Source of the DNA: a virus
Lineage: Duplodnaviria > Heunggongvirae > Uroviricota > Caudoviricetes
Direction: 5' to 3' (one strand)
DNA: 64,000 bases
IMG/VR virus record: IMGVR_UViG_3300028805_000065
Span: 74,988-138,987 of that record
Under the pieces are notes generated by a model, which saw only the letters and a list, made by a program, of their open reading frames with translations, had not been told where the DNA came from and made no database searches. Each line of letters begins with the position of its first letter. Position 1 is the stretch's first letter. Positions 1-64,000 of the stretch are shown here, one piece after another. A program made the position numbers and the translations under genes.

Positions 1-446
1 GTATTCATGGTTTCGTTTCAACTTTAACTTTGATGTCAAGTTGAAACTTCCAATCTTTGTTACGCCATTGAGTTTTTTGTCAAACCACTCCGATATATAA
101 TCGTTGCGATTTGCGGTAATGTTTGGGAAAATCTTTGTATCAAGATTCATATGAGAATCATGAGAATATATCGTAATCTCAATCTGTGGTACTATTCGTG
201 TCCACGAGTTTATTGACTTATCAGTATGTACTTGTATTGTTACAAAAGTAATATTTTTTTCTATAACAGATGGGTTTTTACCAAACCTAAAAATGTGTGT
301 ATTAATTAAATCTTCAGAATCCTCAAAAGAGGTAACGTCTGGACTGTCAATTAGTTTAAACATTAATTCATCATTAATGATTTCGCCAATTACTGCATCC
401 TTGACGGCATTGATAAACTTACTACCATTAGCCATCACATCACCCC

Positions 447-1457
447 CTAACCATAGATTCCTTTTATTTCAACAGACTTGGTCGCAACGACCGTGCCATA
501 ATTTATTACTTCGATTTTCAAGAACGAACCTATTGCGTTCTTGTCGTCTACTCTTACCTTTATCTTTTGTCCGTCTACATCTTGAATAACAGGATATTCA
601 CATGTGACTTTCCAAAAATAATCCACATCCCACTCAGGTATGTCAACAGAATATGTTTTTGCTTTTGTAAGCGGAAGAGTGTCTCCACCCTTTATATCTG
701 AGTGTTCGGTGCTTGGATGATATTCCCAATCATCTAAGTTTCTATGTTTACAAACACCTAATTCTCTTTCCTCGTCTGTAAGAGTATAGGTTGTTTCCTT
801 TAGAATCCAGTCAGTTACACCATGTATTTTTCCATCATCATCACGCAGTATATCGAATGTAGAATACACATTTGATGGGTTGTGCGCTTCATATATACGT
901 GGTTGCCCGGAGATAGCATTATCAATAATAAAAAGCATTTCCTTTTTCTTAGTAACTGCAAGAACTTCATCATCTACTGGCATATATACTTTACATTGAT
1001 CAGAACCGAGAATAAAAACCTTATCCTCTTCGACACCCTCGTTATACTTAGATGCACTGGACGCAAAGCACCATCTTTCAATAATGTCTCCATTATCGTT
1101 TTGCCACTTCATAAGCCAATTGCATTCCCACAACTGTCCACGTTTGTATGTCTCATCGTCAGTAGAACATGACTGTACCAACCACATACCACGCCCCCAC
1201 CTTATGTAATCTCCAGCATATATAGGAGTATCAGGTAAAGCCTCAAACTCTTTATAATACTCTTGAGTACCACGATTTATTACTAACCCAATATGACGCT
1301 CATCACCATAAGAGTCTGTAATAACAGCGTTCGGTTTATATGATGGGTTATGAACTATCTTACCAAACATATCATCTTTAATTCTTGCAATGCGTCTGTC
1401 TCTTTCGGTCACTCCCTTAAGTAATACACGAGTCTCATATCTGCTCATATCCATCAC
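447..1457 (-). CDS. hypothetical structural-module protein (336 aa)
   Basis: Long ORF co-directional with and distal to the head gene block; 4-nt overlap with the upstream ORF suggests translational coupling; no diagnostic motif. Confidence 0.5.
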   Translation of the reverse strand: MMDMSRYETRVLLKGVTERDRRIARIKDDMFGKIVHNPSYKPNAVITDSYGDERHIGLVINRGTQEYYKEFEALPDTPIYAGDYIRWGRGMWLVQSCSTDDETYKRGQLWECNWLMKWQNDNGDIIERWCFASSASKYNEGVEEDKVFILGSDQCKVYMPVDDEVLAVTKKKEMLFIIDNAISGQPRIYEAHNPSNVYSTFDILRDDDGKIHGVTDWILKETTYTLTDEERELGVCKHRNLDDWEYHPSTEHSDIKGGDTLPLTKAKTYSVDIPEWDVDYFWKVTCEYPVIQDVDGQKIKVRVDDKNAIGSFLKIEVINYGTVVATKSVEIKGIYG

Positions 1458-1774
1458 CCCCTAAAATATTTGTTGTTAATATCGTTGATGATGTTTGTGC
1501 ATTTGAGAACCTCTGACTTACACACATCATGATCATAATCACAACTAGTAAGAAACTCGATTGTCGCCAATAAAGTAATAAACTTTGGTTCTTCACTTAA
1601 TATACTAAAAAGCCTTGAGTCACCGATTAATTCACGCTGATATGATTTAAGATAGGATGGAAGAGTAGAACTATCTTCTTCATATAAAGGTAAAATCTTA
1701 AATGTCTTTCCTACAAGATATTTAAAATACTGCGATAAATTTTCGTTTGGGATTTCTCCATAAACACTTGTCAT
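1454..1774 (-). CDS. hypothetical protein (106 aa)
   Basis: ORF in the tightly packed late block; ATGA-type overlaps with both neighbours. Confidence 0.45.
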   Translation of the reverse strand: MTSVYGEIPNENLSQYFKYLVGKTFKILPLYEEDSSTLPSYLKSYQRELIGDSRLFSILSEEPKFITLLATIEFLTSCDYDHDVCKSEVLKCTNIINDINNKYFRG

Positions 1775-2286
1775 GTCTTTTTACTGGTACTGAGGTTTGT
1801 AACACTGTTAATTACATAAGTGTATTCATTGCGCAGAGATCTAGCTCTATGCCTCGCCTCATCATACCTTGCCCCAATCTTTTCAACCAAATTCGCCGGG
1901 GATGTTGTATTGAAATCCTTTGTATTCATGTGCAGTCGCAGTAGGTCTGCATTGTTCAAATAGGGTTTCAACCACGCCTCAACCATATACTCAGTAAGCA
2001 TTACTATTACGCTGTCGTCTAAGTCGTCCTCAAATGCCTCTAACTCTTCAATAACCGTTGGCGGATCTTCTCCGTCTTCAACTGGTATCGATTCGTCATA
2101 AACCTCAACAACGGTACGTTTACTTAAATCATAATTAGGTAAAACATACATTGAACATTTTCTAACAGCATATTCTAAGTATGCTCTCTTTGTAGCCTCT
2201 TGGTCATCTTCAGCTAACAACAGCAAATCTGGATCTGTTATTTTATCCAAAAACTCTTCATATATATAAGAGTAAGTTGTTGCCAT
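1771..2286 (-). CDS. hypothetical head-completion/connector-region protein (171 aa, acidic)
   Basis: Sits immediately downstream of the capsid genes in transcription order; acidic; no motif. Confidence 0.4.
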   Translation of the reverse strand: MATTYSYIYEEFLDKITDPDLLLLAEDDQEATKRAYLEYAVRKCSMYVLPNYDLSKRTVVEVYDESIPVEDGEDPPTVIEELEAFEDDLDDSVIVMLTEYMVEAWLKPYLNNADLLRLHMNTKDFNTTSPANLVEKIGARYDEARHRARSLRNEYTYVINSVTNLSTSKKT

Positions 2287-2855
2287 TATTCATCCTCGCC
2301 AATTTCTAGTCCAAGCACTTTAATGATTGCACGTCTCTTTTTAACAGAGTCAATTTCATCGTTCTCAATCTTATCAAGAGCCATAACCGAAACAAGGTCT
2401 TTCATGCCCCTAGACATTTTAGAAACCTTTTCAGTCATTTGCCTTTCAGTTAAATCAAAGAATGATTCAATGTTGTCGGCATCATAAAAGTCGCCATATT
2501 TATCATCAACACGCAGAAACTTATAAATATCATCAGCGGTATATTCTCCGTCGTCCGTGTCTTTAAGAGAAATCCAATTATCATTAAAGAATCTCTTCTG
2601 ATTATTTCTCATCAGTAAAAGTTCTCTAATATCTAAATACTGTAAATCTCCAAAATCAGACCACTCGGCATTCATACCGCCAGCCCTTGTGCTTGTGTAA
2701 ATAAGTCCACCTTTAACATTACAAAGACAAGGCACTTCCACATCGAGCGGTATTCTTGCATCCTTTTTCTTCGCAACCTTAGTCTGCACTTTTTCAACAG
2801 CCTGTTCTTTATTAGTTTCTGTAGCTTTTGATTTTGTATTTTTAGCAGTAGCCAT
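2286..2855 (-). CDS. hypothetical protein (189 aa), lysine-rich N-terminus
   Basis: ORF directly after the putative capsid gene; strong RBS upstream. Confidence 0.45.
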   Translation of the reverse strand: MATAKNTKSKATETNKEQAVEKVQTKVAKKKDARIPLDVEVPCLCNVKGGLIYTSTRAGGMNAEWSDFGDLQYLDIRELLLMRNNQKRFFNDNWISLKDTDDGEYTADDIYKFLRVDDKYGDFYDADNIESFFDLTERQMTEKVSKMSRGMKDLVSVMALDKIENDEIDSVKKRRAIIKVLGLEIGEDE

Positions 2856-2915
2856 TTAATTCTCCTTTATTTCATAAATATGGGACGGCTATTACACCGT
2901 CCCGAAAAACACTAA

Positions 2916-3935
2916 TTAAGAAAGTCTATAAACGCCATTCTTAGAAGCAATAATTGCCTCAATAGCATATCTCTGAGCCATAAGCCATTCCTGAGACAGA
3001 TCAGCATTGTTCAGCGGATTGCCGGGGATAATGAGAGTTGTGCCCTCTTCAACACCTTTCAAGAATTTCTCGTCGCCAGCAATGACATAAAGGTCGTTGG
3101 GAAGCAGGGGGTTATCATTGTCATCAAGAACATTGTTCAGCACATAAATAGGGGTTGTATAGAACTGCCCATAGTAACCCATTGCAAACATCTGCTCTTT
3201 TGCAGTATCAGAGTCAGCGCCTCTAACACCAGTGATCTTACGAACAGCTTGCTTAGAACCAATAATAGAAGCTTTCATGTTTGTCTTAGCCTCAATAAAG
3301 TCGATAAGCTTAACCAGCTTATCCTCATCAAATGTTCCACTCTGGAAGTACTTAGTATCTACAATGTTATCAAAAACAGCCTTTGTAGCCTTGAACGCCT
3401 CAAGAGTTCTAGCCTCTGCAAAAGACTTGATAGCAACATCAATCATGTGACCAAAGTCAGCACGACCACTTGCAATCCTACGAAGTTCCTCATAAATCTT
3501 TACGCCATGCAGAACAGGCTTAATTGTAACCTTTCTCTCGCCAAACAGTCTCTGTCTGCGAAGTCCCTGTGTACCCTCTGCAATACGAGAAATGTAGAAC
3601 TTCTCATTGCCATCACGGATTTCAAACTCTCCAGTATCACCCTCGGCATAATTCTGCCAATCAATATAACCGAGAAGAGGAGAAGCCGCATCGAGTTCTC
3701 TCTTTGTACCCTCTGTAATAATCTGCTCAATCAGAGCATAATCAATCTTACCATCACGGGTTGCCCTATAAATATCGAATTTACCGTTCTCAATATAGTT
3801 CTCATAATCCTTGCCAAATACGGCTTTCTTGAGAATATCATTCATCTCGTCAAGGGAATAATTGCCCTGAGGAGTCTTATTATGAAGATCAACCGCCATT
3901 CTTACGAGATCTTTTCTTTCCATTATTTTCACCAT
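2916..3935 (-). CDS. putative major capsid protein (339 aa)
   Basis: Position after portal/scaffold/decoration-like genes in the canonical terminase-portal-scaffold-capsid order; strong RBS; size typical; no sequence search done. Confidence 0.4.
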   Translation of the reverse strand: MVKIMERKDLVRMAVDLHNKTPQGNYSLDEMNDILKKAVFGKDYENYIENGKFDIYRATRDGKIDYALIEQIITEGTKRELDAASPLLGYIDWQNYAEGDTGEFEIRDGNEKFYISRIAEGTQGLRRQRLFGERKVTIKPVLHGVKIYEELRRIASGRADFGHMIDVAIKSFAEARTLEAFKATKAVFDNIVDTKYFQSGTFDEDKLVKLIDFIEAKTNMKASIIGSKQAVRKITGVRGADSDTAKEQMFAMGYYGQFYTTPIYVLNNVLDDNDNPLLPNDLYVIAGDEKFLKGVEEGTTLIIPGNPLNNADLSQEWLMAQRYAIEAIIASKNGVYRLS

Positions 3936-3957
3936 TCCTTTCTATAGATTTTGCCAA

Positions 3958-4467
3958 TTAGACACGAACCACATAGAAAGTGATTCCATTTACGTCTTCA
4001 ATGTCAACAACTACACCAATCTGAGTAGAACCAGAAGTGGCAGTCTTGACAACTTTCATCTTTGTGCCAGCCTGTGCCTCAACAAGGTCACCAATAGCAG
4101 GAGTTGCATTAAACGCCTCTGCTGTAGCACTAAACACCTGACCGACCATCTTGCTCAGAAGATGCACACGGATAGGAGTACCAGCATCGTTCTCCCAATC
4201 AAAGATAGTCTTTCTCTCGTCATAATCAACTTCAGGAGTTGTAACGATTGCAAGGTTTGTAGAAGAAGCAGTGGGAGTTGTAGCTACCCAAAGTTCCCTA
4301 TCACCGTCAACAAGTTCGTCTTTAAGTTCAACAATATTCGCATTATCAATTGCACCCTCTGTCTTGGTAGAAACAGTATATGTCGTATAATACATAGCAC
4401 TCTTCACCGCAGACATGGCGTTGTTGCCCAGTGCAACATCAACTCTAACAATTGCATGATTAGCCAT
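3958..4467 (-). CDS. hypothetical head protein (169 aa; decoration or minor capsid candidate)
   Basis: Small gene between scaffold-like and capsid-like genes; predicted beta-rich composition. Confidence 0.35.
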   Translation of the reverse strand: MANHAIVRVDVALGNNAMSAVKSAMYYTTYTVSTKTEGAIDNANIVELKDELVDGDRELWVATTPTASSTNLAIVTTPEVDYDERKTIFDWENDAGTPIRVHLLSKMVGQVFSATAEAFNATPAIGDLVEAQAGTKMKVVKTATSGSTQIGVVVDIEDVNGITFYVVRV

Positions 4468-4481
4468 TTTTCATTCCTCCA

Positions 4482-5930
4482 TTACATGTAATATTCCCTA
4501 GCATTTCCATAGGGATCTTTTTCCTTTTCAACTTCATCAAAACCGCCAAGTCCAAACTTAATAGTATTGTTCTTATTTTCATCCTTTACAAAATTAGAAT
4601 GCATACCAACAATCGCATAAAGCCTAATCTTTAAATCTTCAATACTATACTTGGACGCATCGGTCTTGAGAGCCTCAAATTCCTCAGTCTCGCCAATCCT
4701 GTCAGCAAAAGATTCGAACAGTTCGTTCTCAGCAGATTCCCTGTCGGCATTTTCTCTGCTCTGCTTATACTCAACAAGGATCTGATATTCCTCATTAGAG
4801 TAAGTATGTGCAGATTTATATGCCTCAAACTCCGCAACAACACCCTCATATGCATTCTTCATATCATTATACATAGCTTCATAATCAGGTAATTCTTCTT
4901 CTACTGGCTCGGTAGGCTCTTCATTGTTTTCCTCTTCCGCACCGTCTTCGGTAGGCTCTTCTCCAACTTCAGCTGTAGCCTCTTCATTAGAGCCGTCTTC
5001 AAAATTCTCTTCGTTATTTACAGGCTCAACATTCTCAGGCTCAACATTCTCGTTTTCAGCAGAGTTCTCCTCAAAATCGGTAACGGCAGTGTCAACATTT
5101 TTGGTTTCGTCTGCCATAAATTCGCCCCCCTCAGTTTCGTTTACAGTTGCATTATCAGAGAAATTATCAACCTTATCGTAATTAATCTCAAAGTTGTTGA
5201 TAAAATCATTGATTCTATCTTTAAGAAGAGAAAACTCTTTCTTAAATTCATCTAACCCAAACGCATATGGCTCAACCCTTGAACTAATAAATGCTGGTTC
5301 TGAATGCTCAACATTCTTATCTGTATGTCCATTTGTTGAATCTTTATCTGCTTTCCCAAGTAAACAAAAAGCACTGAATGTATAACCCAGTACTTCCCAA
5401 TAATTACTATCTTCCTCAAGTGGACGATAATTCTCAATATTAATTTCCATAGAGTGATTAAATAAGGTTTCGTCACTATAGAAAGCCTGTTCAAGTTCTG
5501 GGTATCTGCCAATCCAAAGAATTGCATCAAATGTCAAATACTCAACTTCCTTGCCGTGTTCCTCAATAGTTTCCCAACCCTCAGAACCCTCTACGATTAC
5601 ACCATATGGTCTAGTTACATCTTTAATCTCCCAATCGTCAGTAATTTCAAAATCATGGCTTCCCATGTAAGAATGTTCAACGCCGTCAGCGTCAACATAT
5701 ACCCTAATATGCCCAACGACAGGACAGTAGTATGCGCTTGGTATAGCTTTTAATGTATCCTCTTTTGAAAGATATGTCATATTTCTGTTTTTGCCCGGAG
5801 ACATTGCATATATTTTCACAAGCATAAACTCATCATTAAGCTTCTTAAGCGCTTCAATTCTTTGTGTATCAAAAGACACACGCATTCGTTTTTCACTCAA
5901 CTTATTTATTCCCCCTTTCCTTAAAAACAC
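4482..5930 (-). CDS. putative scaffolding protein (482 aa) with extremely acidic E/N/D-rich central segment
   Basis: Low-complexity acidic region (EENNEEPTEPVEEE...) and coiled-coil-like C-terminus; located between portal and capsid candidates. Confidence 0.4.
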   Translation of the reverse strand: MFLRKGGINKLSEKRMRVSFDTQRIEALKKLNDEFMLVKIYAMSPGKNRNMTYLSKEDTLKAIPSAYYCPVVGHIRVYVDADGVEHSYMGSHDFEITDDWEIKDVTRPYGVIVEGSEGWETIEEHGKEVEYLTFDAILWIGRYPELEQAFYSDETLFNHSMEINIENYRPLEEDSNYWEVLGYTFSAFCLLGKADKDSTNGHTDKNVEHSEPAFISSRVEPYAFGLDEFKKEFSLLKDRINDFINNFEINYDKVDNFSDNATVNETEGGEFMADETKNVDTAVTDFEENSAENENVEPENVEPVNNEENFEDGSNEEATAEVGEEPTEDGAEEENNEEPTEPVEEELPDYEAMYNDMKNAYEGVVAEFEAYKSAHTYSNEEYQILVEYKQSRENADRESAENELFESFADRIGETEEFEALKTDASKYSIEDLKIRLYAIVGMHSNFVKDENKNNTIKFGLGGFDEVEKEKDPYGNAREYYM

Positions 5931-6112
5931 ATTCTAAGCGTATTGGAGAAATAAACCTTTTGAGAATCTTCTTTAGAAAATTTAAGATAACCAGTATTCT
6001 CAAAAACCCATATAGTAGCCGTTCCGCTATTCATGGTAGTAATAGGCTTCATGCCGTCGTCTTCCAACATAAGGGCAATTTCTTTATCTAAAACATAAAT
6101 ATATTTTTTCAT
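5921..6112 (-). CDS. small hypothetical protein (63 aa)
   Basis: Short ORF bridging portal and scaffold genes; overlaps the scaffold start by 10 nt. Confidence 0.3.
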   Translation of the reverse strand: MKKYIYVLDKEIALMLEDDGMKPITTMNSGTATIWVFENTGYLKFSKEDSQKVYFSNTLRMCF

Positions 6113-6123
6113 GTCTATCCCCC

Positions 6124-7485
6124 TTATCTATTTTGATTACTATCATTATCACGGGTCTTCTCTCCAGCTTCGCCAACAGTGTCACCAGTCTCTTCGGCAG
6201 TAGGTCTGCCACCATCGTCGCCTGTAAAAGCTGATTGTGTATTACTTGATACAAGTGGCGTAGTCCAAACATTACTCGACAATCCGAGCAACTCATCCTC
6301 AAGATAAGATGCACCAATAGTTTCGCATGGTGTCAGCCCAAGAGAAGCGGCATAATCCATCTTGACAGGCAAACCATATTGTGCGCCTTTGGATAAATTA
6401 TTTTGCACCTCTGTGCTATTAAATATTGATTGATATAGAAACGACACTTTAAATAAGTAGTCGTGATTCATAAGTTTAATTTCACGATTTATTATCTTCT
6501 CAAATTGTCCAAGCAACGAAAACGACAACGCCTCATCTGGCTTAACGGCAAGAAGCATTGCGCTTGCTGTTGTAAGAGTGCCACCACCCATAAGCGTGTT
6601 TGGCATTCCAGCTGAACGCCAAAAGTTATTAACGGCAGATAAAGCCGCATCCCTGTCAGCCGTTGCGCTTTCTTGAAATGAGTGATCAGATATAGTCCAA
6701 GGCGATACAAGTAAACCAATACCATTTGGTAATTCACCAGCCATCTGATCATAATATTGTTTTACGTCTTGATACGGCATTTTTGGTATTCCGTCATCAT
6801 CAGTGTCAACTTTTGCAGACAAGGCTTTGTAATTAGAATTCTCGTCGTGTTGCGCCTGTATGTCTTGCGCATCTTTTAATCTAAGCACATCAATAATGAG
6901 ATTGCCAAAATATGGTAAAAAGTGGTAAGGGTCTGTATCATCAGCCACTAAAGCAAAACCATTTTTAAACTCATACCACATATCACTATCTGTAATTATC
7001 TTGCCATTCTTTAGTTTTTCTTTATATTTCTTATATGCTTTAGCTATATCAGAGCCATATCCATTAAGCAAACTTTCATCGCCAACAAACATTGGCAAAT
7101 AAATAGACGGTATATATATACCGTCTTCAACAGATCGTATTCTAATTCCTTTTGGTTCAAATGGCACAAAATATCCGCTTTGTGATTTACTGGCATACAC
7201 CATCACACCAACAGCAATACCATCCCTAAGAGCAATACGAATCATCTTTTCAGCTTCTCTTTTGATTCCCATTTTCTCGGCAAAGTTAACAACATCGTAA
7301 AAATTATTTTTATACTTGTTCTTTGCAATCTTTTTGGTATAAACCTTACCAGCCTTGACCGTATAATTATAAGTCAATATTTGAGAAAAATAATTAATCA
7401 ACCTCTTATAGTGAGGAGATATAATATATAGGTATCTACTCAATGCTCTAAGGCTATACTCATAAGAGTACGGGTGTAAAAACAT
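6124..7485 (-). CDS. putative portal protein (453 aa)
   Basis: Gene immediately downstream of the terminase large subunit; size and position typical of portal; acidic C-terminal tail. Confidence 0.45.
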   Translation of the reverse strand: MFLHPYSYEYSLRALSRYLYIISPHYKRLINYFSQILTYNYTVKAGKVYTKKIAKNKYKNNFYDVVNFAEKMGIKREAEKMIRIALRDGIAVGVMVYASKSQSGYFVPFEPKGIRIRSVEDGIYIPSIYLPMFVGDESLLNGYGSDIAKAYKKYKEKLKNGKIITDSDMWYEFKNGFALVADDTDPYHFLPYFGNLIIDVLRLKDAQDIQAQHDENSNYKALSAKVDTDDDGIPKMPYQDVKQYYDQMAGELPNGIGLLVSPWTISDHSFQESATADRDAALSAVNNFWRSAGMPNTLMGGGTLTTASAMLLAVKPDEALSFSLLGQFEKIINREIKLMNHDYLFKVSFLYQSIFNSTEVQNNLSKGAQYGLPVKMDYAASLGLTPCETIGASYLEDELLGLSSNVWTTPLVSSNTQSAFTGDDGGRPTAEETGDTVGEAGEKTRDNDSNQNR

Positions 7486-7658
7486 CTTCTCGATGTCTTC
7501 TTTTTTAAATTTTTTATAGAAAAACCCTCTAAAAGAAATATGTTTATGAGCATCTTCAAGAATATTTTTTCTTAATTTCTCATATTGAAATCTCCAATAA
7601 TCAGGATTAATCTTTTCATCAAAAACAATATTTTCAGAGATACCAACGCACCCCCTCT

Positions 7659-9515
7659 CTACTTTAATTTTGGACGTTTACTAAATAAGAAACTCTTATG
7701 CGATTCGTCCTCTCGCTTTTTATTAACTATCTGACTTCGCCTCATCGTAGATAAAGAATATCCAAGCATACATAATGTATACGAAGCGTCATCATGCATT
7801 TTATTTTGCTTTTCTTTTGCTAATTCATAAGTAACACCGCCATTGGCAGAATCATATCTTACAATATATGACAACTGCGTTTTGCCCAATTCAATTGTCT
7901 GGAGCGCAACTTTTTCTTCATTCGTAAGAAACACCTGTTTAAACTCGCCGTTCTTATCATTTTCATCACCAACAAGTAAATAGTCCTTACCATCATAAGA
8001 TGTAAACTTGAAAACGTTTTGCTTTATCATTTTTGCTAATGCGTCATACATTATGGTTTTCATCTTCTTCGGTTCACGCAATCTTACAATTGGTTTATTG
8101 TTTGGATATCTTTTTCTAGCGCTTTCATAGGCGCTATGTTCTGGATCTATAATGCCAATGTGTTCAACGCCTTTTTTATCTTTAAAGGGAAGTAGTAATT
8201 GGTCTGCTATAGCAGAAACACCACCACCACCACTACCAGCATCGATATTAAACTCAATAATATTCTCCCAGTCTTCGGCTTCACCATTAAAATCAATCAT
8301 CAGTTGTCTGATTATTTTTAACTGCTCAACCATATCAAGTGGTGCTTTTCTAGTAGAAGTTTTATCAACCATCTCTTTTGAATAAACAATCTTAAATATA
8401 ATATTCTTGTGAGACTTTCTATCCTTATTTGGCTCTTCAATTCTCTCGGCAATAGTAAGAACAGAACCGTCAAAATTACGAGCTGGGTCATATGAAAATA
8501 CAAACTTTCTTTTGCCAGTATCATTAAACAATACTGGTTTTCTGTATTCACTATTCCTCATAATCTCGCCCATCTCAACAAGCGCATCCTTGCCACCGCC
8601 TTGCCTAAACTTATTAAACAACTCTCTATCTGCGGCATCTGGATTGTCTTCAATATCCTTTTGAATTCGTGCCTCTGATAAATGAGATTTAATCTTGTTA
8701 CCATTAATGGTAGAATGATTTAGTACATCATATGCATCAATGTCACAAACAAAATATCTGTCATCACCTATAAGCATTTTTTCAAAAAACAATTTATATT
8801 TTTCAAAATATGGAGTATCCACTGAAGAAGCAGAAGATGTGTATAAAAGTTGAATAGGCACTTGTGGCGGTTTAGTATAGACAACACTTTGGGTTGATGT
8901 CGAGAAACTTGAATCAACGTTTGCGAAGTTTTCAATAACCGATAACGATTCCGCATCTTTCCATCCAGTTTCGTTAAACCAAACGCCACCTCTTTTACCT
9001 CTGATTGTTTCAAGGTTAGAAGAGAGGGCTTGGCACTCTGAGTTATTAAAAAGTCTAAAGTGCGCTGGTGGTGATTGAATAAAACCAGTCTCAGAGTTCG
9101 ACCCAGTTTTATCTACCTCTCTAGCAAATAAATCAGTAAGAGAAGCAAATGTGGGTATCCGCTTATAAGCAATATCACGCATTTTGTTCATTGTATCAAC
9201 AGACTGCGCATATGCATTACAAGAAATGTGTAGATGATAATCGGGTATTAGTAGCAACTTTGTCATATACATAACAGATCCTGTTGTATCTTTACCCGTA
9301 CCTCGACAGCAAAGCCACAGGCAGAAAGGTCGCCACCAACTTTCTTGGAAGATATATCTTTGAAAATCAATCATTTGAGTTCCAAAGATTTCTTCCGCAA
9401 ACCGCACAGGGTTCATGCGCCCCCAATTTGTAATATCAGCCCACTTCTGATATTCCTCAATTTTTTTCTGAGATAATTCTATCTCAGTAGGCGGTACAAA
9501 AATTTCTACACTCAA
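7659..9515 (-). CDS. terL: terminase large subunit (618 aa)
   Basis: N-terminal P-loop-like 'CCRGTGKDTTGS' ATPase motif; size; lies upstream of portal in the head module. Confidence 0.55.
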   Translation of the reverse strand: MSVEIFVPPTEIELSQKKIEEYQKWADITNWGRMNPVRFAEEIFGTQMIDFQRYIFQESWWRPFCLWLCCRGTGKDTTGSVMYMTKLLLIPDYHLHISCNAYAQSVDTMNKMRDIAYKRIPTFASLTDLFAREVDKTGSNSETGFIQSPPAHFRLFNNSECQALSSNLETIRGKRGGVWFNETGWKDAESLSVIENFANVDSSFSTSTQSVVYTKPPQVPIQLLYTSSASSVDTPYFEKYKLFFEKMLIGDDRYFVCDIDAYDVLNHSTINGNKIKSHLSEARIQKDIEDNPDAADRELFNKFRQGGGKDALVEMGEIMRNSEYRKPVLFNDTGKRKFVFSYDPARNFDGSVLTIAERIEEPNKDRKSHKNIIFKIVYSKEMVDKTSTRKAPLDMVEQLKIIRQLMIDFNGEAEDWENIIEFNIDAGSGGGGVSAIADQLLLPFKDKKGVEHIGIIDPEHSAYESARKRYPNNKPIVRLREPKKMKTIMYDALAKMIKQNVFKFTSYDGKDYLLVGDENDKNGEFKQVFLTNEEKVALQTIELGKTQLSYIVRYDSANGGVTYELAKEKQNKMHDDASYTLCMLGYSLSTMRRSQIVNKKREDESHKSFLFSKRPKLK

Positions 9516-10639
9516 TCTTTTTCACCGCCATGTTCAAGAAAGAGAACTTCATTACTAAGCTGTCTGTTCTCTTCCCGTAATCTATCTAGTTCATTCGTCA
9601 TATCTTGAATCATTTCTCGCTGATTCTTTATGACCCTAGTATAGTCGTTCTCATCAAGCTGAAGTTGTTCCATAATGCTTTGGAAACTAAGGTCAGCCGT
9701 TTGCTTAATTGATTCACAAGTCTTAATGTCGAAAAGATTTACACGAGATGGGTCAAACCCATTCTCGTACATCTCTCTAATTTTATCAGACATTGTCCCT
9801 TGCCCGGCACGTATATTTCTATTCCACTGACTTGAAATATTATTATCTTTAGCTAGATTAGTGATTGTGTCTAACGCCTGTTTTTTAGAAGCCATTAAAT
9901 TTTTTAGTCTAGCATCATCAATCTCATAATCGTTTGATATTTTATTTATTTCCTCATCAAGCTTCTTTATCTGTAAGAATGTTTTTACCATGCTTACACA
10001 ACACATCATCTTATGACCATCCTCAGAAATTCCCTCTGTATCGCAATAACCGCTTAAAGCATTATAGCAATACTTCCTATCCATAACGGTTGCCTCTATC
10101 ATATCCTCAAGAGGGTCATATCCATATGTTTCTATTACATAACGCCTGTTCTTTTCATCTTTGTCATCCCATGTGACCTCTAAAGGTTTCACAACTGGCG
10201 GAGACATTTCACCGGGTAATGTGCCATGTTTCTCAGCAATGATATTGGTTCTAGATAACTCGCCGTCAAATATGCTATCAATAAAAGTTTTATTTTTCCA
10301 TTGAGTAGTATTGTTCACAATTCTTGAATACATACCCGGAGTATATTGCTGTGCGTTTTTTGCAAGTGAAGCAAATGCGTCACTACTAAAATACCAGTCC
10401 ATATAATGACATATGACTTTCATAGCATATTCTTCCGACTTATATCTATCAGCTATAACAGACTTAAACTTATCAATACACGTTTTACAAATAGGGGCGT
10501 AACCACTATTAGCCAGCCAAAGAGGAGACTTACTTGACGACTTATAAAAATTGCCAGTCAATGCAGTATATTCCATACCACATGACACGCACTTATATAT
10601 ATTTTTGTTACTCTTCCGTGAATTCATCTTTACTGGCAT
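9512..10639 (-). CDS. hypothetical protein with N-terminal CxxC zinc finger and C-terminal coiled coil (375 aa); small terminase candidate
   Basis: Immediately upstream of terL with 4-nt overlap; 'CVSCG...C..C' motif; heptad-like C-terminus. Confidence 0.35.
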   Translation of the reverse strand: MPVKMNSRKSNKNIYKCVSCGMEYTALTGNFYKSSSKSPLWLANSGYAPICKTCIDKFKSVIADRYKSEEYAMKVICHYMDWYFSSDAFASLAKNAQQYTPGMYSRIVNNTTQWKNKTFIDSIFDGELSRTNIIAEKHGTLPGEMSPPVVKPLEVTWDDKDEKNRRYVIETYGYDPLEDMIEATVMDRKYCYNALSGYCDTEGISEDGHKMMCCVSMVKTFLQIKKLDEEINKISNDYEIDDARLKNLMASKKQALDTITNLAKDNNISSQWNRNIRAGQGTMSDKIREMYENGFDPSRVNLFDIKTCESIKQTADLSFQSIMEQLQLDENDYTRVIKNQREMIQDMTNELDRLREENRQLSNEVLFLEHGGEKD

Positions 10640-10658
10640 TGGTTCACATCCTTGTTAT

Positions 10659-11183
10659 TCAATTATTAAATACGCATGTAATACTACAGCCTAAATCATC
10701 AAATGAAATAAATTTGCTATAACCAATAGCCTTTCCGCTTTCATCACGTATAATAATATCTTTACAGTCTTCAGACTTCATGTAGTGATTAATGGAGCAA
10801 TCGATGTCATCACTAATACCAACATCTATAAAAAAGGAATCCCTATATTTATAAATATGAGAAATGCATTCATCACTACAGTCTGGTAATACAAAAACAA
10901 CCCCATCATCTGGTGAAAGATATTTACCATTACGATAAAATTTTTCGCAAAACACCTTATCATCATTACTTACAGAAATAATAAACTCTTTATCATATCC
11001 GTCAAACGATGGGTCTGATATCTTAATTAAAAAAGGTGTGAGTTCAGTATACCCAAGCAGTTCCTTTAAAATAATAGTAGCATTGTCGTATTTGGTTATA
11101 AAAGACACACCAAATTCACAATCAATGTCAGTAGCTTCACTAACCAAACTTTCTAAATCATCATACTCTTTTTTTACTACCAT
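10659..11183 (-). CDS. hypothetical protein (174 aa), Cys-containing
   Basis: ORF with RBS; no motif. Confidence 0.4.
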   Translation of the reverse strand: MVVKKEYDDLESLVSEATDIDCEFGVSFITKYDNATIILKELLGYTELTPFLIKISDPSFDGYDKEFIISVSNDDKVFCEKFYRNGKYLSPDDGVVFVLPDCSDECISHIYKYRDSFFIDVGISDDIDCSINHYMKSEDCKDIIIRDESGKAIGYSKFISFDDLGCSITCVFNN

Positions 11184-11496
11184 GATCCAACTCCTTTACT
11201 TCTCCACTCTTAATATCTTTCATAAAATTTTCTTTATACTCAACACGTATTTTTGATTTTGGTGGTATTGTGGCAATAGTACCGTCTGGCATCCTGTGTT
11301 CATGTTCTGGAATATCAATTCTTTTAAAAGCCATATAATTTTTAATATTTACAGCACCATCCTCAATGAGCGCAATTTTAATCGCTTCAAATACATAATC
11401 GACCATCCACTCGCCAAGATAAATTGGTATACGTTTACCACCTCTAAGTGCAAATCTATCACTTATGATTCTTGCCAAATCATTTCTTCTTAACAT
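11161..11496 (-). CDS. HU/IHF-like DNA-binding protein (111 aa)
   Basis: Pattern 'G..N.KNYMAFKRI.IPEH.HR.PDGT...IPPKSKIRV..K..F' aligns with the HU beta-arm signature (GFG.F.....R.GRNP.TG..I.I....V.F..G..LK). Confidence 0.45.
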   Translation of the reverse strand: MLRRNDLARIISDRFALRGGKRIPIYLGEWMVDYVFEAIKIALIEDGAVNIKNYMAFKRIDIPEHEHRMPDGTIATIPPKSKIRVEYKENFMKDIKSGEVKELDHGSKKRV

Positions 11497-11517
11497 ACTA
11501 TTTCTCCTTTTACTCTT

Positions 11518-12753
11518 TTAACTCCTAAAATAAATCGGATAGTATGCTTTTAAACCATTGTCATCTACAACACACACAAGTTGACTTGCGTTACCACTTA
11601 ATCTTTTTTCAACAGTGAAATCATCACCACTTCCTGCAAGAGATCCACCTCTAATCATTTTCACTTTATTTACTTCATCGACTGCGATTGTGTGCAAATG
11701 ACCAGTAAACCAAGCCTCAGGAAATTCACGAATCATTGAAATTAATTTCTGTACATCTCCCTTATTGAACCCATCATAATCACCATGCGTGGCAACATAG
11801 GATTTTCCTCTAACATTAAAAAGAGCAATTGATGTATCAATATCATTCTCAATTACATGAAAGTTCTCAACGTTATAAAGGCTCAGACCAACAGCCCATG
11901 AAATTAAGTCATCAAGTCTGTCGTCGTGCATAGCATTATCTTTGTTTGGTGTCAAACGTGAATGATTGCCACTAACAGATATAAAATTTACATTATTAAA
12001 ATGCTGAGAAAGTTTATAACAAAAATTGCATATAATCTCGGTAGCAATTTTTACTTGGTCAACAACATTCTCTCTGTTAGTAACCTGAATGGTCTTGTGA
12101 ATAATACCACTGATCTGATCGCCTAAAGAAAGCACATAGCAATTCTCTGAATTATGCATCTTTTGTAATTCAATGACATTTGATAACAATTCAGACATTC
12201 TCTCAATCGCAATATCAGTATCAAATCTTCCGAACTTATTATTAAACGTAGCGCCGATATGAAGATCACTCAACAAAACAATAATATCGTTATCGGATGT
12301 AAATGTGTCTACATGATGATTTGGAAATTGTATATTTCCAATAGATACAAGAGAGTCAGAGAGTTTATCCAACATATCCTCGGCTCGTGCGTCGGCATAA
12401 TTCTGCTTACTCCAAGCACGTCTCTCATCTCTTAACTTTACCTTTTCGCGTTCTGCCTCTCTTTTAGATGCATTAAGTTTATTAAGATATTCATCTTCAC
12501 TAAACTTGTTGAAGACACCGCTTTCGTAAAACTTCTTTGCCTGTTCATATGGTTTACGATATGCGCTTGAGGTTCTGTATTCAGACTCGTCGCTCCTGAA
12601 ATAAAAGTTTATCAGATAAGCAATGTCATCCCATGTGCCATCATAATTACCATTATCTTTAGCCTGACCAATAGACCAAAGATAGGAGAGTTCACCTTGC
12701 CCCTCTATGGGCTTTGTGTCAAACACGGTTTTTTCTCCTTGCCAAATCCTCAC
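11518..12753 (-). CDS. calcineurin-like metallophosphoesterase (411 aa)
   Basis: Ordered motifs: 'LSDLHIG' (D-x-H), 'GDQISG' (GDxxD), 'GNHS' (GNH), 'THGDY', 'GHLH' (GHxH); N-terminal coiled-coil region. Confidence 0.6.
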   Translation of the reverse strand: MRIWQGEKTVFDTKPIEGQGELSYLWSIGQAKDNGNYDGTWDDIAYLINFYFRSDESEYRTSSAYRKPYEQAKKFYESGVFNKFSEDEYLNKLNASKREAEREKVKLRDERRAWSKQNYADARAEDMLDKLSDSLVSIGNIQFPNHHVDTFTSDNDIIVLLSDLHIGATFNNKFGRFDTDIAIERMSELLSNVIELQKMHNSENCYVLSLGDQISGIIHKTIQVTNRENVVDQVKIATEIICNFCYKLSQHFNNVNFISVSGNHSRLTPNKDNAMHDDRLDDLISWAVGLSLYNVENFHVIENDIDTSIALFNVRGKSYVATHGDYDGFNKGDVQKLISMIREFPEAWFTGHLHTIAVDEVNKVKMIRGGSLAGSGDDFTVEKRLSGNASQLVCVVDDNGLKAYYPIYFRS

Positions 12754-12929
12754 CGTTCATTGCACGTTGAAGAATTTGTAAACTACGTTTGTCTTCCATG
12801 ATGTAATACTTGTTTTTTGTCCCAGTGACAATGTGTTTGTACGGCGAATTTAAAATCGCCTTTGCATACTGTTTCTGAATTTGTCTCAATATTTTCTCCT
12901 TTAATACTTATATTTCCTTTATAGGATAA

Positions 12930-13003
12930 CGGCTCGTGATGAGTTCGAATCATCGACCCCTTGTTTAACAGACAAGTGCTACTACCAACTGAGCTAACGA
13001 GCC
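12930..13003 (-). tRNA. tRNA-Asn (anticodon GTT)
   Basis: Reverse complement folds as a cloverleaf: acceptor GGCTCGT/ACGAGCC, anticodon arm CTTGT-CTGTTAA-ACAAG, T arm GATGA-TTCGAAC-TCATC. Confidence 0.75.
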
Positions 13004-13123
13004 ATAACGACCTATCGGGGTAATGCTCCCCGTTCTCCGCCGTGACAGGGCGGTGTAATACCTTTTATACTAATAAGCCACAATAAAAGAGAGGAATAAT
13101 TAACCCCTCTCTTGATATATAAA

Positions 13124-13534
13124 TTATTTCTTTAACTCGTCTAAAGCCCTCTGAATAATTGCTTTGTCACGAGAAGAAGTGGATTCGTCCATCATCATCT
13201 GAAGTTCGTTCATCATCTTATCTGAAGAACTCATACGACTATAGCCATTGTCATAGGCGTAATTGCCTCTACCACTCATATTCATATTATTGTTTCCATA
13301 GGAGTACCTATCGTTATATGGCATACGTCCGCCATAACCTACTCCCCAATAACCATATGAGCCATCCTTATCGTACTGATGATTTTCTTCCTTGCCTTGA
13401 ATCTCCTCAATATCCTTGAGCATATCCACGATTTTATTGGCAGTCTCAAGCGTAGAGGTAGTGAAATCATTCTGTTGTGTAATTTTCTTTAATTCCGTGC
13501 AGAGCATATCTTTAAGATAATCAAGTTCTTTCAT
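13124..13534 (-). CDS. hypothetical G/Y/N-rich protein (136 aa)
   Basis: ORF with low-complexity GYGGRMPYNDRYSYGNNN segment. Confidence 0.4.
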   Translation of the reverse strand: MKELDYLKDMLCTELKKITQQNDFTTSTLETANKIVDMLKDIEEIQGKEENHQYDKDGSYGYWGVGYGGRMPYNDRYSYGNNNMNMSGRGNYAYDNGYSRMSSSDKMMNELQMMMDESTSSRDKAIIQRALDELKK

Positions 13535-13546
13535 TTCCTCACCCCC

Positions 13547-13993
13547 TTATGCCGTTCTATCAACCGTCAGATTTGCATTCTGAACATTGATTGGTACACC
13601 GCTTGTATTTTCAATCGAAACAGTTAAACAACACCCAGCAGGGACTGTAATGTTTGCCACTGAAGTCACATTGAAATAAGCGTCTACGACAGTAGGAGTG
13701 ACACGAGCACGGCTCGTCTGAACAGGCTCACCATCAATAGCAATAGCAAGGCTTATTTCTCCAGCCGTACCATCAGTTGGAACTGCAATATTGCCATTAA
13801 ATGCGAGATGATATCTTGCGAATCTAGCACAAGGGTTATTAACAATGCCTCTAAGAGTAAGAATGCCGCTACCATTACGGTGTATCACGTAACCACGATT
13901 ACACGGTATGGAGTCCTGCAATAATACATTCTGTCCGATTTCTACTTCCTGTATCGGGTTGTATACATACTCAGCCATTATTGCCACCCCCAA
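13547..13993 (-). CDS. hypothetical beta-rich protein (148 aa), possible receptor-binding/C1q-like fold
   Basis: ORF with strong RBS; composition resembles TNF/C1q-like phage fibre tips (weak inference). Confidence 0.35.
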   Translation of the reverse strand: MGVAIMAEYVYNPIQEVEIGQNVLLQDSIPCNRGYVIHRNGSGILTLRGIVNNPCARFARYHLAFNGNIAVPTDGTAGEISLAIAIDGEPVQTSRARVTPTVVDAYFNVTSVANITVPAGCCLTVSIENTSGVPINVQNANLTVDRTA

Positions 13994-14761
13994 TTATGCA
14001 CCACAAGAACAACCACAACCGAAGTTAGGCATATTGCAATAGTTCATCTGAGACGCCGGGTAGGCTGGAACAGGAGTGGGAGCAAGGTATCTTTCAAGTG
14101 CGACGGTCTGTGCTTCATTATTGGCAATAATCTGTGCAGTCTGAGCATTCTGAGAAGCCTGACCATTAACATCATTGAGAGCGCTTCTGAGGGAATCAAT
14201 CTGATTCTGCATACCAGCAATACGATTCTCATAATTCTGCTTAATGCCATCCATCTCAAGCTGACAAAGCTTATCCATAACAGCCTGTACTTTCGCATCG
14301 GTATTCGCACGAGTAGCCGCCGCTTCGGCAGAAATAAGTTGCTTAGTTTCTGCAACGGCAAGTCTGTTTTCACAACAACAGTTTTGGAAAGATGACGCAA
14401 CAGCGTTAAAGCCCTGCATATTAGCCATCTGGTTACTAGCAAGCGTCTGAAGAACGTTGGTCTGTCCATTACAACGAGAAATCTCAGCATTGGCGAAGCC
14501 ATTAGTCATAGTAGAACTAAGTCCAGTAATACCGCTCATAATCGCAGACTGATCAAATCCCCTCTGAACATCATTGTTGATAACATATGGCATTGCACCG
14601 CCACCATTACCACCAAAACCATTACCGCCCCAATTGCCCATTAAAGCGAACAGGAACAAAACGATAATCCAAAAAGAACCATCGCCCCAGTTGCCAAAAC
14701 CACCGTTGTTTCCAGTTACCGCCGCTACATCAGCCGCACTAAGTCCATTCTCTGTAGTCAT
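13994..14761 (-). CDS. hypothetical membrane-anchored Gly-rich protein (255 aa)
   Basis: N-terminal GN/GG repeats flank a hydrophobic helix (FWIIVLFLFALMG); central coiled coil; C-terminal 'CGCSCGA'. Confidence 0.4.
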   Translation of the reverse strand: MTTENGLSAADVAAVTGNNGGFGNWGDGSFWIIVLFLFALMGNWGGNGFGGNGGGAMPYVINNDVQRGFDQSAIMSGITGLSSTMTNGFANAEISRCNGQTNVLQTLASNQMANMQGFNAVASSFQNCCCENRLAVAETKQLISAEAAATRANTDAKVQAVMDKLCQLEMDGIKQNYENRIAGMQNQIDSLRSALNDVNGQASQNAQTAQIIANNEAQTVALERYLAPTPVPAYPASQMNYCNMPNFGCGCSCGA

Positions 14762-15118
14762 TCGATAATTTCCTTTCTTAAAAATAAGTTGATATATCCA
14801 CTAAACTTTGCGCAAAGTTAGTATCATAAAACTTAATCCTTGAATTCAGAAATTATCCTTTTATTCTTTTTTAAAAAAACTAAGGCAGAGCCGTAGCCCT
14901 GCCATTACAAAAACTAAAAAGTTTATTAATTATTAATTGAGATATTATAAACGTCCGTCGCAATTAATCGGACTCAGCCTAATCCCACACAAGGATAAGT
15001 AGGTAATCAAATCAAATGCCTTTCGCAATTAAGGTTTTTGGGACGCATCCCTACTCACCACACATTCCTAAAAATGCTGTCTTTCACCGCCAGTCCGCAA
15101 ACCTCGGTGGGCGCTATA

Positions 15119-15370
15119 TTATCTAAACGGAAACCTTGGGAAGTTTGGCATATTCTGCATCATCTGTGCCATTGACATAATCTGATTAAACTGTTGATTA
15201 TTCATATTGCCGTTTCCCATTGAACCCTGTACCACCTGTTGTGGATTCTGCATCGCCTGTTGTGGATTTGGCACATTCCGTTGCGCAAGCCACTGAACAG
15301 GATTCTGCATAAAATTATTGTATTCCGACATTAACTGTTGCATATTCATAAATAGATTGCCGTTCATCAT
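15119..15370 (-). CDS. Q/N/M-rich low-complexity protein (83 aa)
   Basis: ORF composed largely of Q, N, M (MQNPQQ...NMNNQQFNQIMSMAQMMQNM). Confidence 0.4.
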   Translation of the reverse strand: MMNGNLFMNMQQLMSEYNNFMQNPVQWLAQRNVPNPQQAMQNPQQVVQGSMGNGNMNNQQFNQIMSMAQMMQNMPNFPRFPFR

Positions 15371-15810
15371 TTTTTCTTCTCCTCACCAAACCGTACATCA
15401 AACTCACGAGCCACAACATTTCTTACATCCTCTAAAGAAAAATAGGGCAGTGGCTGAACAACATTTGTCTGCATATCTACCTCACCAACAAAAACATATT
15501 TTCTCTTTTTATTTGGCGCAGAACCGTCTAATAGAATATATTCAACAGGATCTTGTGTCTGTTGGGAAGTCTGCACGGGCTGTTGTTGAGTAGGTTGTTG
15601 TTGGTTTTGGTAATTGCCCCATTGCTGATATCCAGCATATGGATTAACGGCGCTTGTCTGATAATACGGATTACCATAAGTCTGTTGATTATAATTATAT
15701 AAAGGCAATTGTTGTGTTTGCTGATTAAACACTGCCTGTTGGTTTACACCATTTTGCTGAATCTGTTGATTCTGCATCATCTGTTGATTTACCATATTAT
15801 TATCTGCCAT
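15367..15810 (-). CDS. Q/N-rich prion-like-domain protein (147 aa) with ordered C-terminal domain
   Basis: About 100-aa Q/N/Y-rich N-terminal region followed by a charged folded-looking C-terminus; ATGA overlap with the downstream ORF. Confidence 0.45.
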   Translation of the reverse strand: MADNNMVNQQMMQNQQIQQNGVNQQAVFNQQTQQLPLYNYNQQTYGNPYYQTSAVNPYAGYQQWGNYQNQQQPTQQQPVQTSQQTQDPVEYILLDGSAPNKKRKYVFVGEVDMQTNVVQPLPYFSLEDVRNVVAREFDVRFGEEKKK

Positions 15811-15813
15811 AAG

Positions 15814-16190
15814 TTATACTTCCTTTCGCCAATAATACAACGGCGTTTCCTCTTCGCAATTAATGGTATCAAGCACATCGCCATCTATGACGGCGACGAC
15901 ATGCCTATCCGTGCAAACTAAAAAAGCCCCACGAGGGTGATCCTCGCAGAACTTCTTGATTGTATAAATCTCAGGATATGTATCTTTAGCCATATATCTA
16001 CGATATCCTAATTTATATAAATACGCTCCCCATACTTTATTTGAGGATGGCATATCATGCATTAGCAATCCTTGTATACATATTTTTAAATAAGTGGAAT
16101 CCCAATCTTCACCAGTTAATGTTCCAATCGCTCTCACTACACAATCGCCAACCAAGTTCTGATCTGGGTTTAAATTATAATAAATATGCA
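15814..16190 (-). CDS. hypothetical protein (about 125 aa)
   Basis: The track ORF extends into tRNA-Met; start reassigned to the internal ATG (MHIYYNL) at 16188-16190 just past the tRNA. Confidence 0.4.
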
Positions 16191-16204
16191 TTTGTTTTAC
16201 CTCA

Positions 16205-16278
16205 TAGCGGATGTGGGATTTGAACCCACGACCTCTAGATAATGAGTCTAGCAAGCTAACCGAACTGCTCTAATCCGC
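16205..16278 (-). tRNA. tRNA-Met/Ile2-type (anticodon CAT)
   Basis: Reverse complement: GCGGAT... acceptor, anticodon arm CTAGA-CTCATTA-TCTAG, T arm GTGGG-TTCAAAT-CCCAC; 3' boundary +/-1 nt. Confidence 0.65.
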
Positions 16279-16403
16279 ATTATATAATATGATAGGCGAG
16301 TGCTGATTAATTCACATCATTAAGTCTGACATCATTTACAGACACCCATCAAATAGTGTTAGTACCTGTGGCACTATTAAGAGGAATGCTCCCATTCCTC
16401 TGA

Positions 16404-16474
16404 CAGGAAGACGAGGATTTGAACCTCGACTAACGGTTTTGGAGACCGTTGTGCTTCCTTTACACCATCAACCT
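16404..16474 (-). ncRNA. atypical tRNA-like gene (anticodon loop CTCCAAA = CCA/Trp) with a mismatched acceptor stem
   Basis: Reverse complement has a D arm GTG-TAAAGGAAG-CAC, anticodon arm ACGGT-CTCCAAA-ACCGT and a T arm CGAGG-TTCAAAT-CCTCG, but acceptor AGGTTGA/TCTTCCT carries two central T.T mismatches. Confidence 0.4.
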
Positions 16475-16922
16475 AAAGCAAGACTACATAACAGCGTAGA
16501 GGGTCACCATGAGCCGTCATATACTAAACTACCAACCTATAACCTACGATTTTAGTATTCAATATCAATTAACAAATAACCAGTAAACAATAATTAAATA
16601 ATACTCATTAATTATTAATTAATACTCAGTAAGCATTAAGCAATACTCAATCCCCCATATCAATCCAATAATCTTGTATTCGGCTTCTTCTAAGCATGTA
16701 TTATTCCGATACAAGATTTAGATTTTCTCATCCTACACGAGAAATCTTGTATTATTTAATAGCAGTGATTTCTTTTATTATTTAACAGCGTTCTAATCAC
16801 TAAAAAGAGTCGTTGAGATATGGTTTGTGGTTTTCGTTATGCAGTCAAAAATGTTATTGGTTGTGCCTCGATGAGGGCTGTTAAGAAACTAGCATCGATA
16901 TTTTGACAACCATTAAAGTCAA

Positions 16923-17558
16923 TTAAACATCGATTGTAATTGTATGTGTTGCGTTGCTTACCTGAATTGCGCCGTCAACTTCTGCCTCAAATCTATCAAT
17001 CCAAGACTCAAGAGATTTGATTTCAGTAAGAACGCCAACTGGATCTACGAGTTCATAAGAGTTCTGCTTTTTGAAATTCTCTCTAGCAGTAAGTGCTTCC
17101 TGTCCAGTTGCCTTTTCTTTGTTTCCATAAATAGAATTAATAAACTGGTCGGCACGTCTTTCAAGTTCCTCACCATTCAGTCTATCAACACTTCTCTTGG
17201 CATCAGCATACTGTTGTCTAAGTGTTGTAAGAATTGCCCTCTTATTGTCAATGCCGTAACTCGACATATAAATTGCCTCGGCGACTGTCATCTCTTCGCC
17301 ACAAACAACGACAGTGTTCTCAGCGTTTGCCTTAGAGATTGCTTTCTTGATTGCCTCAACTGTCTTCATAATATCTGTTACCGACTGATATGAACTCTTC
17401 ATATCTTCCTTTGCGGTCGCAGCAGACATGCCACTAATCTTATCGGCATTAACCTTTGCATATATAACATATGTATCAGTCGAAAGCGCCTTTGTAATTC
17501 TCTTATCGGCTGTCTTCAGATAACTAAGAGCGGCGTGGATTGTCATTTCTTTCTTCAT
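16923..17558 (-). CDS. hypothetical protein (211 aa)
   Basis: First ORF downstream of the conserved 23-bp leftward motif at 17597-17619; strong RBS. Confidence 0.45.
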   Translation of the reverse strand: MKKEMTIHAALSYLKTADKRITKALSTDTYVIYAKVNADKISGMSAATAKEDMKSSYQSVTDIMKTVEAIKKAISKANAENTVVVCGEEMTVAEAIYMSSYGIDNKRAILTTLRQQYADAKRSVDRLNGEELERRADQFINSIYGNKEKATGQEALTARENFKKQNSYELVDPVGVLTEIKSLESWIDRFEAEVDGAIQVSNATHTITIDV

Positions 17559-17596
17559 TCTTTTTCTCCTTTAATTCCAAAAATCAATAATAATTG

Positions 17597-17619
17597 CTCT
17601 ATATATTACTTCCGATTTT
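17597..17619 (-). promoter_or_regulatory. conserved 23-bp motif CTCTATATATTACTTCCGATTTT (copy 1), candidate phage-specific late promoter
   Basis: Nearly identical (22/23) copy at 21395-21417; both lie 35-75 nt upstream of the first start codon of a leftward operon. Confidence 0.4.
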
Positions 17620-17756
17620 CAACAAAAAATTTATAAAAAGTGCTAAAACACCCCGGATTTCGGAAGCTGTCTCCATATAATGGACGAATTTTAATGGCAG
17701 TTTTGCCCATAAATAAAGGATTTTTCAAAATAGGTTGCGGTAAAAAATAGTAAAAA

Positions 17757-20420
17757 TCAACAAAAATTGGATAAAAACTTTGTGCTATCTGTCTTATAAA
17801 GTAAATTAAGTATCTTTATTCCATACTTCCTTGCAGACTTAATTGCGGCATTTTTATAATTGCCACTAATATTTAAACCTAACGAATACTCTATAAGTTT
17901 GTTTATTGTTGCTGGGTTCTTTGTTCTTATCTTCCCAATTTCGTCTGAATAATATTTTGCCTTTAGAGATAATTGCTCTTTAAAATTATCATCTACAGAA
18001 TATACTGGTTTTGTTACGGTTTGAATCCAATCATCATATTCCTTTGCAAGTGTTATTATCTTTGATACATGCCTATATTCTGGTTTACCATTTATCTTTA
18101 TAAAAAACTTCTCAGTAGGTATCGTATTTGTACTTGATATATTCTGAATTTTATCAAGCCTTTCCTCAACCCAATTCATCGGACAGATGAGAGACGGATC
18201 TACTCTGTCTCTTAACTTTTTCTTGCTTCTATTAATTTCAGAAAATGGCAACTCTTTACCGTTCTTTGTGTACGGGATTGGACGTGTATACTTCATAAAA
18301 AGTGGGAAGTCATATTTCTTTTCCTTTAAAGCCCCGTCCTCAAATGTCATAATAGTCCTATGCATACAATCTTGTTGACCAATGCGCTTAATTTCATCCA
18401 TTCCAGAAATTTCGTACTCTCTCTTGCACCCATCGATTATCAGCTGTGCTACAACAGATAGCACAATAAAATCATCTTCTAATTGAAGCGACAGTCTTTC
18501 ATCACGCTCATCGTCTTCCTTTTGCATTTCTGTAAAGAAATAAGATATGGCAAGCATTGCAAGATTTGAACTCCATCCTATTCCAAGCCTTGCCTTACTC
18601 ATTTTATTATCCATCTCTGCGTATGCTTCTGGTGTATTGTCGTAAGATATACCGCTTTCGTTAAGAGCATTGACAATAGTTGGAAATCTCTTATAACATC
18701 TTTTTGCACATTCAACCATTACAGGATGGTTTGTTGCAAGAATAAAATCAGAATCAAAATCAGCACCATTCAATCTAGATTGAACGTCAGTACCAATGCA
18801 ATTTATCGCAACAATATTTTTAGAAAAATCAAAATACTTTTCCATTAAAGGGTGATGTACATTATGAAGATATGCCACGTTATTCATAGAGTTGTTTGGA
18901 GATCTGAAACCGCAAATATATTCACCGTCATCAAATCTTTTGGTATAACATTGAATTGTATCACGCTCTTGTATAAGCGTTTTATCCTTAGTCCAATCAT
19001 CACCAACTGCATGGAGTAGAAGAGCATATGGATTGCCACACAATGTAAGGTTATCGCCATTAACAAAAATTTTACCTTGTCTTAACTTGCCAACGTATGA
19101 GTTTATAATTTTTCTCTTTTCAAGTCTAAACCAAGTTGACTCACCAAACTCATGGTTATGATTGTACAAGTCTGCCATCATTTCATAATGATTCACATCG
19201 TTAGCATTTTTTCTTAAGAACTTTTCAAACTCATCGTTGTCTCTTTTTAAAAGTTCAACATACTCAACGCTGTCTTTGCATATCTCATTTATTTCTTCCT
19301 GAGTGGCTGGTAGCACATTAAGCATTTGATAACTCAGTTGCTGTTGATTACCTAATTTAGATGGATGGTCTGTTTTAACAACGCCCCACAAGCATCCATC
19401 TTTTCTAACTATTTTTGCCCAATAAGAATAAGGATTTCTTCCCATTAAATCAGAAAACTTTCGCCACTTAATAGCATTCTCTGTTGTTATGGCTTTGATA
19501 TTTTTTAATAACTTCTTTTTGCCAAAATAGTCTGTTACCTCATACGTATCGTAGTCATAACCATTTTTATCACACCAGTCTTTGAAAAACTTTTTGATAT
19601 GTGTTCTAAAGAAACACGCTTTAAAGAAATGATTTCTTAATAGCACCATGCCGTTAACATAAGATGGGAGAATAGAAGATTCGATAAGACCTTGACCGTC
19701 AAACAGTGTATTCTTTACATCCGTTTTTTCTCTATCAACAACGCACATCTTTTTCGTTTCGCCGTTGTCGTCTGTGTATTCCTCTGCGCGAACAATGTTT
19801 GCCATTGTTGTATAAAAACTATCCACGTCAGATACAAATAATATGTCGTCAACATCTATGTGTATTCTATCAATTATTGTTGACGTTGTGAGTGGGGCAT
19901 AAGCAGACATCTCAACGATTTTTGCGTTATGCAACGGCATCTTTTTTCCAAGCCCCATCGTTAACCATTTATACGCCCTATCATATAACTTCTCATCTAT
20001 AAACATTACAGAACCAATTTTAGCTTTTGCAGGAGTTCTAAACAACATCTTATAATGAATTTTCTGTGAAGACTTTATTGAACCATCTTTATTTTTGGTT
20101 TCCCATAAAATATCAACGCCCTCTTTATAATATTTAGTTCTGATATCGTCTCTGGACATTGGCGCATATTTTTCTTTATTGGCTTCTACTAATGCGAGTT
20201 TAGTTTTAAGACGCTCCACTAAATCAACGTTGTCGTCTTCAACTGCTTTATCAATCAGCATTGTGAGTCTCTTATGTTCATCTTCATAAGAACGGCTTCC
20301 AAAATCAAACGATAGACAAATAATCGATCTAGTGGACTCGCCTTTGTAAACATCTAAGCCGTGGTCTTTCATGTAATAAAGAAACAGGCTGTTGTTCAAC
20401 ATTGCATCTGTATAAGTCAA
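17757..20420 (-). CDS. putative YonO-like single-subunit RNA polymerase (887 aa) with a DxDxD 'NGADFDSD' catalytic-type motif
   Basis: Motif GIGTDVQSRLNGADFDSDFILATNHP (DFDSD encoded at 18747-18761) resembles the universal beta-prime NADFDGD Mg-binding loop retained in YonO-type, crAss-type and killer-plasmid single-chain RNAPs; size matches YonO (about 840 aa); no P-loop or polymerase A/B-family motifs. Confidence 0.45.
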   Translation of the reverse strand: MTYTDAMLNNSLFLYYMKDHGLDVYKGESTRSIICLSFDFGSRSYEDEHKRLTMLIDKAVEDDNVDLVERLKTKLALVEANKEKYAPMSRDDIRTKYYKEGVDILWETKNKDGSIKSSQKIHYKMLFRTPAKAKIGSVMFIDEKLYDRAYKWLTMGLGKKMPLHNAKIVEMSAYAPLTTSTIIDRIHIDVDDILFVSDVDSFYTTMANIVRAEEYTDDNGETKKMCVVDREKTDVKNTLFDGQGLIESSILPSYVNGMVLLRNHFFKACFFRTHIKKFFKDWCDKNGYDYDTYEVTDYFGKKKLLKNIKAITTENAIKWRKFSDLMGRNPYSYWAKIVRKDGCLWGVVKTDHPSKLGNQQQLSYQMLNVLPATQEEINEICKDSVEYVELLKRDNDEFEKFLRKNANDVNHYEMMADLYNHNHEFGESTWFRLEKRKIINSYVGKLRQGKIFVNGDNLTLCGNPYALLLHAVGDDWTKDKTLIQERDTIQCYTKRFDDGEYICGFRSPNNSMNNVAYLHNVHHPLMEKYFDFSKNIVAINCIGTDVQSRLNGADFDSDFILATNHPVMVECAKRCYKRFPTIVNALNESGISYDNTPEAYAEMDNKMSKARLGIGWSSNLAMLAISYFFTEMQKEDDERDERLSLQLEDDFIVLSVVAQLIIDGCKREYEISGMDEIKRIGQQDCMHRTIMTFEDGALKEKKYDFPLFMKYTRPIPYTKNGKELPFSEINRSKKKLRDRVDPSLICPMNWVEERLDKIQNISSTNTIPTEKFFIKINGKPEYRHVSKIITLAKEYDDWIQTVTKPVYSVDDNFKEQLSLKAKYYSDEIGKIRTKNPATINKLIEYSLGLNISGNYKNAAIKSARKYGIKILNLLYKTDSTKFLSNFC

Positions 20421-20494
20421 ATACTCACGTAACCCAAGATTATAGTCGTACAGTATTCCAGCACTGATATTCCTTATCTTGAGTCCATATTCAC

Positions 20495-20701
20495 TTATTC
20501 AGCAACACTCTCCTCAGTATCTTCGGTGTCCTCAGTGTTTTTAAAATCGTACACCTTTTCTGAATCTACCTTAAAACGAATAGCACCGATAATTTCAGCA
20601 CACTCACGGGGAACAATTTCACTATCACAAGAATCGTAGTACTCAATCATCTCCCTAATAACTTTTACCTCTTCGTCAGAAAAATAAATCATATAACTCA
20701 C
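20495..20701 (-). CDS. small acidic hypothetical protein (68 aa)
   Basis: ORF with ATGA overlap to the upstream gene. Confidence 0.4.
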   Translation of the reverse strand: MSYMIYFSDEEVKVIREMIEYYDSCDSEIVPRECAEIIGAIRFKVDSEKVYDFKNTEDTEDTEESVAE

Positions 20702-21060
20702 TCCTTTTCTTTGTTTGCATACTGTCTTGTAAGTTCATCATATAAATCGGATATAGTCCCGAGTGGTATATCATGACCGTCATCATCTGTTACAACACCA
20801 TGTACCCAATCCTCACCACAATCTAACTCATACACCCAATAATCAATAAGCGGATACTCAGAATCATCTTTAAATATTCTGTTAAGCAGCAGAAGAGTCG
20901 TATCAATAGTCGGTGTGTTTCTAAAATATTCACCATCAACTCCAACACCTCTAACCGCATCATAGATTTTGTCCTGAAATCTAATTTCATTTACAATGCC
21001 AGTCATAACCTTGTTAAATTCATCATAGGATAAAATATTCATCATTCTTTTACACCTCAC
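20698..21060 (-). CDS. hypothetical protein (120 aa)
   Basis: ORF translationally coupled to its neighbours. Confidence 0.4.
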   Translation of the reverse strand: MRCKRMMNILSYDEFNKVMTGIVNEIRFQDKIYDAVRGVGVDGEYFRNTPTIDTTLLLLNRIFKDDSEYPLIDYWVYELDCGEDWVHGVVTDDDGHDIPLGTISDLYDELTRQYANKEKE

Positions 21061-21361
21061 TCAGTAATATAAAAATCAAACAAACCATCTCTCATATCTA
21101 GTCTTCTGAGTTCGCATCCCCAAAAAATTGTTTTATCAACCGTTTCCAGAAATGTGATCTCATTGCCAAAGAGTTTCTTCATCCAGTTATAGGTGTTCGC
21201 CGATACGCCAATTATCGGGAAGTCACCGTGTTTGTCATGCGTGTCATCTCTGATGTCAAGGATCTTGTCAACAAAGTTGTCCTTAAAATCATCGGTGTTA
21301 ACCATCGAACCGGGCAGATTAATATTCTGTGCAAAAGAATTAACAAGTACCATAAGTTTCA
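21057..21361 (-). CDS. hypothetical protein (101 aa)
   Basis: Start moved to the ATG preceded by AGAGGAG (MKLMVLV...); the upstream in-frame extension lacks an RBS. Confidence 0.4.
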
Positions 21362-21394
21362 TTTTTCTCCTCTCTGTGTTTGGGTTAATCAATA

Positions 21395-21417
21395 CTCTCT
21401 ATATATTACTTCTGATT
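21395..21417 (-). promoter_or_regulatory. conserved 23-bp motif CTCTATATATTACTTCTGATTTT (copy 2), candidate late promoter
   Basis: Matches 17597-17619 at 22/23 positions; sits at the head of a leftward operon. Confidence 0.4.
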
Positions 21418-21446
21418 TTTGTTTTGAATTTTTATACGAAATGTGT

Positions 21447-21800
21447 TTAGACTGGTTTTACACATTGATTTGTTTTTGTGTCCCAGACAAGATATGGTTT
21501 TGGAATAGGCATCCATGCAATTACTGGGCATTCATCCTTCACAACAATTTCAAAACCGCTAAGAGTAACATCGATTACAATCCACTTTTCACCATCCCAT
21601 CCAAATATATCTACCAACTCAACACCAGTTGGCGGCATGTATCGTGGATCTATAGAAACTAAATACCAACCTATATCATTTGGCAGTCTATCATTTACAG
21701 AAGTCCATACACCACAAAAACGATATTCTTCCATTTTTTTTATTATCTCCTTTATGCTTTTACCAATAACAGAACCAAATGAAATATTATCCATTCTCAA
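21447..21800 (-). CDS. DUF551-like protein (117 aa)
   Basis: C-terminal 'VIAWMPIPKPY' plus 'NDRLP' motifs shared with plus-strand paralogs at 59077, 59427, 59771 and 49819. Confidence 0.5.
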   Translation of the reverse strand: MRMDNISFGSVIGKSIKEIIKKMEEYRFCGVWTSVNDRLPNDIGWYLVSIDPRYMPPTGVELVDIFGWDGEKWIVIDVTLSGFEIVVKDECPVIAWMPIPKPYLVWDTKTNQCVKPV

Positions 21801-22147
21801 TCCTCGTATTTTGTAATACTAAACAATGTGTTATTTTTATCTCCATAATCTCTAACCGTCGTAAAATGCAAATCAAAATCTGCATGTTTTGAAGTTACCA
21901 CCCTATGGATCGAGCCATCACCTAATTCAAAATTAGCGTAATCAGTAGATACTTCTATCGCACTATTTGGCGTTGCAACCACCTTTGAAGTAACCGTCAT
22001 GTCGCCCATTTTCAACTTAAGATAAAACGGTTCTAAACTGTTGATATCTATACAAGACATATCAAAATAACTAGTACCACAATAAGGGCACTTATTTAAT
22101 GTTGTATCATAAGGAGCAGCACAATTAGGGCAATTTCTCGTTCCCAT
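21797..22147 (-). CDS. zinc-ribbon protein (about 116 aa)
   Basis: 'NCPNCAAPYD...KCPYCGTSY' double CxxC; start trimmed to the ATG just downstream of the radical-SAM gene stop. Confidence 0.4.
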   Translation of the reverse strand: MGTRNCPNCAAPYDTTLNKCPYCGTSYFDMSCIDINSLEPFYLKLKMGDMTVTSKVVATPNSAIEVSTDYANFELGDGSIHRVVTSKHADFDLHFTTVRDYGDKNNTLFSITKYED

Positions 22148-23054
22148 CTTTTTCAACTTCTTTCCTAATAATTTCAAACATCTCGTCAATAGTCTTGTCC
22201 CCAATAGGATATGTAATAGGGGACAGACTACTTCTAGCGAATACACCTTTAACAAGATCAATGAAAAATGTCACAGTACCATCATCTCCACCATAAAACG
22301 TTTCCCACTCTTTATCGCTAAGTCTGTCTCTGATATGTAACTGTTCAATTGCAAGATTGTCAAAACTCACAACTCTAAACCCATCAACAACAGTTTCAAT
22401 TTTATTTGCAAGTCCAGAAACATTGGTTATGATTGACAAACAGTTGCCAAGTTTACTGAAATATTCTTCGCCTCTACCAATTTGTTTGTACCCTAAAATA
22501 AGAAGTTTTAAACCACGCCCCATTAAATATCTAATGTCTTCTAATGGTGTAATTCCAGCAATAACATGAATAACAGTGTTTGGGTATTGCTTAACCATAT
22601 CAATAAAATCTCTTTGAGTTGGGTCTGTTAATGAAATACCAACACCTTTAATCAAATCATCAGAAATCGCTTCACGTAGAAATTTTCTAATATCGCTTCT
22701 CATAAAATGATTCTGGTTAACAGTAACGTTGACAATAACCTTTCTGCTATGCATCTCCCATAAAAAAGAAAAAATATCATCCGGGATTGGACACTGAAGA
22801 TTAATAGCGATCTCCGTGTATGGATGCATGGTTTCAAAAAACTTCCAACCAGTTAGTTTCCCGTGTTTGCCAGTAGGAGAGCACCCATAATAGCACCATT
22901 TGCAACCATTGTCACAACATTGAGAAATCTGGATATCACATGATTCGCTGAACTCAAATTTAAAGTCATCGTCCATTGTGAAATGTTCTTTTGTACCATC
23001 TTCATAAAGAGTCGTATATGTATTGCCGTTCTTATATATCGCTATTTTTTTCAT
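22125..23054 (-). CDS. radical SAM-family protein (309 aa)
   Basis: 'CDNGCKWC' is a canonical CxxxCxxC 4Fe-4S/SAM motif near the N-terminus, followed by G-rich SAM-binding-like segments. Confidence 0.5.
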   Translation of the reverse strand: MKKIAIYKNGNTYTTLYEDGTKEHFTMDDDFKFEFSESCDIQISQCCDNGCKWCYYGCSPTGKHGKLTGWKFFETMHPYTEIAINLQCPIPDDIFSFLWEMHSRKVIVNVTVNQNHFMRSDIRKFLREAISDDLIKGVGISLTDPTQRDFIDMVKQYPNTVIHVIAGITPLEDIRYLMGRGLKLLILGYKQIGRGEEYFSKLGNCLSIITNVSGLANKIETVVDGFRVVSFDNLAIEQLHIRDRLSDKEWETFYGGDDGTVTFFIDLVKGVFARSSLSPITYPIGDKTIDEMFEIIRKEVEKDGNEKLP

Positions 23055-23063
23055 TATTGCCCC

Positions 23064-23378
23064 TTATCCGTTATAACCATAAATAGAAACAGCAACTATC
23101 TCATCACCATGCTCGGTTGTATATTCTGTAGTTTCTATCTCATAATAATCTCCACATGGATTTTCCCAATATTCATCTGAATATATTTTATATTCTTCAC
23201 TTTCATTTTTATTAACCCATGTATCATTCACCCAATCCCATGCCCAATCAGGATCATTCCATTTCCTGTTCAAATCTTTATATTCTTCTTTAGTCATAAT
23301 AGTAAGAGTATTCGTACTACTGCTATTAGTTTCCCATACACTTGTTCTAATCTGTTTTTTCATCTTCGCTCTCTTCAT
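23064..23378 (-). CDS. hypothetical protein (104 aa), paralog of the N-terminus of the next gene
   Basis: Shares the N-terminal signature 'K.QIR.SVWE(T/S)NSSS' with ORF 23347-24183. Confidence 0.4.
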   Translation of the reverse strand: MKRAKMKKQIRTSVWETNSSSTNTLTIMTKEEYKDLNRKWNDPDWAWDWVNDTWVNKNESEEYKIYSDEYWENPCGDYYEIETTEYTTEHGDEIVAVSIYGYNG

Positions 23379-24183
23379 AAAGAAAATAATCGAAACTTCC
23401 TCGTTTCGGGAATCTTAATACAATAGAATCCTCATTGATTAACCCACATTCAATAAGACTAGAAAGTTCACAATATTCGTCACCATCAATTACAACAACA
23501 ATGTCTTTTCGTACAAGATAATCCTCTAATGACAAATTATTATCTTTTAGAAATCTTTTAAGTAATCCCAATGATTGATGATCTATCGTACCAAACTTAG
23601 GCACATCAAACCAAGCCTCCTCAATTGGTCTACCGTCTATGTCTACATTTTTATACATACCTCTAACCAAATCATCTTCAGATAAATCTTTCCGTTCATC
23701 TTTATCTACATAAATAAGTTTCTGATAAGGCACTTCCTCAACTTCATCAAAATATTCTGTATTACCATCTGAATAAATTTCAAAAGGTTTATCATCCCAT
23801 CTGTCCCATTCAATATCGTCACATCCAATAAGACGAATGAGCAAAGGTCTAAACATCTCATCAAATGTTTTTTCACTTTTAACATAAGATTCAATACTGT
23901 AATTATTTCCACAATATTCAGCAACGGCATAAGCAAGTTTATCTGTAAATGTCACAAGAACATTGAAAGGAGAGCGCCCAAACTCATTATCCCAAGGGTC
24001 AATCTTTACAATTTCCTTTTCGTCATTCTTATGGCGGTCTTTATACCAATCTTCATCAAGATAAAACTCATGGCGAATTTCTTCCTGTGTCATTCTGATA
24101 TTTGAATTTTTCTTTGTAACCACCAAGCTATGCATCGAGGAGGAGTTGGATTCCCATACTGATTTTCTAATTTGATACTTCAT
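23347..24183 (-). CDS. hypothetical protein (278 aa) with a conserved 'IRKSVWESNSSSMHS' N-terminus
   Basis: ORF; N-terminal paralogy with 23064-23378. Confidence 0.45.
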   Translation of the reverse strand: MKYQIRKSVWESNSSSMHSLVVTKKNSNIRMTQEEIRHEFYLDEDWYKDRHKNDEKEIVKIDPWDNEFGRSPFNVLVTFTDKLAYAVAEYCGNNYSIESYVKSEKTFDEMFRPLLIRLIGCDDIEWDRWDDKPFEIYSDGNTEYFDEVEEVPYQKLIYVDKDERKDLSEDDLVRGMYKNVDIDGRPIEEAWFDVPKFGTIDHQSLGLLKRFLKDNNLSLEDYLVRKDIVVVIDGDEYCELSSLIECGLINEDSIVLRFPKRGSFDYFLYEESEDEKTD

Positions 24184-24976
24184 CGTTTATTATCTCCTTA
24201 TTACTATTGTTGAAAGAGTATTCTCCGTAATATTTTTCTTCTGCTTGTTTTCTTGCGTTAATTGCATCATCTAATTTTATATAATTACCTAAAAATACTT
24301 GTTTACCATTAACTCTAATGTAAGCAGTATATCTATTTGTTCTCTTATTGAAAGACACCCCTGTACATCCACTTGTATTGTTTTTAGATATGTTTCTATT
24401 GCAACAATTTCTAGCTTGTGTGGTAATTCTTAAGTTTTCTTTTCTATTATCATTTTGTGAATTAGCTCTGATATGGTCTACGACTACATTCGGATTATCC
24501 AATACCCCCATTATTAATCTATGCATACAAATATCTTTACCATTATATAAACCACGCAAATAGCGCCTATTTTCTAATTTCCCACCAAAATGCCAATCAG
24601 TATCTTTTATTAAATCATAATCTTCCTTATCAAAATAAAATGAGTCACCATTACTTGTGTATCCAACGCCGTAATCAAAAGATTCTAAATCATATTTATT
24701 ATGTTTTATACAAATTCCCTTTTTAGACGCTCCTAGTTTTTGACTAACTTCTTTGTGTAGACAACCACATGACTTAACTCGCCCACTAGTTAATGATGCT
24801 CCTCTTACAATTTTCTTATTTCCACAATCGCATTGACATAACCATCTTGTCTTATGTTTGCCCGATTTCTTATCTATTTCATCGTCTGCTCTTTCCAAAA
24901 CAACAAGTCGTTCAAATCTTTGTCCAATTAGATTTGAGCAATGTTTGTTACTTGATAACTTAACATCTTCTTTCAT
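24167..24976 (-). CDS. HNH homing endonuclease with a C-terminal AP2 DNA-binding domain (269 aa)
   Basis: N-terminal 'GQRFERLVVLE' box, HNH core 'VVVDHIRANSQNDNRKENLRITTQARN', AP2-like 'SGCTGVSFNKRTNRYTAYIRVNGKQVFLGNYIKLDDAINARKQAEEKYYG'. Confidence 0.65.
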   Translation of the reverse strand: MKEDVKLSSNKHCSNLIGQRFERLVVLERADDEIDKKSGKHKTRWLCQCDCGNKKIVRGASLTSGRVKSCGCLHKEVSQKLGASKKGICIKHNKYDLESFDYGVGYTSNGDSFYFDKEDYDLIKDTDWHFGGKLENRRYLRGLYNGKDICMHRLIMGVLDNPNVVVDHIRANSQNDNRKENLRITTQARNCCNRNISKNNTSGCTGVSFNKRTNRYTAYIRVNGKQVFLGNYIKLDDAINARKQAEEKYYGEYSFNNSNKEIINDEVSN

Positions 24977-25016
24977 TTATCACCATTATTTCCTCCATTT
25001 TGATACTTCATATTTT

Positions 25017-25352
25017 TTACCTCGTTAATAATTCAATAGTTTTTGATACTGGAGACACATGCCAACCAACTAAGTCAACAATCGCATAAGGAATAAAGAT
25101 AATAGCGCAAACACCAATAGTCAAAACCACAATAAATAAAATAATAGATTTCCAGCTATCCCATATATCATCAAACCAACCTTTCTTACATCTAACTACA
25201 GTAGCAAGACTCGTTAAGATTAAAATACAAATACAACCCCAAACCACAAGAGTAATTTTATCCATTGTTGTATAATATCTACAAAGTTCATCTACCAAAT
25301 AGTTTGCCGTTACGCCAAATTTTTCACACAACTTATTAATTATTTCATCCAT
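25017..25352 (-). CDS. small two-helix membrane protein (111 aa)
   Basis: Two long hydrophobic segments (VVWGCICILILTSLATVV; ILFIVVLTIGVCAIIFIPYAIV). Confidence 0.45.
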   Translation of the reverse strand: MDEIINKLCEKFGVTANYLVDELCRYYTTMDKITLVVWGCICILILTSLATVVRCKKGWFDDIWDSWKSIILFIVVLTIGVCAIIFIPYAIVDLVGWHVSPVSKTIELLTR

Positions 25353-25364
25353 ACTTATCTCCCT

Positions 25365-25775
25365 TTAAGAAATAGAAATCGCATCCGCAATCGATAATAA
25401 TTCATCCAATGCATTGGCAGTACTACCGTCATCAAACTCATCAAATGACATCTTATCAATCTCACCATTCATAAACTTCTCGATTTGTTCTCTGTTATTT
25501 TGCGTGTTGTCAAGGCGTATACATGAATCTACTTTATTGTCTGTAATCTCTATATAAATAATTTGTTCTTTGCTTTTAATATTCCCAAACTGTTCAGATT
25601 TAGCGATTACAAAAACCCCATGAATAGCACCCCTTGAACCAGACACAAGAACTGTGCATTCAGTCTCTGGATAGAAGAGTTCATAAAAGAACCCCGTCAT
25701 GTCATAAATTTCGTAAGGACAATAACATCTGTTTTCAAGATAATCGTTCATATCAGCAATTTCCTGTAACTTCAT
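25365..25775 (-). CDS. hypothetical protein (136 aa)
   Basis: ORF with RBS. Confidence 0.4.
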   Translation of the reverse strand: MKLQEIADMNDYLENRCYCPYEIYDMTGFFYELFYPETECTVLVSGSRGAIHGVFVIAKSEQFGNIKSKEQIIYIEITDNKVDSCIRLDNTQNNREQIEKFMNGEIDKMSFDEFDDGSTANALDELLSIADAISIS

Positions 25776-25994
25776 TTAATTCCACCCCTTTTTTAAAACA
25801 TAACTTTCAATTTCTTCTGAAAATTCAACTGGAAACTCTTTATTAATTGTTATAGTTGGCGCTTCATTTTCATAAAACATAATTTCAACACTAAGACTTT
25901 TGTCGTATTTTGTACCGCCAATAATATCTTCTGCGTTTGCTTTAATATCTTCACACGCCTGCTTTAGCAATAACACTTTTAATTCTTTGTTCAT
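25776..25994 (-). CDS. hypothetical protein (72 aa)
   Basis: ORF adjacent to and translationally coupled with its neighbours. Confidence 0.35.
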   Translation of the reverse strand: MNKELKVLLLKQACEDIKANAEDIIGGTKYDKSLSVEIMFYENEAPTITINKEFPVEFSEEIESYVLKKGWN

Positions 25995-26269
25995 ACCTCT
26001 TTAGCCTCTTTAATTCCTTTGTATTCCAAACAATCTGTATCAAGTAAAACTACATTTGGTAGTTTAATTGTTATTAGTCCGCTAAGTTGAGAAAGTGTTT
26101 TTAGTTTCTCAATTGATGGATAACATTTTGGATCTATAGTCAAACAACTTATCGTTATAGCACCATTTATTATCCGCTCCAACGTAATGGCGGTGTCTAA
26201 ATCAAAATCAATAGTTATTTCATTTACATATTCTATTCTGCTCATATGTCCAACCTTTCGTTGTAACAA
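25991..26269 (-). CDS. hypothetical protein (92 aa)
   Basis: ORF with ATGA overlap. Confidence 0.35.
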   Translation of the reverse strand: MLQRKVGHMSRIEYVNEITIDFDLDTAITLERIINGAITISCLTIDPKCYPSIEKLKTLSQLSGLITIKLPNVVLLDTDCLEYKGIKEAKEV

Positions 26270-26487
26270 TCCACAGCATCATCTAAGATATTAAAATTCC
26301 AATAAAGAATTCCGCCTTTCACTGATTCAGAAACTGTATAACGCAATTCTTCTTTTTCATAATCTATTTCAGAATACAATCTGACGATTCTATGTTGAGA
26401 GGTGTCTTTATCATAAAGTGTTTTACTTGCCATTTCTATTGTTGGATGCCAGTCATAAAAATCTTCTACAAATATTTTATTAGTCAT
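26242..26487 (-). CDS. hypothetical protein (81 aa)
   Basis: ORF; start overlaps the stop of a 50-aa upstream micro-ORF (26486-26639). Confidence 0.35.
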   Translation of the reverse strand: MTNKIFVEDFYDWHPTIEMASKTLYDKDTSQHRIVRLYSEIDYEKEELRYTVSESVKGGILYWNFNILDDAVDCYNERLDI

Positions 26488-26646
26488 TCATCGAACTCCA
26501 AAAACACATGCTTAGAATCAGTGCCATACATAGCCACAGTCTTTAATTCATAATCAGAACTAAAATCTTTTTCCTCTCGTACAACAATCGCATCTGGATT
26601 AAAACCCTTAAGCACATCAATTAATTCATTAACAGTCATTCTGTTT

Positions 26647-26862
26647 TCACCCCTCATCTTTCTCTTCTAAAAATTCTTCTAACTTTTGTTTCATCTCTCT
26701 CAACTTCTTATTCGACTGGTACAATCTGTTGTCCCGACACCAGTCACACGACCCATGACAACGGCAGGATTTATCAATCCTCTTACTGCCCGTATAAGGA
26801 TGTTTGACAGTCTTGTTATGAAGTTTCCAGTTATACTTTTTTGATTTCATTGTTTCACCCAT
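26647..26862 (-). CDS. small Cys/His-rich protein (71 aa), 'SCRCHGSCDWC'
   Basis: ORF with a probable zinc-binding cluster and basic residues. Confidence 0.4.
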   Translation of the reverse strand: MGETMKSKKYNWKLHNKTVKHPYTGSKRIDKSCRCHGSCDWCRDNRLYQSNKKLREMKQKLEEFLEEKDEG

Positions 26863-26915
26863 AATTTACTTCTCAAAAGAAAAGTAAAATTTACAAAATT
26901 CCTTTAAAAGAAAAA

Positions 26916-28166
26916 TCAGTCATCGCATGAATTTTTCTCAATCCAGTTTTCAAGCAACTCCCTCATCCTTTTAGAGGGTATGTATAATGTTATCGGTTCG
27001 TCATTTCTTATTGCCGATCTCCAGATGCACTGAATCATTTCCGATAAAGCAAACAGATCCTCGTTTGGTTCAATTCCTTTACTCCTAAAGAACTGCATTA
27101 TGTTTGTGTTGACGAATCTGTTGACGACATATGCCACAACATTTCTGTCCGCATAATTATTTGATGCTCTTGTGTTTGGTACGATATAACCACTTGAATA
27201 TCCCTTGCCACTCAACCTTTCTTTCGATTGCTTGAATGCCGCCCACAAACATTTAGACGACTTAGCTTTGGTGATGTTCTGAAAATAATTGTGTAAATTA
27301 CTTTTGACCTTTTCTATACCACTCTTATTTGATTCTCTGCCGTACCAGCTATATGAAAGACTGTAGTTGTCGTCGCCAATGGCGTTCATCTTATCGTTAT
27401 GAATAATATTGATAAGTTTCCTATAGTTTTTCTTTGTCTTATTCTCTTTTGATTTGTCGGCGGTAAGGGTAAAATCCGATGTATTGTTCCCAGTAATATA
27501 AAGGTTGGTATAATTCAAGCCAAAGTATTTGAAATAACACGACATGAAAGATCCCTCAAACAAATACGTCAAAACATAAAGTTCTTTAAAACACGTCAAA
27601 ATCTTTAAAGGAAAAATCCGTATCATAACACCGCCGTTGTAATATGCAAGTTCGCCGTTATCGGCTAATTCTTTTTGTGGCGTAAAAACACCCCAGTACT
27701 TATCATCTCTCCATTTAATAAGCCCGGAGTTTTCATCAACATCTACATAGGCTTTTAGCAGTGCGGCTGTGTCGTAAGTATTAAGTCCGTCTTCTCCGTC
27801 AAACTCATAAGAGTTCGCACAGTCTATAGTCTCATCGATGAAGCATATGTACCCAAACGACTTTATCAACTCGATCTCGGCATCAGTAAATTTCGCAAAC
27901 AGTTGATGTGTCGTGACGATGTTCTTTCCCTCTTCCAGTAAAGAATGAAGTCCATTCAGTTTTCTGCCCTCTTTGTAAAAAGGTTTCATAACACTCTTTG
28001 TGCTACATGAATCTTTTATTCTGTCTACCTCAGACAAATAGGGGGCTACATACATAAAGCGCACTGAGTCTGGTAATGAGTTAATGTAGTTAATGGCACT
28101 GGTTGTTTTGCCACTACCCATGACCGAATCAACAACATAGTATTTGCAATCAGTTACTTCATCCAA
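26916..28166 (-). CDS. P-loop NTPase (416 aa), possible helicase- or replication-associated ATPase
   Basis: Walker A 'VMGSGKTTSA' at residue 16 and Walker B 'ICFIDE'; first gene leftward of the origin-like control region. Confidence 0.5.
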   Translation of the reverse strand: MDEVTDCKYYVVDSVMGSGKTTSAINYINSLPDSVRFMYVAPYLSEVDRIKDSCSTKSVMKPFYKEGRKLNGLHSLLEEGKNIVTTHQLFAKFTDAEIELIKSFGYICFIDETIDCANSYEFDGEDGLNTYDTAALLKAYVDVDENSGLIKWRDDKYWGVFTPQKELADNGELAYYNGGVMIRIFPLKILTCFKELYVLTYLFEGSFMSCYFKYFGLNYTNLYITGNNTSDFTLTADKSKENKTKKNYRKLINIIHNDKMNAIGDDNYSLSYSWYGRESNKSGIEKVKSNLHNYFQNITKAKSSKCLWAAFKQSKERLSGKGYSSGYIVPNTRASNNYADRNVVAYVVNRFVNTNIMQFFRSKGIEPNEDLFALSEMIQCIWRSAIRNDEPITLYIPSKRMRELLENWIEKNSCDD

Positions 28167-28439
28167 AAAATTCCCCCTTTCGTAGTCTTGTTAAAAGTTA
28201 CTTCCGAAAAGGTTATAAAAAAAATCGTAAAAATCAGATATCCACTGCCGTAGGCAGTACCCATAGCACCTTGCTTTTAATCATTCATTTCAAAAAAAGT
28301 ACCACTTCGGTTCAAAAAAGTACTTTTTTTACAAAAAAAGCCTTTATTTATGGGCTTAATCGGGTGTGGGTCTAGTAAATATAAATAGAGAAAGAAAAAT
28401 CATAATGTTTAAGACATAAAAAAAGACTCACAACGTGAA

Positions 28440-28990
28440 GTTGTTCGTCTTCGCTAAAAGTTATTAAAGCCAGTAAGAGAAAAATCTTAATCGTAGATAG
28501 ATCGACAAAGGCAGAGGGTATAGATGACGTGTAGGCTGAGACATGAAAACGTAAATGTATCGACAACCTTGCCAGTAAAAGAAAAAGTGTAGGTTGCGAC
28601 TTGAGACCTGAATGTTACTCATACACTGTAGGATATCGATAACTTCCATGTTGAGAGGTTAAATTTTGGCTAACGCCATTTAAATTAAGGAGAGTCCATA
28701 ACAAATTGTGACCTAGAGTTCTCAGCCAATAAAATAAAAAACGACGTAAGTCGTAATTTTAAAAAAGTAAGAACACCCAGCCACTAATATAAGATGACGT
28801 GAGTCATCATTTTAATTTAGTAAGAGAGGCTGGTGGCAAACTGACAACAGGCAGGGTATCGATAACATTTATGTCAGAGAGAATCTGTAGGACTGTGTAT
28901 CTTTTTCTTTACAGGCTAACAGCATGACTGCCTTTACTTTATCGACACACTGAAGTTCAGTCGATACATGTTGGCTGTGATAATTAAATT
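28440..28990. repeat. iteron-like repeat field, TATCGA(C/T)AAC x5 or more, plus TGTAGG x4
   Basis: Copies at 28500, 28558, 28633, 28857, 28939 and inverted at 28960; one mismatch from the DnaA-box TTATCCACA; palindromes GATGACGTGAGTCATC and ACGACGTAAGTCGT nearby. Confidence 0.5.
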
Positions 28991-29639
28991 AAGGCTTACG
29001 CCTTTTTTCTTTAAAGGCTGAGAGTGGGAGAGTGGTTTTATTATAGACGTAGTGGGTGGGGCAGTAGTAGTGGACTACAACCACGGATATATTTTGTTAA
29101 AATCTTAACGATTTATTGTAAAAACTTAAAGTTTTGTTTAATTTTTCCTGTAAAAGTTTGTAGTTTAGTCTACGTTTTGCCAGTAAAAGTAAAAGTTTTT
29201 GTATTGTTTACAGGGTATTTGTTGGTAAAATCCGCAGTAAATTGCTGGTATTTTGGGGTAAAACTTGCAAAAACTGCGCAAAAAGCAGGGTATTTTAATG
29301 GTTTGTTTCAAGCTGTTTTATTGCGGTATTCACTGGGGATTTTGTTGAAGATCTGGAAGTATCGGGTTTTGGAGCGTTTTATAGGGAGAGTAGAGATGGG
29401 TGGGAGAGTAGTGGAGTGATGAAAATATGAGGGGTCGGAGAAGTGGTGTCGTTGGCGCCGGGGGCGGATCAGCGGACGCTTCATCGTTGTAAAGCGCCCC
29501 AGTGCTAAAGTCCTATTACCTACGGGTTTACCGGGTTTTACGCTTCCATCAAAAGCGTAAAATCGAACAGACGTTTGTTCCTGAGCCGGACGCCCCCTTC
29601 TGTGCTACTTCGTATAGCACAGCTATCACAAGTCGGTGG

Positions 29640-29990
29640 CGTTATAGTCAGATTGACTATTATGAGTAGTATTCGAAACTACATTGTACACAATTAAATG
29701 ATACTCGATTAAATCATCCTCAATATAACATCACACAATCAAATAAAACAAAATTAAATGATACACAATTCAATATCGTCAAATCAAATAGCGCATAAAC
29801 GAATTGAACGCAATTTAACATATACAAAATTAAATGACATGCGACTGAATAGCGCACTAATCAATTGAACACAATATAATTGACGCTTTAATCAATTTAG
29901 CGCAATTAGATTTAATGCAATATAATTGATCACCTGTAAATGATGTGCAATGTATTAATCATTACTACGTCACGTAGTATCAAAAACTAT
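29640..29990. repeat. AT-rich direct-repeat block (AATTAAATGA x3; AATAGCGCA...AATTGAAC(G/A)CAAT x2)
   Basis: Read directly from the sequence; no ORF; candidate DNA-unwinding element or origin. Confidence 0.45.
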
Positions 29991-30682
29991 GTTCAAATTA
30001 TCGCAACATAACGCAATAGAGTAGTAGTATTTGTAACAGTTTCGTAACATATAGGCGTTTTGCTCTTCGTCAAGTTGCACAAGATGCCGACTCCGAGCCA
30101 GTGACTGATCACCGCTTAAAGCCTCAAAAACCCTTTATTTAAAGGCTTTACAGCTCCTGGTTATGTTGCACAATAAAATGTCGAGTTATCGCCTCGGATG
30201 CTTAATAAAACCGTAAAGAGTGTCGAAAACATGTACAATTAGCGTTTACAGGCTCAAATTGTCAGACAATATCGTAAATTGTCAGATGCAAAATTTGGGG
30301 GGTTTCAGAGTCGCTAGGGTACACTTGTAAGGGTAAAAAAACCGACAGACGCATTTCAAACGATTTCGGTCGTTTTGCACAATAAAACGCCCGATTTTAA
30401 CGAAATAGCGTTCGTTTAAAGGCTTTTTCTGTCCAAAATATCGTAAAATGTTGTGCAAAATGCCAGTGAACGAATGTACGAAAAACGAAAAAACGTACAC
30501 GTTTATCCAAAAATCGTTTAAAAATTGCAAAAAATGGCGTTTTTTGAGGGCATCCGAACACGTCAAAACAGGCAGTTAGTACCACCTAATAAAATTGTGT
30601 TAAAATTTATATTATTGTGCCTGAAATAGACACAATTTAAAATAGAGCTGCTGACTTGATAAAATTTACACCTACCGGGTCA

Positions 30683-30750
30683 GTAGGCAATTTAATACAG
30701 TAAAGCGCTAAAACCTGGTCGAGCAGTAGGCAATTTAATACACTAAAGTA
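30683..30750. repeat. direct repeat CAGTAGGCAATTTAATACA(G/C)TAAAG x2
   Basis: Two copies 39 bp apart, immediately upstream of the 17-bp tandem array. Confidence 0.45.
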
Positions 30751-30845
30751 TTGAAGTGGTAGTAGTCGGGGGCTTCCGCCAGTCGGGGGCTTCCGCCAGT
30801 CGGGGGCTTCCGCCAGTCGGGGGCTTCCGCCAGTCGGGGGCTTCC
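30744..30845. repeat. 17-bp tandem repeat AGTCGGGGGCTTCCGCC, 5 perfect plus 1 degenerate copy
   Basis: Perfect head-to-tail copies from 30744 to 30828 and a degenerate sixth (AGTCGTGGGCTTCCGAC); the track ORF 30756-31091 merely translates the repeat. Confidence 0.8.
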
Positions 30846-31136
30846 GCCAGTCGTGGGCTTCCGACTCTATTTTTTTGCCTTTATAGGTACAAACACATTC
30901 AAAAACGCATTTCCAGACAATCGAAAAATGTGATATTTAAAGGCTTTTTTGACGTTTTAAAAGTGCGCTTTTTGTCGTGTTCCTTCTATATAATCCGAAA
31001 ATGGTATTGTGCAAAATATACAAATAAGATTGTGCAATATTACTACTTGAAATACCCTTTAATCGGAGGTATGATACGTACTGTCAGATGACGAAAGCCA
31101 CTGACACGGTAGCAGATAACTTTTTTGAAAAAGGTG

Positions 31137-31165
31137 TTGACACACCTAACAAGGTGTGGTAGGAT
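31137..31165 (+). promoter_or_regulatory. sigma-70-type promoter (TTGACA, 17 nt, TAGGAT; TGn extended) with spacer inverted repeat CACACCT/AGGTGTG
   Basis: Consensus -35 and a 17-nt spacer; first promoter of the rightward block, 40 nt upstream of the 31205 gene. Confidence 0.5.
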
Positions 31166-31204
31166 ACAGTTACATCAAACAAGCCACTTTATAGGAGGTA
31201 CGAA

Positions 31205-32044
31205 ATGCCTAAATATTCAAGGGACGAGCGTAAAGCTTATTACGCTGAAAATCCGTATACCGTAGTAAAGGGTAGCAATGGCTTTGCTGCTGTTGACCCT
31301 AAAACAGTTCGAAATGACCGTCTTAATTTTTCCGATGGTAACGAAAAAGTCGGACGTGTCGGATGTTTCAACCTTCCCGTAGCATATAGTTGTGTGCATG
31401 ACTGTGAGTGCTATCTGAATGGTGACTGTTATGCGTGTGGCGGTTGCTACAATTTCGCCGACAATCAAGCGATGTATTCAGAGAATTTTGCATACATTGT
31501 ATCCCATAGCATTGATGATTTTGTCAATACCGTAGTAGATGAGATCTATTACCGTGGATGGGGTCTCTTTAGATGGTTCACATGTGGGGATATCCTCAGT
31601 GTATCCATGTTTGACGGCATGGTTCAAATTGCGAAAAGATGTCCCGCCATCACTTTTTGGTTCTATACCAAAAAGTATAGGATGGTTAACGCATGGGTAT
31701 CCGCTCACGGCGTTGACGCTCTCCCCGACAACTTAACAATCATTTTCAGTCACTGGCGTAATAGGGATGGATCTTTTTATCCCATGCCTAACCCCTACAA
31801 TTTCCCGACATCCGAGTTTATCCCTGTCGGACATGAGGAGGAGGCTAAATTTGTGACACATGTTTGCCCTTGCAGTGACCCCGATGTTGTCAGCACTTGC
31901 GAAACCTGTGAACATCCCTGTTTCAAGCTCAAAAGGGGCGAGAGCATGGCACTGTTAGAGCATTCCACAAAAGCCACAAAAGAGCGTGATAAGGCACTCA
32001 AACAGGCTAAAAAGGCGCTCAAAAAAGCGAAAAAGAGCGCATGA
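31205..32044 (+). CDS. Cys-rich protein (279 aa) with a lysine-rich C-terminal tail
   Basis: Clusters 'CVHDCECYLNGDCYACGGCY' and 'CPCSDPDVVSTCETCEHPC'; KKALKKAKKSA tail; first early gene next to the origin-like region. Confidence 0.45.
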   Translation: MPKYSRDERKAYYAENPYTVVKGSNGFAAVDPKTVRNDRLNFSDGNEKVGRVGCFNLPVAYSCVHDCECYLNGDCYACGGCYNFADNQAMYSENFAYIVSHSIDDFVNTVVDEIYYRGWGLFRWFTCGDILSVSMFDGMVQIAKRCPAITFWFYTKKYRMVNAWVSAHGVDALPDNLTIIFSHWRNRDGSFYPMPNPYNFPTSEFIPVGHEEEAKFVTHVCPCSDPDVVSTCETCEHPCFKLKRGESMALLEHSTKATKERDKALKQAKKALKKAKKSA

Positions 32045-32201
32045 CATAACAGGCAATGCATGGTTGCATATAGGCTTATGGTCTATAGGTGGTTCGATTC
32101 CACCAACTGCCATTCTCTGTTAGGGGCTGACGCCTGACGGTGCGGTTTCTGACATGAAACGACACACTATAACTATACCCAAATAACAAGTGAGGTGCAA
32201 T

Positions 32202-32363
32202 ATGAGATGGTATACTATTTTAGATGACTTTCAAGACAATGGAGATGGTGCGGAAGAATGGGATGATGCCGTGCGTGGTGCAAACGCAATAGGCTCAAAC
32301 GTCATTATCGATGACATGAACCATGTATATTACAGAGTTGGCGATAATTGGGTAGAATTCTAA
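32202..32363 (+). CDS. small acidic protein (53 aa)
   Basis: ATG preceded by GAGGTG; not in the ORF track (below 60 aa). Confidence 0.3.
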   Translation: MRWYTILDDFQDNGDGAEEWDDAVRGANAIGSNVIIDDMNHVYYRVGDNWVEF

Positions 32364-32533
32364 AAGGGGTAAAATATGGCATACGTTGATTTTGTCAGAC
32401 ATGACGGAGAGAAGCAATTCTGCAAAAAGTGGTAAAAGAGAAAAGGGGTGATAGATTATCTAAGCCCCCCGGCGGAGGTCGAGAGGCTTAGGTGATACCA
32501 TCAACCACACAACAGGAAAGAGAGGAAAAGGAA

Positions 32534-32734
32534 ATGAGAACGGATTTTTATCAGCATGTTTATGATGTAGTGGAAGATGCACTGACGGAAGCGCTCATTA
32601 AATTGCAGACGGAAAATGGAATCACTGACGGCGGATGTGATCCGCTTGTATCTCATCAGTATGATGAGGCACTGGAAGACATGGCGGAAGCGGTCAGACT
32701 GGTTATCGAGAATCAGAGAGGTGGAAAGAGATGA
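32534..32734 (+). CDS. small acidic protein (66 aa)
   Basis: ATG with an AGAGGAAAAGG RBS; the track ORF starts at an upstream GTG. Confidence 0.35.
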   Translation: MRTDFYQHVYDVVEDALTEALIKLQTENGITDGGCDPLVSHQYDEALEDMAEAVRLVIENQRGGKR

Positions 32735-33054
32735 TGAGGAAAGCACTGATAGGAATCGGAATGACGGCACTTGTTGCCGTCTCAGGAATCAGAGTAGGTT
32801 CTGCGGAAGTAGAACCGAATCTGTACCCCACAGTGGGGTATGTGACGGAAGTAGACACGGAATCGGATACCGTCACATGGAACGACGGATGGAACGACTG
32901 GACGTTCTACGGAGTGGAAGACTGGATGGTTGGCGATGGAATCGCCGTCATCATGTCGGACGAGGGAACGGAATCTGTCAAGGATGACAGAATGGTGGAA
33001 GCTAGATACTGGAATCCCGATACGGTCACGTTGGGATACTGGGGGGAAAAATAA
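32731..33054 (+). CDS. small secreted protein (107 aa) with an N-terminal signal peptide
   Basis: 'MMRKALIGIGMTALVAVSGIRVGSAE' is signal-peptide-like; ATGA overlap with the upstream gene. Confidence 0.45.
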   Translation: MMRKALIGIGMTALVAVSGIRVGSAEVEPNLYPTVGYVTEVDTESDTVTWNDGWNDWTFYGVEDWMVGDGIAVIMSDEGTESVKDDRMVEARYWNPDTVTLGYWGEK

Positions 33055-33057
33055 TTG

Positions 33058-33086
33058 TTGACAAGCCACTGGAACGGTGGTAAGAT
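33058..33086 (+). promoter_or_regulatory. sigma-70-type promoter (TTGACA, 17 nt, TAAGAT) with spacer inverted repeat CCAC...GTGG
   Basis: Same architecture as the other early promoters; variant spacer sequence CCACTGGAACGGTGG shared with 33903. Confidence 0.45.
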
Positions 33087-33131
33087 AAAGAGGAATCAAA
33101 GGTAAGTGCTACCTAGAATGGAGGAATCAAA

Positions 33132-33326
33132 ATGACACTTAAGGAATTAAAGAGGGGCGATATGTTCACACTGAAAGATATTGAATTCCCTAGGGAATCG
33201 CAAGTTTACATCAGAGGGGAATACGACAGGGGAAGCAAGACGTACTCTTGCATCAAGTGGAATGATGTGAACAAAGAGATCTTCCGCAAGGGAACGACAA
33301 AAGTTTATACGGAATTCACGTTCTAA
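33132..33326 (+). CDS. hypothetical protein (64 aa)
   Basis: ORF with a GGAGGAA RBS. Confidence 0.4.
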   Translation: MTLKELKRGDMFTLKDIEFPRESQVYIRGEYDRGSKTYSCIKWNDVNKEIFRKGTTKVYTEFTF

Positions 33327-33438
33327 CTTGTCGATTGATGAGCGCTCACTACGGAATTGAGATGGTAGGGGGCGCTGATGAGCCGACAGGCTGACGGAAA
33401 CAAGAAACCCAACAACAAGAGGAAGAGGAAGCGGAATT

Positions 33439-33822
33439 ATGAAAGTTAAACTGGAAGACGGATACAGAGGAAAGTATACACTGGATGACCTCGACATGGC
33501 AAAAGCCGTGATCACTGCGGAAAAAGAGGACGAGCTATCCGCCAAGGAATGGGCAGAATACGCAGTCAAAGAGGCTCTGAGGAACGAGGATGGATACCCT
33601 GTAGAAGTCCTAAAAGCGGAAGCAAGGACAGCAAGGAACTGCCGTATCAATTGGAATCGATATGGAGAGGGGACAGGAATGATGGATGTATGGATTTCCT
33701 TTGTTGCGGAAACAACAGAGGGGTTCATCAAAGGCGGAGCGTATCTGTCCGACATATGGGATACAGGAAGCACGGAATATAAACAGCATATGTACATCAG
33801 ATGGGCGGACTGGACTGACTGA
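33439..33822 (+). CDS. hypothetical protein (127 aa)
   Basis: ORF with the leader motif AACCCAACAACAAGAGGAAG upstream. Confidence 0.45.
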   Translation: MKVKLEDGYRGKYTLDDLDMAKAVITAEKEDELSAKEWAEYAVKEALRNEDGYPVEVLKAEARTARNCRINWNRYGEGTGMMDVWISFVAETTEGFIKGGAYLSDIWDTGSTEYKQHMYIRWADWTD

Positions 33823-33902
33823 AGAGAATCGGATCAGCCCTCTAGGGAATCAGCTTAGAGGGCTGAACGGAATAACGACAGAACCTGGTCTAAAATTCGT
33901 TC

Positions 33903-33931
33903 TTGACATACCACTGGAACGGTGGTAAGAT
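33903..33931 (+). promoter_or_regulatory. sigma-70-type promoter (TTGACA, 17 nt, TAAGAT) with CCACTGGAACGGTGG in the spacer
   Basis: Near-duplicate of the 33058 promoter. Confidence 0.45.
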
Positions 33932-33974
33932 GAAGAGGAAGTAAAGGGAAGCACCACTAAAAGGGGGCAGAATT

Positions 33975-34145
33975 ATGATGACAATCTACACATTCGAAAC
34001 GGTTGCAGATAATTGGAGTGACTACGGAAGCACACACTTCAACGTCATCGCTTCATCGGAACGAGAGGCTTGGAAAAAAGCCTGTGAAATTGAACACAGG
34101 GAGAACATCATCGGAATCATCCGATACAGGGTGATTGGGTTCTAA
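33975..34145 (+). CDS. small protein (56 aa)
   Basis: ATG after a GGGGGCAG RBS; below the track threshold. Confidence 0.3.
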   Translation: MMTIYTFETVADNWSDYGSTHFNVIASSEREAWKKACEIEHRENIIGIIRYRVIGF

Positions 34146-34161
34146 TGGAAAGGAGAATGGA

Positions 34162-34476
34162 ATGTACATCGTATATCACGGATGGATTGATGGAGAGCCT
34201 GTAGGGGAATTCAGAACGGTGAAAAGTGCGGTCAAATATATAGAGTCACAGGAATACCCCGAGGAATACTGCTTTGAGAAGAAAACCCACCGCAACAACG
34301 TTTTGCGTGGAATGGAAACTGGAAAAATGTGCATTTGTGAATACTGCTATAACGAATTAAGAAGCAGAGGGGAACGAGTCAAAATCATCGACAGATATGC
34401 AGTGGACATCTCAGAGGAACGGAGATGTGATCTCTGCGAGGAAGTAGATGACCTGATGGAAGTGGAAACGAGGTGA
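34162..34476 (+). CDS. zinc-ribbon protein (104 aa)
   Basis: 'CICEYCYNE...CDLCEE' double CxxC; start set at the ATG after AAGGAG. Confidence 0.4.
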   Translation: MYIVYHGWIDGEPVGEFRTVKSAVKYIESQEYPEEYCFEKKTHRNNVLRGMETGKMCICEYCYNELRSRGERVKIIDRYAVDISEERRCDLCEEVDDLMEVETR

Positions 34477-34571
34477 TGCATCAGCTTCAGCATTTCGATA
34501 GGAATCGGAGTGCTGAGACAGGGATATCACCCGGAACGGAAACCCAATAACAAGAGGAAGAGAGGAACAAG

Positions 34572-34814
34572 ATGGAAGTAAAGGTAAAAGATTTTATGCG
34601 CTTATGCGGAATAAAAGAAGAAAAGGTCATGTTCTATGAATGTGACACGATGGAAACAATCATCGTCCCTGTGGCTGATCTGTTCGACATCGTCAGACTT
34701 CCGCACACGGACATCTACAACGTCAGAGCGGAATACGCCGACATCATGGAAGCGGAAATTGCTTCTTGGGAATATGATGAGAGCGGAATCCTTTGCATCT
34801 TATATTTCACATGA
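34572..34814 (+). CDS. hypothetical protein (80 aa)
   Basis: ORF with the leader motif AACCCAATAACAAGAGGAAG upstream. Confidence 0.4.
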   Translation: MEVKVKDFMRLCGIKEEKVMFYECDTMETIIVPVADLFDIVRLPHTDIYNVRAEYADIMEAEIASWEYDESGILCILYFT

Positions 34815-34829
34815 CAGGGGGAACGAGGA

Positions 34830-35135
34830 ATGAGAAGAGAGTTTGCTACGGCAGATGGAAGTTACGAGGGAAGACTGGTTGTTTATAGGTTGGAATTCTT
34901 CTATATCGCTACAAAGGAAAAGGTAATAGCCGATGAGTGGGAAGTCGAAGACTGGAGATATCCCGAACTGACGGCGGTCGATTGCATGGTGTCCGATGGA
35001 TATGACTTTGAACAGTCGGATCTGGACAGCGGAATTATTGTGACGCTGTTCATTGAGGAAAAGCCTGTAAGCTGTGTCGTATGGCACGGATACGGAATGG
35101 AAAACATTGATGAGATTTTTGAGGTGGAAAGATGA
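34830..35135 (+). CDS. hypothetical protein (101 aa)
   Basis: ORF with RBS. Confidence 0.4.
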   Translation: MRREFATADGSYEGRLVVYRLEFFYIATKEKVIADEWEVEDWRYPELTAVDCMVSDGYDFEQSDLDSGIIVTLFIEEKPVSCVVWHGYGMENIDEIFEVER

Positions 35136-35449
35136 GATTGGAAGTGTTTGAAAACTATCATTATGGGATGGAGCTGGCTGTGTTTAGCGGAAGCGATGTA
35201 GTCGCAATCCTTTATACTTTTGAGGAAAACGACATCAACAATGCAATCAATGAACTTGCGGAAAACAACATGGCGTATCTTGGGTGGAATGATTACTGCT
35301 ATCACACGGAGAATGTGGTGGAAGCAACAATCGAAAAGTATGATGATGACGGAAACCCTGTCGATATCACGGAGCATCCGTGGACTCTTCAAGAGTTGTA
35401 CGATGACTTGTGGGAATATTCGGAACTAATAAAGGAAGTTTATATATAA
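35132..35449 (+). CDS. hypothetical acidic protein (105 aa)
   Basis: ATGA-coupled ORF. Confidence 0.4.
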   Translation: MRLEVFENYHYGMELAVFSGSDVVAILYTFEENDINNAINELAENNMAYLGWNDYCYHTENVVEATIEKYDDDGNPVDITEHPWTLQELYDDLWEYSELIKEVYI

Positions 35450-35472
35450 GTAATATCTGATTGGAGAGTGCA

Positions 35473-35844
35473 ATGTACGGAGTTAGAAGCTTTTACAAGG
35501 GAAAGATGACAGAGAAGTGGTATGATTCGGAAAGTGATGCAAGGTCAGAGGAATCTGAGATGGATGGAAACGTCTTTCTGTTGCGTGGAAATAGCGGAGC
35601 TTTTGACGTAATCGACACCTTAAAGGAATGCCGTTTTGTGGTAGGAAAAGAATATGCATTCCGTCAGTATGGAGTCGGAGATGTTGGCAGAGCAAGACTG
35701 ATCACTCTACAGGGTGACGATGCCTATATCAACGTGACGGAAGCCAGTGACGAAGCCCTGATAGGGTGGAAGCGTGGCAAGCTGATAGGCGGAACGATTG
35801 CAAGTAAGAGAGGGCTTGTACTGTACGCAAGTAACCCGGTTTGA
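35473..35844 (+). CDS. hypothetical protein (123 aa)
   Basis: ATG after a GGAGAG RBS (the track begins at an upstream TTG). Confidence 0.4.
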   Translation: MYGVRSFYKGKMTEKWYDSESDARSEESEMDGNVFLLRGNSGAFDVIDTLKECRFVVGKEYAFRQYGVGDVGRARLITLQGDDAYINVTEASDEALIGWKRGKLIGGTIASKRGLVLYASNPV

Positions 35845-35866
35845 TGGAAAGATATGAGGTGACAAA

Positions 35867-36058
35867 ATGAACATGACTGTATTGGAAATCATCGAGGTTT
35901 TTGAGGACTTTTTGAAAGACAGGGGAATTAGAATCCCCACATCCGATGTAGAGATGGAAGCGGATGACGCTTTAGAGGGGAACGATGCCCTTATTTACGG
36001 AAGCGATTTCTGCGAGTTAGAGGAAGCAATCAGCAGTTGTTTGGAGATAAGGGGGTAA
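35867..36058 (+). CDS. small acidic protein (63 aa)
   Basis: ORF. Confidence 0.35.
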   Translation: MNMTVLEIIEVFEDFLKDRGIRIPTSDVEMEADDALEGNDALIYGSDFCELEEAISSCLEIRG

Positions 36059-36064
36059 TAGAAT

Positions 36065-36205
36065 ATGAGGCAGATCAGCGTATACGATACGGAAGCGGAA
36101 GCCATTGAGCGCATCTGCGAAGACAATGATGTAACTGAAGCGGAACTGATTGAGGAACTGATGGATTACATCGAAGACGTAAAGGCTTTTCATAGTTGGA
36201 AATAA
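36065..36205 (+). CDS. small acidic protein (46 aa)
   Basis: ATG after an AGGGGG RBS; frame verified codon by codon. Confidence 0.3.
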   Translation: MRQISVYDTEAEAIERICEDNDVTEAELIEELMDYIEDVKAFHSWK

Positions 36206-36229
36206 AACCTGGATTTGTGTAAAAAAGTG

Positions 36230-36258
36230 TTGACAATCCACCTAATAGGTGGTATCAT
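36230..36258 (+). promoter_or_regulatory. consensus early promoter TTGACA-N17-TATCAT (TGg extended -10) with a CCACCTAATAGGTGG operator-like inverted repeat
   Basis: Member of the repeated promoter family; conserved leader ATTAAAGAGAAGTAAGGAACTG follows. Confidence 0.6.
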
Positions 36259-36324
36259 TAAAGAGAAGTAAGGAACTGACTCCGAATAGCATGGAGTCAA
36301 CCCAAATAATGAGAGGAGACTGAT

Positions 36325-36486
36325 ATGGGATACCTTTATGAGAAACAGGATTTTCACGGTTGGACGGAAGACAAAGCATGGGTAACGAAAGATGGAAGAG
36401 TGGAATTCGATGACGGATCTGTTATGGAATTCGCAACGGTCGATGAGGCAGAGGACTGGCTTTACGAGAGGGGATATAGAATATGA
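36325..36486 (+). CDS. small protein (53 aa)
   Basis: ATG after a GAGAGGAG RBS; ATGA overlap with the next gene. Confidence 0.35.
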   Translation: MGYLYEKQDFHGWTEDKAWVTKDGRVEFDDGSVMEFATVDEAEDWLYERGYRI

Positions 36487-36785
36487 GGTATTATAAGGTT
36501 TATAGGAAGTGTTGCAGAGTGGCAAAAAGCGTAGAGGAACTCTCGTGGGAAGAGTTTGACCAGTCCGTCTGGAATGAGGCGTGGGAAGATGCTTACGTCA
36601 CTACGGAGCAGAGAGATGACGAGGAAGACGATGAGTGGCTTGACAAGGTGGAAAGCCGTGCCACAAGTGTACTTGACAAATACTTTGAACAGGCAGAAAC
36701 GGAGAGCGGACTTTGTGCCGGAGATTTCTATCTATACGTAAGGGGTGATGATACGCATCCGTGGGATATGAAAAGACCTGATTAA
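36483..36785 (+). CDS. hypothetical acidic protein (100 aa)
   Basis: ORF. Confidence 0.4.
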   Translation: MRYYKVYRKCCRVAKSVEELSWEEFDQSVWNEAWEDAYVTTEQRDDEEDDEWLDKVESRATSVLDKYFEQAETESGLCAGDFYLYVRGDDTHPWDMKRPD

Positions 36786-36800
36786 AAAGCAAAAAAACTG

Positions 36801-36829
36801 TTGACATGCCACTTAATAGGTGGTATCAT
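36801..36829 (+). promoter_or_regulatory. consensus early promoter TTGACA-N17-TATCAT with a CCACTTAATAGGTGG inverted repeat
   Basis: Same family; leader ATATAAGAGAAGTAAGGAACTG. Confidence 0.6.
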
Positions 36830-36951
36830 ATAAGAGAAGTAAGGAACTGGTATCACTGATTGAGTGCTTCAGCCTTGAGGAAGTTGAAGCACTGAGACGG
36901 GGAATCAGCCCTACAGAAACAACAAACCCAATAACAAGAGGAGATCTGAAA

Positions 36952-37308
36952 ATGAAAGCTTACAAATTACTTCGGAAACTTAATGACGGGAAACTCCATC
37001 CACTTTTTATTAATAAAAGGGAAGCGACACCAATCGGAGTGTGGATGAAAGCCGAGTGTTACCCTACAAAAGGATTTGCAGTCCGTCAAGGCTGGCACTG
37101 CTGTTTTACACCGATTGCTCCGCATCTTAAAACAAAGCTTGCCAATGGCGAAGAGCGTGTATGGGTTGAGTGCGAGGTAGAGGATTGGAAGTCCTATGAC
37201 AGACCTGAGTCACAGGGCGGTGCGTGGATTCTTGCACAAAGAATGAAAGTTAATAGGGAATTGACTGCTGAAGAGGTCGATGAAATCATTAGTGCAAAGA
37301 GGGGGTGA
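36952..37308 (+). CDS. hypothetical protein (118 aa)
   Basis: ATG after AAACCCAATAACAAGAGGAG; the track ORF starts upstream without an RBS. Confidence 0.45.
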   Translation: MKAYKLLRKLNDGKLHPLFINKREATPIGVWMKAECYPTKGFAVRQGWHCCFTPIAPHLKTKLANGEERVWVECEVEDWKSYDRPESQGGAWILAQRMKVNRELTAEEVDEIISAKRG

Positions 37309-37315
37309 TAACAGA

Positions 37316-37534
37316 ATGAGAATCGTTTATTTGTTTGACATCACATTTGAGTACAGGGATGAGTTTAAAGAACATTTTGGAGATGGAACTTTCGTTCACG
37401 GCTTCTACAGTAAGTCGGCTGATCCAAAGAACATCAGAGCCGTAGCAAACAGATACATGAAGAAGCATCACATCCCGGCACGAATCGTCAGTGTCGGAGA
37501 GCCACAGATGAAGCTTCAGGTTCGATGCAGATAG
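37316..37534 (+). CDS. small basic protein (72 aa)
   Basis: ATG after an AGAGGGGG RBS. Confidence 0.4.
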   Translation: MRIVYLFDITFEYRDEFKEHFGDGTFVHGFYSKSADPKNIRAVANRYMKKHHIPARIVSVGEPQMKLQVRCR

Positions 37535-37543
37535 GGGGTAAGC

Positions 37544-37843
37544 ATGAACAAATTGGAATTAAAGCGTAGTTTTCTTGAGCATATCGTGAGGGGATGCGGA
37601 GACTACAAAGGGCTTCATGCAACAATTAGAAAACACAAAGCAATATTCCGGGCATACGGCATAACAACATATCTTAATGAGGTTAATTTCGATACACAAG
37701 AAGTCATGTTGTGCGTGAAGAAATGCCTTGAGGATATGAGAGGAACAGACGATGATATCCACTGGGGTTACAATGACCCTGAACAGGGCGAGACTGGCGA
37801 GGATGGTGGAAAATACTATCTGTTTGTGGATACAGGAATTTAA
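37544..37843 (+). CDS. hypothetical protein (99 aa)
   Basis: ORF. Confidence 0.4.
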   Translation: MNKLELKRSFLEHIVRGCGDYKGLHATIRKHKAIFRAYGITTYLNEVNFDTQEVMLCVKKCLEDMRGTDDDIHWGYNDPEQGETGEDGGKYYLFVDTGI

Positions 37844-37853
37844 GGAGTAAAAC

Positions 37854-38210
37854 ATGGGATACGAGAGCAGATTATATGTAGTAAATAGATACAAGGCGAG
37901 TAACTGGAACGATTATGTGTTTGCAGAAAGAATCGCACAGTTTGACATGTGTTGTGTTGGATGGAATCCAGACAAAATCTTCACGACACCAATCGATTTT
38001 TATATCGGATACGATAAGAATGATGAGCCTATATATGATGATATGTATGGCAAGAGATGCGGAATGGCATCCGTAGCCGATGTGATCACTGCCATTGAGG
38101 CACTTGAGGAAAGAGAGCATTACAGGCGATTTAGTCCATTGCTAGGCTTTTTGAGGGGGCTTGACGAGTCAGAATGGGATGACTTGAGGGTAGTACATTT
38201 CGGATATTAA
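37854..38210 (+). CDS. hypothetical protein (118 aa)
   Basis: ORF with an AAGGAG RBS. Confidence 0.4.
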   Translation: MGYESRLYVVNRYKASNWNDYVFAERIAQFDMCCVGWNPDKIFTTPIDFYIGYDKNDEPIYDDMYGKRCGMASVADVITAIEALEEREHYRRFSPLLGFLRGLDESEWDDLRVVHFGY

Positions 38211-38233
38211 CCCAATAAAATATAAAAAAGGTG

Positions 38234-38262
38234 TTGACATACTACCTAATAGGTGGTATCAT
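38234..38262 (+). promoter_or_regulatory. consensus early promoter TTGACA-N17-TATCAT with a TACCTAATAGGTGG repeat
   Basis: Same family. Confidence 0.6.
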
Positions 38263-38419
38263 ATAAGAGAAGTCAAGAGTGGTTGACTTAAAGGGTAACT
38301 GATAAGCGGACTTGCGGAACAGATCCCAGTAACCGTGTACAAGGGCTGTGCTTCTACGGAAGATAACGGTACGGACGCAAGCGACCACTCAATAAAACCC
38401 AATAAAGAGAGGAGACGTT

Positions 38420-38911
38420 ATGACAACAAATGAGATGATTTACAAAACCATTTCAACAAAGCTTACAAAGACACCAAAGTATAAGGATGTATTAGAGGAT
38501 ATGGGCTTCCGTGTATACGATTCTGGTGACAGTGTATGCGGATGTTGGACGGTTGGACTGCCAGAGACAAATCGCATTGTCCTCTTCAGCAAAGGATACG
38601 ACAACAAAAAGAGGTTGTATGGTGGCTACGATGACAGCCCAATTCATACCACTAACCCTAAGATGGTTGATTATGTTGGGCTTCTGAAGTCTAAAAGGAT
38701 ACCGCTTAGAGAGAGGCAGGGTTTTAATGGTGGAAAGTACGCCGATATTAGGTGGGTCATTGGACTTGAGATGGACTCTGTTAGGCGTTACGAGTATGAA
38801 ATCGAGCGTTGTGAAAGAGCGATAGCAAGACATAAAGAAGATATCCGTGAGCATAAGCAGAGGGTGTCCGACATGATGGAAGAGGTAAGACGTAGCAGAC
38901 AGAAGATGTAA
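38420..38911 (+). CDS. hypothetical protein (163 aa) with a basic coiled-coil C-terminus
   Basis: ORF after the AAACCCAATAAAGAGAGGAG leader. Confidence 0.45.
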   Translation: MTTNEMIYKTISTKLTKTPKYKDVLEDMGFRVYDSGDSVCGCWTVGLPETNRIVLFSKGYDNKKRLYGGYDDSPIHTTNPKMVDYVGLLKSKRIPLRERQGFNGGKYADIRWVIGLEMDSVRRYEYEIERCERAIARHKEDIREHKQRVSDMMEEVRRSRQKM

Positions 38912-38939
38912 TTAAACCCAATAGCAAGAGGAGATAAAT

Positions 38940-39167
38940 ATGGAATATCTTTTAGAGGATCTGATAGAATTGGCGGTCTGTCAGGCACGACACGATTGGG
39001 AACAGATTAAGGGCATCGTAAAGTGGTGCGATGCCCACTATATGGAGATAAGCCTCGCAATAGTTGGGCTTCCCCTGTTGGCATTGATGATATTAGAGGT
39101 AATCTGTTGGGTGATGCTTAGAGAGCAGAATGCACAACTGGCAGAACTGGCGGTCAAGTTTAGATAA
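38940..39167 (+). CDS. small membrane protein (75 aa)
   Basis: One transmembrane helix (ISLAIVGLPLLALMILEVICWVML). Confidence 0.4.
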   Translation: MEYLLEDLIELAVCQARHDWEQIKGIVKWCDAHYMEISLAIVGLPLLALMILEVICWVMLREQNAQLAELAVKFR

Positions 39168-39177
39168 GGAGAATAAA

Positions 39178-39510
39178 ATGACAGATAAGGAAAGATATGA
39201 GGTTCTTGTACAGGGAAAAATGTACGGTGAGATGAGCGAAGAAGAACTGGACATTTGTGACGAATATGAATGTGATTTGCTCATAAAGGGAATCGCCAAA
39301 TTGAGAGAACAGGGTGTCGAAGATTACAAAATCAGCGCATATCTCCACGATTTGTATAATGATTACCTTGTGAACAACGATATATATATTGCCGACCAAG
39401 CCGGGATTTCCGATGAGGATTACTGCAAAGGGTTATGTTACTGGCGGTTTGAAATGGAAGAGGACAATCCATTATCTGAATATACTTATCAGAATGACGG
39501 ACTTGTTTGA
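39178..39510 (+). CDS. hypothetical acidic protein (110 aa)
   Basis: ATG after an AAGGAG RBS. Confidence 0.4.
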   Translation: MTDKERYEVLVQGKMYGEMSEEELDICDEYECDLLIKGIAKLREQGVEDYKISAYLHDLYNDYLVNNDIYIADQAGISDEDYCKGLCYWRFEMEEDNPLSEYTYQNDGLV

Positions 39511-39580
39511 ATCCGTTGGAGTCGAATAGAACAGATACGATGAGGACGAAGCTGAAGTCAGAGACTGTGAAGGAGATACA

Positions 39581-39886
39581 ATGAAAGAGATTAAGGGAAT
39601 AAAATATACAGAGGGCGAGTATTTTGGAGTCGGAAACCTGAGGGCATATATCGGAATTTATGGTTATATCTACTATGTCGGAGCGAATTCCGATTTGGAA
39701 AAGCTTTACGATGTATTTGAAAAGCGGTATAGAGATAATCCATATGACAAGAACGGAATTCTCGTTCCCCGGTATGATGTGCATCCGTTGATGAATGCAA
39801 ATCGAAGCTATGGTTTAGAGATCCGAGACGGCAAATTCTGTATCGTGACTGCCGAAAAATTAGTTGAAAGAATTTTAAAATGGTAG
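39581..39886 (+). CDS. hypothetical protein (101 aa)
   Basis: ORF. Confidence 0.4.
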   Translation: MKEIKGIKYTEGEYFGVGNLRAYIGIYGYIYYVGANSDLEKLYDVFEKRYRDNPYDKNGILVPRYDVHPLMNANRSYGLEIRDGKFCIVTAEKLVERILKW

Positions 39887-39915
39887 TTGACAAACTACCG
39901 ACCAGGTGGTATCAT
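39887..39915 (+). promoter_or_regulatory. consensus early promoter TTGACA-N17-TATCAT with an ACTACCGACCAGGTGG spacer
   Basis: Same family; abuts the previous stop codon. Confidence 0.55.
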
Positions 39916-39961
39916 TATACTTGTAAGGAACAGTTAACAACCACTTGAGAGGAGATTTGAT

Positions 39962-40141
39962 ATGGCTTACATAGTCGATGTTTTTAAGGATTGGGATCAT
40001 GCGGAACACCGCTTTGACACAGAGGAAAAGGCGAGGAAGTTCGCAAAGATGGCTTCCAAATATGGGACTGTGTTTCTTTTAAAAGAAACGGTGAGTCCGG
40101 GCATCTATGATATTATAGAACTGATTGAAGAGGGAGTCTGA
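39962..40141 (+). CDS. small protein (59 aa)
   Basis: ATG after a GAGAGGAG RBS; frame verified. Confidence 0.35.
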   Translation: MAYIVDVFKDWDHAEHRFDTEEKARKFAKMASKYGTVFLLKETVSPGIYDIIELIEEGV

Positions 40142-40224
40142 GTCCGATTTCGGCGAGTCAGCTGAGAGGTTGAAGCGCCGAGATGAGAAGCAGAAAACCC
40201 AAATAAAGAGAGGAGAAGAAACTT

Positions 40225-40425
40225 ATGTTGGTTTGTGATTTTTTAGAACTTTGTGATGAGGCAATGGATGTTGAGTTGGTGGACATTATGACTGGCGAAG
40301 TTACAGTTGTTGACACGGAAGCATTCATCGTTGGAGATGAGTTGGACGAATGGGTTGACGATGTTGTTTCCCATTCAGTACGTGGTTGGAGCGTCAAACA
40401 CGGAAGACTCAGAATCGAGTATTAA
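40225..40425 (+). CDS. small acidic protein (66 aa)
   Basis: ORF after the AAAACCCAAATAAAGAGAGGAG leader. Confidence 0.4.
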   Translation: MLVCDFLELCDEAMDVELVDIMTGEVTVVDTEAFIVGDELDEWVDDVVSHSVRGWSVKHGRLRIEY

Positions 40426-40450
40426 TAACCCAATAACGAGAGGAGACATT

Positions 40451-40651
40451 ATGTATAAGGTAGGCGATGTCCGCATGGTGACATGCGTCAAAAACGGCAA
40501 GGTGCAGTACGTTACATACGGCGTATGCACCGCCGTCAATACCAACACAAATCCGCAGTTATGCGGTTCTACATGGCGGACATATTCCGCCAACAATGCA
40601 CCTGAAGAGGTGCGCAATGCGGTTAACATCCGCACCTACTGCTTCTATTAA
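40451..40651 (+). CDS. small Cys-containing protein (66 aa)
   Basis: ATG after AACCCAATAACGAGAGGAG. Confidence 0.4.
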   Translation: MYKVGDVRMVTCVKNGKVQYVTYGVCTAVNTNTNPQLCGSTWRTYSANNAPEEVRNAVNIRTYCFY

Positions 40652-40695
40652 GGGGCAGTATAGAATAGACAAACATAAACACAAAGGGAGAAACC

Positions 40696-40950
40696 ATGAC
40701 AAGATTAAAGATGGATCTGAACAATTTGCTGAAAAGGGATGCCTATAAAAGTATAGATGACATGTATGATAAAGGGCTTATAACTTTGGATGAAGCCATT
40801 AAGATGATGGCTGAGAGAGTTGGGCTTGAAGAAAGTGTCTTCAGGACTGTAAAGGAAGACAGTTTTGTGATGGCTGATATGTCAGAGTATGATTTACTTA
40901 AAAAGGTAAGAGGGAGTTCCACGGATGCTCTTAGAGAGTACATGAGATGA
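40696..40950 (+). CDS. hypothetical protein (84 aa)
   Basis: ORF. Confidence 0.4.
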   Translation: MTRLKMDLNNLLKRDAYKSIDDMYDKGLITLDEAIKMMAERVGLEESVFRTVKEDSFVMADMSEYDLLKKVRGSSTDALREYMR

Positions 40951-41054
40951 CACAAAGAGGGGGTACAAGTATGAGTATATCGTATATAGTTGGATATTGT
41001 ACGACGTGGGCAGTAATCCTATTCATTTTACACTGTTTGTTATAAGGGGGATAT

Positions 41055-41279
41055 ATGAAGAGCGAAATTCTGAAGAACCTATATGATAGATTAAACCAGT
41101 TGAAGTTCGGCTATGAACAGAAGTGTGATAGTTTTAAGAGCATGACTGATATGCAGTTATATGGATCGATGTACCCTGTCAATGCGATTAATGCGCTTAC
41201 GACAATGCAAGATACAAGGGTCAGAATTGATGAGTTACAGACACTCATCGCCATTATAGAGAATATGAGAGAGGAGTAA
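41055..41279 (+). CDS. hypothetical protein (74 aa)
   Basis: ORF. Confidence 0.4.
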   Translation: MKSEILKNLYDRLNQLKFGYEQKCDSFKSMTDMQLYGSMYPVNAINALTTMQDTRVRIDELQTLIAIIENMREE

Positions 41280-41282
41280 GAT

Positions 41283-41525
41283 ATGACAGTATACGAGGCA
41301 TATAAGGTTGTAACACAGGATGGTTTAGCAAAGAAGCTTTATGACTACATCGGTCATGAATATAATGAAGAGGCTGTTATGGCAGATCTTGAGCATGATT
41401 ACCTTACGATTAACGATGGACTCGATGACAACACATATATTTGGTACGAGGACGAGGTCTGTGAGGGTGCTATCTGCATTGAGGACGGCACTATTATAGG
41501 CAACACAGAGGGTATCCTGTGGTAA
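41283..41525 (+). CDS. hypothetical acidic protein (80 aa)
   Basis: ORF. Confidence 0.4.
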   Translation: MTVYEAYKVVTQDGLAKKLYDYIGHEYNEEAVMADLEHDYLTINDGLDDNTYIWYEDEVCEGAICIEDGTIIGNTEGILW

Positions 41526-41538
41526 GAAAGGAGAGTTT

Positions 41539-41832
41539 ATGAGAAGACAGTATTTCGTACATTACTATAAGAGATTTGGCAATACATATAGTTTGATGTA
41601 TGCGGACACAGAAGAGGATTTAAAGCTTATACCTGAGGATGCAGAGCGTATCACGAGAAAAGAAGCTGAGAGTCTTGCGTCCACTGAAAATTACAGACGA
41701 AAATACGACAGTAGTTGCTCCGGCTTCGCCGATAACGCAATCTATCCAGTCGGTATGACACAGGAAGAGATGTGGGATCTGCCGAATAGTCGCAAGTACT
41801 ACAAAGAAAAGTATATTTGGGAGAGGGTATAA
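41539..41832 (+). CDS. hypothetical protein (97 aa)
   Basis: ORF. Confidence 0.4.
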   Translation: MRRQYFVHYYKRFGNTYSLMYADTEEDLKLIPEDAERITRKEAESLASTENYRRKYDSSCSGFADNAIYPVGMTQEEMWDLPNSRKYYKEKYIWERV

Positions 41833-41840
41833 TTTATTCA

Positions 41841-41870
41841 AGAGTCGGTACATTGTATCGGCTCTTTTCT
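41841..41870 (+). terminator. rho-independent terminator-like hairpin (10-bp stem incl. 2 G.U) followed by a TTTT tract
   Basis: AGAGTCGGTA-cattg-TATCGGCTCT then TTTTCTT directly after the stop of 41539-41832; the next promoter lies 160 nt downstream. Confidence 0.45.
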
Positions 41871-42029
41871 TATGTCTATATTTGCCGTTTTAAGCCGTTT
41901 AGAGACTGTTTTGCCTATCGTTTGGACACTACTCCTGGTCCTAAATAAAAAGCCTATATAGGGCAAATACAAGCTTATTATTTGCTTACAGGCAGTGAAA
42001 AAATTATCTATATTATTTTAAAAAAATTG

Positions 42030-42058
42030 TTGACAGGCAACTTGATAGGTGGTATCAT
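42030..42058 (+). promoter_or_regulatory. consensus early promoter TTGACA-N17-TATCAT with a CAACTTGATAGGTGG spacer
   Basis: Same family. Confidence 0.55.
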
Positions 42059-42127
42059 AAGTACATCGATAAGAGATGAGCAACCTAAAAGGTTGAAAGC
42101 AAACCCAAGTAAAGAGAGGAGTTAGAA

Positions 42128-42802
42128 ATGGCTAGAGCAGAGATGAAAGTTAAACTTGTAGGTGATTACCAGTACGACAGACAGAAGTATGCTGGATACG
42201 GTTACGAAACTGTTAACATCTACAAGATGGCAGATGATAATGGCAACATCTATGTATGGAAGACAACATCGTGGCTTGCATACAATGATGAGCCGATTAA
42301 TCGAGGTTCTGTCATCGTAATCGTAGCCACAATCAAAGGCGAGTCCGAGTATAAGGGTGAGAAGCAGACCGAAATCAATAGGGTTAAGGTTAAAGAAGTC
42401 ATCGAGATGGGCAAGAGCATCGAGCAGATCCAAGCAGAGAGAGAAAAGGCTAGAGAGGCTAAGAGGGCTGAACAGCTTGCATCCATTAAGGGCGAGGATT
42501 TCATTTGGACAATGCCCTACAAGCAGTACAAAGAGAGATACGCCGATTGCGAGACGGTTATCGACTCTTTCGTCCGTCCCCGGTTTGGAGTCAGCCACAT
42601 CGATGTCATCATCCGAGAGGGTCGGCTTAAAGCCTCAGGTGTTAGAGGTAAGCACTTCCATTCCTATGCGCTTGAGTGGGAAGAGGACGGTGAGATAATC
42701 AGAGGCGTTTTCGTAGCAGTCGATTACGAACATGCCGAAGCACAGTTCCATAAGATGGTCGGCAAATACGCTGAATGCGAACTGGTAGAGCAGTATTGGT
42801 AA
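42128..42802 (+). CDS. hypothetical protein (224 aa)
   Basis: ORF after the AAACCCAAGTAAAGAGAGGAG leader; no motif. Confidence 0.45.
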   Translation: MARAEMKVKLVGDYQYDRQKYAGYGYETVNIYKMADDNGNIYVWKTTSWLAYNDEPINRGSVIVIVATIKGESEYKGEKQTEINRVKVKEVIEMGKSIEQIQAEREKAREAKRAEQLASIKGEDFIWTMPYKQYKERYADCETVIDSFVRPRFGVSHIDVIIREGRLKASGVRGKHFHSYALEWEEDGEIIRGVFVAVDYEHAEAQFHKMVGKYAECELVEQYW

Positions 42803-42851
42803 TGGGTTGAGGGGTTATCCCCTCTTCCCAGTAAAAGAAAAGGAGACTGAT

Positions 42852-43124
42852 ATGCAGAAGCACTTTGATGAGAACGACTATATTTATAAGGTTCAAAAGT
42901 GTGTCATGTTCAAACACGGCAAGGGGATCAGCGAGAGCCTCAATATCATTTATCCACTTAGTTGGTATGTCAATACTGGCAGAGCATCTGCATCGTTTAT
43001 AAAGGCGATGTACGAGGTCAAACCATACGTCATGGCTAGGCTTCTGGTCAAGGGCTATGACACAGGATCTCACGATGATGTAGTCAAAGCCATTAAGAAA
43101 AAAGTGGAGAAAGTTTCAAAATAG
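42852..43124 (+). CDS. hypothetical protein (90 aa)
   Basis: ATG after an AAAGGAG RBS. Confidence 0.4.
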   Translation: MQKHFDENDYIYKVQKCVMFKHGKGISESLNIIYPLSWYVNTGRASASFIKAMYEVKPYVMARLLVKGYDTGSHDDVVKAIKKKVEKVSK

Positions 43125-43127
43125 TGC

Positions 43128-43156
43128 TTGACTATACACCTGATAGGTGGTATACT
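43128..43156 (+). promoter_or_regulatory. early promoter variant TTGACT-N17-TATACT with an ACACCTGATAGGTGG inverted repeat
   Basis: Same architecture. Confidence 0.5.
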
Positions 43157-43242
43157 CTAAGAGTAGACAGATGAGGGACAGGGGTTCAAGATGGCGGTCT
43201 TGCCTGTCCCACACAAACCCAAATAACGAGAGGAGATTAAAG

Positions 43243-43815
43243 ATGGCTTATACCGTAGCGATGAGGGAAAAGATGGAGAAGAGACTTGCAAAGGTGTTTA
43301 AGGAGTGTATCGAGGAGATGGATGCTATCGATATCCCTTATGGCAACATCGTAGAAGTGACCGTTAATTACAGGGCTAAGAGCCGTTGGGGTCAGTGTTG
43401 CAGAAGATACGAGAATGGCGTGGTTTACAAAATCAACATTAATTGCGATCTCTGCCATCCTGATGCGTCAGAGAGGGGACTCAAGGAAACCATCATCCAT
43501 GAGATTCTGCATACTTGCCCCGACTGCATGTGCCATACAGGCGAGTGGAAGAGACTGGCAAATCTCGTCAACGATTGCTACAACTACAACGTGAAGCGTT
43601 GCAATTCCTCTGAGGATAAGGGGATGGATGATTTCTACAAGAACCATGACAGACAAGGCAGACCCGAAAAGCCTGTGACATGGAAGTATGAAATCGTATG
43701 CAAGGATTGCGGTAAGGTTGTCGGCAGAAGACAGAAGTCTTGCAAGCTGACAATGTATCCACAGAGATATAGATGCGCATATTGCTATGGTAATCTTAAG
43801 GTTATCGCAAACTGA
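43243..43815 (+). CDS. SprT-like zinc metalloprotease (190 aa)
   Basis: HExxH motif 'IIHEILHTCPDC' followed by C-terminal zinc-ribbon CxxC pairs (CKDCGK...CAYC). Confidence 0.5.
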   Translation: MAYTVAMREKMEKRLAKVFKECIEEMDAIDIPYGNIVEVTVNYRAKSRWGQCCRRYENGVVYKININCDLCHPDASERGLKETIIHEILHTCPDCMCHTGEWKRLANLVNDCYNYNVKRCNSSEDKGMDDFYKNHDRQGRPEKPVTWKYEIVCKDCGKVVGRRQKSCKLTMYPQRYRCAYCYGNLKVIAN

Positions 43816-43831
43816 TAGAGAGGAGAAACAA

Positions 43832-44122
43832 ATGAGACCTCAGGACGTTGTAAGAAAGAACCGGGCATGGGATAGTAATAGAATGGAGAAGTTTGAAATC
43901 AACGGCAAGCTTGTTAAAACAAACTTCGGTGCGTACAACTATCCGTATTGGGATGGTAACGGCGGTGGCTATAGACGGATTTCTTTCCGAAAATCATACG
44001 GTGAGATCTTTGACGAACTTGTCGCATCAGGATACACATATATCAGATTCGTAGAAACGACTACTGCAATCCGTGGGTATCACGATGGTCACTATATGGC
44101 AGATAAAAGAATTATCAAATAG
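43832..44122 (+). CDS. hypothetical protein (96 aa)
   Basis: ATG after a GAGAGGAG RBS. Confidence 0.4.
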   Translation: MRPQDVVRKNRAWDSNRMEKFEINGKLVKTNFGAYNYPYWDGNGGGYRRISFRKSYGEIFDELVASGYTYIRFVETTTAIRGYHDGHYMADKRIIK

Positions 44123-44125
44123 TTG

Positions 44126-44154
44126 TTGACATACTACCTGTTAGGTGGTATCAT
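44126..44154 (+). promoter_or_regulatory. consensus early promoter TTGACA-N17-TATCAT with a TACCTGTTAGGTGG spacer
   Basis: Same family. Confidence 0.55.
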
Positions 44155-44208
44155 ATAAGAGAAGTCAAGGACAGGGCTACATAAAGCCACTAAGAAAGGA
44201 TATGACAA

Positions 44209-44493
44209 ATGGAGAACAAGAAAAGACTTGCCAAAGCGTATTTGGCTGACAAAGGTATCAAGGTATTTCAGAAGGACATGGATGCCGTAGACAGATTTTA
44301 TTCTACAGCCGTGAGACGCAATACTGGACATGGTACATACGATATTTTTAACCATAGAGAGATTTACGTAGTCTTTATGAAGGATGGCACACAGTACGAG
44401 ATCCTGAGGGAAACGGTCGACAAGGACGGCAACTTCTCCACCAACTCGGCGAAGTTCATCACACGAAGCGTCAGAACGATTCCAGCCGAGTAG
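44209..44493 (+). CDS. hypothetical protein (94 aa)
   Basis: ORF. Confidence 0.4.
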   Translation: MENKKRLAKAYLADKGIKVFQKDMDAVDRFYSTAVRRNTGHGTYDIFNHREIYVVFMKDGTQYEILRETVDKDGNFSTNSAKFITRSVRTIPAE

Positions 44494-44586
44494 GAAGATT
44501 TGAAATCTAACTGGGGAGCATTGCGCTCCCCATATTGAAAAATAATACTGTATTTAGTTGGGTGCTTAAATGAAAGGAGTAACATT

Positions 44587-45030
44587 ATGGCAAAAGTAAT
44601 TGATGCAAACGCAACATACACAGGCGGTGGAATCTATATCTATACTGGACAGCTTGATGATGGAACATTTTTCATGACCAATACTGAGTATTTAGATTAT
44701 ATCATGGTTCTTGATGCAGATCCTGAAGAAAATTGGGATGACAACTGTGATGAGCAGTGGCAAAATGAACATATGGTGGTTGAGTATTGTGGATTTGAAG
44801 CAATTAAAATCACGAGGGAAGCATTACAATATATCATTTCTAACAATCCTAGAGGAAATTATTCCGTAGGAGAAATCGAATCGGAACTCAAGTCTCTTGA
44901 ACCACAAGACGAGGAACTTGAGGGAAAGAAAGTGAGAATCGTGTTTGATGACGGAACAATTGCTGATATTACAGGCGAAATCGTGTTTACAGAAAACAAT
45001 AGAATTCATATTGTTAGAACAACACGATAA
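44587..45030 (+). CDS. hypothetical acidic protein (147 aa)
   Basis: ORF with an AAAGGAG RBS. Confidence 0.4.
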   Translation: MAKVIDANATYTGGGIYIYTGQLDDGTFFMTNTEYLDYIMVLDADPEENWDDNCDEQWQNEHMVVEYCGFEAIKITREALQYIISNNPRGNYSVGEIESELKSLEPQDEELEGKKVRIVFDDGTIADITGEIVFTENNRIHIVRTTR

Positions 45031-45049
45031 ATTGGAAAGGAGAAACATA

Positions 45050-45349
45050 ATGACAACACAAGAGAAAGAACTTAGGGAACGAATGATGGCAGTTAAAGCG
45101 ATGGAGTTTATGGCTCGTCAGGTTAATGATAAACAAGTGTTTAATATTTGGCTGATGGGTGGTGTTGCTGATGGGGATATCAATTACGGAGATTTAACTA
45201 TATGCGATAACGTGGAAGAAGACCCGGCATACGAGTATGCATCAGATCCCGATACCTTTTCATATTTAATGGGGTGTTTTCTCAGAACGATGAAAGCCTC
45301 ATATAAAAATGGTGGACTATGGTGCGGAGATATATTGAGTAACGAGTAA
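45050..45349 (+). CDS. hypothetical protein (99 aa)
   Basis: ATG after an AAAGGAG RBS. Confidence 0.4.
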   Translation: MTTQEKELRERMMAVKAMEFMARQVNDKQVFNIWLMGGVADGDINYGDLTICDNVEEDPAYEYASDPDTFSYLMGCFLRTMKASYKNGGLWCGDILSNE

Positions 45350-45413
45350 TAACACCTGGCTGAAAAATCTGACCAGTAAAACAAGAAGTGATACATAGAA
45401 AGGGGTTTTATTT

Positions 45414-45644
45414 ATGGCTTTTAAGGAACAGTGCGACATGGAATTTGTAATACCATTTGATGGAATTGTTGTGTATGACAAAGATGATATCAGATGGTGG
45501 ATGGGAACAACGGAAGACGGTTTAAAGATTTTTATCAATAGGTACATTGACAGAAATGTAGGGTTGAGGGGCTTCAGAATCTTTAGAGGTGGCGAGTACG
45601 TTGAAACCGTTGGAGAATATATGAAGAGAGAAATGAACGAATAG
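45414..45644 (+). CDS. hypothetical protein (76 aa)
   Basis: ORF. Confidence 0.4.
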   Translation: MAFKEQCDMEFVIPFDGIVVYDKDDIRWWMGTTEDGLKIFINRYIDRNVGLRGFRIFRGGEYVETVGEYMKREMNE

Positions 45645-45773
45645 TTGAACGAAGTCTTCGGATAACTCCGGGGACTTGGTTTAAAGATTCATAGGTTGTG
45701 CGGACATTGGCGGTGGAAGCATAACTTGCAACTATTAACAAACCCAAGTAACAAAGATAGGAGTGTATTTTTT

Positions 45774-45962
45774 ATGGGCGAAAAAAGGTGGAACGACAAC
45801 TTTGCTACAAACTATAACGAAAAAAGGAAACGAGATCCGTTATATAAATGCGATTACGATATTCTATACACGCAAAGCGTATTATGCGGATCACTGTCGG
45901 ATATAGATTCAAATCCACTAAAGGCAGATGAGTACGGATACTATCATGTAACAAGTATATAA
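45774..45962 (+). CDS. small protein (62 aa)
   Basis: ATG after AAACCCAAGTAACAAAGATAGGAG. Confidence 0.35.
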   Translation: MGEKRWNDNFATNYNEKRKRDPLYKCDYDILYTQSVLCGSLSDIDSNPLKADEYGYYHVTSI

Positions 45963-45982
45963 GCACGTTTAAGGGGGTAAGA

Positions 45983-46174
45983 ATGGATTTTAAGGTTGGA
46001 GATGTAGTAGTAATCAGCGATGGCAAAAACACGGCTCTGGTGCGCATAGACGGCGTTAAGAGGGGACATTTAAGGGTTGGGGGTCTGCTCTTTGACTGGT
46101 GCGGAAATGAAGTTGATTCGACCTATGAGCGTTATAAAATTTATCCTTTAAAGGTGGAAGAAAATGAAAAATAG
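45983..46174 (+). CDS. hypothetical protein (63 aa)
   Basis: ORF with an AAGGGGG RBS. Confidence 0.4.
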   Translation: MDFKVGDVVVISDGKNTALVRIDGVKRGHLRVGGLLFDWCGNEVDSTYERYKIYPLKVEENEK

Positions 46175-46177
46175 GTG

Positions 46178-46206
46178 TTGACAAAACACCTAATAAGTGG
46201 TATTCT
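46178..46206 (+). promoter_or_regulatory. early promoter TTGACA-N17-TATTCT with an AACACCTAATAAGTGG inverted repeat
   Basis: Same family; drives the recombinase gene. Confidence 0.5.
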
Positions 46207-46251
46207 ATACTCACAGAGGAACAGCAAACCCAATACAGAGAGGAGTTAACA

Positions 46252-47247
46252 ATGAAGAGAGTGACCGATATCAAAAACGAGATGGTAAACAAAGTCTTCA
46301 CAGATGGCGAAATCGAATCTTTCATGTTCGATGCTGGATATATCCCCTTTGACAGCGATTTGTCGGATGGAGTAATTGCAGTCTTTACAGACAGCAAGAG
46401 GCTTGTGTATATCAAGGGGTTCAGAGATGTCGATGGTAACATTGAAGTCACTGATGTTACAAGCAATAACAACATCAATAACGGAGACCAGACAAAGGTC
46501 GAGCCGTTCCACACATACGAGGATCTTGAGGCTGTATTCAACTACTTCAAGGAACGTGGACAGTGGAATCACTGGTTGGCTTGCCGACTGATGGTTGGTC
46601 TCGGACGTAGAAGCGGAGACACGCTGAACCTCAGATGGTGTGACCTCTACAAAGATAAGGAATGCACAAAGTTTTATGACAGATGCATGAAACTTAAGGA
46701 AGAGAAGACTGGTAAGATTATTGCTCCGCACATCACAGAATACGTTCAGATGAGCGTAGAGGAGTATCTTAAAGCCACTGGGATTAATCCGTCTTCCAAG
46801 TATGTTCAGAAGATTTTTGAGGTCAAGACCCCTGCCGTCAGGGTTGCCGTTAAGAAAGCCGTTGAGGCAGTCGGCATTGAATATCCCATAAGTCTTCACA
46901 GTTTCCGCAAGACATACGGGAACTGGACGTACAAGATCCACCGCAATGAGGGAGTGTGCTTGGAAATCATCCGAGGGATGTTCGGTCATTCCGACACAGG
47001 AATTACTCGTCTGTACATTGACCAGACAAACGAGGATGCCAAAAGATACGCAAATGACTTATCCGAGTATCTTCTCAGAAAAGAAGATGGCACGGCAGTA
47101 GAAATCAACAACTCTCCCAATGTCACAATAAAGGCTGAGAGCCTTAGAGATATCCTGTCTCTTGTGTTTGATGCCGGAGTTAATGGCAAGGATAAGTTTG
47201 ATACTATTAACACTATGATTACAAGGATTGAGAGAGAGGGGTTCTAA
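46252..47247 (+). CDS. tyrosine recombinase/integrase (331 aa)
   Basis: Catalytic signature in order: 'GLGRRSGD' (Arg I), 'SLHSFRKT' (H-x-x-R), 'GHSDTGITRLY' (His/Tyr nucleophile region). Confidence 0.6.
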   Translation: MKRVTDIKNEMVNKVFTDGEIESFMFDAGYIPFDSDLSDGVIAVFTDSKRLVYIKGFRDVDGNIEVTDVTSNNNINNGDQTKVEPFHTYEDLEAVFNYFKERGQWNHWLACRLMVGLGRRSGDTLNLRWCDLYKDKECTKFYDRCMKLKEEKTGKIIAPHITEYVQMSVEEYLKATGINPSSKYVQKIFEVKTPAVRVAVKKAVEAVGIEYPISLHSFRKTYGNWTYKIHRNEGVCLEIIRGMFGHSDTGITRLYIDQTNEDAKRYANDLSEYLLRKEDGTAVEINNSPNVTIKAESLRDILSLVFDAGVNGKDKFDTINTMITRIEREGF

Positions 47248-47270
47248 GCCCCTCAATCTCAGAGGGGACA

Positions 47271-47690
47271 ATGGGTGACGTGATGAAAGTCAGAGAAGCA
47301 ATCGAGAAGATAAGAATGTATGGCGGAACTAGTATCTATACGAATAATGGAACTGAAATCGTCCTGTTGAATCTCTGTAACAGCGAATGGGATTGTATCG
47401 GAAAAATCAAGAGGATTAACGGAAATAAAATTTACCGTGATATTTTCTGTCAGGTCAAACCGTCAAAACTGACACGGCATATGGAAGTAATTGAAAAGCA
47501 CACGATGTATTTTCCAGACGGGAATGGGTACTCATATTTCGATGAGGACGAGTATGTAATCCCGGAACGTGATATGAATCTTTTTGTTTCTCTTAATGGC
47601 GGAATCGATGAGTATCAAACGGTATCAGTTCCTGCATATATGTATGATGATATGATGTGGGCGTTTTGTGATAAATATGAGGTGGAATAA
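47271..47690 (+). CDS. hypothetical protein (139 aa)
   Basis: ORF. Confidence 0.4.
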   Translation: MGDVMKVREAIEKIRMYGGTSIYTNNGTEIVLLNLCNSEWDCIGKIKRINGNKIYRDIFCQVKPSKLTRHMEVIEKHTMYFPDGNGYSYFDEDEYVIPERDMNLFVSLNGGIDEYQTVSVPAYMYDDMMWAFCDKYEVE

Positions 47691-48125
47691 ATGAGACTCT
47701 GGCATAAATATCTAATCACGGCTTTACCTAGACGGCAACTTCTTGGTCAGTGGCGTGAGTGCTGTCTGATTGCAAAAAATATTGCGGAAAAAGGTACGCC
47801 AAATCATCTGCTTGTGAACAAAGTGATGGAATATCCAATTGGACATTTCTTTATATATTGCGAGTCAGTGTATGATGAGATGTGTTTTAGGGGATATAAA
47901 TGCAATCCAAATAAAATAATGCAGTATGCTGATGCATTGGGGTTCGACCACACTGATATATATGGAATTTATTATCCCGATATTTTTAGCGATTGGCATG
48001 ACAGAAGATACTTAAAACAATGTTTCTACAACCTACAGGAAAAGTATGACTGTGGCGGAATCAGCGAAAAAGAATGGGAAACGCTGAGAAGTAAATATCA
48101 GGATCTTATTTCAAGCGAGGAATGA
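47691..48125 (+). CDS. hypothetical protein (144 aa)
   Basis: ORF directly abutting the previous stop. Confidence 0.4.
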   Translation: MRLWHKYLITALPRRQLLGQWRECCLIAKNIAEKGTPNHLLVNKVMEYPIGHFFIYCESVYDEMCFRGYKCNPNKIMQYADALGFDHTDIYGIYYPDIFSDWHDRRYLKQCFYNLQEKYDCGGISEKEWETLRSKYQDLISSEE

Positions 48126-48130
48126 GGAAT

Positions 48131-48262
48131 ATGGAGTTCAAAAGAACAAGAAAGGGAATCTACGAATCTGATAATGGAATGAGAATTGAGCGCCACTATT
48201 ACGGTGGTGAAAAATGGTGGTATGTTTATACCGGGAGTGCGGTTTTTTGGCAAATCGTGTAG
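48131..48262 (+). CDS. small protein (43 aa)
   Basis: ATG after a GAGGAA RBS; frame verified. Confidence 0.3.
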   Translation: MEFKRTRKGIYESDNGMRIERHYYGGEKWWYVYTGSAVFWQIV

Positions 48263-48380
48263 TTTAGAAAATGCAAAGAAACGTGCGGAGAAATTTGCAA
48301 CGCAGAGGTGACGGAATGAGTATCGAAACATATTGGATGTTGCGTGGATGCCACTACCAGATCCGTGGAAAGGATAATAA

Positions 48381-48569
48381 ATGAATGAAAAGACTCTTGC
48401 GTACTTTGGATTGTTTACCATTGCGGTGATCGGATACGTTCTTGGCACTGGAGTTATTGGAGTAGTTGTGGGCATTGATTCCGATGGAAATGATAACCTA
48501 TTCCCATATGTCGCTTGGATAACTGGTGCAATTGCATATGGAGTAACGATGGTTATGCTGTGGAAATAA
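48381..48569 (+). CDS. small two-helix membrane protein (62 aa)
   Basis: Two hydrophobic helices (FGLFTIAVIGYVLGTGVIGVVVGI; VAWITGAIAYGVTMVMLW). Confidence 0.4.
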   Translation: MNEKTLAYFGLFTIAVIGYVLGTGVIGVVVGIDSDGNDNLFPYVAWITGAIAYGVTMVMLWK

Positions 48570-48591
48570 TTTTATATAGGGAGAATGAAAT

Positions 48592-48792
48592 ATGGCTGAA
48601 TATAAAGTGTATAAATACGGAATGCGCCTTAGAGGGTTTGCCCCAATGTGCCAGCCGATGAATGGTCTGGTGATGGCGAGTGGTAATGGTGATAAAAAAT
48701 ACTATAGTTATCTTTATTATAATAGGAAACTTACCGACAAGGAACTGAGAGACTACGAGTTGGATTTTATTGGCGAGGAAAAAAGAAAATGA
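48592..48792 (+). CDS. hypothetical protein (66 aa)
   Basis: ORF. Confidence 0.4.
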   Translation: MAEYKVYKYGMRLRGFAPMCQPMNGLVMASGNGDKKYYSYLYYNRKLTDKELRDYELDFIGEEKRK

Positions 48793-49394
48793 AACTTAGT
48801 AGAACCTATATCGGAATGGTTGAAAGGTATATCAACAGTCGTAGGCAAGGATGCTTATTGGAATGTGACGGAATTGCGATTGCCAATAACAGTATAAGCC
48901 TTATCTTATTTACACCAGTTCTTAATGACGATGGCAGTGGAATTTCTCCTATTGATTTTACTGGAATTAAAGTTACAGAATATCCCCACTTCAAGAACAG
49001 GATCTGGAAATACATCATTGAGCCTTACTGGGAAGACAGAACAAAATCTTATAAGCCAATGCCAATTACTTTGTTTTTGGAGGATATCAAGGCTGACGCA
49101 AAAAATGTCCACGATGAACTTGATATCCCGGTAAGAACAAAACTGTATGATGAGGCAGTAACGAATGGAAGATTTAAAACAGATGTTGCGTTAAAGTATG
49201 GCGGAGATGACGGAATATGGCTTAACCCGGAACTCCTGTATGATGTGGCAAAATTGATTACCTCTAAAGGAAAAGCGGTTGACATTTGGATTCCCAATAA
49301 CAAGAAACTGCCAGCCGTGGTTGTAGGGGAAAACAAATATGGAAGACACCTTGGTTTTGTATTGGGAACGATGAAAAATTATAAGGAAAACTGA
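48789..49394 (+). CDS. hypothetical protein (201 aa)
   Basis: ATGA-coupled ORF. Confidence 0.45.
   Translation: MKLSRTYIGMVERYINSRRQGCLLECDGIAIANNSISLILFTPVLNDDGSGISPIDFTGIKVTEYPHFKNRIWKYIIEPYWEDRTKSYKPMPITLFLEDIKADAKNVHDELDIPVRTKLYDEAVTNGRFKTDVALKYGGDDGIWLNPELLYDVAKLITSKGKAVDIWIPNNKKLPAVVVGENKYGRHLGFVLGTMKNYKEN

Positions 49395-64000: not shown

Follow-up and report, generated by a model that had tools for sequence, protein, structure and literature searches.

A 23-bp motif stands upstream of two leftward operons in the phage DNA analysed here, i.e., a stretch of 64,000 nucleotides referred to as the window. The repeat raises the questions of whether this motif, termed M, is a promoter, and which enzyme would read it.

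The motif is a real element that is repeated in the window. The copy CTCTATATATTACTTCCGATTTT was found at 17597-17619 on the minus strand, where a sequence-only reading had placed it. The second 23-mer differs by one mismatch as that reading stated, but lies at 21397-21419, 2 nt further right. At up to three mismatches, the 23-mer had 3 matches in the window against 0.00 expected from 100 dinucleotide shuffles, and the third (52176-52198, plus-strand sense) had been overlooked. In a PWM census, six strong copies scored 25.9-36.0 bits and the next best site in the 128 kb of both strands together scored 11.4 bits. Because the PWM was built including these six sites, this gap (25.9 vs 11.4 bits) is what counts. 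All six copies are intergenic and lie on the coding strand of the adjoining genes, in a window with a crude coding fraction of 0.83. A weak possible seventh copy fell below the PWM threshold and was left out of the count. The copies are as follows.

17597-17635, minus strand: M1 with its -35-like block (TATAAA 17630-17635, GAAGTA 17607-17612, R-G 17599-17600)
21397-21435, minus strand: M2 with its -35-like block, ahead of a 101-aa gene (ATG 21362, gap 34 nt)
52160-52198 (23-mer 52176-52198), plus strand: M3, 21 nt past the stop of the sigma-fusion gene
54624-54662 (23-mer 54640-54662), plus strand: M4, overlapping the stop of a 300-aa gene
49372-49410 (23-mer 49388-49410), plus strand: M5, with the -35-like TGAAAA exactly 17 nt before GAAGTG
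45362-45400 (23-mer 45378-45400), plus strand: M6, a weaker copy (GAAGTGATACAT-AG) ahead of a 76-aa gene (ATG 45414, gap 13 nt)
26858-26880, minus strand: weak possible seventh copy, GAGAAGTAAATTATGGGTG

Longer duplicated segments around the motif would have pointed to a plain duplication. The longest inverted pair is 35 nt at 86%, and since the similarity stops short of longer segments, the repeat does not look like a plain duplication. The partial copy reported before the P-loop ATPase gene did not hold. It actually lies at 28195-28212, has only TCGGAAGTAA in common with M, and is without TATAT-RG. By inspection it is also without the A-tract and the AA at -19/-18, and it was excluded from the M copies.

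M1 is separated by 38 nt from the start codon (17558) of the 211-aa gene heading the structural (late) operon, and it is kept at the syntenic site in relatives L001, L003, L152-156, and L215. Downstream of M2 are the 101-aa gene, a 120-aa gene, and then the YonO-like polymerase gene; L001, L003, L152-156, and L226 keep M2 at about 980 nt before the polymerase start. M3 lies 142 nt before the start of an RNA ligase gene (52341), and this junction copy is also present in L240, L241, and L242. M4 stands 32 nt before a 128-aa gene, with the tRNA cluster beyond. The GGAGG of M5 is also the SD of a small ORF (ATG about 49420, gap about 9 nt), and orthologous copies occur in L241 and L243. The 3' purines of M6 continue directly into the SD of the 76-aa gene, and its orthologues precede the same MAFKEQ gene in L240, L241, and L243. 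At syntenic sites of relatives, M is conserved as islands within diverged flanks. Four loci anchored on sigma homologs (91-58% identical) carry several M copies each, on the coding strand only. M had been described as a dedicated late promoter, but purely late it is not, with four copies on the plus arm (RNA ligase, tRNA cluster, small genes) and M2 preceding the polymerase operon. The best reading of the M promoters is a middle/late class.

The consensus of M is nGrAAAwT, about 9 variable nt, and then AAAAnnA-GAAGTA-ATATAT-RG. It has two conserved blocks, i.e., the AA at -19/-18 and the GAAGTAATATAT-RG block. All 12 independent site classes have A at both -19 and -18, while 9/12 have A at -17 and 10/12 have T at -15; the conservation of the second block was matched in 1 of 2000 register-shuffle controls. 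The upstream hexamer is placed at -23..-18 (or -22..-17) relative to the G of GAAGTA, which gives a spacer of 17 (or 16) bp, within the 16-18 bp of the sigma70 family. With the start taken at R, the hexamers occupy -35..-30 and -12..-7, 17 bp apart, i.e., the sigma70-family geometry. The view that the motif has no TTGACA/TATAAT spacing was therefore mistaken, as the nGrAAAwT block stands at a -35-like place 17 bp upstream of GAAGTA. Many copies have an SD that touches or overlaps their 3' purines, with 7-22 nt from motif end to start codon, so the start would be at or before R-G. R-G comes 6-7 nt after GAAGTA, the usual -10-to-start distance, for a start that is bounded solely by the SD positions.

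GAAGTA has A at position 2 and A at position 6 and fails the housekeeping -10 pattern (A at -11, T at -7), which argues that M is not a sigmaA promoter and that an alternative sigma would be needed. The canonical sigmaA-type early promoters, 12 between 31128 and 50139, are distinct from M. The heptamer GAAGTAA does recur just 3' of the -10 in several of them, as had been noticed (36259-36276, 36830-36847; GAAGTCAAGG variant at 44155). We infer that M is a promoter, best read as a dedicated phage-specific class apart from the early promoters, and the start given above and the reading enzyme proposed below are inferred with it. The genes and elements that bear on the reading enzyme are as follows.

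50080-50139, plus strand: sigmaA-type early promoter (TTGACA-17-TGGTATTCT) upstream of the sigma-fusion gene
50445-52154, plus strand: gene for a sigma70/ECF-type domain fused to GmrSD_N (DUF262), 569 aa, proposed reader of M
17757-20420, minus strand: gene for a YonO-family single-subunit RNA polymerase, 887 aa as listed, catalytic NGADFDSD
17667-17688, minus strand: P_A (TTCGTCCATTATATGGAGACAG), polymerase-family element, candidate promoter of the YonO-like polymerase

The sigma domain of the fusion covers about residues 1-185. It matched TIGR02937 (sigma70-ECF) at 45.0 bits (cutoff 42.9), and because the match spans model positions 27-164/165, regions 2 and 4 are both present. Homologs of the fusion are 98-54% identical. 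L176 has the same sigma/GmrSD_N fusion, with a Pfam Sigma70_r2 match of 25.8 bits (cutoff 24) and a weak r4_2 match. A search by sequence for relatives with solved structures found none. The role of the GmrSD_N domain in the fusion counts as a caveat for the sigma reading.

The polymerase matched the YonO clade in hhalign (97.5%, E 5.8e-12, 326 columns). Its catalytic DxDxD motif is NGADFDSD, compared with AGSDFDYD in the YonO clade, and tblastn matched Enterocloster phages and a Spbetavirus. P_A follows the polymerase stop codon at 68 nt and precedes M1 by about 50 nt. An EM motif search in 48 dereplicated relatives gave the family consensus CGTCCG-TTATAT-GRRGRG; in about 44/48 of them, this element follows the YonO-like polymerase gene at a distance of 45-100 nt. 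P_A is the sole strong site of this family in the window (23.1 bits). A second block at a fixed distance from P_A was sought and none was found; the element is a single contiguous block from -14 to +7. P_A also aligns with the YonO start site of SPbeta (GTCGGATAAT-AG), which was mapped by experiment. The published SPbeta TSS, 2,225,998, corresponds to GTCGGAT[A]ATAG in AF020713 and aligns with the family form CGTCCG-TATAAT-GG, a placement good to a few nt only because no net indel was assumed over 36 kb between AF020713 and NC_000964.3. The SPbeta-type element is kept in a B. glycinifermentans prophage, and its upstream flank is not. Polymerase identity between SPbeta and the gut phages is about 24% over the tblastn-aligned region, and P_A-type elements are kept across both.

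Either the YonO-like polymerase or the phage sigma had been named as candidate reader of M. The evidence favours the sigma, and the YonO-like polymerase is better matched by P_A, which from its sequence appears to be the better candidate promoter for that enzyme. On balance, M is probably a bipartite sigma70-type promoter read by host multisubunit polymerase with the phage sigma, and P_A would be read by the YonO-like polymerase. The parts of M would be the -35-like nGrAAAwT, a 16-17 bp spacer ending in the A-tract, GAAGTA at the -10 position, an invariant AT-rich discriminator ATATAT, and a start at the next purine. Host sigmaA would first read the 12 early promoters and express the sigma-fusion gene from one of them. 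The N-terminal sigma domain of the 569-aa fusion would then redirect host polymerase to the six M promoters, with M2 serving the YonO-like polymerase operon, M1 the structural operon, and M3-M6 the plus-arm genes including RNA ligase and tRNAs. In a third step, the YonO-like polymerase may use P_A, just upstream of M1, for the long late operon. The gene order suits such a cascade, as an early sigmaA promoter precedes the sigma gene and M2 precedes the polymerase operon.

Some features speak against the sigma reading. GAAGTA is not a known -10 consensus, its last base being A where T is usual, and the strong conservation of the discriminator ATATAT is unusual in sigma promoters. The A-rich blocks are about 11-12 nt apart, so they may be phased A-tracts (bending) instead of a -35 contact. 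The TATAT-purine junction is common to M and P_A, and one enzyme could act at both. Co-occurrence cannot separate the two candidate readers because every M-bearing relative examined may also have a YonO-like polymerase.

It is unlikely, though worth weighing, that the YonO-like polymerase reads M, alone or with an accessory factor, as a second class beside P_A. M2 would then give the polymerase operon positive feedback after initial read-through from the upstream operon, and such read-through could start the loop, as the 27-nt gap separating M2 from the upstream genes contains no terminator. M and P_A have the same layout, i.e., a specificity hexamer, an AT-rich TATAT, and a purine. M1 precedes the late operon like P_YonO in SPbeta, and in another clade the genes for the sigma fusion and the polymerase are divergent neighbours, so that the two proteins could cooperate. 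However, the six M copies scored around zero on the polymerase-family PWM (-5.4 to +2.3 bits), and the upstream hexamers, GAAGTA vs CGTCCG, differ at 6/6 bases. As P_A-type elements are kept from SPbeta to gut phages at such low polymerase identity, one enzyme reading a wholly different hexamer is unlikely. M is bipartite and not the single contiguous block over the start site of the YonO type, and the -35-like block at 17-bp spacing lacks a rationale for a single-block reader. Of the six copies, M1 alone has the position of a YonO-type promoter, after the polymerase gene and ahead of the late operon. Furthermore, SPbeta YonO has one promoter for one operon (PMC5467207).

Less probable again is a reading in which the phage sigma is uninvolved and host polymerase acts at M with an alternative sigma of the host (e.g., sigmaH-type), or with sigmaA and a phage activator at GAAGTAA. 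The bipartite geometry suits any sigma70-family holoenzyme, and GAAGTAA stands at the start of several early transcripts, as the operator of a switch protein might. GGAAAT ... GAA(G/T)(T/A)A may also resemble the Bacillus sigmaH pattern AGGAwww / GAATww, with spacing 1-2 bp longer. However, the phage itself encodes a sigma that has regions 2 and 4 and whose gene follows an early promoter, and M tracks the loci carrying that sigma.

A long shot is that the sigma/GmrSD_N fusion is a promoter-specificity subunit of the YonO-like polymerase, so that M would be read by polymerase plus fusion and P_A by polymerase alone. This is compatible with M and P_A having the TATAT-purine initiation junction in common and differing only in the upstream recognition part, and with the divergent adjacency of the two genes in one clade. 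If true, no sigma-like factor would have been known before for a minimal two-barrel polymerase, and the question of Forrest et al. whether YonO-type enzymes need accessory factors would be answered. Equally improbable is that M is no promoter. It would then act at the RNA level or between cistrons, as a processing site, a translation-initiation context or a stop-restart junction, or be bound by a DNA-bending or partition-type protein. Four copies begin within 27 nt of an upstream stop codon, the 3' purines are often the SD, and the motif has stop codons in two frames, but M1-M4 stand 32-142 nt from start codons having their own canonical SDs, M is by inspection without a hairpin, an Rfam search at M gave no match, and conservation extends across a variable spacer to a block 30 nt upstream, as is typical for DNA recognition and not for an RBS.

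The host-polymerase and phage-sigma reading has its nearest parallel in phiEco32-like phages, which have sigma-dependent middle/late promoters, i.e., tAATGTAtA for phi32_gp36 and GTAAtg-(16)-aCTA for 7-11 gp47 (PMC8948821). The 7-11 sigma has region 4 and uses a bipartite promoter of 16-bp spacer, whereas phiEco32 gp36 has no region 4 and uses a single block; transcription starts 6-9 bp beyond the promoter element (PMC8948821). Their promoters differ from sigma70-type early ones and are read, as those here would be, by host core with a phage sigma that is itself an early/middle product. However, the M consensus (nGrAAAwT-N17-GAAGTA-ATATAT-R) is unrelated, and the sigma here is fused to GmrSD_N/DUF262. 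The programme here would be three-tiered, unlike that of phiEco32-like phages, because the phage also encodes its own YonO-like polymerase.

T7-type promoters are about 23 bp long and occur as near-identical copies. They have an AT-rich TATA directly ahead of the purine at which they start, and their transcripts begin with a purine-rich stretch. M has the same traits, which were the first hint of a phage-polymerase promoter. The T7 promoter, however, is one contiguous block, whereas M has a second block 17 bp upstream, and the polymerase here is of the two-barrel YonO type, unrelated to T7 polymerase.

For SPbeta P_YonO, the TSS was mapped and the sequence determinants were left undefined (Forrest et al. 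2017, PMC5467207). It is P_A, not M, that shares its setting, i.e., polymerase, (HU-like gene), element, noncoding RNA, and late operon; M resembles P_YonO in ATAG only. No sigma-like gene was found beside yonO in the SPbeta-type phages examined. In the crAss-like phage phi14:2, the virion polymerase gp66 acts early, on transcripts without a detectable common upstream motif, and middle/late genes have host sigma70-type, conserved multi-part promoters (bioRxiv 10.1101/2020.03.07.982082). Both are phages with a YonO/QDE-1-type polymerase that also use, or here would use, host polymerase for another temporal class. The polymerase gene here differs in that it looks middle-expressed, with a clear conserved candidate element.

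M would add a new consensus within a known kind, i.e., phage-sigma promoters that reprogram host polymerase. For a widespread large-phage family of gut and rumen metagenomes, it would define a regulon and a transcription programme of three tiers. For YonO-type single-subunit polymerases, P_A may be the first candidate promoter at the level of sequence. Its conservation extends from SPbeta to the gut phages, and its position agrees with the only YonO start site that has been mapped. Promoter sequence and cofactor need were both left open in the 2017 YonO paper (PMC5467207), and no later paper settling either was found in the literature searched. As two short templates, P_A and M make these questions testable. 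For engineering in Gram-positive and gut bacteria, they may also be a source of orthogonal pairs of promoter and polymerase or of promoter and sigma.

One further small structure was observed between P_A and M1.

17651-17665, minus strand: small hairpin and T-run, with apparent compensatory changes in relatives

This hairpin occupies the place of a longer structured RNA in other clades.

Three promoter-like classes were recognized in the window, i.e., early promoters of sigmaA type, the repeated 23-bp motif M, and a separate element, P_A. The 23-mer of the first copy, M1, is CTCTATATATTACTTCCGATTTT, found at 17597-17619 (-). Both copies reported by the sequence-only reading are present, the second with one mismatch, but this second copy lies at 21397-21419, 2 nt to the right of where it had been placed. 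With up to three mismatches to the 23-mer, the window has three matches, whereas dinucleotide shuffling (100 rounds) gave an expectation of 0.00. One further match, at 52176-52198, thus joins the two reported copies, and it is in sense orientation on the plus strand. Core and PWM scans brought the total of M copies to six, which are listed here with P_A.

17597-17619, minus strand: M1
21397-21419, minus strand: M2
45378-45400, plus strand: M6
49388-49410, plus strand: M5
52176-52198, plus strand: M3
54640-54662, plus strand: M4
17667-17688, minus strand: P_A, TTCGTCCATTATATGGAGACAG, 23.1 bits, sole strong site of its type in the window (family loci L152-L231)

The M PWM was made from 24 instances taken from the window and relatives. 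The six copies scored 25.9-36.0 bits against 11.4 for the next best site on either strand, and because the matrix includes the six scored sites, weight is placed on this gap and not on the absolute bits. All six copies are intergenic and co-oriented with the flanking genes, in a window with a crude coding fraction of 0.83. Four of them start no more than 27 nt after the preceding stop codon, so no terminator lies in between. The similarity ends at the motif and no longer duplicated segments surround the copies; thus, they are not the plain duplication that had been named as the other explanation. A sigma70-type consensus scan of the window found 57 sites against 63 expected, i.e., no enrichment, and missed M. 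Exact-pattern scans of IMG/VR gave 86 stretches for GAAGTAATATATRGAG and 68 for AAAANNNGAAGTRATAYATRG; nearly all were single matches and were set aside as chance, and two matches occurred only in already known close relatives.

Aligned instances from the window and four loci anchored on homologs of the phage sigma gene gave the M consensus aAAAAnnA-GAAGTAATATAT-R-G-R-R, and the same alignment showed a second conserved block upstream of the core. The upstream block was tested with one representative per site class, in 12 classes with differing upstream flanks. Counting from the G of GAAG, all 12 classes have A at -19 and at -18, nine have A at -17, and ten have T at -15; -22/-21 is G-rich. Only 1 of 2000 register-shuffled controls equalled the two-column information. 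Reading nGrAAA at -23 to -18 leaves a 17-bp spacer before GAAGTA, and M5, TGAAAA-N17-GAAGTG, has exactly this spacing. The two-block layout contradicts the statement that M has no -35/-10 spacing: the spacing is canonical, although the hexamers are not. If the start is the purine after ATATAT, the hexamers fall at -35 to -30 and -12 to -7. Many copies have their 3' purines next to the Shine-Dalgarno sequence or shared with it, as at the conserved MAFKEQ gene in four genomes, and the motif ends 7-22 nt from the start codon. The transcript 5' end would therefore be at or before the R-G that follows ATATAT. The opposite reading, with GAAGTA as the -35 and a -10 located 16-17 nt downstream, was rejected by eye, as no conservation was seen there and the starts would fall past the start codons. 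We infer the promoter function of M, its start sites, and the enzymes that read it from sequence.

The early class consists of 12 near-identical sigmaA-type promoters on the plus strand at 31128-50139 (e.g., 36785-36844 and 38218-38277). In each, an A-tract and TTGACA precede 17 nt of spacer, in which the palindrome CCACCTAATAGGTGG is a possible operator, and then comes the extended -10 TGGTATCAT; GAGAAGTAAGG stands after several of them. The recurrence of GAAGTAA in early leaders, which had been pointed out before, holds, as the heptamer was found at the start of several early transcripts. It is in excess in the window (24 against 10.5 expected), and by inspection the early-transcript sites have no -35-like block at the right distance. 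The partial copy of M proposed by the sequence-only reading, located at 28195-28212, did not stand. It shares only TCGGAAGTAA, a 10-mer type with an estimated chance expectation of about 0.12, and lacks the TATAT-RG part and, by inspection, the A-tract and the AA at -19/-18. The relative L002 is not syntenic with the window around 28195. A conserved leader/RBS module, AAACCCAATAAnGAGAGGAGA, was seen at no fewer than 10 sites in 33405-46247, ahead of many plus-arm genes, and again at 21362-21386 (-), before the 101-aa gene downstream of M2.

The candidate reader of M is the 569-aa protein of 50445-52154 (+), with early promoter 50080-50139 (+) standing upstream of its gene. Residues 1-185 matched TIGR02937 (sigma70-ECF) with 45.0 bits (cutoff 42.9), and the match covers model positions 27-164 of 165, so that regions 2 and 4 are both included. 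Beyond residue 185 the protein matches GmrSD_N, the DUF262 domain. Homologs of this fusion span 98% to 54% identity. The clade with polymerases of 51-53% identity has the same sigma/GmrSD_N fusion at 34-41% identity. There it scores above the Pfam Sigma70_r2 threshold, and its gene (L176 2786-4993 (-)) is divergently adjacent to that of the polymerase, roughly 1 kb away on the other strand. The fusion is conserved in at least two clades; a peptide-pattern search did not find it in IMG/VR. The sigma of phage 7-11, with region 4, uses the bipartite promoter GTAAtg-(16)-aCTA, and phiEco32 gp36, without region 4, the single-block promoter tAATGTAtA (PMC8948821). A fusion with region 4 and a bipartite M fit the 7-11 precedent. 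Phage-sigma promoters are a known kind, to which the M consensus and this sigma/GmrSD_N fusion are additions.

In each of the four loci anchored on sigma homologs (91, 87, 72, and 58% identical), M occurs several times, always on the coding strand and almost always directly upstream of a called gene. One copy directly follows the sigma gene in three of the four, likewise in the window. Near the polymerase gene, M was not seen in clades with less than 86% identity. Confinement of M to the close polymerase clade was rejected, because it is present around sigma homologs down to 58%, and the GAAT variant of L002 is not taken as a sign of a changed reader, because L242 has GAAG and GAAT forms together. 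Scans of other clades with TATAGAG and with loose regexes, aimed at a second promoter class, were too unspecific, and a repeat search for a clade-specific promoter in L176 and L220 gave nothing convincing.

The polymerase is the 887-aa product of 17757-20420 (-), which has NGADFDSD and whose sole match was a PHROG family of unknown function. By tblastn, relatives were found in gut phages, Enterocloster phages, and a Spbetavirus. Its assignment to the YonO family is sound, because profile-profile comparison with the YonO clade gave 97.5% probability and an E value of 5.8e-12 over 326 columns. P_A was first noticed when the spacer from the polymerase stop to M1 was aligned in relatives, where it is conserved better than M itself. 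The sample comprised 80 metagenomic loci with polymerase homologs 46-92% identical, 48 after dereplication. An EM search of the 220 nt 3' of the stop codon in these 48, with one site assumed per sequence, converged on ATCGTCCGTTATATGAAGGAGA. About 44 of the 48 have the element (CGTCCG-TTATAT-GRRGRG) at more than 12 bits, 45-100 nt after the polymerase stop. It forms one uninterrupted block that spans roughly -14 to +7 relative to the G behind TATAT, and a second block at a fixed distance was not found; in the window, the predicted P_A start would be at 17672-17674. A 21-nt box, AAAAA(T/G)CCTTTATTTATGGGC, has two copies of 95% identity at 17705-17725 (-) and 28335-28355 (+). TATA(T/A)...GAGA lies 24-25 nt downstream of each, one before P_A and the other facing the plus arm, and related A-rich hairpin-like boxes occur upstream of P_A in other clades.

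For SPbeta, Forrest et al. (PMC5467207) mapped the YonO-dependent start site to 2,225,998 of B. subtilis 168, ahead of yonK and of an ncRNA that is not annotated; according to them, neither the promoter sequence nor possible cofactors were known. No later paper defining a YonO promoter was found in the literature searched. Their primer-extension primers bracket 2600-2792 of L238 (AF020713). According to a review, yomD-bhlB occupies 2,262,437-2,265,169 in NC_000964; in AF020713 it lies at 24012-21280 with the same 2733 nt length, so the genome coordinate equals 2,286,449 minus the record coordinate. The start thus maps to record 60451 (L238 2698), in the primer window, in GTCGGAT[A]ATAGTCATTTATGAGGG. 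Its placement relative to GTCGGATAATAG rests on this conversion and is good to a few nt, because no net indel over 36 kb is assumed. Other SPbeta records are phi3T hybrids, so they are unsuited to check the spacing. GTCGGATAATAGTCATTT is kept in a B. glycinifermentans prophage (YonO 77% identical), whose upstream flank is not conserved. Because SPbeta GTCGGATAAT-AG at the mapped start aligns with the family consensus CGTCCG-TATAAT-GG (L238 2690-2716; L234 7320-7350), P_A is taken as a candidate YonO-type promoter, and conservation together with one mapped start makes this probable. Its consensus may be the first one described for promoters of these polymerases. For the crAss-like gp66 polymerase of phi14:2, which is rifampicin-resistant, no common motif was detectable (bioRxiv 10.1101/2020.03.07.982082).

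It is unlikely that the YonO-like polymerase reads M as well. The TATAT-purine junction is common to M and P_A and the position of M1 would suit this polymerase, but M is bipartite, SPbeta YonO behaves with a single promoter, and the PWM result is unfavorable. Scored with the P_A matrix, all six copies of M fell between -5.4 and +2.3 bits, which ruled out M as a P_A variant, and the hexamers 5' of TATAT, GAAGTA in M and CGTCCG in P_A, differ at all bases. Less probable again is reading through a host alternative sigma or an activator; M may resemble a sigmaH-type promoter. Two further readings are each very improbable: M as a non-promoter intercistronic or RNA element, and the sigma fusion as a factor for the phage's own polymerase.

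With the sigma fusion as the reader of M, a cascade can be proposed. Early sigmaA promoters would express the fusion, which would send host polymerase to M. M2 would then boost the operon of the 101-aa, 120-aa, and polymerase genes, which comes after minus-arm non-structural genes (HNH endonuclease, Fe-S enzyme, and P-loop protein), and M1 and M3-M6 would drive the structural operon, RNA ligase, tRNAs, and small genes. From P_A, about 50 nt upstream of M1, the YonO-like polymerase would transcribe the late operon, which is at least 17.5 kb long.

Most clades carry a conserved RNA-like region about 0-180 nt downstream of P_A (L158, L190, L224, L187, etc.). It has a purine-rich 5' end with a matching downstream pyrimidine stretch, the invariant hairpin CCGCTATTGCCGAGTGCGG, AAATAYGGRA, and the hairpin CTTTGGRCGT...AAACGYC. 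RNAalifold found no covariation in it, only the invariant hairpin, and no Rfam 15 family matched. The clade of the window is without this region and retains a small hairpin and T-run alone. At L232 7245-7275 and L225 about 10005-10040, TATAAT-G-purine precedes a hairpin that the first transcribed bases make up (TATAATGAGGGAttagcATCCCTC; TATAATGAAGGATaattacATCCTTC); such a site directly follows the HU gene of a Spbetavirus and the polymerase gene of one gut-phage clade. YonO transcribes the noncoding gap between yonN and yonK of SPbeta, in which a DUF3800-VIII sRNA (RF03075) is located (L238 3675-3740; L232 8632-8697). An HDV-like ribozyme of F. prausnitzii type in L187, 983-1053 (-), hints at host range.

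Rfam matched only tRNAs in the window, and two of these, 13008-13079 (-) and 56227-56332 (+), are missing from the ARAGORN calls. Within the tRNA cluster, at 55920-55992 (+), ARAGORN predicted a tRNA-like gene whose anticodon has four bases (ggcg). Between the arms, TATCGAYAAC-type boxes recur in about 600 nt of noncoding sequence (28400-29020), where each strand also has terminator-like hairpins, several in all; this stretch could hold small RNAs or an origin. The 17-nt GC-rich unit AGTCGGGGGCTTCCGCC is repeated six times in tandem at 30747-30880; the rest of the genome is AT-rich.

The polymerase gene holds a group I intron in L224 (6016-6300) and is interrupted in L005/L225 (match 10001-13922), and the RNA ligase of L241 (11780-14131) has an intein carrying a LAGLIDADG domain. 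The 331-aa ORF of 46252-47247 (+) may be a tyrosine recombinase by analogy, as it has the length and relative position of the Phage_integrase (Pfam) genes of L240 and L241 (331 aa); the counterpart in L242 with this match is 329 aa. At 57247-62600 (+), gene-start modules (TGATTATTGTAGTTTTGCGGAGAGGAGAGA...) and internal segments recur, which suggests a family of paralogous small genes.

Follow-up and report, generated by a model that had tools for sequence, protein, structure and literature searches.

The window analysed in this study (the whole 64,000-nt stretch of phage DNA) contains a rightward early-type block and a leftward block of genes, and the latter carries a minus-strand ORF of 887 aa together with homologs of genes from phage SPβ and late genes for packaging and structural proteins (Table 1). 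As described in the initial annotation, this ORF encodes the string NGADFDSD, and its product contains exactly one DxDxD motif, DFDSD (residues 554-558), inside LNGADFDSDF. A bare DxDxD is weak evidence because the protein is rich in Asp (8.1%), and such a motif arises in 35% of its shuffles; the extended form [NG][AG]DFDxD was obtained in 5e-5 of the shuffles. The TTG in the annotation was probably misassigned as the start. Directly upstream of it, the in-frame peptide ISEYGLKIRNISAGILYDYNLGLREY resembles the N-termini of homologs (MSEFGIKIKNISAGMLYDVNLGIRDYF), and an ATA at 20498-20496 comes after a GAGGAG Shine-Dalgarno sequence, overlaps the TAA stop of the upstream gene and is identical at the polymerase start of the relative L006. 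Judged by this sequence context, ATA 20498 is probably the true start; the protein would therefore have 913 aa, with residue numbers increased by 26.

Table 1 Features of the polymerase locus and its surroundings in the window
Feature	Position	Strand	Basis or remark
Portal protein, late module	6124..7485	-	PHROG 2739, E 2.7e-79
Terminase large subunit, late module	7659..9515	-	PHROG 2, E 4.5e-19
YonG-like protein, adjoining the terminase gene upstream	9512..10639	-	Syntenic L006 gene
YonJ-like metallophosphoesterase exonuclease	11518..12753	-	BLASTP SPβ YonJ, E 8e-20; PHROG 284 exonuclease, E 1e-62
AT-rich noncoding gap without ORF	16476..16922	-	Follows the polymerase gene and its 211-aa partner; tRNA-Trp and tRNA-Met come shortly after
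YonO-family single-chain two-barrel RNA polymerase gene, 887 aa from TTG	17757..20420	-	ORF scan
Extra family-invariant D663-x-x-K666, end of a long helix (residues 641-663)	18423..18434	-	Alignment A2
Putative catalytic Mg-binding loop D554-F-D556-S-D558	18747..18761	-	D556 and D558, 94/94; D554, 93/94
β'/Rpb1-like barrel R506-S-P508	18897..18905	-	94/94; pairs with YonO R492/P494
β/Rpb2-like barrel signature D241-G242 ... R262-x4-K267	19620..19700	-	94/94; putative fourth Asp for metal binding and two basic residues in contact with the NTP
Probable 26-codon extension of the polymerase ORF at its N-terminal end	20421..20498	-	In-frame ISEYGLKIRNISAGILYDYNLGLREY against homolog N-termini
YonV homolog with a P-loop, opening the leftward block	26916..28166	-	SPβ YonV, 40% identical over 413 aa, E 5e-96
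Span of 12 near-identical host-type extended -10 promoters, rightward early-type block	31137..50124	+	Motif scan TTGAC[AT]-N15-TGnTAnnnT

The 887-aa protein is a real, unsurprising member of the known YonO type, the group of two-barrel RNAPs to which it had initially been assigned. Alignment of its 94-sequence family profile with SPβ YonO and the BUCT082 and PMBT24 proteins by hhalign gave a match with 100% probability (E 4.6e-42) over 513 columns, and a shallower 12-sequence profile matched YonO alone with 95.2% probability (E 2.7e-8). In addition, tblastn with the protein recovered a Spbetavirus YonO-like ORF (pairwise E 5e-13) and Enterocloster phage homologs (1e-25), in which DFDSD lies opposite DFDYD and DFDGD, and the BUCT082 ORF connects to authentic yonO (E 3e-14). 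Identity to YonO in the core is low (roughly 19-28%). Searches of Pfam, NCBIfam and PDB sequences returned nothing relevant, whether the query was the protein itself or its family profile, and no Pfam family matched the protein at E <= 1 apart from a spurious TPR_17. The sequence comparison proposed initially was thus borne out for the YonO profile, while its direct searches of Pfam and PDB remained empty. The lack of Pfam and NCBIfam matches is uninformative on the YonO assignment, because authentic YonO is equally invisible there; a curated YonO-type model is absent from both databases, and the sole family match of the 887-aa protein is PHROG 8308, labelled 'unknown function'. The wider family comprises about 1,500 clusters at 50% identity, almost all of whose members are unannotated, and prophage copies are present in Lachnospiraceae genomes. 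Strains in culture that carry one include Eisenbergiella tayi DSM 26961, Eisenbergiella porci WCA-389-WT-23B and Lachnospiraceae bacterium CE91-St56. 'YonO-like' proteins have been described as a group (Iyer et al. 2003; Ruprich-Robert & Thuriaux 2010, PMC2919709). In agreement with the size comparison made at the outset, YonO has 839 aa, and YonO-type single chains, including the present one, have about 840-920 aa. Both proteins are encoded by phages or prophages of Firmicutes, have four motifs in common that follow one another identically (DG, R-x4-K, R-x-P and DxDxD) and are homologous over about 510 residues by profile. They differ in the metal loop (DFDSD here, DNDGD in YonO), in the C-terminal third after about residue 690, which is unalignable, and in their hosts, which are gut Clostridia here and Bacillus for SPβ.

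Members of the two-barrel RNAP superfamily have eight invariant residues, an Asp and two basic residues in barrel B as well as R-x-P and DxDxD in barrel A (PMC2919709). All eight are present in the polymerase in the right order (D241, R262, K267, R506, P508, D554, D556 and D558), and seven of them are invariant in the 94 members, with D554 kept in 93. In the profile alignment, D241, R262 and K267 pair with YonO D249, R266 and K271, and their order and R-x4-K spacing are the same as those of QDE-1 D709, R738 and K743 (PMC2919709). R506 and P508 are the equivalents of Rpb1 R446/P448 and QDE-1 R962/P964, with the R-x-P spacing found in QDE-1. Both profile alignments place DFDSD opposite DNDGD of YonO, whose 3D>3N mutant (D535/D537/D539) is catalytically dead (PMC5467207). 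Moreover, D663 and K666 pair with YonO D625 and K628, which are themselves invariant in alignment A6. This conserved active site suggests that two double-psi beta-barrels would be opposed to each other. In the β'-like barrel, D554/D556/D558 would bind the catalytic Mg2+ and P508 would position R506; in the β-like barrel, D241 would serve the second metal, and R262 and K267 would touch the incoming NTP and the RNA 3' end.

The change from Gly to Ser in the loop, initially regarded as an unusual variant, turned out to be the norm of the clade: position 557 is S in 81 of the 94 members, with T (5), G (4), A (2) or L (2) in the others, and the Spbetavirus relative has Tyr there. Replacement of the canonical NADFDGD Gly and the very low identity to characterised enzymes might point to a degenerate or repurposed relic with a non-catalytic, structural or regulatory function. 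We consider this extremely improbable: all eight catalytic-site residues are kept across the 94 members, which share 26-90% identity with the query, indicating purifying selection on the active site; the Ser at position 557 is conserved too; and DxDxD is all that defines other active two-barrel enzymes of phages (PMC10770324). The gene product is likely a YonO-family RNA polymerase with two barrels in one polypeptide and with catalytic competence; the phage that encodes it would be temperate, distantly SPβ-like and hosted by gut Clostridia, probably Lachnospiraceae.

An AlphaFold model of the 887-aa protein was obtained with high confidence, and the structure search gave strong matches only to QDE-1, RDR2 and phage two-barrel RNAPs, in line with the comparison suggested in the initial annotation. 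The predicted fold has two double-psi beta-barrels like those of the solved members. The outcomes named in advance as speaking against the assignment, i.e. a primase-polymerase fold, a nuclease fold or no similarity to two-barrel RNAPs, did not occur. T7-like RNAPs, family A/B DNA polymerases and primase-polymerases gave no Pfam match and were absent from the significant structural matches, and the protein contains no P-loop, as had been stated.

The closest solved structures are those of the eukaryotic RdRPs RDR2 (7W82/7W84, 7ROZ, 7EU1) and QDE-1 (2J7N, 7Y7P-T), which share about 10-12% identity with the polymerase. The resemblance is structural only, as no QDE-1 or RDR chain was found at E <= 10 in the PDB profile search, and the role of these enzymes in eukaryotic dsRNA synthesis is not expected for a phage polymerase. 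The label 'RNA-dependent RNA polymerase' is attached to homologs from PMBT24, Thomasclavelia phages, Psychrobacillus phage Perkons and gut-virome entries, and a 2010 review speculated on such a role for YonO-like proteins (PMC2919709). Together with the structural neighbours, this could be taken to mean that the enzyme copies or amplifies RNA, e.g. in dsRNA or RNA-based regulation, and does not transcribe phage DNA, which we regard as very unlikely. The protein matches neither the Pfam RdRP family, which we take to be PF05183, nor other Pfam models, and its conserved place beside the packaging/structural module suits a transcriptase. The labels seem to have been copied over from QDE-1/RDR automatically or on the basis of HHpred, and the PMBT24 paper contains no experiment on the protein. 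Within the family only YonO has been characterised, and it acts as a processive DNA-dependent RNAP of late genes (PMC5467207); QDE-1 itself is both DNA- and RNA-dependent (PMC9508822). The YonO-family polymerase described here would presumably use a DNA template.

No sequence similarity was detectable between the polymerase and the non-virion RNAP P23-45 gp64 / P74-26 gp62, the tape-measure-fused virion RNAP P23-45 gp96 or the crAss-like virion RNAP phi14:2 gp66. These enzymes act in early or pre-early transcription, two of them being virion-delivered, and nothing suggests virion packaging here. With the multisubunit β'/β, the polymerase has in common the double-psi barrels and an NADFDGD-like loop (NGADFDSD), and its R-x-P upstream of the loop presumably resembles the β' NRAPTLH motif. 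However, it is a single chain of about one quarter the size, in which the invariant Gly is Ser, and has no significant sequence or global structural match to these subunits (Foldseek against Rpb1/β': weak, E 0.026-1, TM 0.07). Neither the NADFDGD Gly nor the large conserved domains of multisubunit β', namely bridge helix, trigger loop and clamp, were found, and there was no Pfam RNA_pol_Rpb1 match.

The polymerase gene had been thought to head the leftward block, but it lies in the middle of it. The block opens at 28166, 7.7 kb upstream, and the YonV homolog and about 14 leftward ORFs come before the polymerase. In the related contigs L004 and L006, the YonV orthologs match YonV_C (PF27199), and polymerase orthologs in related contigs are flanked by YonV_C, Metallophos and YonG_N genes. 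The YonG-like protein of the window has no direct Pfam match, and BLASTP against its counterpart in the more distant L004 was marginal (E 0.004); the assignment therefore depends on the syntenic 375-aa gene of L006, which matches YonG_N (PF27269) in a region with 88% DNA identity to the window. The small ORFs that precede the exonuclease gene yielded no homolog of YonK, and an HU-like 111-aa protein showed no BLASTP similarity to YonN and sub-threshold HU matches. In both SPβ and the window, the polymerase is linked to YonV, YonJ and YonG homologs and lies upstream of, and co-oriented with, packaging/structural genes, which here are the terminase, portal and capsid-region genes on the same strand. 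The two arrangements differ in that yonV is co-oriented with the polymerase here but divergent in SPβ, and in that tRNA genes and extra genes separate the polymerase from the exonuclease here.

The earlier observation that sigma-70 promoters lie on the rightward and not the leftward side was reproduced, with 12 TTGAC[AT]-N15-TGnTAnnnT promoters on the plus strand, located between 31137 and 50096, versus 0 on the minus strand. Neither the polymerase gene nor the approximately 15 leftward genes upstream of it have a recognisable host-type promoter, and 74 promoter-like sites were found in the 10-30 kb region versus 82 expected from shuffles. In SPβ, the late genes are transcribed as one operon, and the late genes for structure and lysis are precisely those silenced when yonO is deleted (PMC5467207). 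By analogy with SPβ, the host polymerase would first use the 12 strong σA-type promoters to read the rightward block, and the first mRNA for the phage polymerase would also have to be its product. The phage enzyme would then read the promoter-poor leftward block, beginning past its own gene and continuing over the genes for the exonuclease, the terminase, the portal and the capsid region, probably in one or a few long processive units. We infer such late-gene transcription by the polymerase from the parallel with SPβ, and the enzyme plausibly accounts for the promoter dichotomy.

Alternatively, the polymerase may be an active YonO-type enzyme but not the cause of the dichotomy, with the host RNAP and a phage sigma factor or activator reading the late genes and the polymerase having a narrower role, such as production of a few transcripts, of tRNA or leader RNAs, or replication priming. 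This is rather unlikely in view of the silencing of late genes in the SPβ yonO deletion and of the gene order here, which parallels that of SPβ. In its favour, no phage-polymerase promoter motif emerged from the leftward intergenic regions, the exact k-mers common to 13 of them being RBS-like and A/T-run words only; a σ70 consensus scan would miss alternative-sigma promoters; and the related phage PMBT24 is annotated with a sigma factor in addition to encoding a YonO-like protein. The N-terminus of a 569-aa ORF (50445-52154) in the window matches Sigma70_r2 (E 0.0016, below the Pfam threshold) and a PHROG sigma-factor family (E 1e-5). It was rejected as a sigma factor, since the protein is mainly a GmrSD/DUF262-type nuclease and its sigma region-2 match is sub-threshold. 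A phage sigma factor could be encoded elsewhere in the genome, beyond the 64 kb window. Since one block carries 12 strong host-type promoters and the other none, the genome suits a search for a YonO-type promoter.

Among the known relatives of cellular RNA polymerase, those of the YonO type are the smallest, and studies have dealt with a single one of them. The results here leave the current understanding of their mechanism unchanged. They reveal a large, deeply diverged Ser-loop branch, widespread in phages and prophages of human-gut Clostridia, whose members are entered in databases as 'hypothetical' or, probably wrongly, as 'RNA-dependent RNA polymerase', an annotation that is now corrected. 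The high-confidence structural model and the defined eight-residue active site also supply a basis for mutagenesis. It is conceivable, albeit unlikely, that the Ser-loop (DxDSD) clade, abundant in gut phages and prophages, is a functionally distinct YonO-like branch, representing either a self-sufficient polymerase with a so-far invisible promoter class that reads all 28 kb of the leftward block, its own gene among them (autocatalytic or virion-delivered), or an enzyme with metal or template chemistry altered by the Gly-to-Ser change. If so, the clade would offer a compact orthogonal transcription system and a tractable model of promoter recognition by minimal two-barrel polymerases.

The position of the noncoding gap is analogous to that of the SPβ P_YonO start site, which lies downstream of yonO-yonN and is bracketed by published primers (L003, about 8905-9097), and we speculate that the gap may be the site of a late promoter and leader. 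The YonO promoter is undefined in SPβ too (PMC5467207), and no common motif was definable between the P_YonO region and the window. A block of the GGGCAAAA type, which two relatives retain on the downstream side of the polymerase gene, was rejected as a late promoter, with 13 found in the window versus 9.5 expected. Positions 16549-16922 of the gap are 97-100% identical to L006. Conservation of the gap was rejected as a sign of a selected noncoding element, because the adjacent 211-aa gene is equally similar (96-99%); the gap belongs to a mosaic high-identity block, which is no evidence of selection. A point against the proposed transcription of the late genes by the polymerase is that, between its gene and the structural genes, terminator-like hairpins are located on the minus strand at 14903..14884 and 13113..13087. 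Within the gap, TGAGTATT occurs in three copies exactly 21 bp apart (16600-16649), with 10 copies overall versus 3.6 expected.

The minus-strand polymerase gene encodes a YonO-family single-chain two-barrel RNA polymerase of an SPβ-like gut phage, and tests of sequence, active site and fold support its placement in both the superfamily and the family. The initial annotation had pointed to such an enzyme from a DFDSD loop in a protein lacking a P-loop, and the ORF, the loop and the absence of a P-loop from the 887-aa protein were all recovered from the sequence. DFDSD is the single DxDxD of the protein (residues 554-558, numbered from the TTG start; encoded at 18747-18761) and lies inside LNGADFDSDF; no Pfam polymerase domain was found in the protein. 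Because a bare DxDxD arises in 35% of composition-preserving shuffles of this Asp-rich protein, and the extended pattern [NG][AG]DFDxD in only 5e-5 of them, the motif alone is a reasonable lead and no proof.

Sequence searches against Pfam, NCBIfam and PDB returned nothing useful, and the sole family match was PHROG 8308 (E 3e-96), which is without known function. Using tblastn against phage genomes, matches were found in human-faecal phage contigs, six Enterocloster phages and Spbetavirus BUCT082; the ORF matched in Enterocloster phage PMBT24 is annotated as "RNA-dependent RNA polymerase". In pairwise alignments, GCDFDGD of PMBT24 (E 1e-25) and GSDFDYD of BUCT082 (E 5e-13) stand opposite GADFDSD of the window protein. 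With E-values of about 3e-14, the BUCT082 ORF itself matches genes annotated as yonO in SPβ, phi3T and the Goe phages; some of these genes bear the label "DNA-directed RNA polymerase". A profile of 12 close relatives matched authentic YonO from SPBc2 over 377 columns (95.2% probability, E 2.7e-8), with DNDGD of YonO aligned to DFDSD. The expected YonO-type profile similarity was borne out further by a 94-sequence profile (members 26-90% identical to the query), which matched a YonO/BUCT082/PMBT24 alignment over 513 columns (100% probability, E 4.6e-42).

Eight residues are reported to be invariant in every two-barrel RNA polymerase, namely D709, R738, K743, R962, P964, D1007, D1009 and D1011 in the eukaryotic RNA-silencing polymerase QDE-1, and Rpb2 D837/K979/K987 with Rpb1 R446/P448/D479/D481/D483 in RNA polymerase II (Ruprich-Robert and Thuriaux, PMC2919709). 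The window protein carries D241, R262, K267, R506, P508, D554, D556 and D558, with order and R-x4-K and R-x-P spacing identical to those of QDE-1. Except for D554 (93/94), all of these residues are conserved in 94/94 family members. Their aligned YonO counterparts are D249, R266, K271, R492, P494 and D535/D537/D539, and the YonO Asp triad is essential, as seen with a 3D>3N mutant (PMC5467207). An additional family-invariant motif, D663-x-x-K666, is common to YonO (D625/K628). The serine replacing the glycine of NADFDGD, which the initial annotation suggested would be an unusual variant if real, is instead the clade norm and no peculiarity of this gene (position 557: S in 81/94, T 5, G 4, A 2, L 2).

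An AlphaFold2 model built on the 94-sequence alignment had a mean pLDDT of 93.1 and a pTM of 0.91. All 21 significant Foldseek matches of this model in PDB are chains of QDE-1 or RDR2, another RNA-silencing polymerase (E 4e-12 to 7e-8, TM 0.41-0.44, 790-930 columns), followed by marginal matches to Rpb1/β'. In BFVD, the top match (TM 0.77, E 5e-48) comes from the gut virome and bears the label "RNA dependent RNA polymerase"; crAss-type polymerases and protein A7KVB1 of Bacillus phage 0305φ8-36 were matched too. Neither result that the initial annotation had named as refuting, a lack of similarity to two-barrel polymerases or a confident match to another fold, was obtained. This kind of enzyme is already known and a new member is of modest interest; the main value lies in correcting the annotation of a large clade that is now unannotated or mislabelled, with homologs named "hypothetical protein" at NCBI.

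Translation of the polymerase probably starts at a non-canonical ATA at 20498, judging from sequence context. The in-frame peptide upstream of the TTG (20421-20498, minus strand) matches the N-termini of homologs, and the ATA is preceded by GAGGAG and overlaps the TAA stop of the upstream gene as ATAA. The identical ATA/GAGGAG/stop-overlap arrangement is present in the related contig L006. Gene callers also cut off the N-terminus in related contigs (P0001 begins at an internal Met).

The window comprises a leftward block (28166 to 1) and a rightward block from about 29 kb, in agreement with GC skew. The polymerase gene, first described as heading the leftward block, is located 7.7 kb inside it.

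Features of the two blocks, with leftward genes in transcription order
Feature	Position	Strand	Remarks
YonV homolog	first in leftward block	-	40% identity to SPβ YonV, E 5e-96
About 14 ORFs, mostly small	YonV homolog to polymerase	-	include the next two genes
HNH endonuclease	24167-24976	-	
Radical-SAM-like 'Fe-S oxidoreductase'	22125-23054	-	
Polymerase	17757-20420	-	887 aa, TTG start
211-aa protein	directly after polymerase	-	PHROG 1491, 'tail fiber protein'
tRNA-Trp, tRNA-Met, several unknown genes, two more tRNAs	after 211-aa gene	-	tRNAs at 16205-16475 and 12929-13079
YonJ-like exonuclease	downstream of tRNAs	-	E 8e-20 to SPβ YonJ
HU-like protein	after YonJ-like	-	weak
YonG-like protein	after HU-like	-	
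Large terminase, portal, capsid-region genes	after YonG-like	-	
Integrase-family gene	46252-47247		
569-aa protein	50445-52154	+	GmrSD/DUF262 N-terminal nuclease domain, E 2e-10
RNA ligase	52341-53573	+	PF09414 and OB-fold domain
tRNA cluster	55432-56522	+	

The corresponding orders are yonO-yonN(HU)-yonK-yonJ-...-yonG-terminase in SPβ and polymerase-...-HU-...-terminase in PMBT24. Contigs with 58% and 90% relatives share YonV_C ... polymerase ... Metallophos ... YonG_N with the window. In the 58% relative (L004), a single 62-aa gene separates YonV and polymerase, suggesting that the HNH and radical-SAM-like genes are lineage-specific insertions. Relatives of 50-58% identity reside in genomes of Lachnospiraceae, among them those of cultured Eisenbergiella strains and one complete chromosome of 7.3 Mb, indicating that the lineage is temperate; the integrase-family gene is in agreement.

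Twelve near-identical TTGACA-N15-TGGTAxxxT extended -10 promoters lie on the plus strand from 31137 to 50096 (span to 50124), and none of this type occurs on the minus strand anywhere in the window, so the promoter asymmetry noted earlier is real. Generic σ70-like sites in 10-30 kb are no commoner than in shuffles, and the polymerase gene itself has no obvious host-type promoter. In SPβ, the late structural and lysis genes are transcribed by YonO as one operon starting downstream of yonO-yonN (PMC5467207); the published primers bracket this start about 300-480 nt past yonN. This precedent agrees with the asymmetry, and we infer on good grounds that the polymerase would serve as the late transcriptase. 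A phage sigma factor is a partial rival explanation, since PMBT24 is annotated with one and the N-terminus of the 569-aa protein has a sub-threshold sigma-70 region-2-like match. A promoter used by the phage polymerase was sought in the window and not identified; this genome offers a clean system for seeking a YonO-type promoter. The twelfth early-type promoter (50096) lies immediately upstream of the 569-aa gene. The spacers of the twelve hold a conserved palindrome of CCACCTAATAGGTGG type. It has the look of an operator embedded in every early promoter and may serve a phage repressor or a shut-off factor.

A block of ~900 bp (16549-17450), covering the 211-aa gene and the following noncoding gap, is 96-100% identical to L006, and the 3' third of the adjoining polymerase gene only 67-85%; this reflects mosaic recombination whose breakpoint lies close to the C-terminal end of the polymerase. 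The tRNA genes of the window, nine or ten in number, form two clusters. Among them are tRNA-Ile(UAU), a tRNA-like gene (55920-55992) to which ARAGORN assigns a 4-base anticodon (ggcg), a 106-nt tRNA match in Rfam (56227-56332), and a tRNA (13008-13079) detected by Rfam and not by ARAGORN. The RNA ligase, about 1.9 kb upstream of the plus-strand cluster, suggests tRNA repair countering host anticodon nucleases. In the AT-rich gap upstream of tRNA-Trp/tRNA-Met, three TGAGTATT copies are arranged at exact 21-bp spacing (16600-16649, minus strand; 10 found in the whole window, 3.6 expected), just downstream of a hairpin-like inverted repeat, ATACAAGATTT ... AAATCTTGTAT, at about 16716-16759. The 860-nt divergent region between the blocks (28167-29023) may be a regulatory switch or origin; it contains many degenerate direct and inverted repeats, including two 40-nt copies around GACGTAAGTCGT/GACGTGAGTCATC-type palindromes as well as several cores of the form (T)ATCGA(T/C)A.

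Follow-up and report, generated by a model that had tools for sequence, protein, structure and literature searches.

The gene-free gap at 28167-31204 of the window (the whole 64-kb stretch of DNA analysed here) separates a leftward late block from a rightward early block in the genome of an uncultivated, distant relative of SPbeta. This gap is a conserved non-coding hub, and we tentatively read its core region, at about 28.46-30.06 kb, as most likely the pac region. Several features support this reading: the gap is non-coding and kept in ten loci as conserved blocks and position-fixed variable arrays; strand-oriented motif arrays persist at the motif level through divergence; the segment at 29418-29690 is rich in palindromes on both strands and lacks RNA covariation; the order of base composition is common to the relatives and SPbeta; the late block is syntenic with that of SPbeta; and an 11-copy family of early promoters starts at the right edge. 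Because the SPbeta pac site maps in the equivalent divergent intergenic region, the core region is read as a DNA-processing site, and most likely as the start of packaging.

SPbeta-like phages are large, encode their own YonO-type RNA polymerase and serve as a model for arbitrium signalling; to our knowledge, no replication origin is known for them and the pac site has been mapped by coverage only. The uncultivated clade offers a comparative dissection of such a region, in which about 270 bp are conserved, the flanking arrays are lineage-specific and the array positions are located. This dissection yields concrete candidate fragments for the binding of terminase, DnaA or a regulator, together with a place to look for termini.

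Gene content and neighbourhood of the gap

The late block to the left (TerL, YonJ-like, YonO-like and YonV genes) is syntenic with SPbeta. As in the location of the SPbeta-type pac region, the gap is divergent and intergenic and borders the terminase/YonJ/YonO late block. It is flanked by YonV on the left and by the gene of a GP88-family Cys-rich protein on the right. The features are as follows.

7659-9272, minus strand: TerL, left of the gap
11518-12726, minus strand: YonJ-like exonuclease, left of the gap
17757-20420, minus strand: YonO-like RNA polymerase (E 6e-9 against YonO), left of the gap
26916-28166, minus strand: YonV (40% identity), left of the gap
28167-28334, minus strand: leader and upstream region of the yonV-like gene, 75-85% identical to all close relatives
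28335-28357, minus strand: terminator-like element AAGCCCATAAATAAAGGCTTTTTTT, a member of the (A)TTTAAAGGCTTTTT motif family
28423-28451, minus strand: hairpin with a T-run after it, seen by inspection of the sequence
28460-29010, plus strand: array of short same-strand motifs
29020-29418, plus strand: G/T-rich, C-poor segment, defined by composition
29418-29690: GC-rich core with many inverted repeats, at 73-85% identity in every close relative and still discernible in the far clade
29687-29960, plus strand: A/T-rich, G-poor iteron segment, 27% GC
29964-30057: block closing the variable segment, about 80% identical in L006, L007, L009 and L020
30075, 30166 and 30375 on the plus strand, 30451 on the minus strand (within 30075-30458): distal TTGCACAA boxes
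30528-30637: conserved block, 78-94% identical in L006, L007, L009 and L020
30681-30748, plus strand: 25-nt direct repeat CAGTAGGCAATTTAATACA(G/C)TAAAG, two copies, with xTAAAGxG motifs
30764-30863, plus strand: 17-mer tandem array AGTCGGGGGCTTCCGCC, 5.9 copies
30864-31204, plus strand: conserved early promoter region
31047-31075, plus strand: promoter-like site TTGAAA-17-TATGAT
31137-31165, plus strand: early promoter TTGACA-17-TAGGAT
46252-47247: gene of a 331-aa tyrosine-recombinase-like protein

Taken as a whole, the original prediction for the gap is partly supported. The interval 28167-31204 is indeed gene-free, and the ORFs called there were rightly regarded as spurious, none having a credible RBS or conservation. 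The two transcription blocks do diverge at a gene-free, cis-acting control region. A coding gap is also rejected by tblastx, in which the gap aligns with its relatives in all six frames with stop codons in nearly all alignments, and by the gene callers of the source collections, which place 0 genes in the equivalent gap of L003, L006, L007, L015, L016, L018, L020, L011 and L013. ARAGORN found no tRNAs in the gap, and a search of Rfam 15, whether at gathering thresholds or at E<=5, returned only a chance-level match to an XIST repeat.

The left neighbour had been described as a P-loop ATPase, and thereby as a clue to a replication origin; it is a YonV homologue with an SF2-helicase fold, which is not a known initiator or partition ATPase. 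Neither YonV nor the GP88-family flank has a Rep, initiator or ParA/ParB match in Pfam, PHROGs, NCBIfam or PDB, and searching PDB and NCBIfam with the two protein sequences gave nothing. The analysis found no small terminase. At the DNA level, the gap and the surrounding 20 kb had no match among 50,697 phage records, and a first scan of viral contigs with YonV peptides likewise gave none. Exact-pattern scans with the 17-mer array and two core patterns matched one viral contig, L014, and nothing in GTDB genomes or JGI metagenomes, so that no host or prophage context was obtained.

Conserved blocks and lineage-specific arrays

A gene-free gap of 2.1-3.6 kb between YonV and the GP88-like gene is kept in ten related metagenomic loci, which span 48-94% YonV identity. 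The empty 2-3.5 kb interval in these phages is a conserved feature, not a failure of assembly or gene calling. Five blocks (28167-28604, 29400-29690, 29964-30057, 30528-30637 and 30856-31198) are 73-94% identical where YonV protein identity is down to 77-79%, and they alternate with lineage-specific repeat arrays whose positions are fixed. The repeat richness proposed for the gap exceeds chance: repeated 10-mers cover 584 nt, versus 286+-106 in other 3-kb windows and 148+-53 in Markov simulations. The block at 29964-30057 includes GAGTAGTAGTATTTGTAAC (30019-30037), and the GAGTAGT copies at 29406, 29664 and 30019 are three of the seven on the plus strand of the window.

At the left edge, the yonV leader includes a hairpin, CTGCCGTAGGCAG (28245-28257), as well as a pair of A-tract repeats, TTCAAAAAA(A)GTAC (28289-28302 and 28311-28323); its 21-nt repeat is also found by TRF in L007, L009 and L020. 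No sigma-70-like promoter was found on the minus strand of 28167-28334. The adjoining terminator-like element has a near copy directly after the YonO-like gene (17705-17725) and occurs after the YonO-like gene in L011 as well, and its (A)TTTAAAGGCTTTTT family has 3-4 copies per gap in both clades. The hairpin and T-run at 28423-28451 are likely an intrinsic terminator for leftward transcripts; L007 retains this hairpin with changed stem letters (GACTCGTGAC...GTCACTCGTC).

The next segment is an array of short motifs on the plus strand. TATCGAYAAC, for which five or more copies had been claimed, occurs exactly three times (28558, 28634 and 28857, all on the plus strand), with looser copies at 28500, 28940 and 28959; the three sites are the only exact copies within the 64 kb. 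Its suggested distance of one mismatch from the DnaA box holds for the copy TTATCGACA at 28939 and not for the others. The four TGTAGG copies are present (TGTAGG/TRNAGGYT at 28530, 28588, 28627 and 28886), and GCCAGTAA is found at 28469 and 28571, with a third copy at 29179. Small tetraloop palindromes punctuate the array at 28741-28754 and 28793-28808, both of which had been predicted, and at 28991-29004. The array motifs are 5- to 10-fold enriched and strand-biased in the window, and are kept in L006 and L007 despite the diverged surrounding sequence; L007 has 12 TRNAGGYT on the plus strand versus about one expected, and CCWGTAAA lies on the plus strand in every relative and in SPbeta. The strand then becomes G/T-skewed, as described (G.28, T.36 and C.09 at 29020-29418), and carries the expected GTGGGAGAGT(G/A)GT pair at 29024 and 29400. 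In all ten relatives and SPbeta the 100 nt upstream of the core are G-rich and C-poor, and the order of G-rich, core and G-poor DNA is common to them.

The core at 29418-29690 begins with GATGAAAATATGAGGGGTCGGAGAAGTGG and contains palindromes at 29536-29562, 29565-29580, 29600-29622 (the predicted hairpin GTGCTA-cttcgta-TAGCAC), 29644-29660 and 29666-29682. Its folding z-scores are -3.0 and -2.8 on the two strands, and this equality points to DNA palindromes. RNAalifold on seven sequences (about 278 columns) gave -21.6 and -19.4 kcal/mol with covariation terms of +0.64 and +0.86, and thus no support for RNA covariation.

Adjoining the core, the iteron segment ranks among the three 250-nt windows with the lowest GC content in the 64 kb. 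The AT-rich direct repeats predicted here comprise an array of 15-bp period at 29687-29774 (unit TACACAATTAAATGA, 5.9 copies), with more repeats up to about 29906 and 23-nt repeats; three or more direct repeats thus adjoin an A/T-rich segment, as in iteron regions. The segment is bracketed by the conserved hairpin elements GTAGTATTCGAAACTAC (29666-29682) and GTAGTATCAAAAACTAT (29974-29990), and the repeat units at the same place differ between relatives (18/29-mer in L006, 9/18-mer in L015, 22- and 32-mers in L011 and L013).

Further right, the distal boxes are position-conserved in L006, L007, L015, L016 and L018. A palindrome AAAGCCT-N17-AGGCTTT lies at 30118-30149, and the pairs foreseen for this part are found, namely TTGCACAATAAAA at 30166 and 30375 and AATTGTCAGA at 30257 and 30277. 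TTAAAGGCT does have four copies (29011, 30139, 30416 and 30937), not all of which fall inside 30100-30600 as had been stated. AATATCGTAAA occurs at 30268 and 30437, and TTGCACAAT is confined to the gap (4/4 copies). The duplicated element reported at 30683-30750 is a 25-nt repeat with copies at 30681 and 30724 that are 96% identical; at this site the relatives have 3-5 doublets of xTAAAGxGxTAAAGTG.

The 17-mer array is real (5.9 copies, 98% match), at 30764-30863 rather than the predicted 30744-30845, and its last copy together with a T-run is terminator-like. It is not a conserved element: L003, a near-identical genome of the same phage, has four fewer copies; L007 and L008 have a 24-mer in 2.9 copies sharing GGCTTCCGCC at this spot; in L011 and L013, 10/30/40-mers take up about 290 bp; and L006, L009, L015-18 and L020 lack the array. 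The suggestion of a partition array is not supported: no ParA/ParB is recognisable nearby, the copy number varies and close relatives lack the array. Tandem arrays of the gap break short-read assemblies: the Logan contigs L004 and L005 break inside the 17-mer array, and contig ends among the loci fall in tandem arrays, not in the core, and are assembly breaks.

The early promoter region contains GCCTTTATAGGTACAAAC (30877-30894), TTTAAAGGCTTTTTT (30936-30950) and paired TTGTGCAA boxes at 31007 and 31030, and an RBS precedes the ATG at 31205. The early promoter at 31137-31165, correctly anticipated, is the first of 11 plus-strand copies in the window of the family TTGACA-NN-CCAC-N7-GTGG-TANNAT (11 found versus 0 expected).

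Alternative functions of the gap

A replication origin had been proposed for the gap from iterons likened to DnaA boxes, an AT-rich unwinding element and the neighbouring ATPase; the arguments from the iterons and the ATPase fail, as the TATCGAYAAC repeats are not a DnaA-box cluster and the neighbour is YonV. Allowing up to one mismatch to TTATCCACA, the window has 24 boxes versus 23 expected, with two in the gap and 0 in the A/T-rich segment. The cumulative GC-skew minimum does fall in the gap, but the skew turns precisely where gene orientation switches and is therefore uninformative on replication. In addition, the only experimental findings on the equivalent place in SPbeta concern packaging initiation and repressor binding, and an origin at this place is without known precedent. 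We consider an origin doubtful, though still to be taken seriously, because relatives L006, L007 and L015 carry DnaA-box-like repeats at the iteron segment, all on the plus strand, which fit an origin better than a pac site. Segment 29687-29960 would then be bound by host DnaA and/or a phage initiator and unwound, possibly with the help of an R-loop from the G-rich rightward transcript of 29020-29418. This reading would be compatible with a pac site within the hub as well. The L007 segment has a perfect TTATCCACA beside TTATACACA (0.04 expected), that of L006 has three DnaA-like boxes (0.18 expected) and that of L015/16/18 has one strict and four relaxed; however, this enrichment represents one amplified unit per lineage and thus few independent observations, the L009 and L020 segments have 0 such boxes, and the window has no strict box in its own segment and no excess overall. 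The 27% GC of the segment and the SF2-helicase-fold gene next to the gap are consistent with an origin, and arrays that are lineage-specific yet position-fixed are expected from co-evolution with an initiator. As in iteron origins (lambda ori, P1 oriR, theta plasmids), direct repeats of lineage-specific sequence lie in or beside highly A/T-rich DNA, and DnaA-box-like units occur in some relatives. Unlike in those origins, no recognisable initiator gene (Rep, DnaA-like, O-like) adjoins or overlaps the gap, and the period of the arrays (15, 18, 29, 9, 22, 32 bp) is neither conserved nor in helical phase.

Purely transcriptional control, with the repeats as operators that time the early-to-late switch or the lysis-lysogeny decision and with neither pac site nor origin, is unlikely. 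The regulator would perhaps be the 331-aa tyrosine-recombinase-like protein encoded at 46252-47247, acting like SroF/MrpR, with terminators insulating the two blocks. The TTGYRCAA boxes occur almost only in the gap, and relatives keep both the pair that precedes the first early gene by 170-200 bp and the oppositely oriented distal boxes 0.75-0.95 kb away; terminator-like hairpins on both strands and the binding of MrpR to the equivalent SPbeta region fit as well. However, control of two promoters does not call for 2-3.5 kb, the most conserved block (29418-29690) lies at a distance from every promoter, and the 10 remaining early promoters function with no region of this kind. No long operator is common to the gap and other intergenic regions, unlike the dispersed SPBRE of SPbeta (no SPBRE-like operator common to the gap and the rest of the window was found). 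A role as non-coding RNA, either for the conserved GC-rich block or for transcribed GC-rich arrays, is very unlikely; such an RNA might be structured or might sponge up proteins or ribosomes. On the minus strand, GGA motifs are indeed present in the arrays (GGC-GGAA-GCC in the window; in L011 and L013, GGGAGGC and TGGAGGC), these GGA-containing units recur in three lineages, and terminator-like hairpins with GNRA-type loops are present. The core folds better than shuffled sequence (z about -3), as does the plus-strand RNA of the 17-mer array (z -3.7), which ends in a hairpin and a U-run. Against this, no Rfam family matches, the RNAalifold energies are weak with a positive covariation term on both strands, the core folds equally well on both strands, the L007 and L011 arrays fold no better than shuffles, several close relatives lack the arrays, and a convincing promoter ahead of these elements is lacking. 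A structured RNA is not supported for the core, and array RNA folding is inconsistent between lineages. That the gap is mostly neutral DNA, a decayed gene remnant with slippage-prone simple repeats between functional promoters at its flanks, is scarcely credible. The differing 17-mer copy number of near-identical genomes, arrays that differ or are absent between close relatives and the varying gap length agree with neutrality, but the identity of the five blocks relative to that of YonV, the persistence of the gap in a clade with only 48% YonV identity, the maintenance of the motif arrays in one orientation and the compactness of phage genomes, which rarely keep 3 kb of junk, argue against it. 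Quite unlikely, finally, is a combined packaging-and-replication module with an exchangeable 'specificity cassette', which would be the variable iteron segment between the conserved GTAGTAT...ACTAC hairpins; if so, SPbeta-like phages might re-target their initiator or terminase by cassette swap. In a variant of the same reading, the GC-rich arrays would be transcribed to GGA-motif RNAs that sponge a host RNA-binding protein.

Packaging initiation and comparison with known sites

In the favoured packaging reading, the gap would act at the DNA level. Transcription signals mark both edges, with two putative minus-strand terminators and the yonV leader on the left and the operator-like TTGYRCAA boxes and the first of the 11 sigma-A-type early promoters on the right. 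The core region at about 28.46-30.06 kb would be a protein-recognition site for genome processing, most likely packaging initiation. Oligomers of the small terminase may bind the oriented short-repeat arrays that flank the ~270-bp core at 29418-29690, the large terminase would cut within this core or at its edge, and headful packaging would proceed leftward into the late genes, so that the early block beside the hub would be packaged last and injected first. The lineage-specific arrays may confer specificity or act as spacers, with slippage making these modules evolve fast, and the 17-mer array would be one such expansion and not essential.

In SPbeta, restriction mapping and the read coverage of six phages place the genome opening point and the pac site between yonP and yonR; packaging proceeds in the direction of the late genes, and the repressor MrpR/SroF also binds this intergenic region. 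An independent record, BUCT083, begins exactly at the left boundary of the SPbeta pac fragment. Like the gap, the yonP|yonR region is divergent and non-coding, borders the terminase/YonJ/YonO late block with YonV nearby, and has a G-rich, C-poor run, an inverted-repeat segment of ~250-270 bp and then G-poor DNA, with short TATCG(A/T)AA-type and CCAGTAAA motifs to the left. The core at 29418-29690, with ~250 bp rich in inverted repeats, G-rich DNA before and G-poor DNA after, is a candidate counterpart of the ~250-bp SPbeta pac fragment. Unlike the gap, the SPbeta region measures 0.95 kb rather than 3 kb, has YonV on the other side and the other strand, and is without a counterpart of the A/T-rich iteron segment, the TTGYRCAA boxes and the GC-rich arrays. 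Searches with nhmmer profiles for the conserved core and for the 54 nt at its start found no homology to the ~250-bp pac fragment of SPbeta, phi3T and Goe phages, and a short resemblance to SPbeta pac (ATGAAAAT..GGGT..GGA.A.TGG) is not significant, so that only position and architecture connect the two sites. Since reversing the strand leaves the composition pattern the same, this pattern does not fix the orientation relative to SPbeta. No conserved direct repeat brackets the core in the manner of the SPbeta GGRAATSGAAG pair, and pairs of that quality are common by chance. The record ends of Alicyclobacillus phage MMB025 were dropped as a clue to the termini, since they are arbitrary in a circularly permuted genome.

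In SPP1 pac (pacL-pacC-pacR) and P1 pac, the small terminase binds both flanks and the cut is made between them, and the short-repeat arrays around a central segment appear similarly arranged here. The SPP1 site lies inside or beside the terminase genes and totals about 270 bp, whereas the site described here is 19 kb from TerL and its repeat-bearing region extends over ~1.5 kb. The GATC/hexamer organisation of P1 is missing from the window, although spacers rich in GATC occur further right in L020 and L009. The host-takeover module of SPO1 and the pre-early region of T5 lie inside long terminal repeats, of which there is no sign here. As in these phages, small early genes stand under many copies of one strong sigma-A-type promoter, beside the presumed genome end.

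A conserved gene-free hub between divergent gene blocks

The gap between the two gene blocks of the window (28167-31204) is a real feature, a conserved, modular, non-coding hub. Every gene to its left lies on the minus strand, and all genes to its right, comprising a run of small genes with a tyrosine-recombinase-like gene, an RNA ligase and tRNAs, and a gene whose product has a sigma-like N-terminus, lie on the plus strand. The late-block genes for YonV, TerL, and the YonJ-like and YonO-like proteins, together with the early block, therefore identify the window phage as a distant, uncultivated SPbeta-like phage, with no DNA-level similarity to phage among 50,697 phage records.

Late genes of the left block
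7659-9272, minus strand, large terminase
11518-12726, minus strand, YonJ-like exonuclease
17757-20420, minus strand, YonO-like 887-aa protein (aligned over 544 residues with YonO, the RNA polymerase of SPbeta, at 23% identity and E 6e-9)
26916-28166, minus strand, YonV homologue of 416 aa (40% identity with SPbeta YonV, 96% of the length aligned)

We note that in one relative (L009, 8995-12557) the YonO-like RNA polymerase gene, a single ORF of 881-899 aa in other relatives, appears to be broken into two ORFs (552 and 320 aa) on either side of a 152-aa HNH_3 ORF, which may reflect a homing-endonuclease or intron insertion.

As originally predicted, the ORFs called within the gap are spurious and are without ribosome-binding sites. 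The source gene callers left the equivalent gap empty in every relative, and translated comparison with the relatives yields alignments in all six frames, nearly all containing stop codons. Repeated 10-mers cover 584 nt of the gap, compared with 286±106 in other 3-kb windows and 148±53 in Markov simulations, and many of its motifs are found nowhere else within the 64 kb. All six element groups of the original prediction exist, with three corrections: the TATCGAYAAC repeats have three exact copies rather than five, the 17-mer array lies at 30764-30863, and the TTAAAGGCT copies are scattered from 29011 to 30937.

Constant blocks and lineage-specific arrays

Ten related loci were reached through YonV homologues and fall into a close clade (77-94% YonV identity; L006, L007/L008, L009, L010, L015, L016, L018, L020) and a far clade (about 48% YonV identity; L011/L012, L013). 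Wherever a locus extends across the region, YonV and a GP88-family Cys-rich gene lie 2.1-3.6 kb apart with no gene between them.

Conserved blocks of the gap, with identity to the close clade
28167-28604, 75-85%
29400-29690, 73-85%
29964-30057, about 80%
30528-30637, 78-94%
30856-31198, 68-86%

The stretches that cannot be aligned contain repeat arrays whose relative positions are constant and whose units differ between lineages. The array to the right of the 29400-29690 block is built from a 15-mer in the window, 18- and 29-mers in L006, and a 9/18-mer in L015, L016 and L018, and the array next to the corresponding block of L011 and L013 from 22- and 32-mers; on the plus strand, all of these are rich in A and C and poor in G. 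Two copies of a single hairpin element flank this variable iteron segment in the close clade.

Bracketing hairpin copies in the window
29666-29682, copy 1, GTAGTATTCGAAACTAC
29974-29990, copy 2, GTAGTATCAAAAACTAT

The 17-mer array of the window is located directly upstream of the conserved GCCTTTATAGGTACAAAC. At this position L007 and L008 carry a 24-mer in 2.9 copies, with GGCTTCCGCC in common with the window array, and the far clade carries about 290 bp of GC-rich 10/30/40-mers; L006, L009, L015-18 and L020 have no tandem array here and instead 3-5 xTAAAGxGxTAAAGTG doublets. L003, a 138.9-kb metagenomic contig of the same genome, differs from the window over the 20.8 kb compared by one substitution and by the copy number of this array, of which it has four copies fewer. 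The phage is represented in the samples ERZ27256871, SRR9006654 and SRR9006655, and the relative L006 in SRR33718326. Given this difference, and the breaks that the array causes in Logan assemblies, it is an expansion that evolves fast rather than a conserved element. Short-read assemblies of these phages systematically break at the tandem arrays: contigs L004, L005, L008 and L012 end inside such arrays, and the scaffolded assemblies contain N runs, about 400 nt left of the core at repeat-bearing parts of the gap (L016, L018) or within the GC-rich array (L013).

Elements of the left third of the gap
28335-28357, minus strand, terminator-like element upstream of the yonV leader, with near copies 3' of the YonO-like genes of the window and L011
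28423-28451, minus strand, terminator-like hairpin upstream of the yonV leader, kept in L007 with changed stem letters
28460-29010, one-strand array of the short motifs TATCGAYAAC, TRNAGGYT and GCCAGTAA, interspersed with small tetraloop palindromes

The motifs of 28460-29010 are in excess on the same strand of L006 and L007 despite the diverged intervening sequence (TRNAGGYT has 12 plus-strand copies in L007, against about 1 expected), and CCWGTAAA is on the plus strand of all relatives and SPbeta. This pattern looks like a candidate protein-binding array.

The core block, proposed packaging initiation and the origin alternative

A G/T-rich, C-poor stretch (29020-29418) leads into the core block (29418-29690), which opens with GATGAAAATATGAGGGGTCGGAGAAGTGG and includes five inverted repeats, each perfect or nearly so. 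The core folds better than shuffled sequence (z of -3.0 and -2.8) and equally well on both strands, RNAalifold, run on seven sequences, returns weak energies with a positive covariation term for each strand, and Rfam has no match to it. We therefore read the core as a DNA site and not as an RNA. Across the whole gap no tRNA or Rfam family is matched. RNA genes and neutral DNA are both unlikely readings of the hub.

In SPbeta, restriction mapping and read coverage of six phages place the genome opening point and the pac site in the yonP–yonR divergent intergenic region, from which packaging proceeds towards the late genes, and pac has been proposed to lie within a sharp-edged fragment of ~250 bp. 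The yonP promoter within this region is also a binding site of the master repressor MrpR/SroF; the YonO late promoter is located elsewhere, and SPbeta replication has not been studied. The first base of the independent record BUCT083 coincides with the left boundary of the pac fragment. In SPBc2, the only two GG[AG]AAT[GC]GAAG copies in 25 kb (9255-9265 and 9507-9517) bracket the ~251-bp pac fragment, each ending at one of its boundaries. Together with the BUCT083 start, these repeats suggest cutting at two specific sites or a short terminal repeat, although chance often produces 11-mer pairs with 2 mismatches.

By synteny, the window gap is the probable counterpart of the yonP–yonR region, the link being positional and architectural only. 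In SPbeta as in each of the ten relatives, the 100 nt before the core-type block have a G content of 0.29-0.40 and a C content of 0.04-0.15, and the DNA lying 200-400 nt past the start of the block is G-poor (0.03-0.13); the pattern shared with SPbeta is symmetric under strand reversal. A purine-rich run ending in ...GGAAAATGAAAATTTGGATAGGGTGTGGAAATGGAAGT, which resembles the start of the window core, precedes the SPbeta pac fragment. However, YonV is on the other side in SPbeta, nhmmer searches with profiles of the window clade miss the SPbeta site, and the window clade has no conserved bracketing direct repeat of the SPbeta kind.

By analogy with SPbeta, packaging initiation is the most likely central function of the hub, a reading that we hold tentatively and with a little less than even confidence. 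Packaging would start in the core and run leftward as in SPbeta, and the early block would then be packaged last and injected first, a possible functional rationale for the layout. The main alternative, a replication origin in the A/T-rich module (29687-29960), either in place of pac or as a co-function beside it, is kept because this segment has origin-like traits, and we consider it rather unlikely. At 27% GC, the segment ranks with the three 250-nt windows of lowest GC, and its iterons are lineage-specific. In some relatives its repeat units resemble DnaA boxes, all on the plus strand (expectations 0.04-0.6): L007 has a perfect TTATCCACA adjoining TTATACACA, L006 carries three single-mismatch boxes, and L015, L016 and L018 have one strict and four relaxed boxes. 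Against this, the window segment has two relaxed matches only, and those of L009 and L020 have none.

The arguments by which the original prediction favoured an origin fail. The window has no more DnaA-like boxes than chance predicts, with only two in the gap, and the turn in GC skew coincides with the change in gene orientation. The neighbouring ATPase is the YonV homologue, and the confident AlphaFold model of YonV (pLDDT 91) has the two-RecA-domain fold of SF2 helicases, with XPD/DinG and RecQ/WRN as its nearest matches; as modelled, YonV is neither an AAA+ initiator nor ParA. Homologues of the window protein contain the Pfam domain YonV_C, and the family, with more than 2,500 metagenomic members, is without annotated function. 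The hub is now better defined than in the original prediction, and its value lies mainly in a comparative map for experiments on SPbeta-like phages.

The early edge of the gap

The right third contains TTGCACAA/TTGTGCAA boxes that are almost confined to the gap. The relatives keep their layout, which looks like an operator arrangement: two boxes sit together 170-200 bp ahead of the first early gene, and oppositely oriented distal boxes lie 0.75-0.95 kb away.

First element of the early block
31137-31165, plus strand, first early promoter, opening the family of TTGACA-NN-CCAC-N7-GTGG-TANNAT copies

The early promoter originally predicted beside the gap is borne out: it is the first of 11 plus-strand copies (31137-50124; none expected by chance), and the early block therefore begins at the right edge of the gap. 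The promoter spacer contains an inverted repeat, a palindrome that could be an operator, and the 11 promoters would drive the small-gene run, much like a host-takeover module.

Farther into the early block, a 331-aa tyrosine-recombinase-like protein (46252-47247, plus strand) could be an integrase or a recombinase-fold repressor of the SroF/MrpR type. The N-terminal 170 residues of a 569-aa protein (50445-52154, plus strand) match ECF-type sigma-70 factors just under the curated cut-off and are fused to a larger domain of unknown function. ARAGORN calls a tRNA of undetermined identity with a four-base anticodon (ggcg) at 55920-55992, and a 106-nt Rfam tRNA match at 56227-56332, absent from the ARAGORN calls, possibly carries an intron or a long arm.
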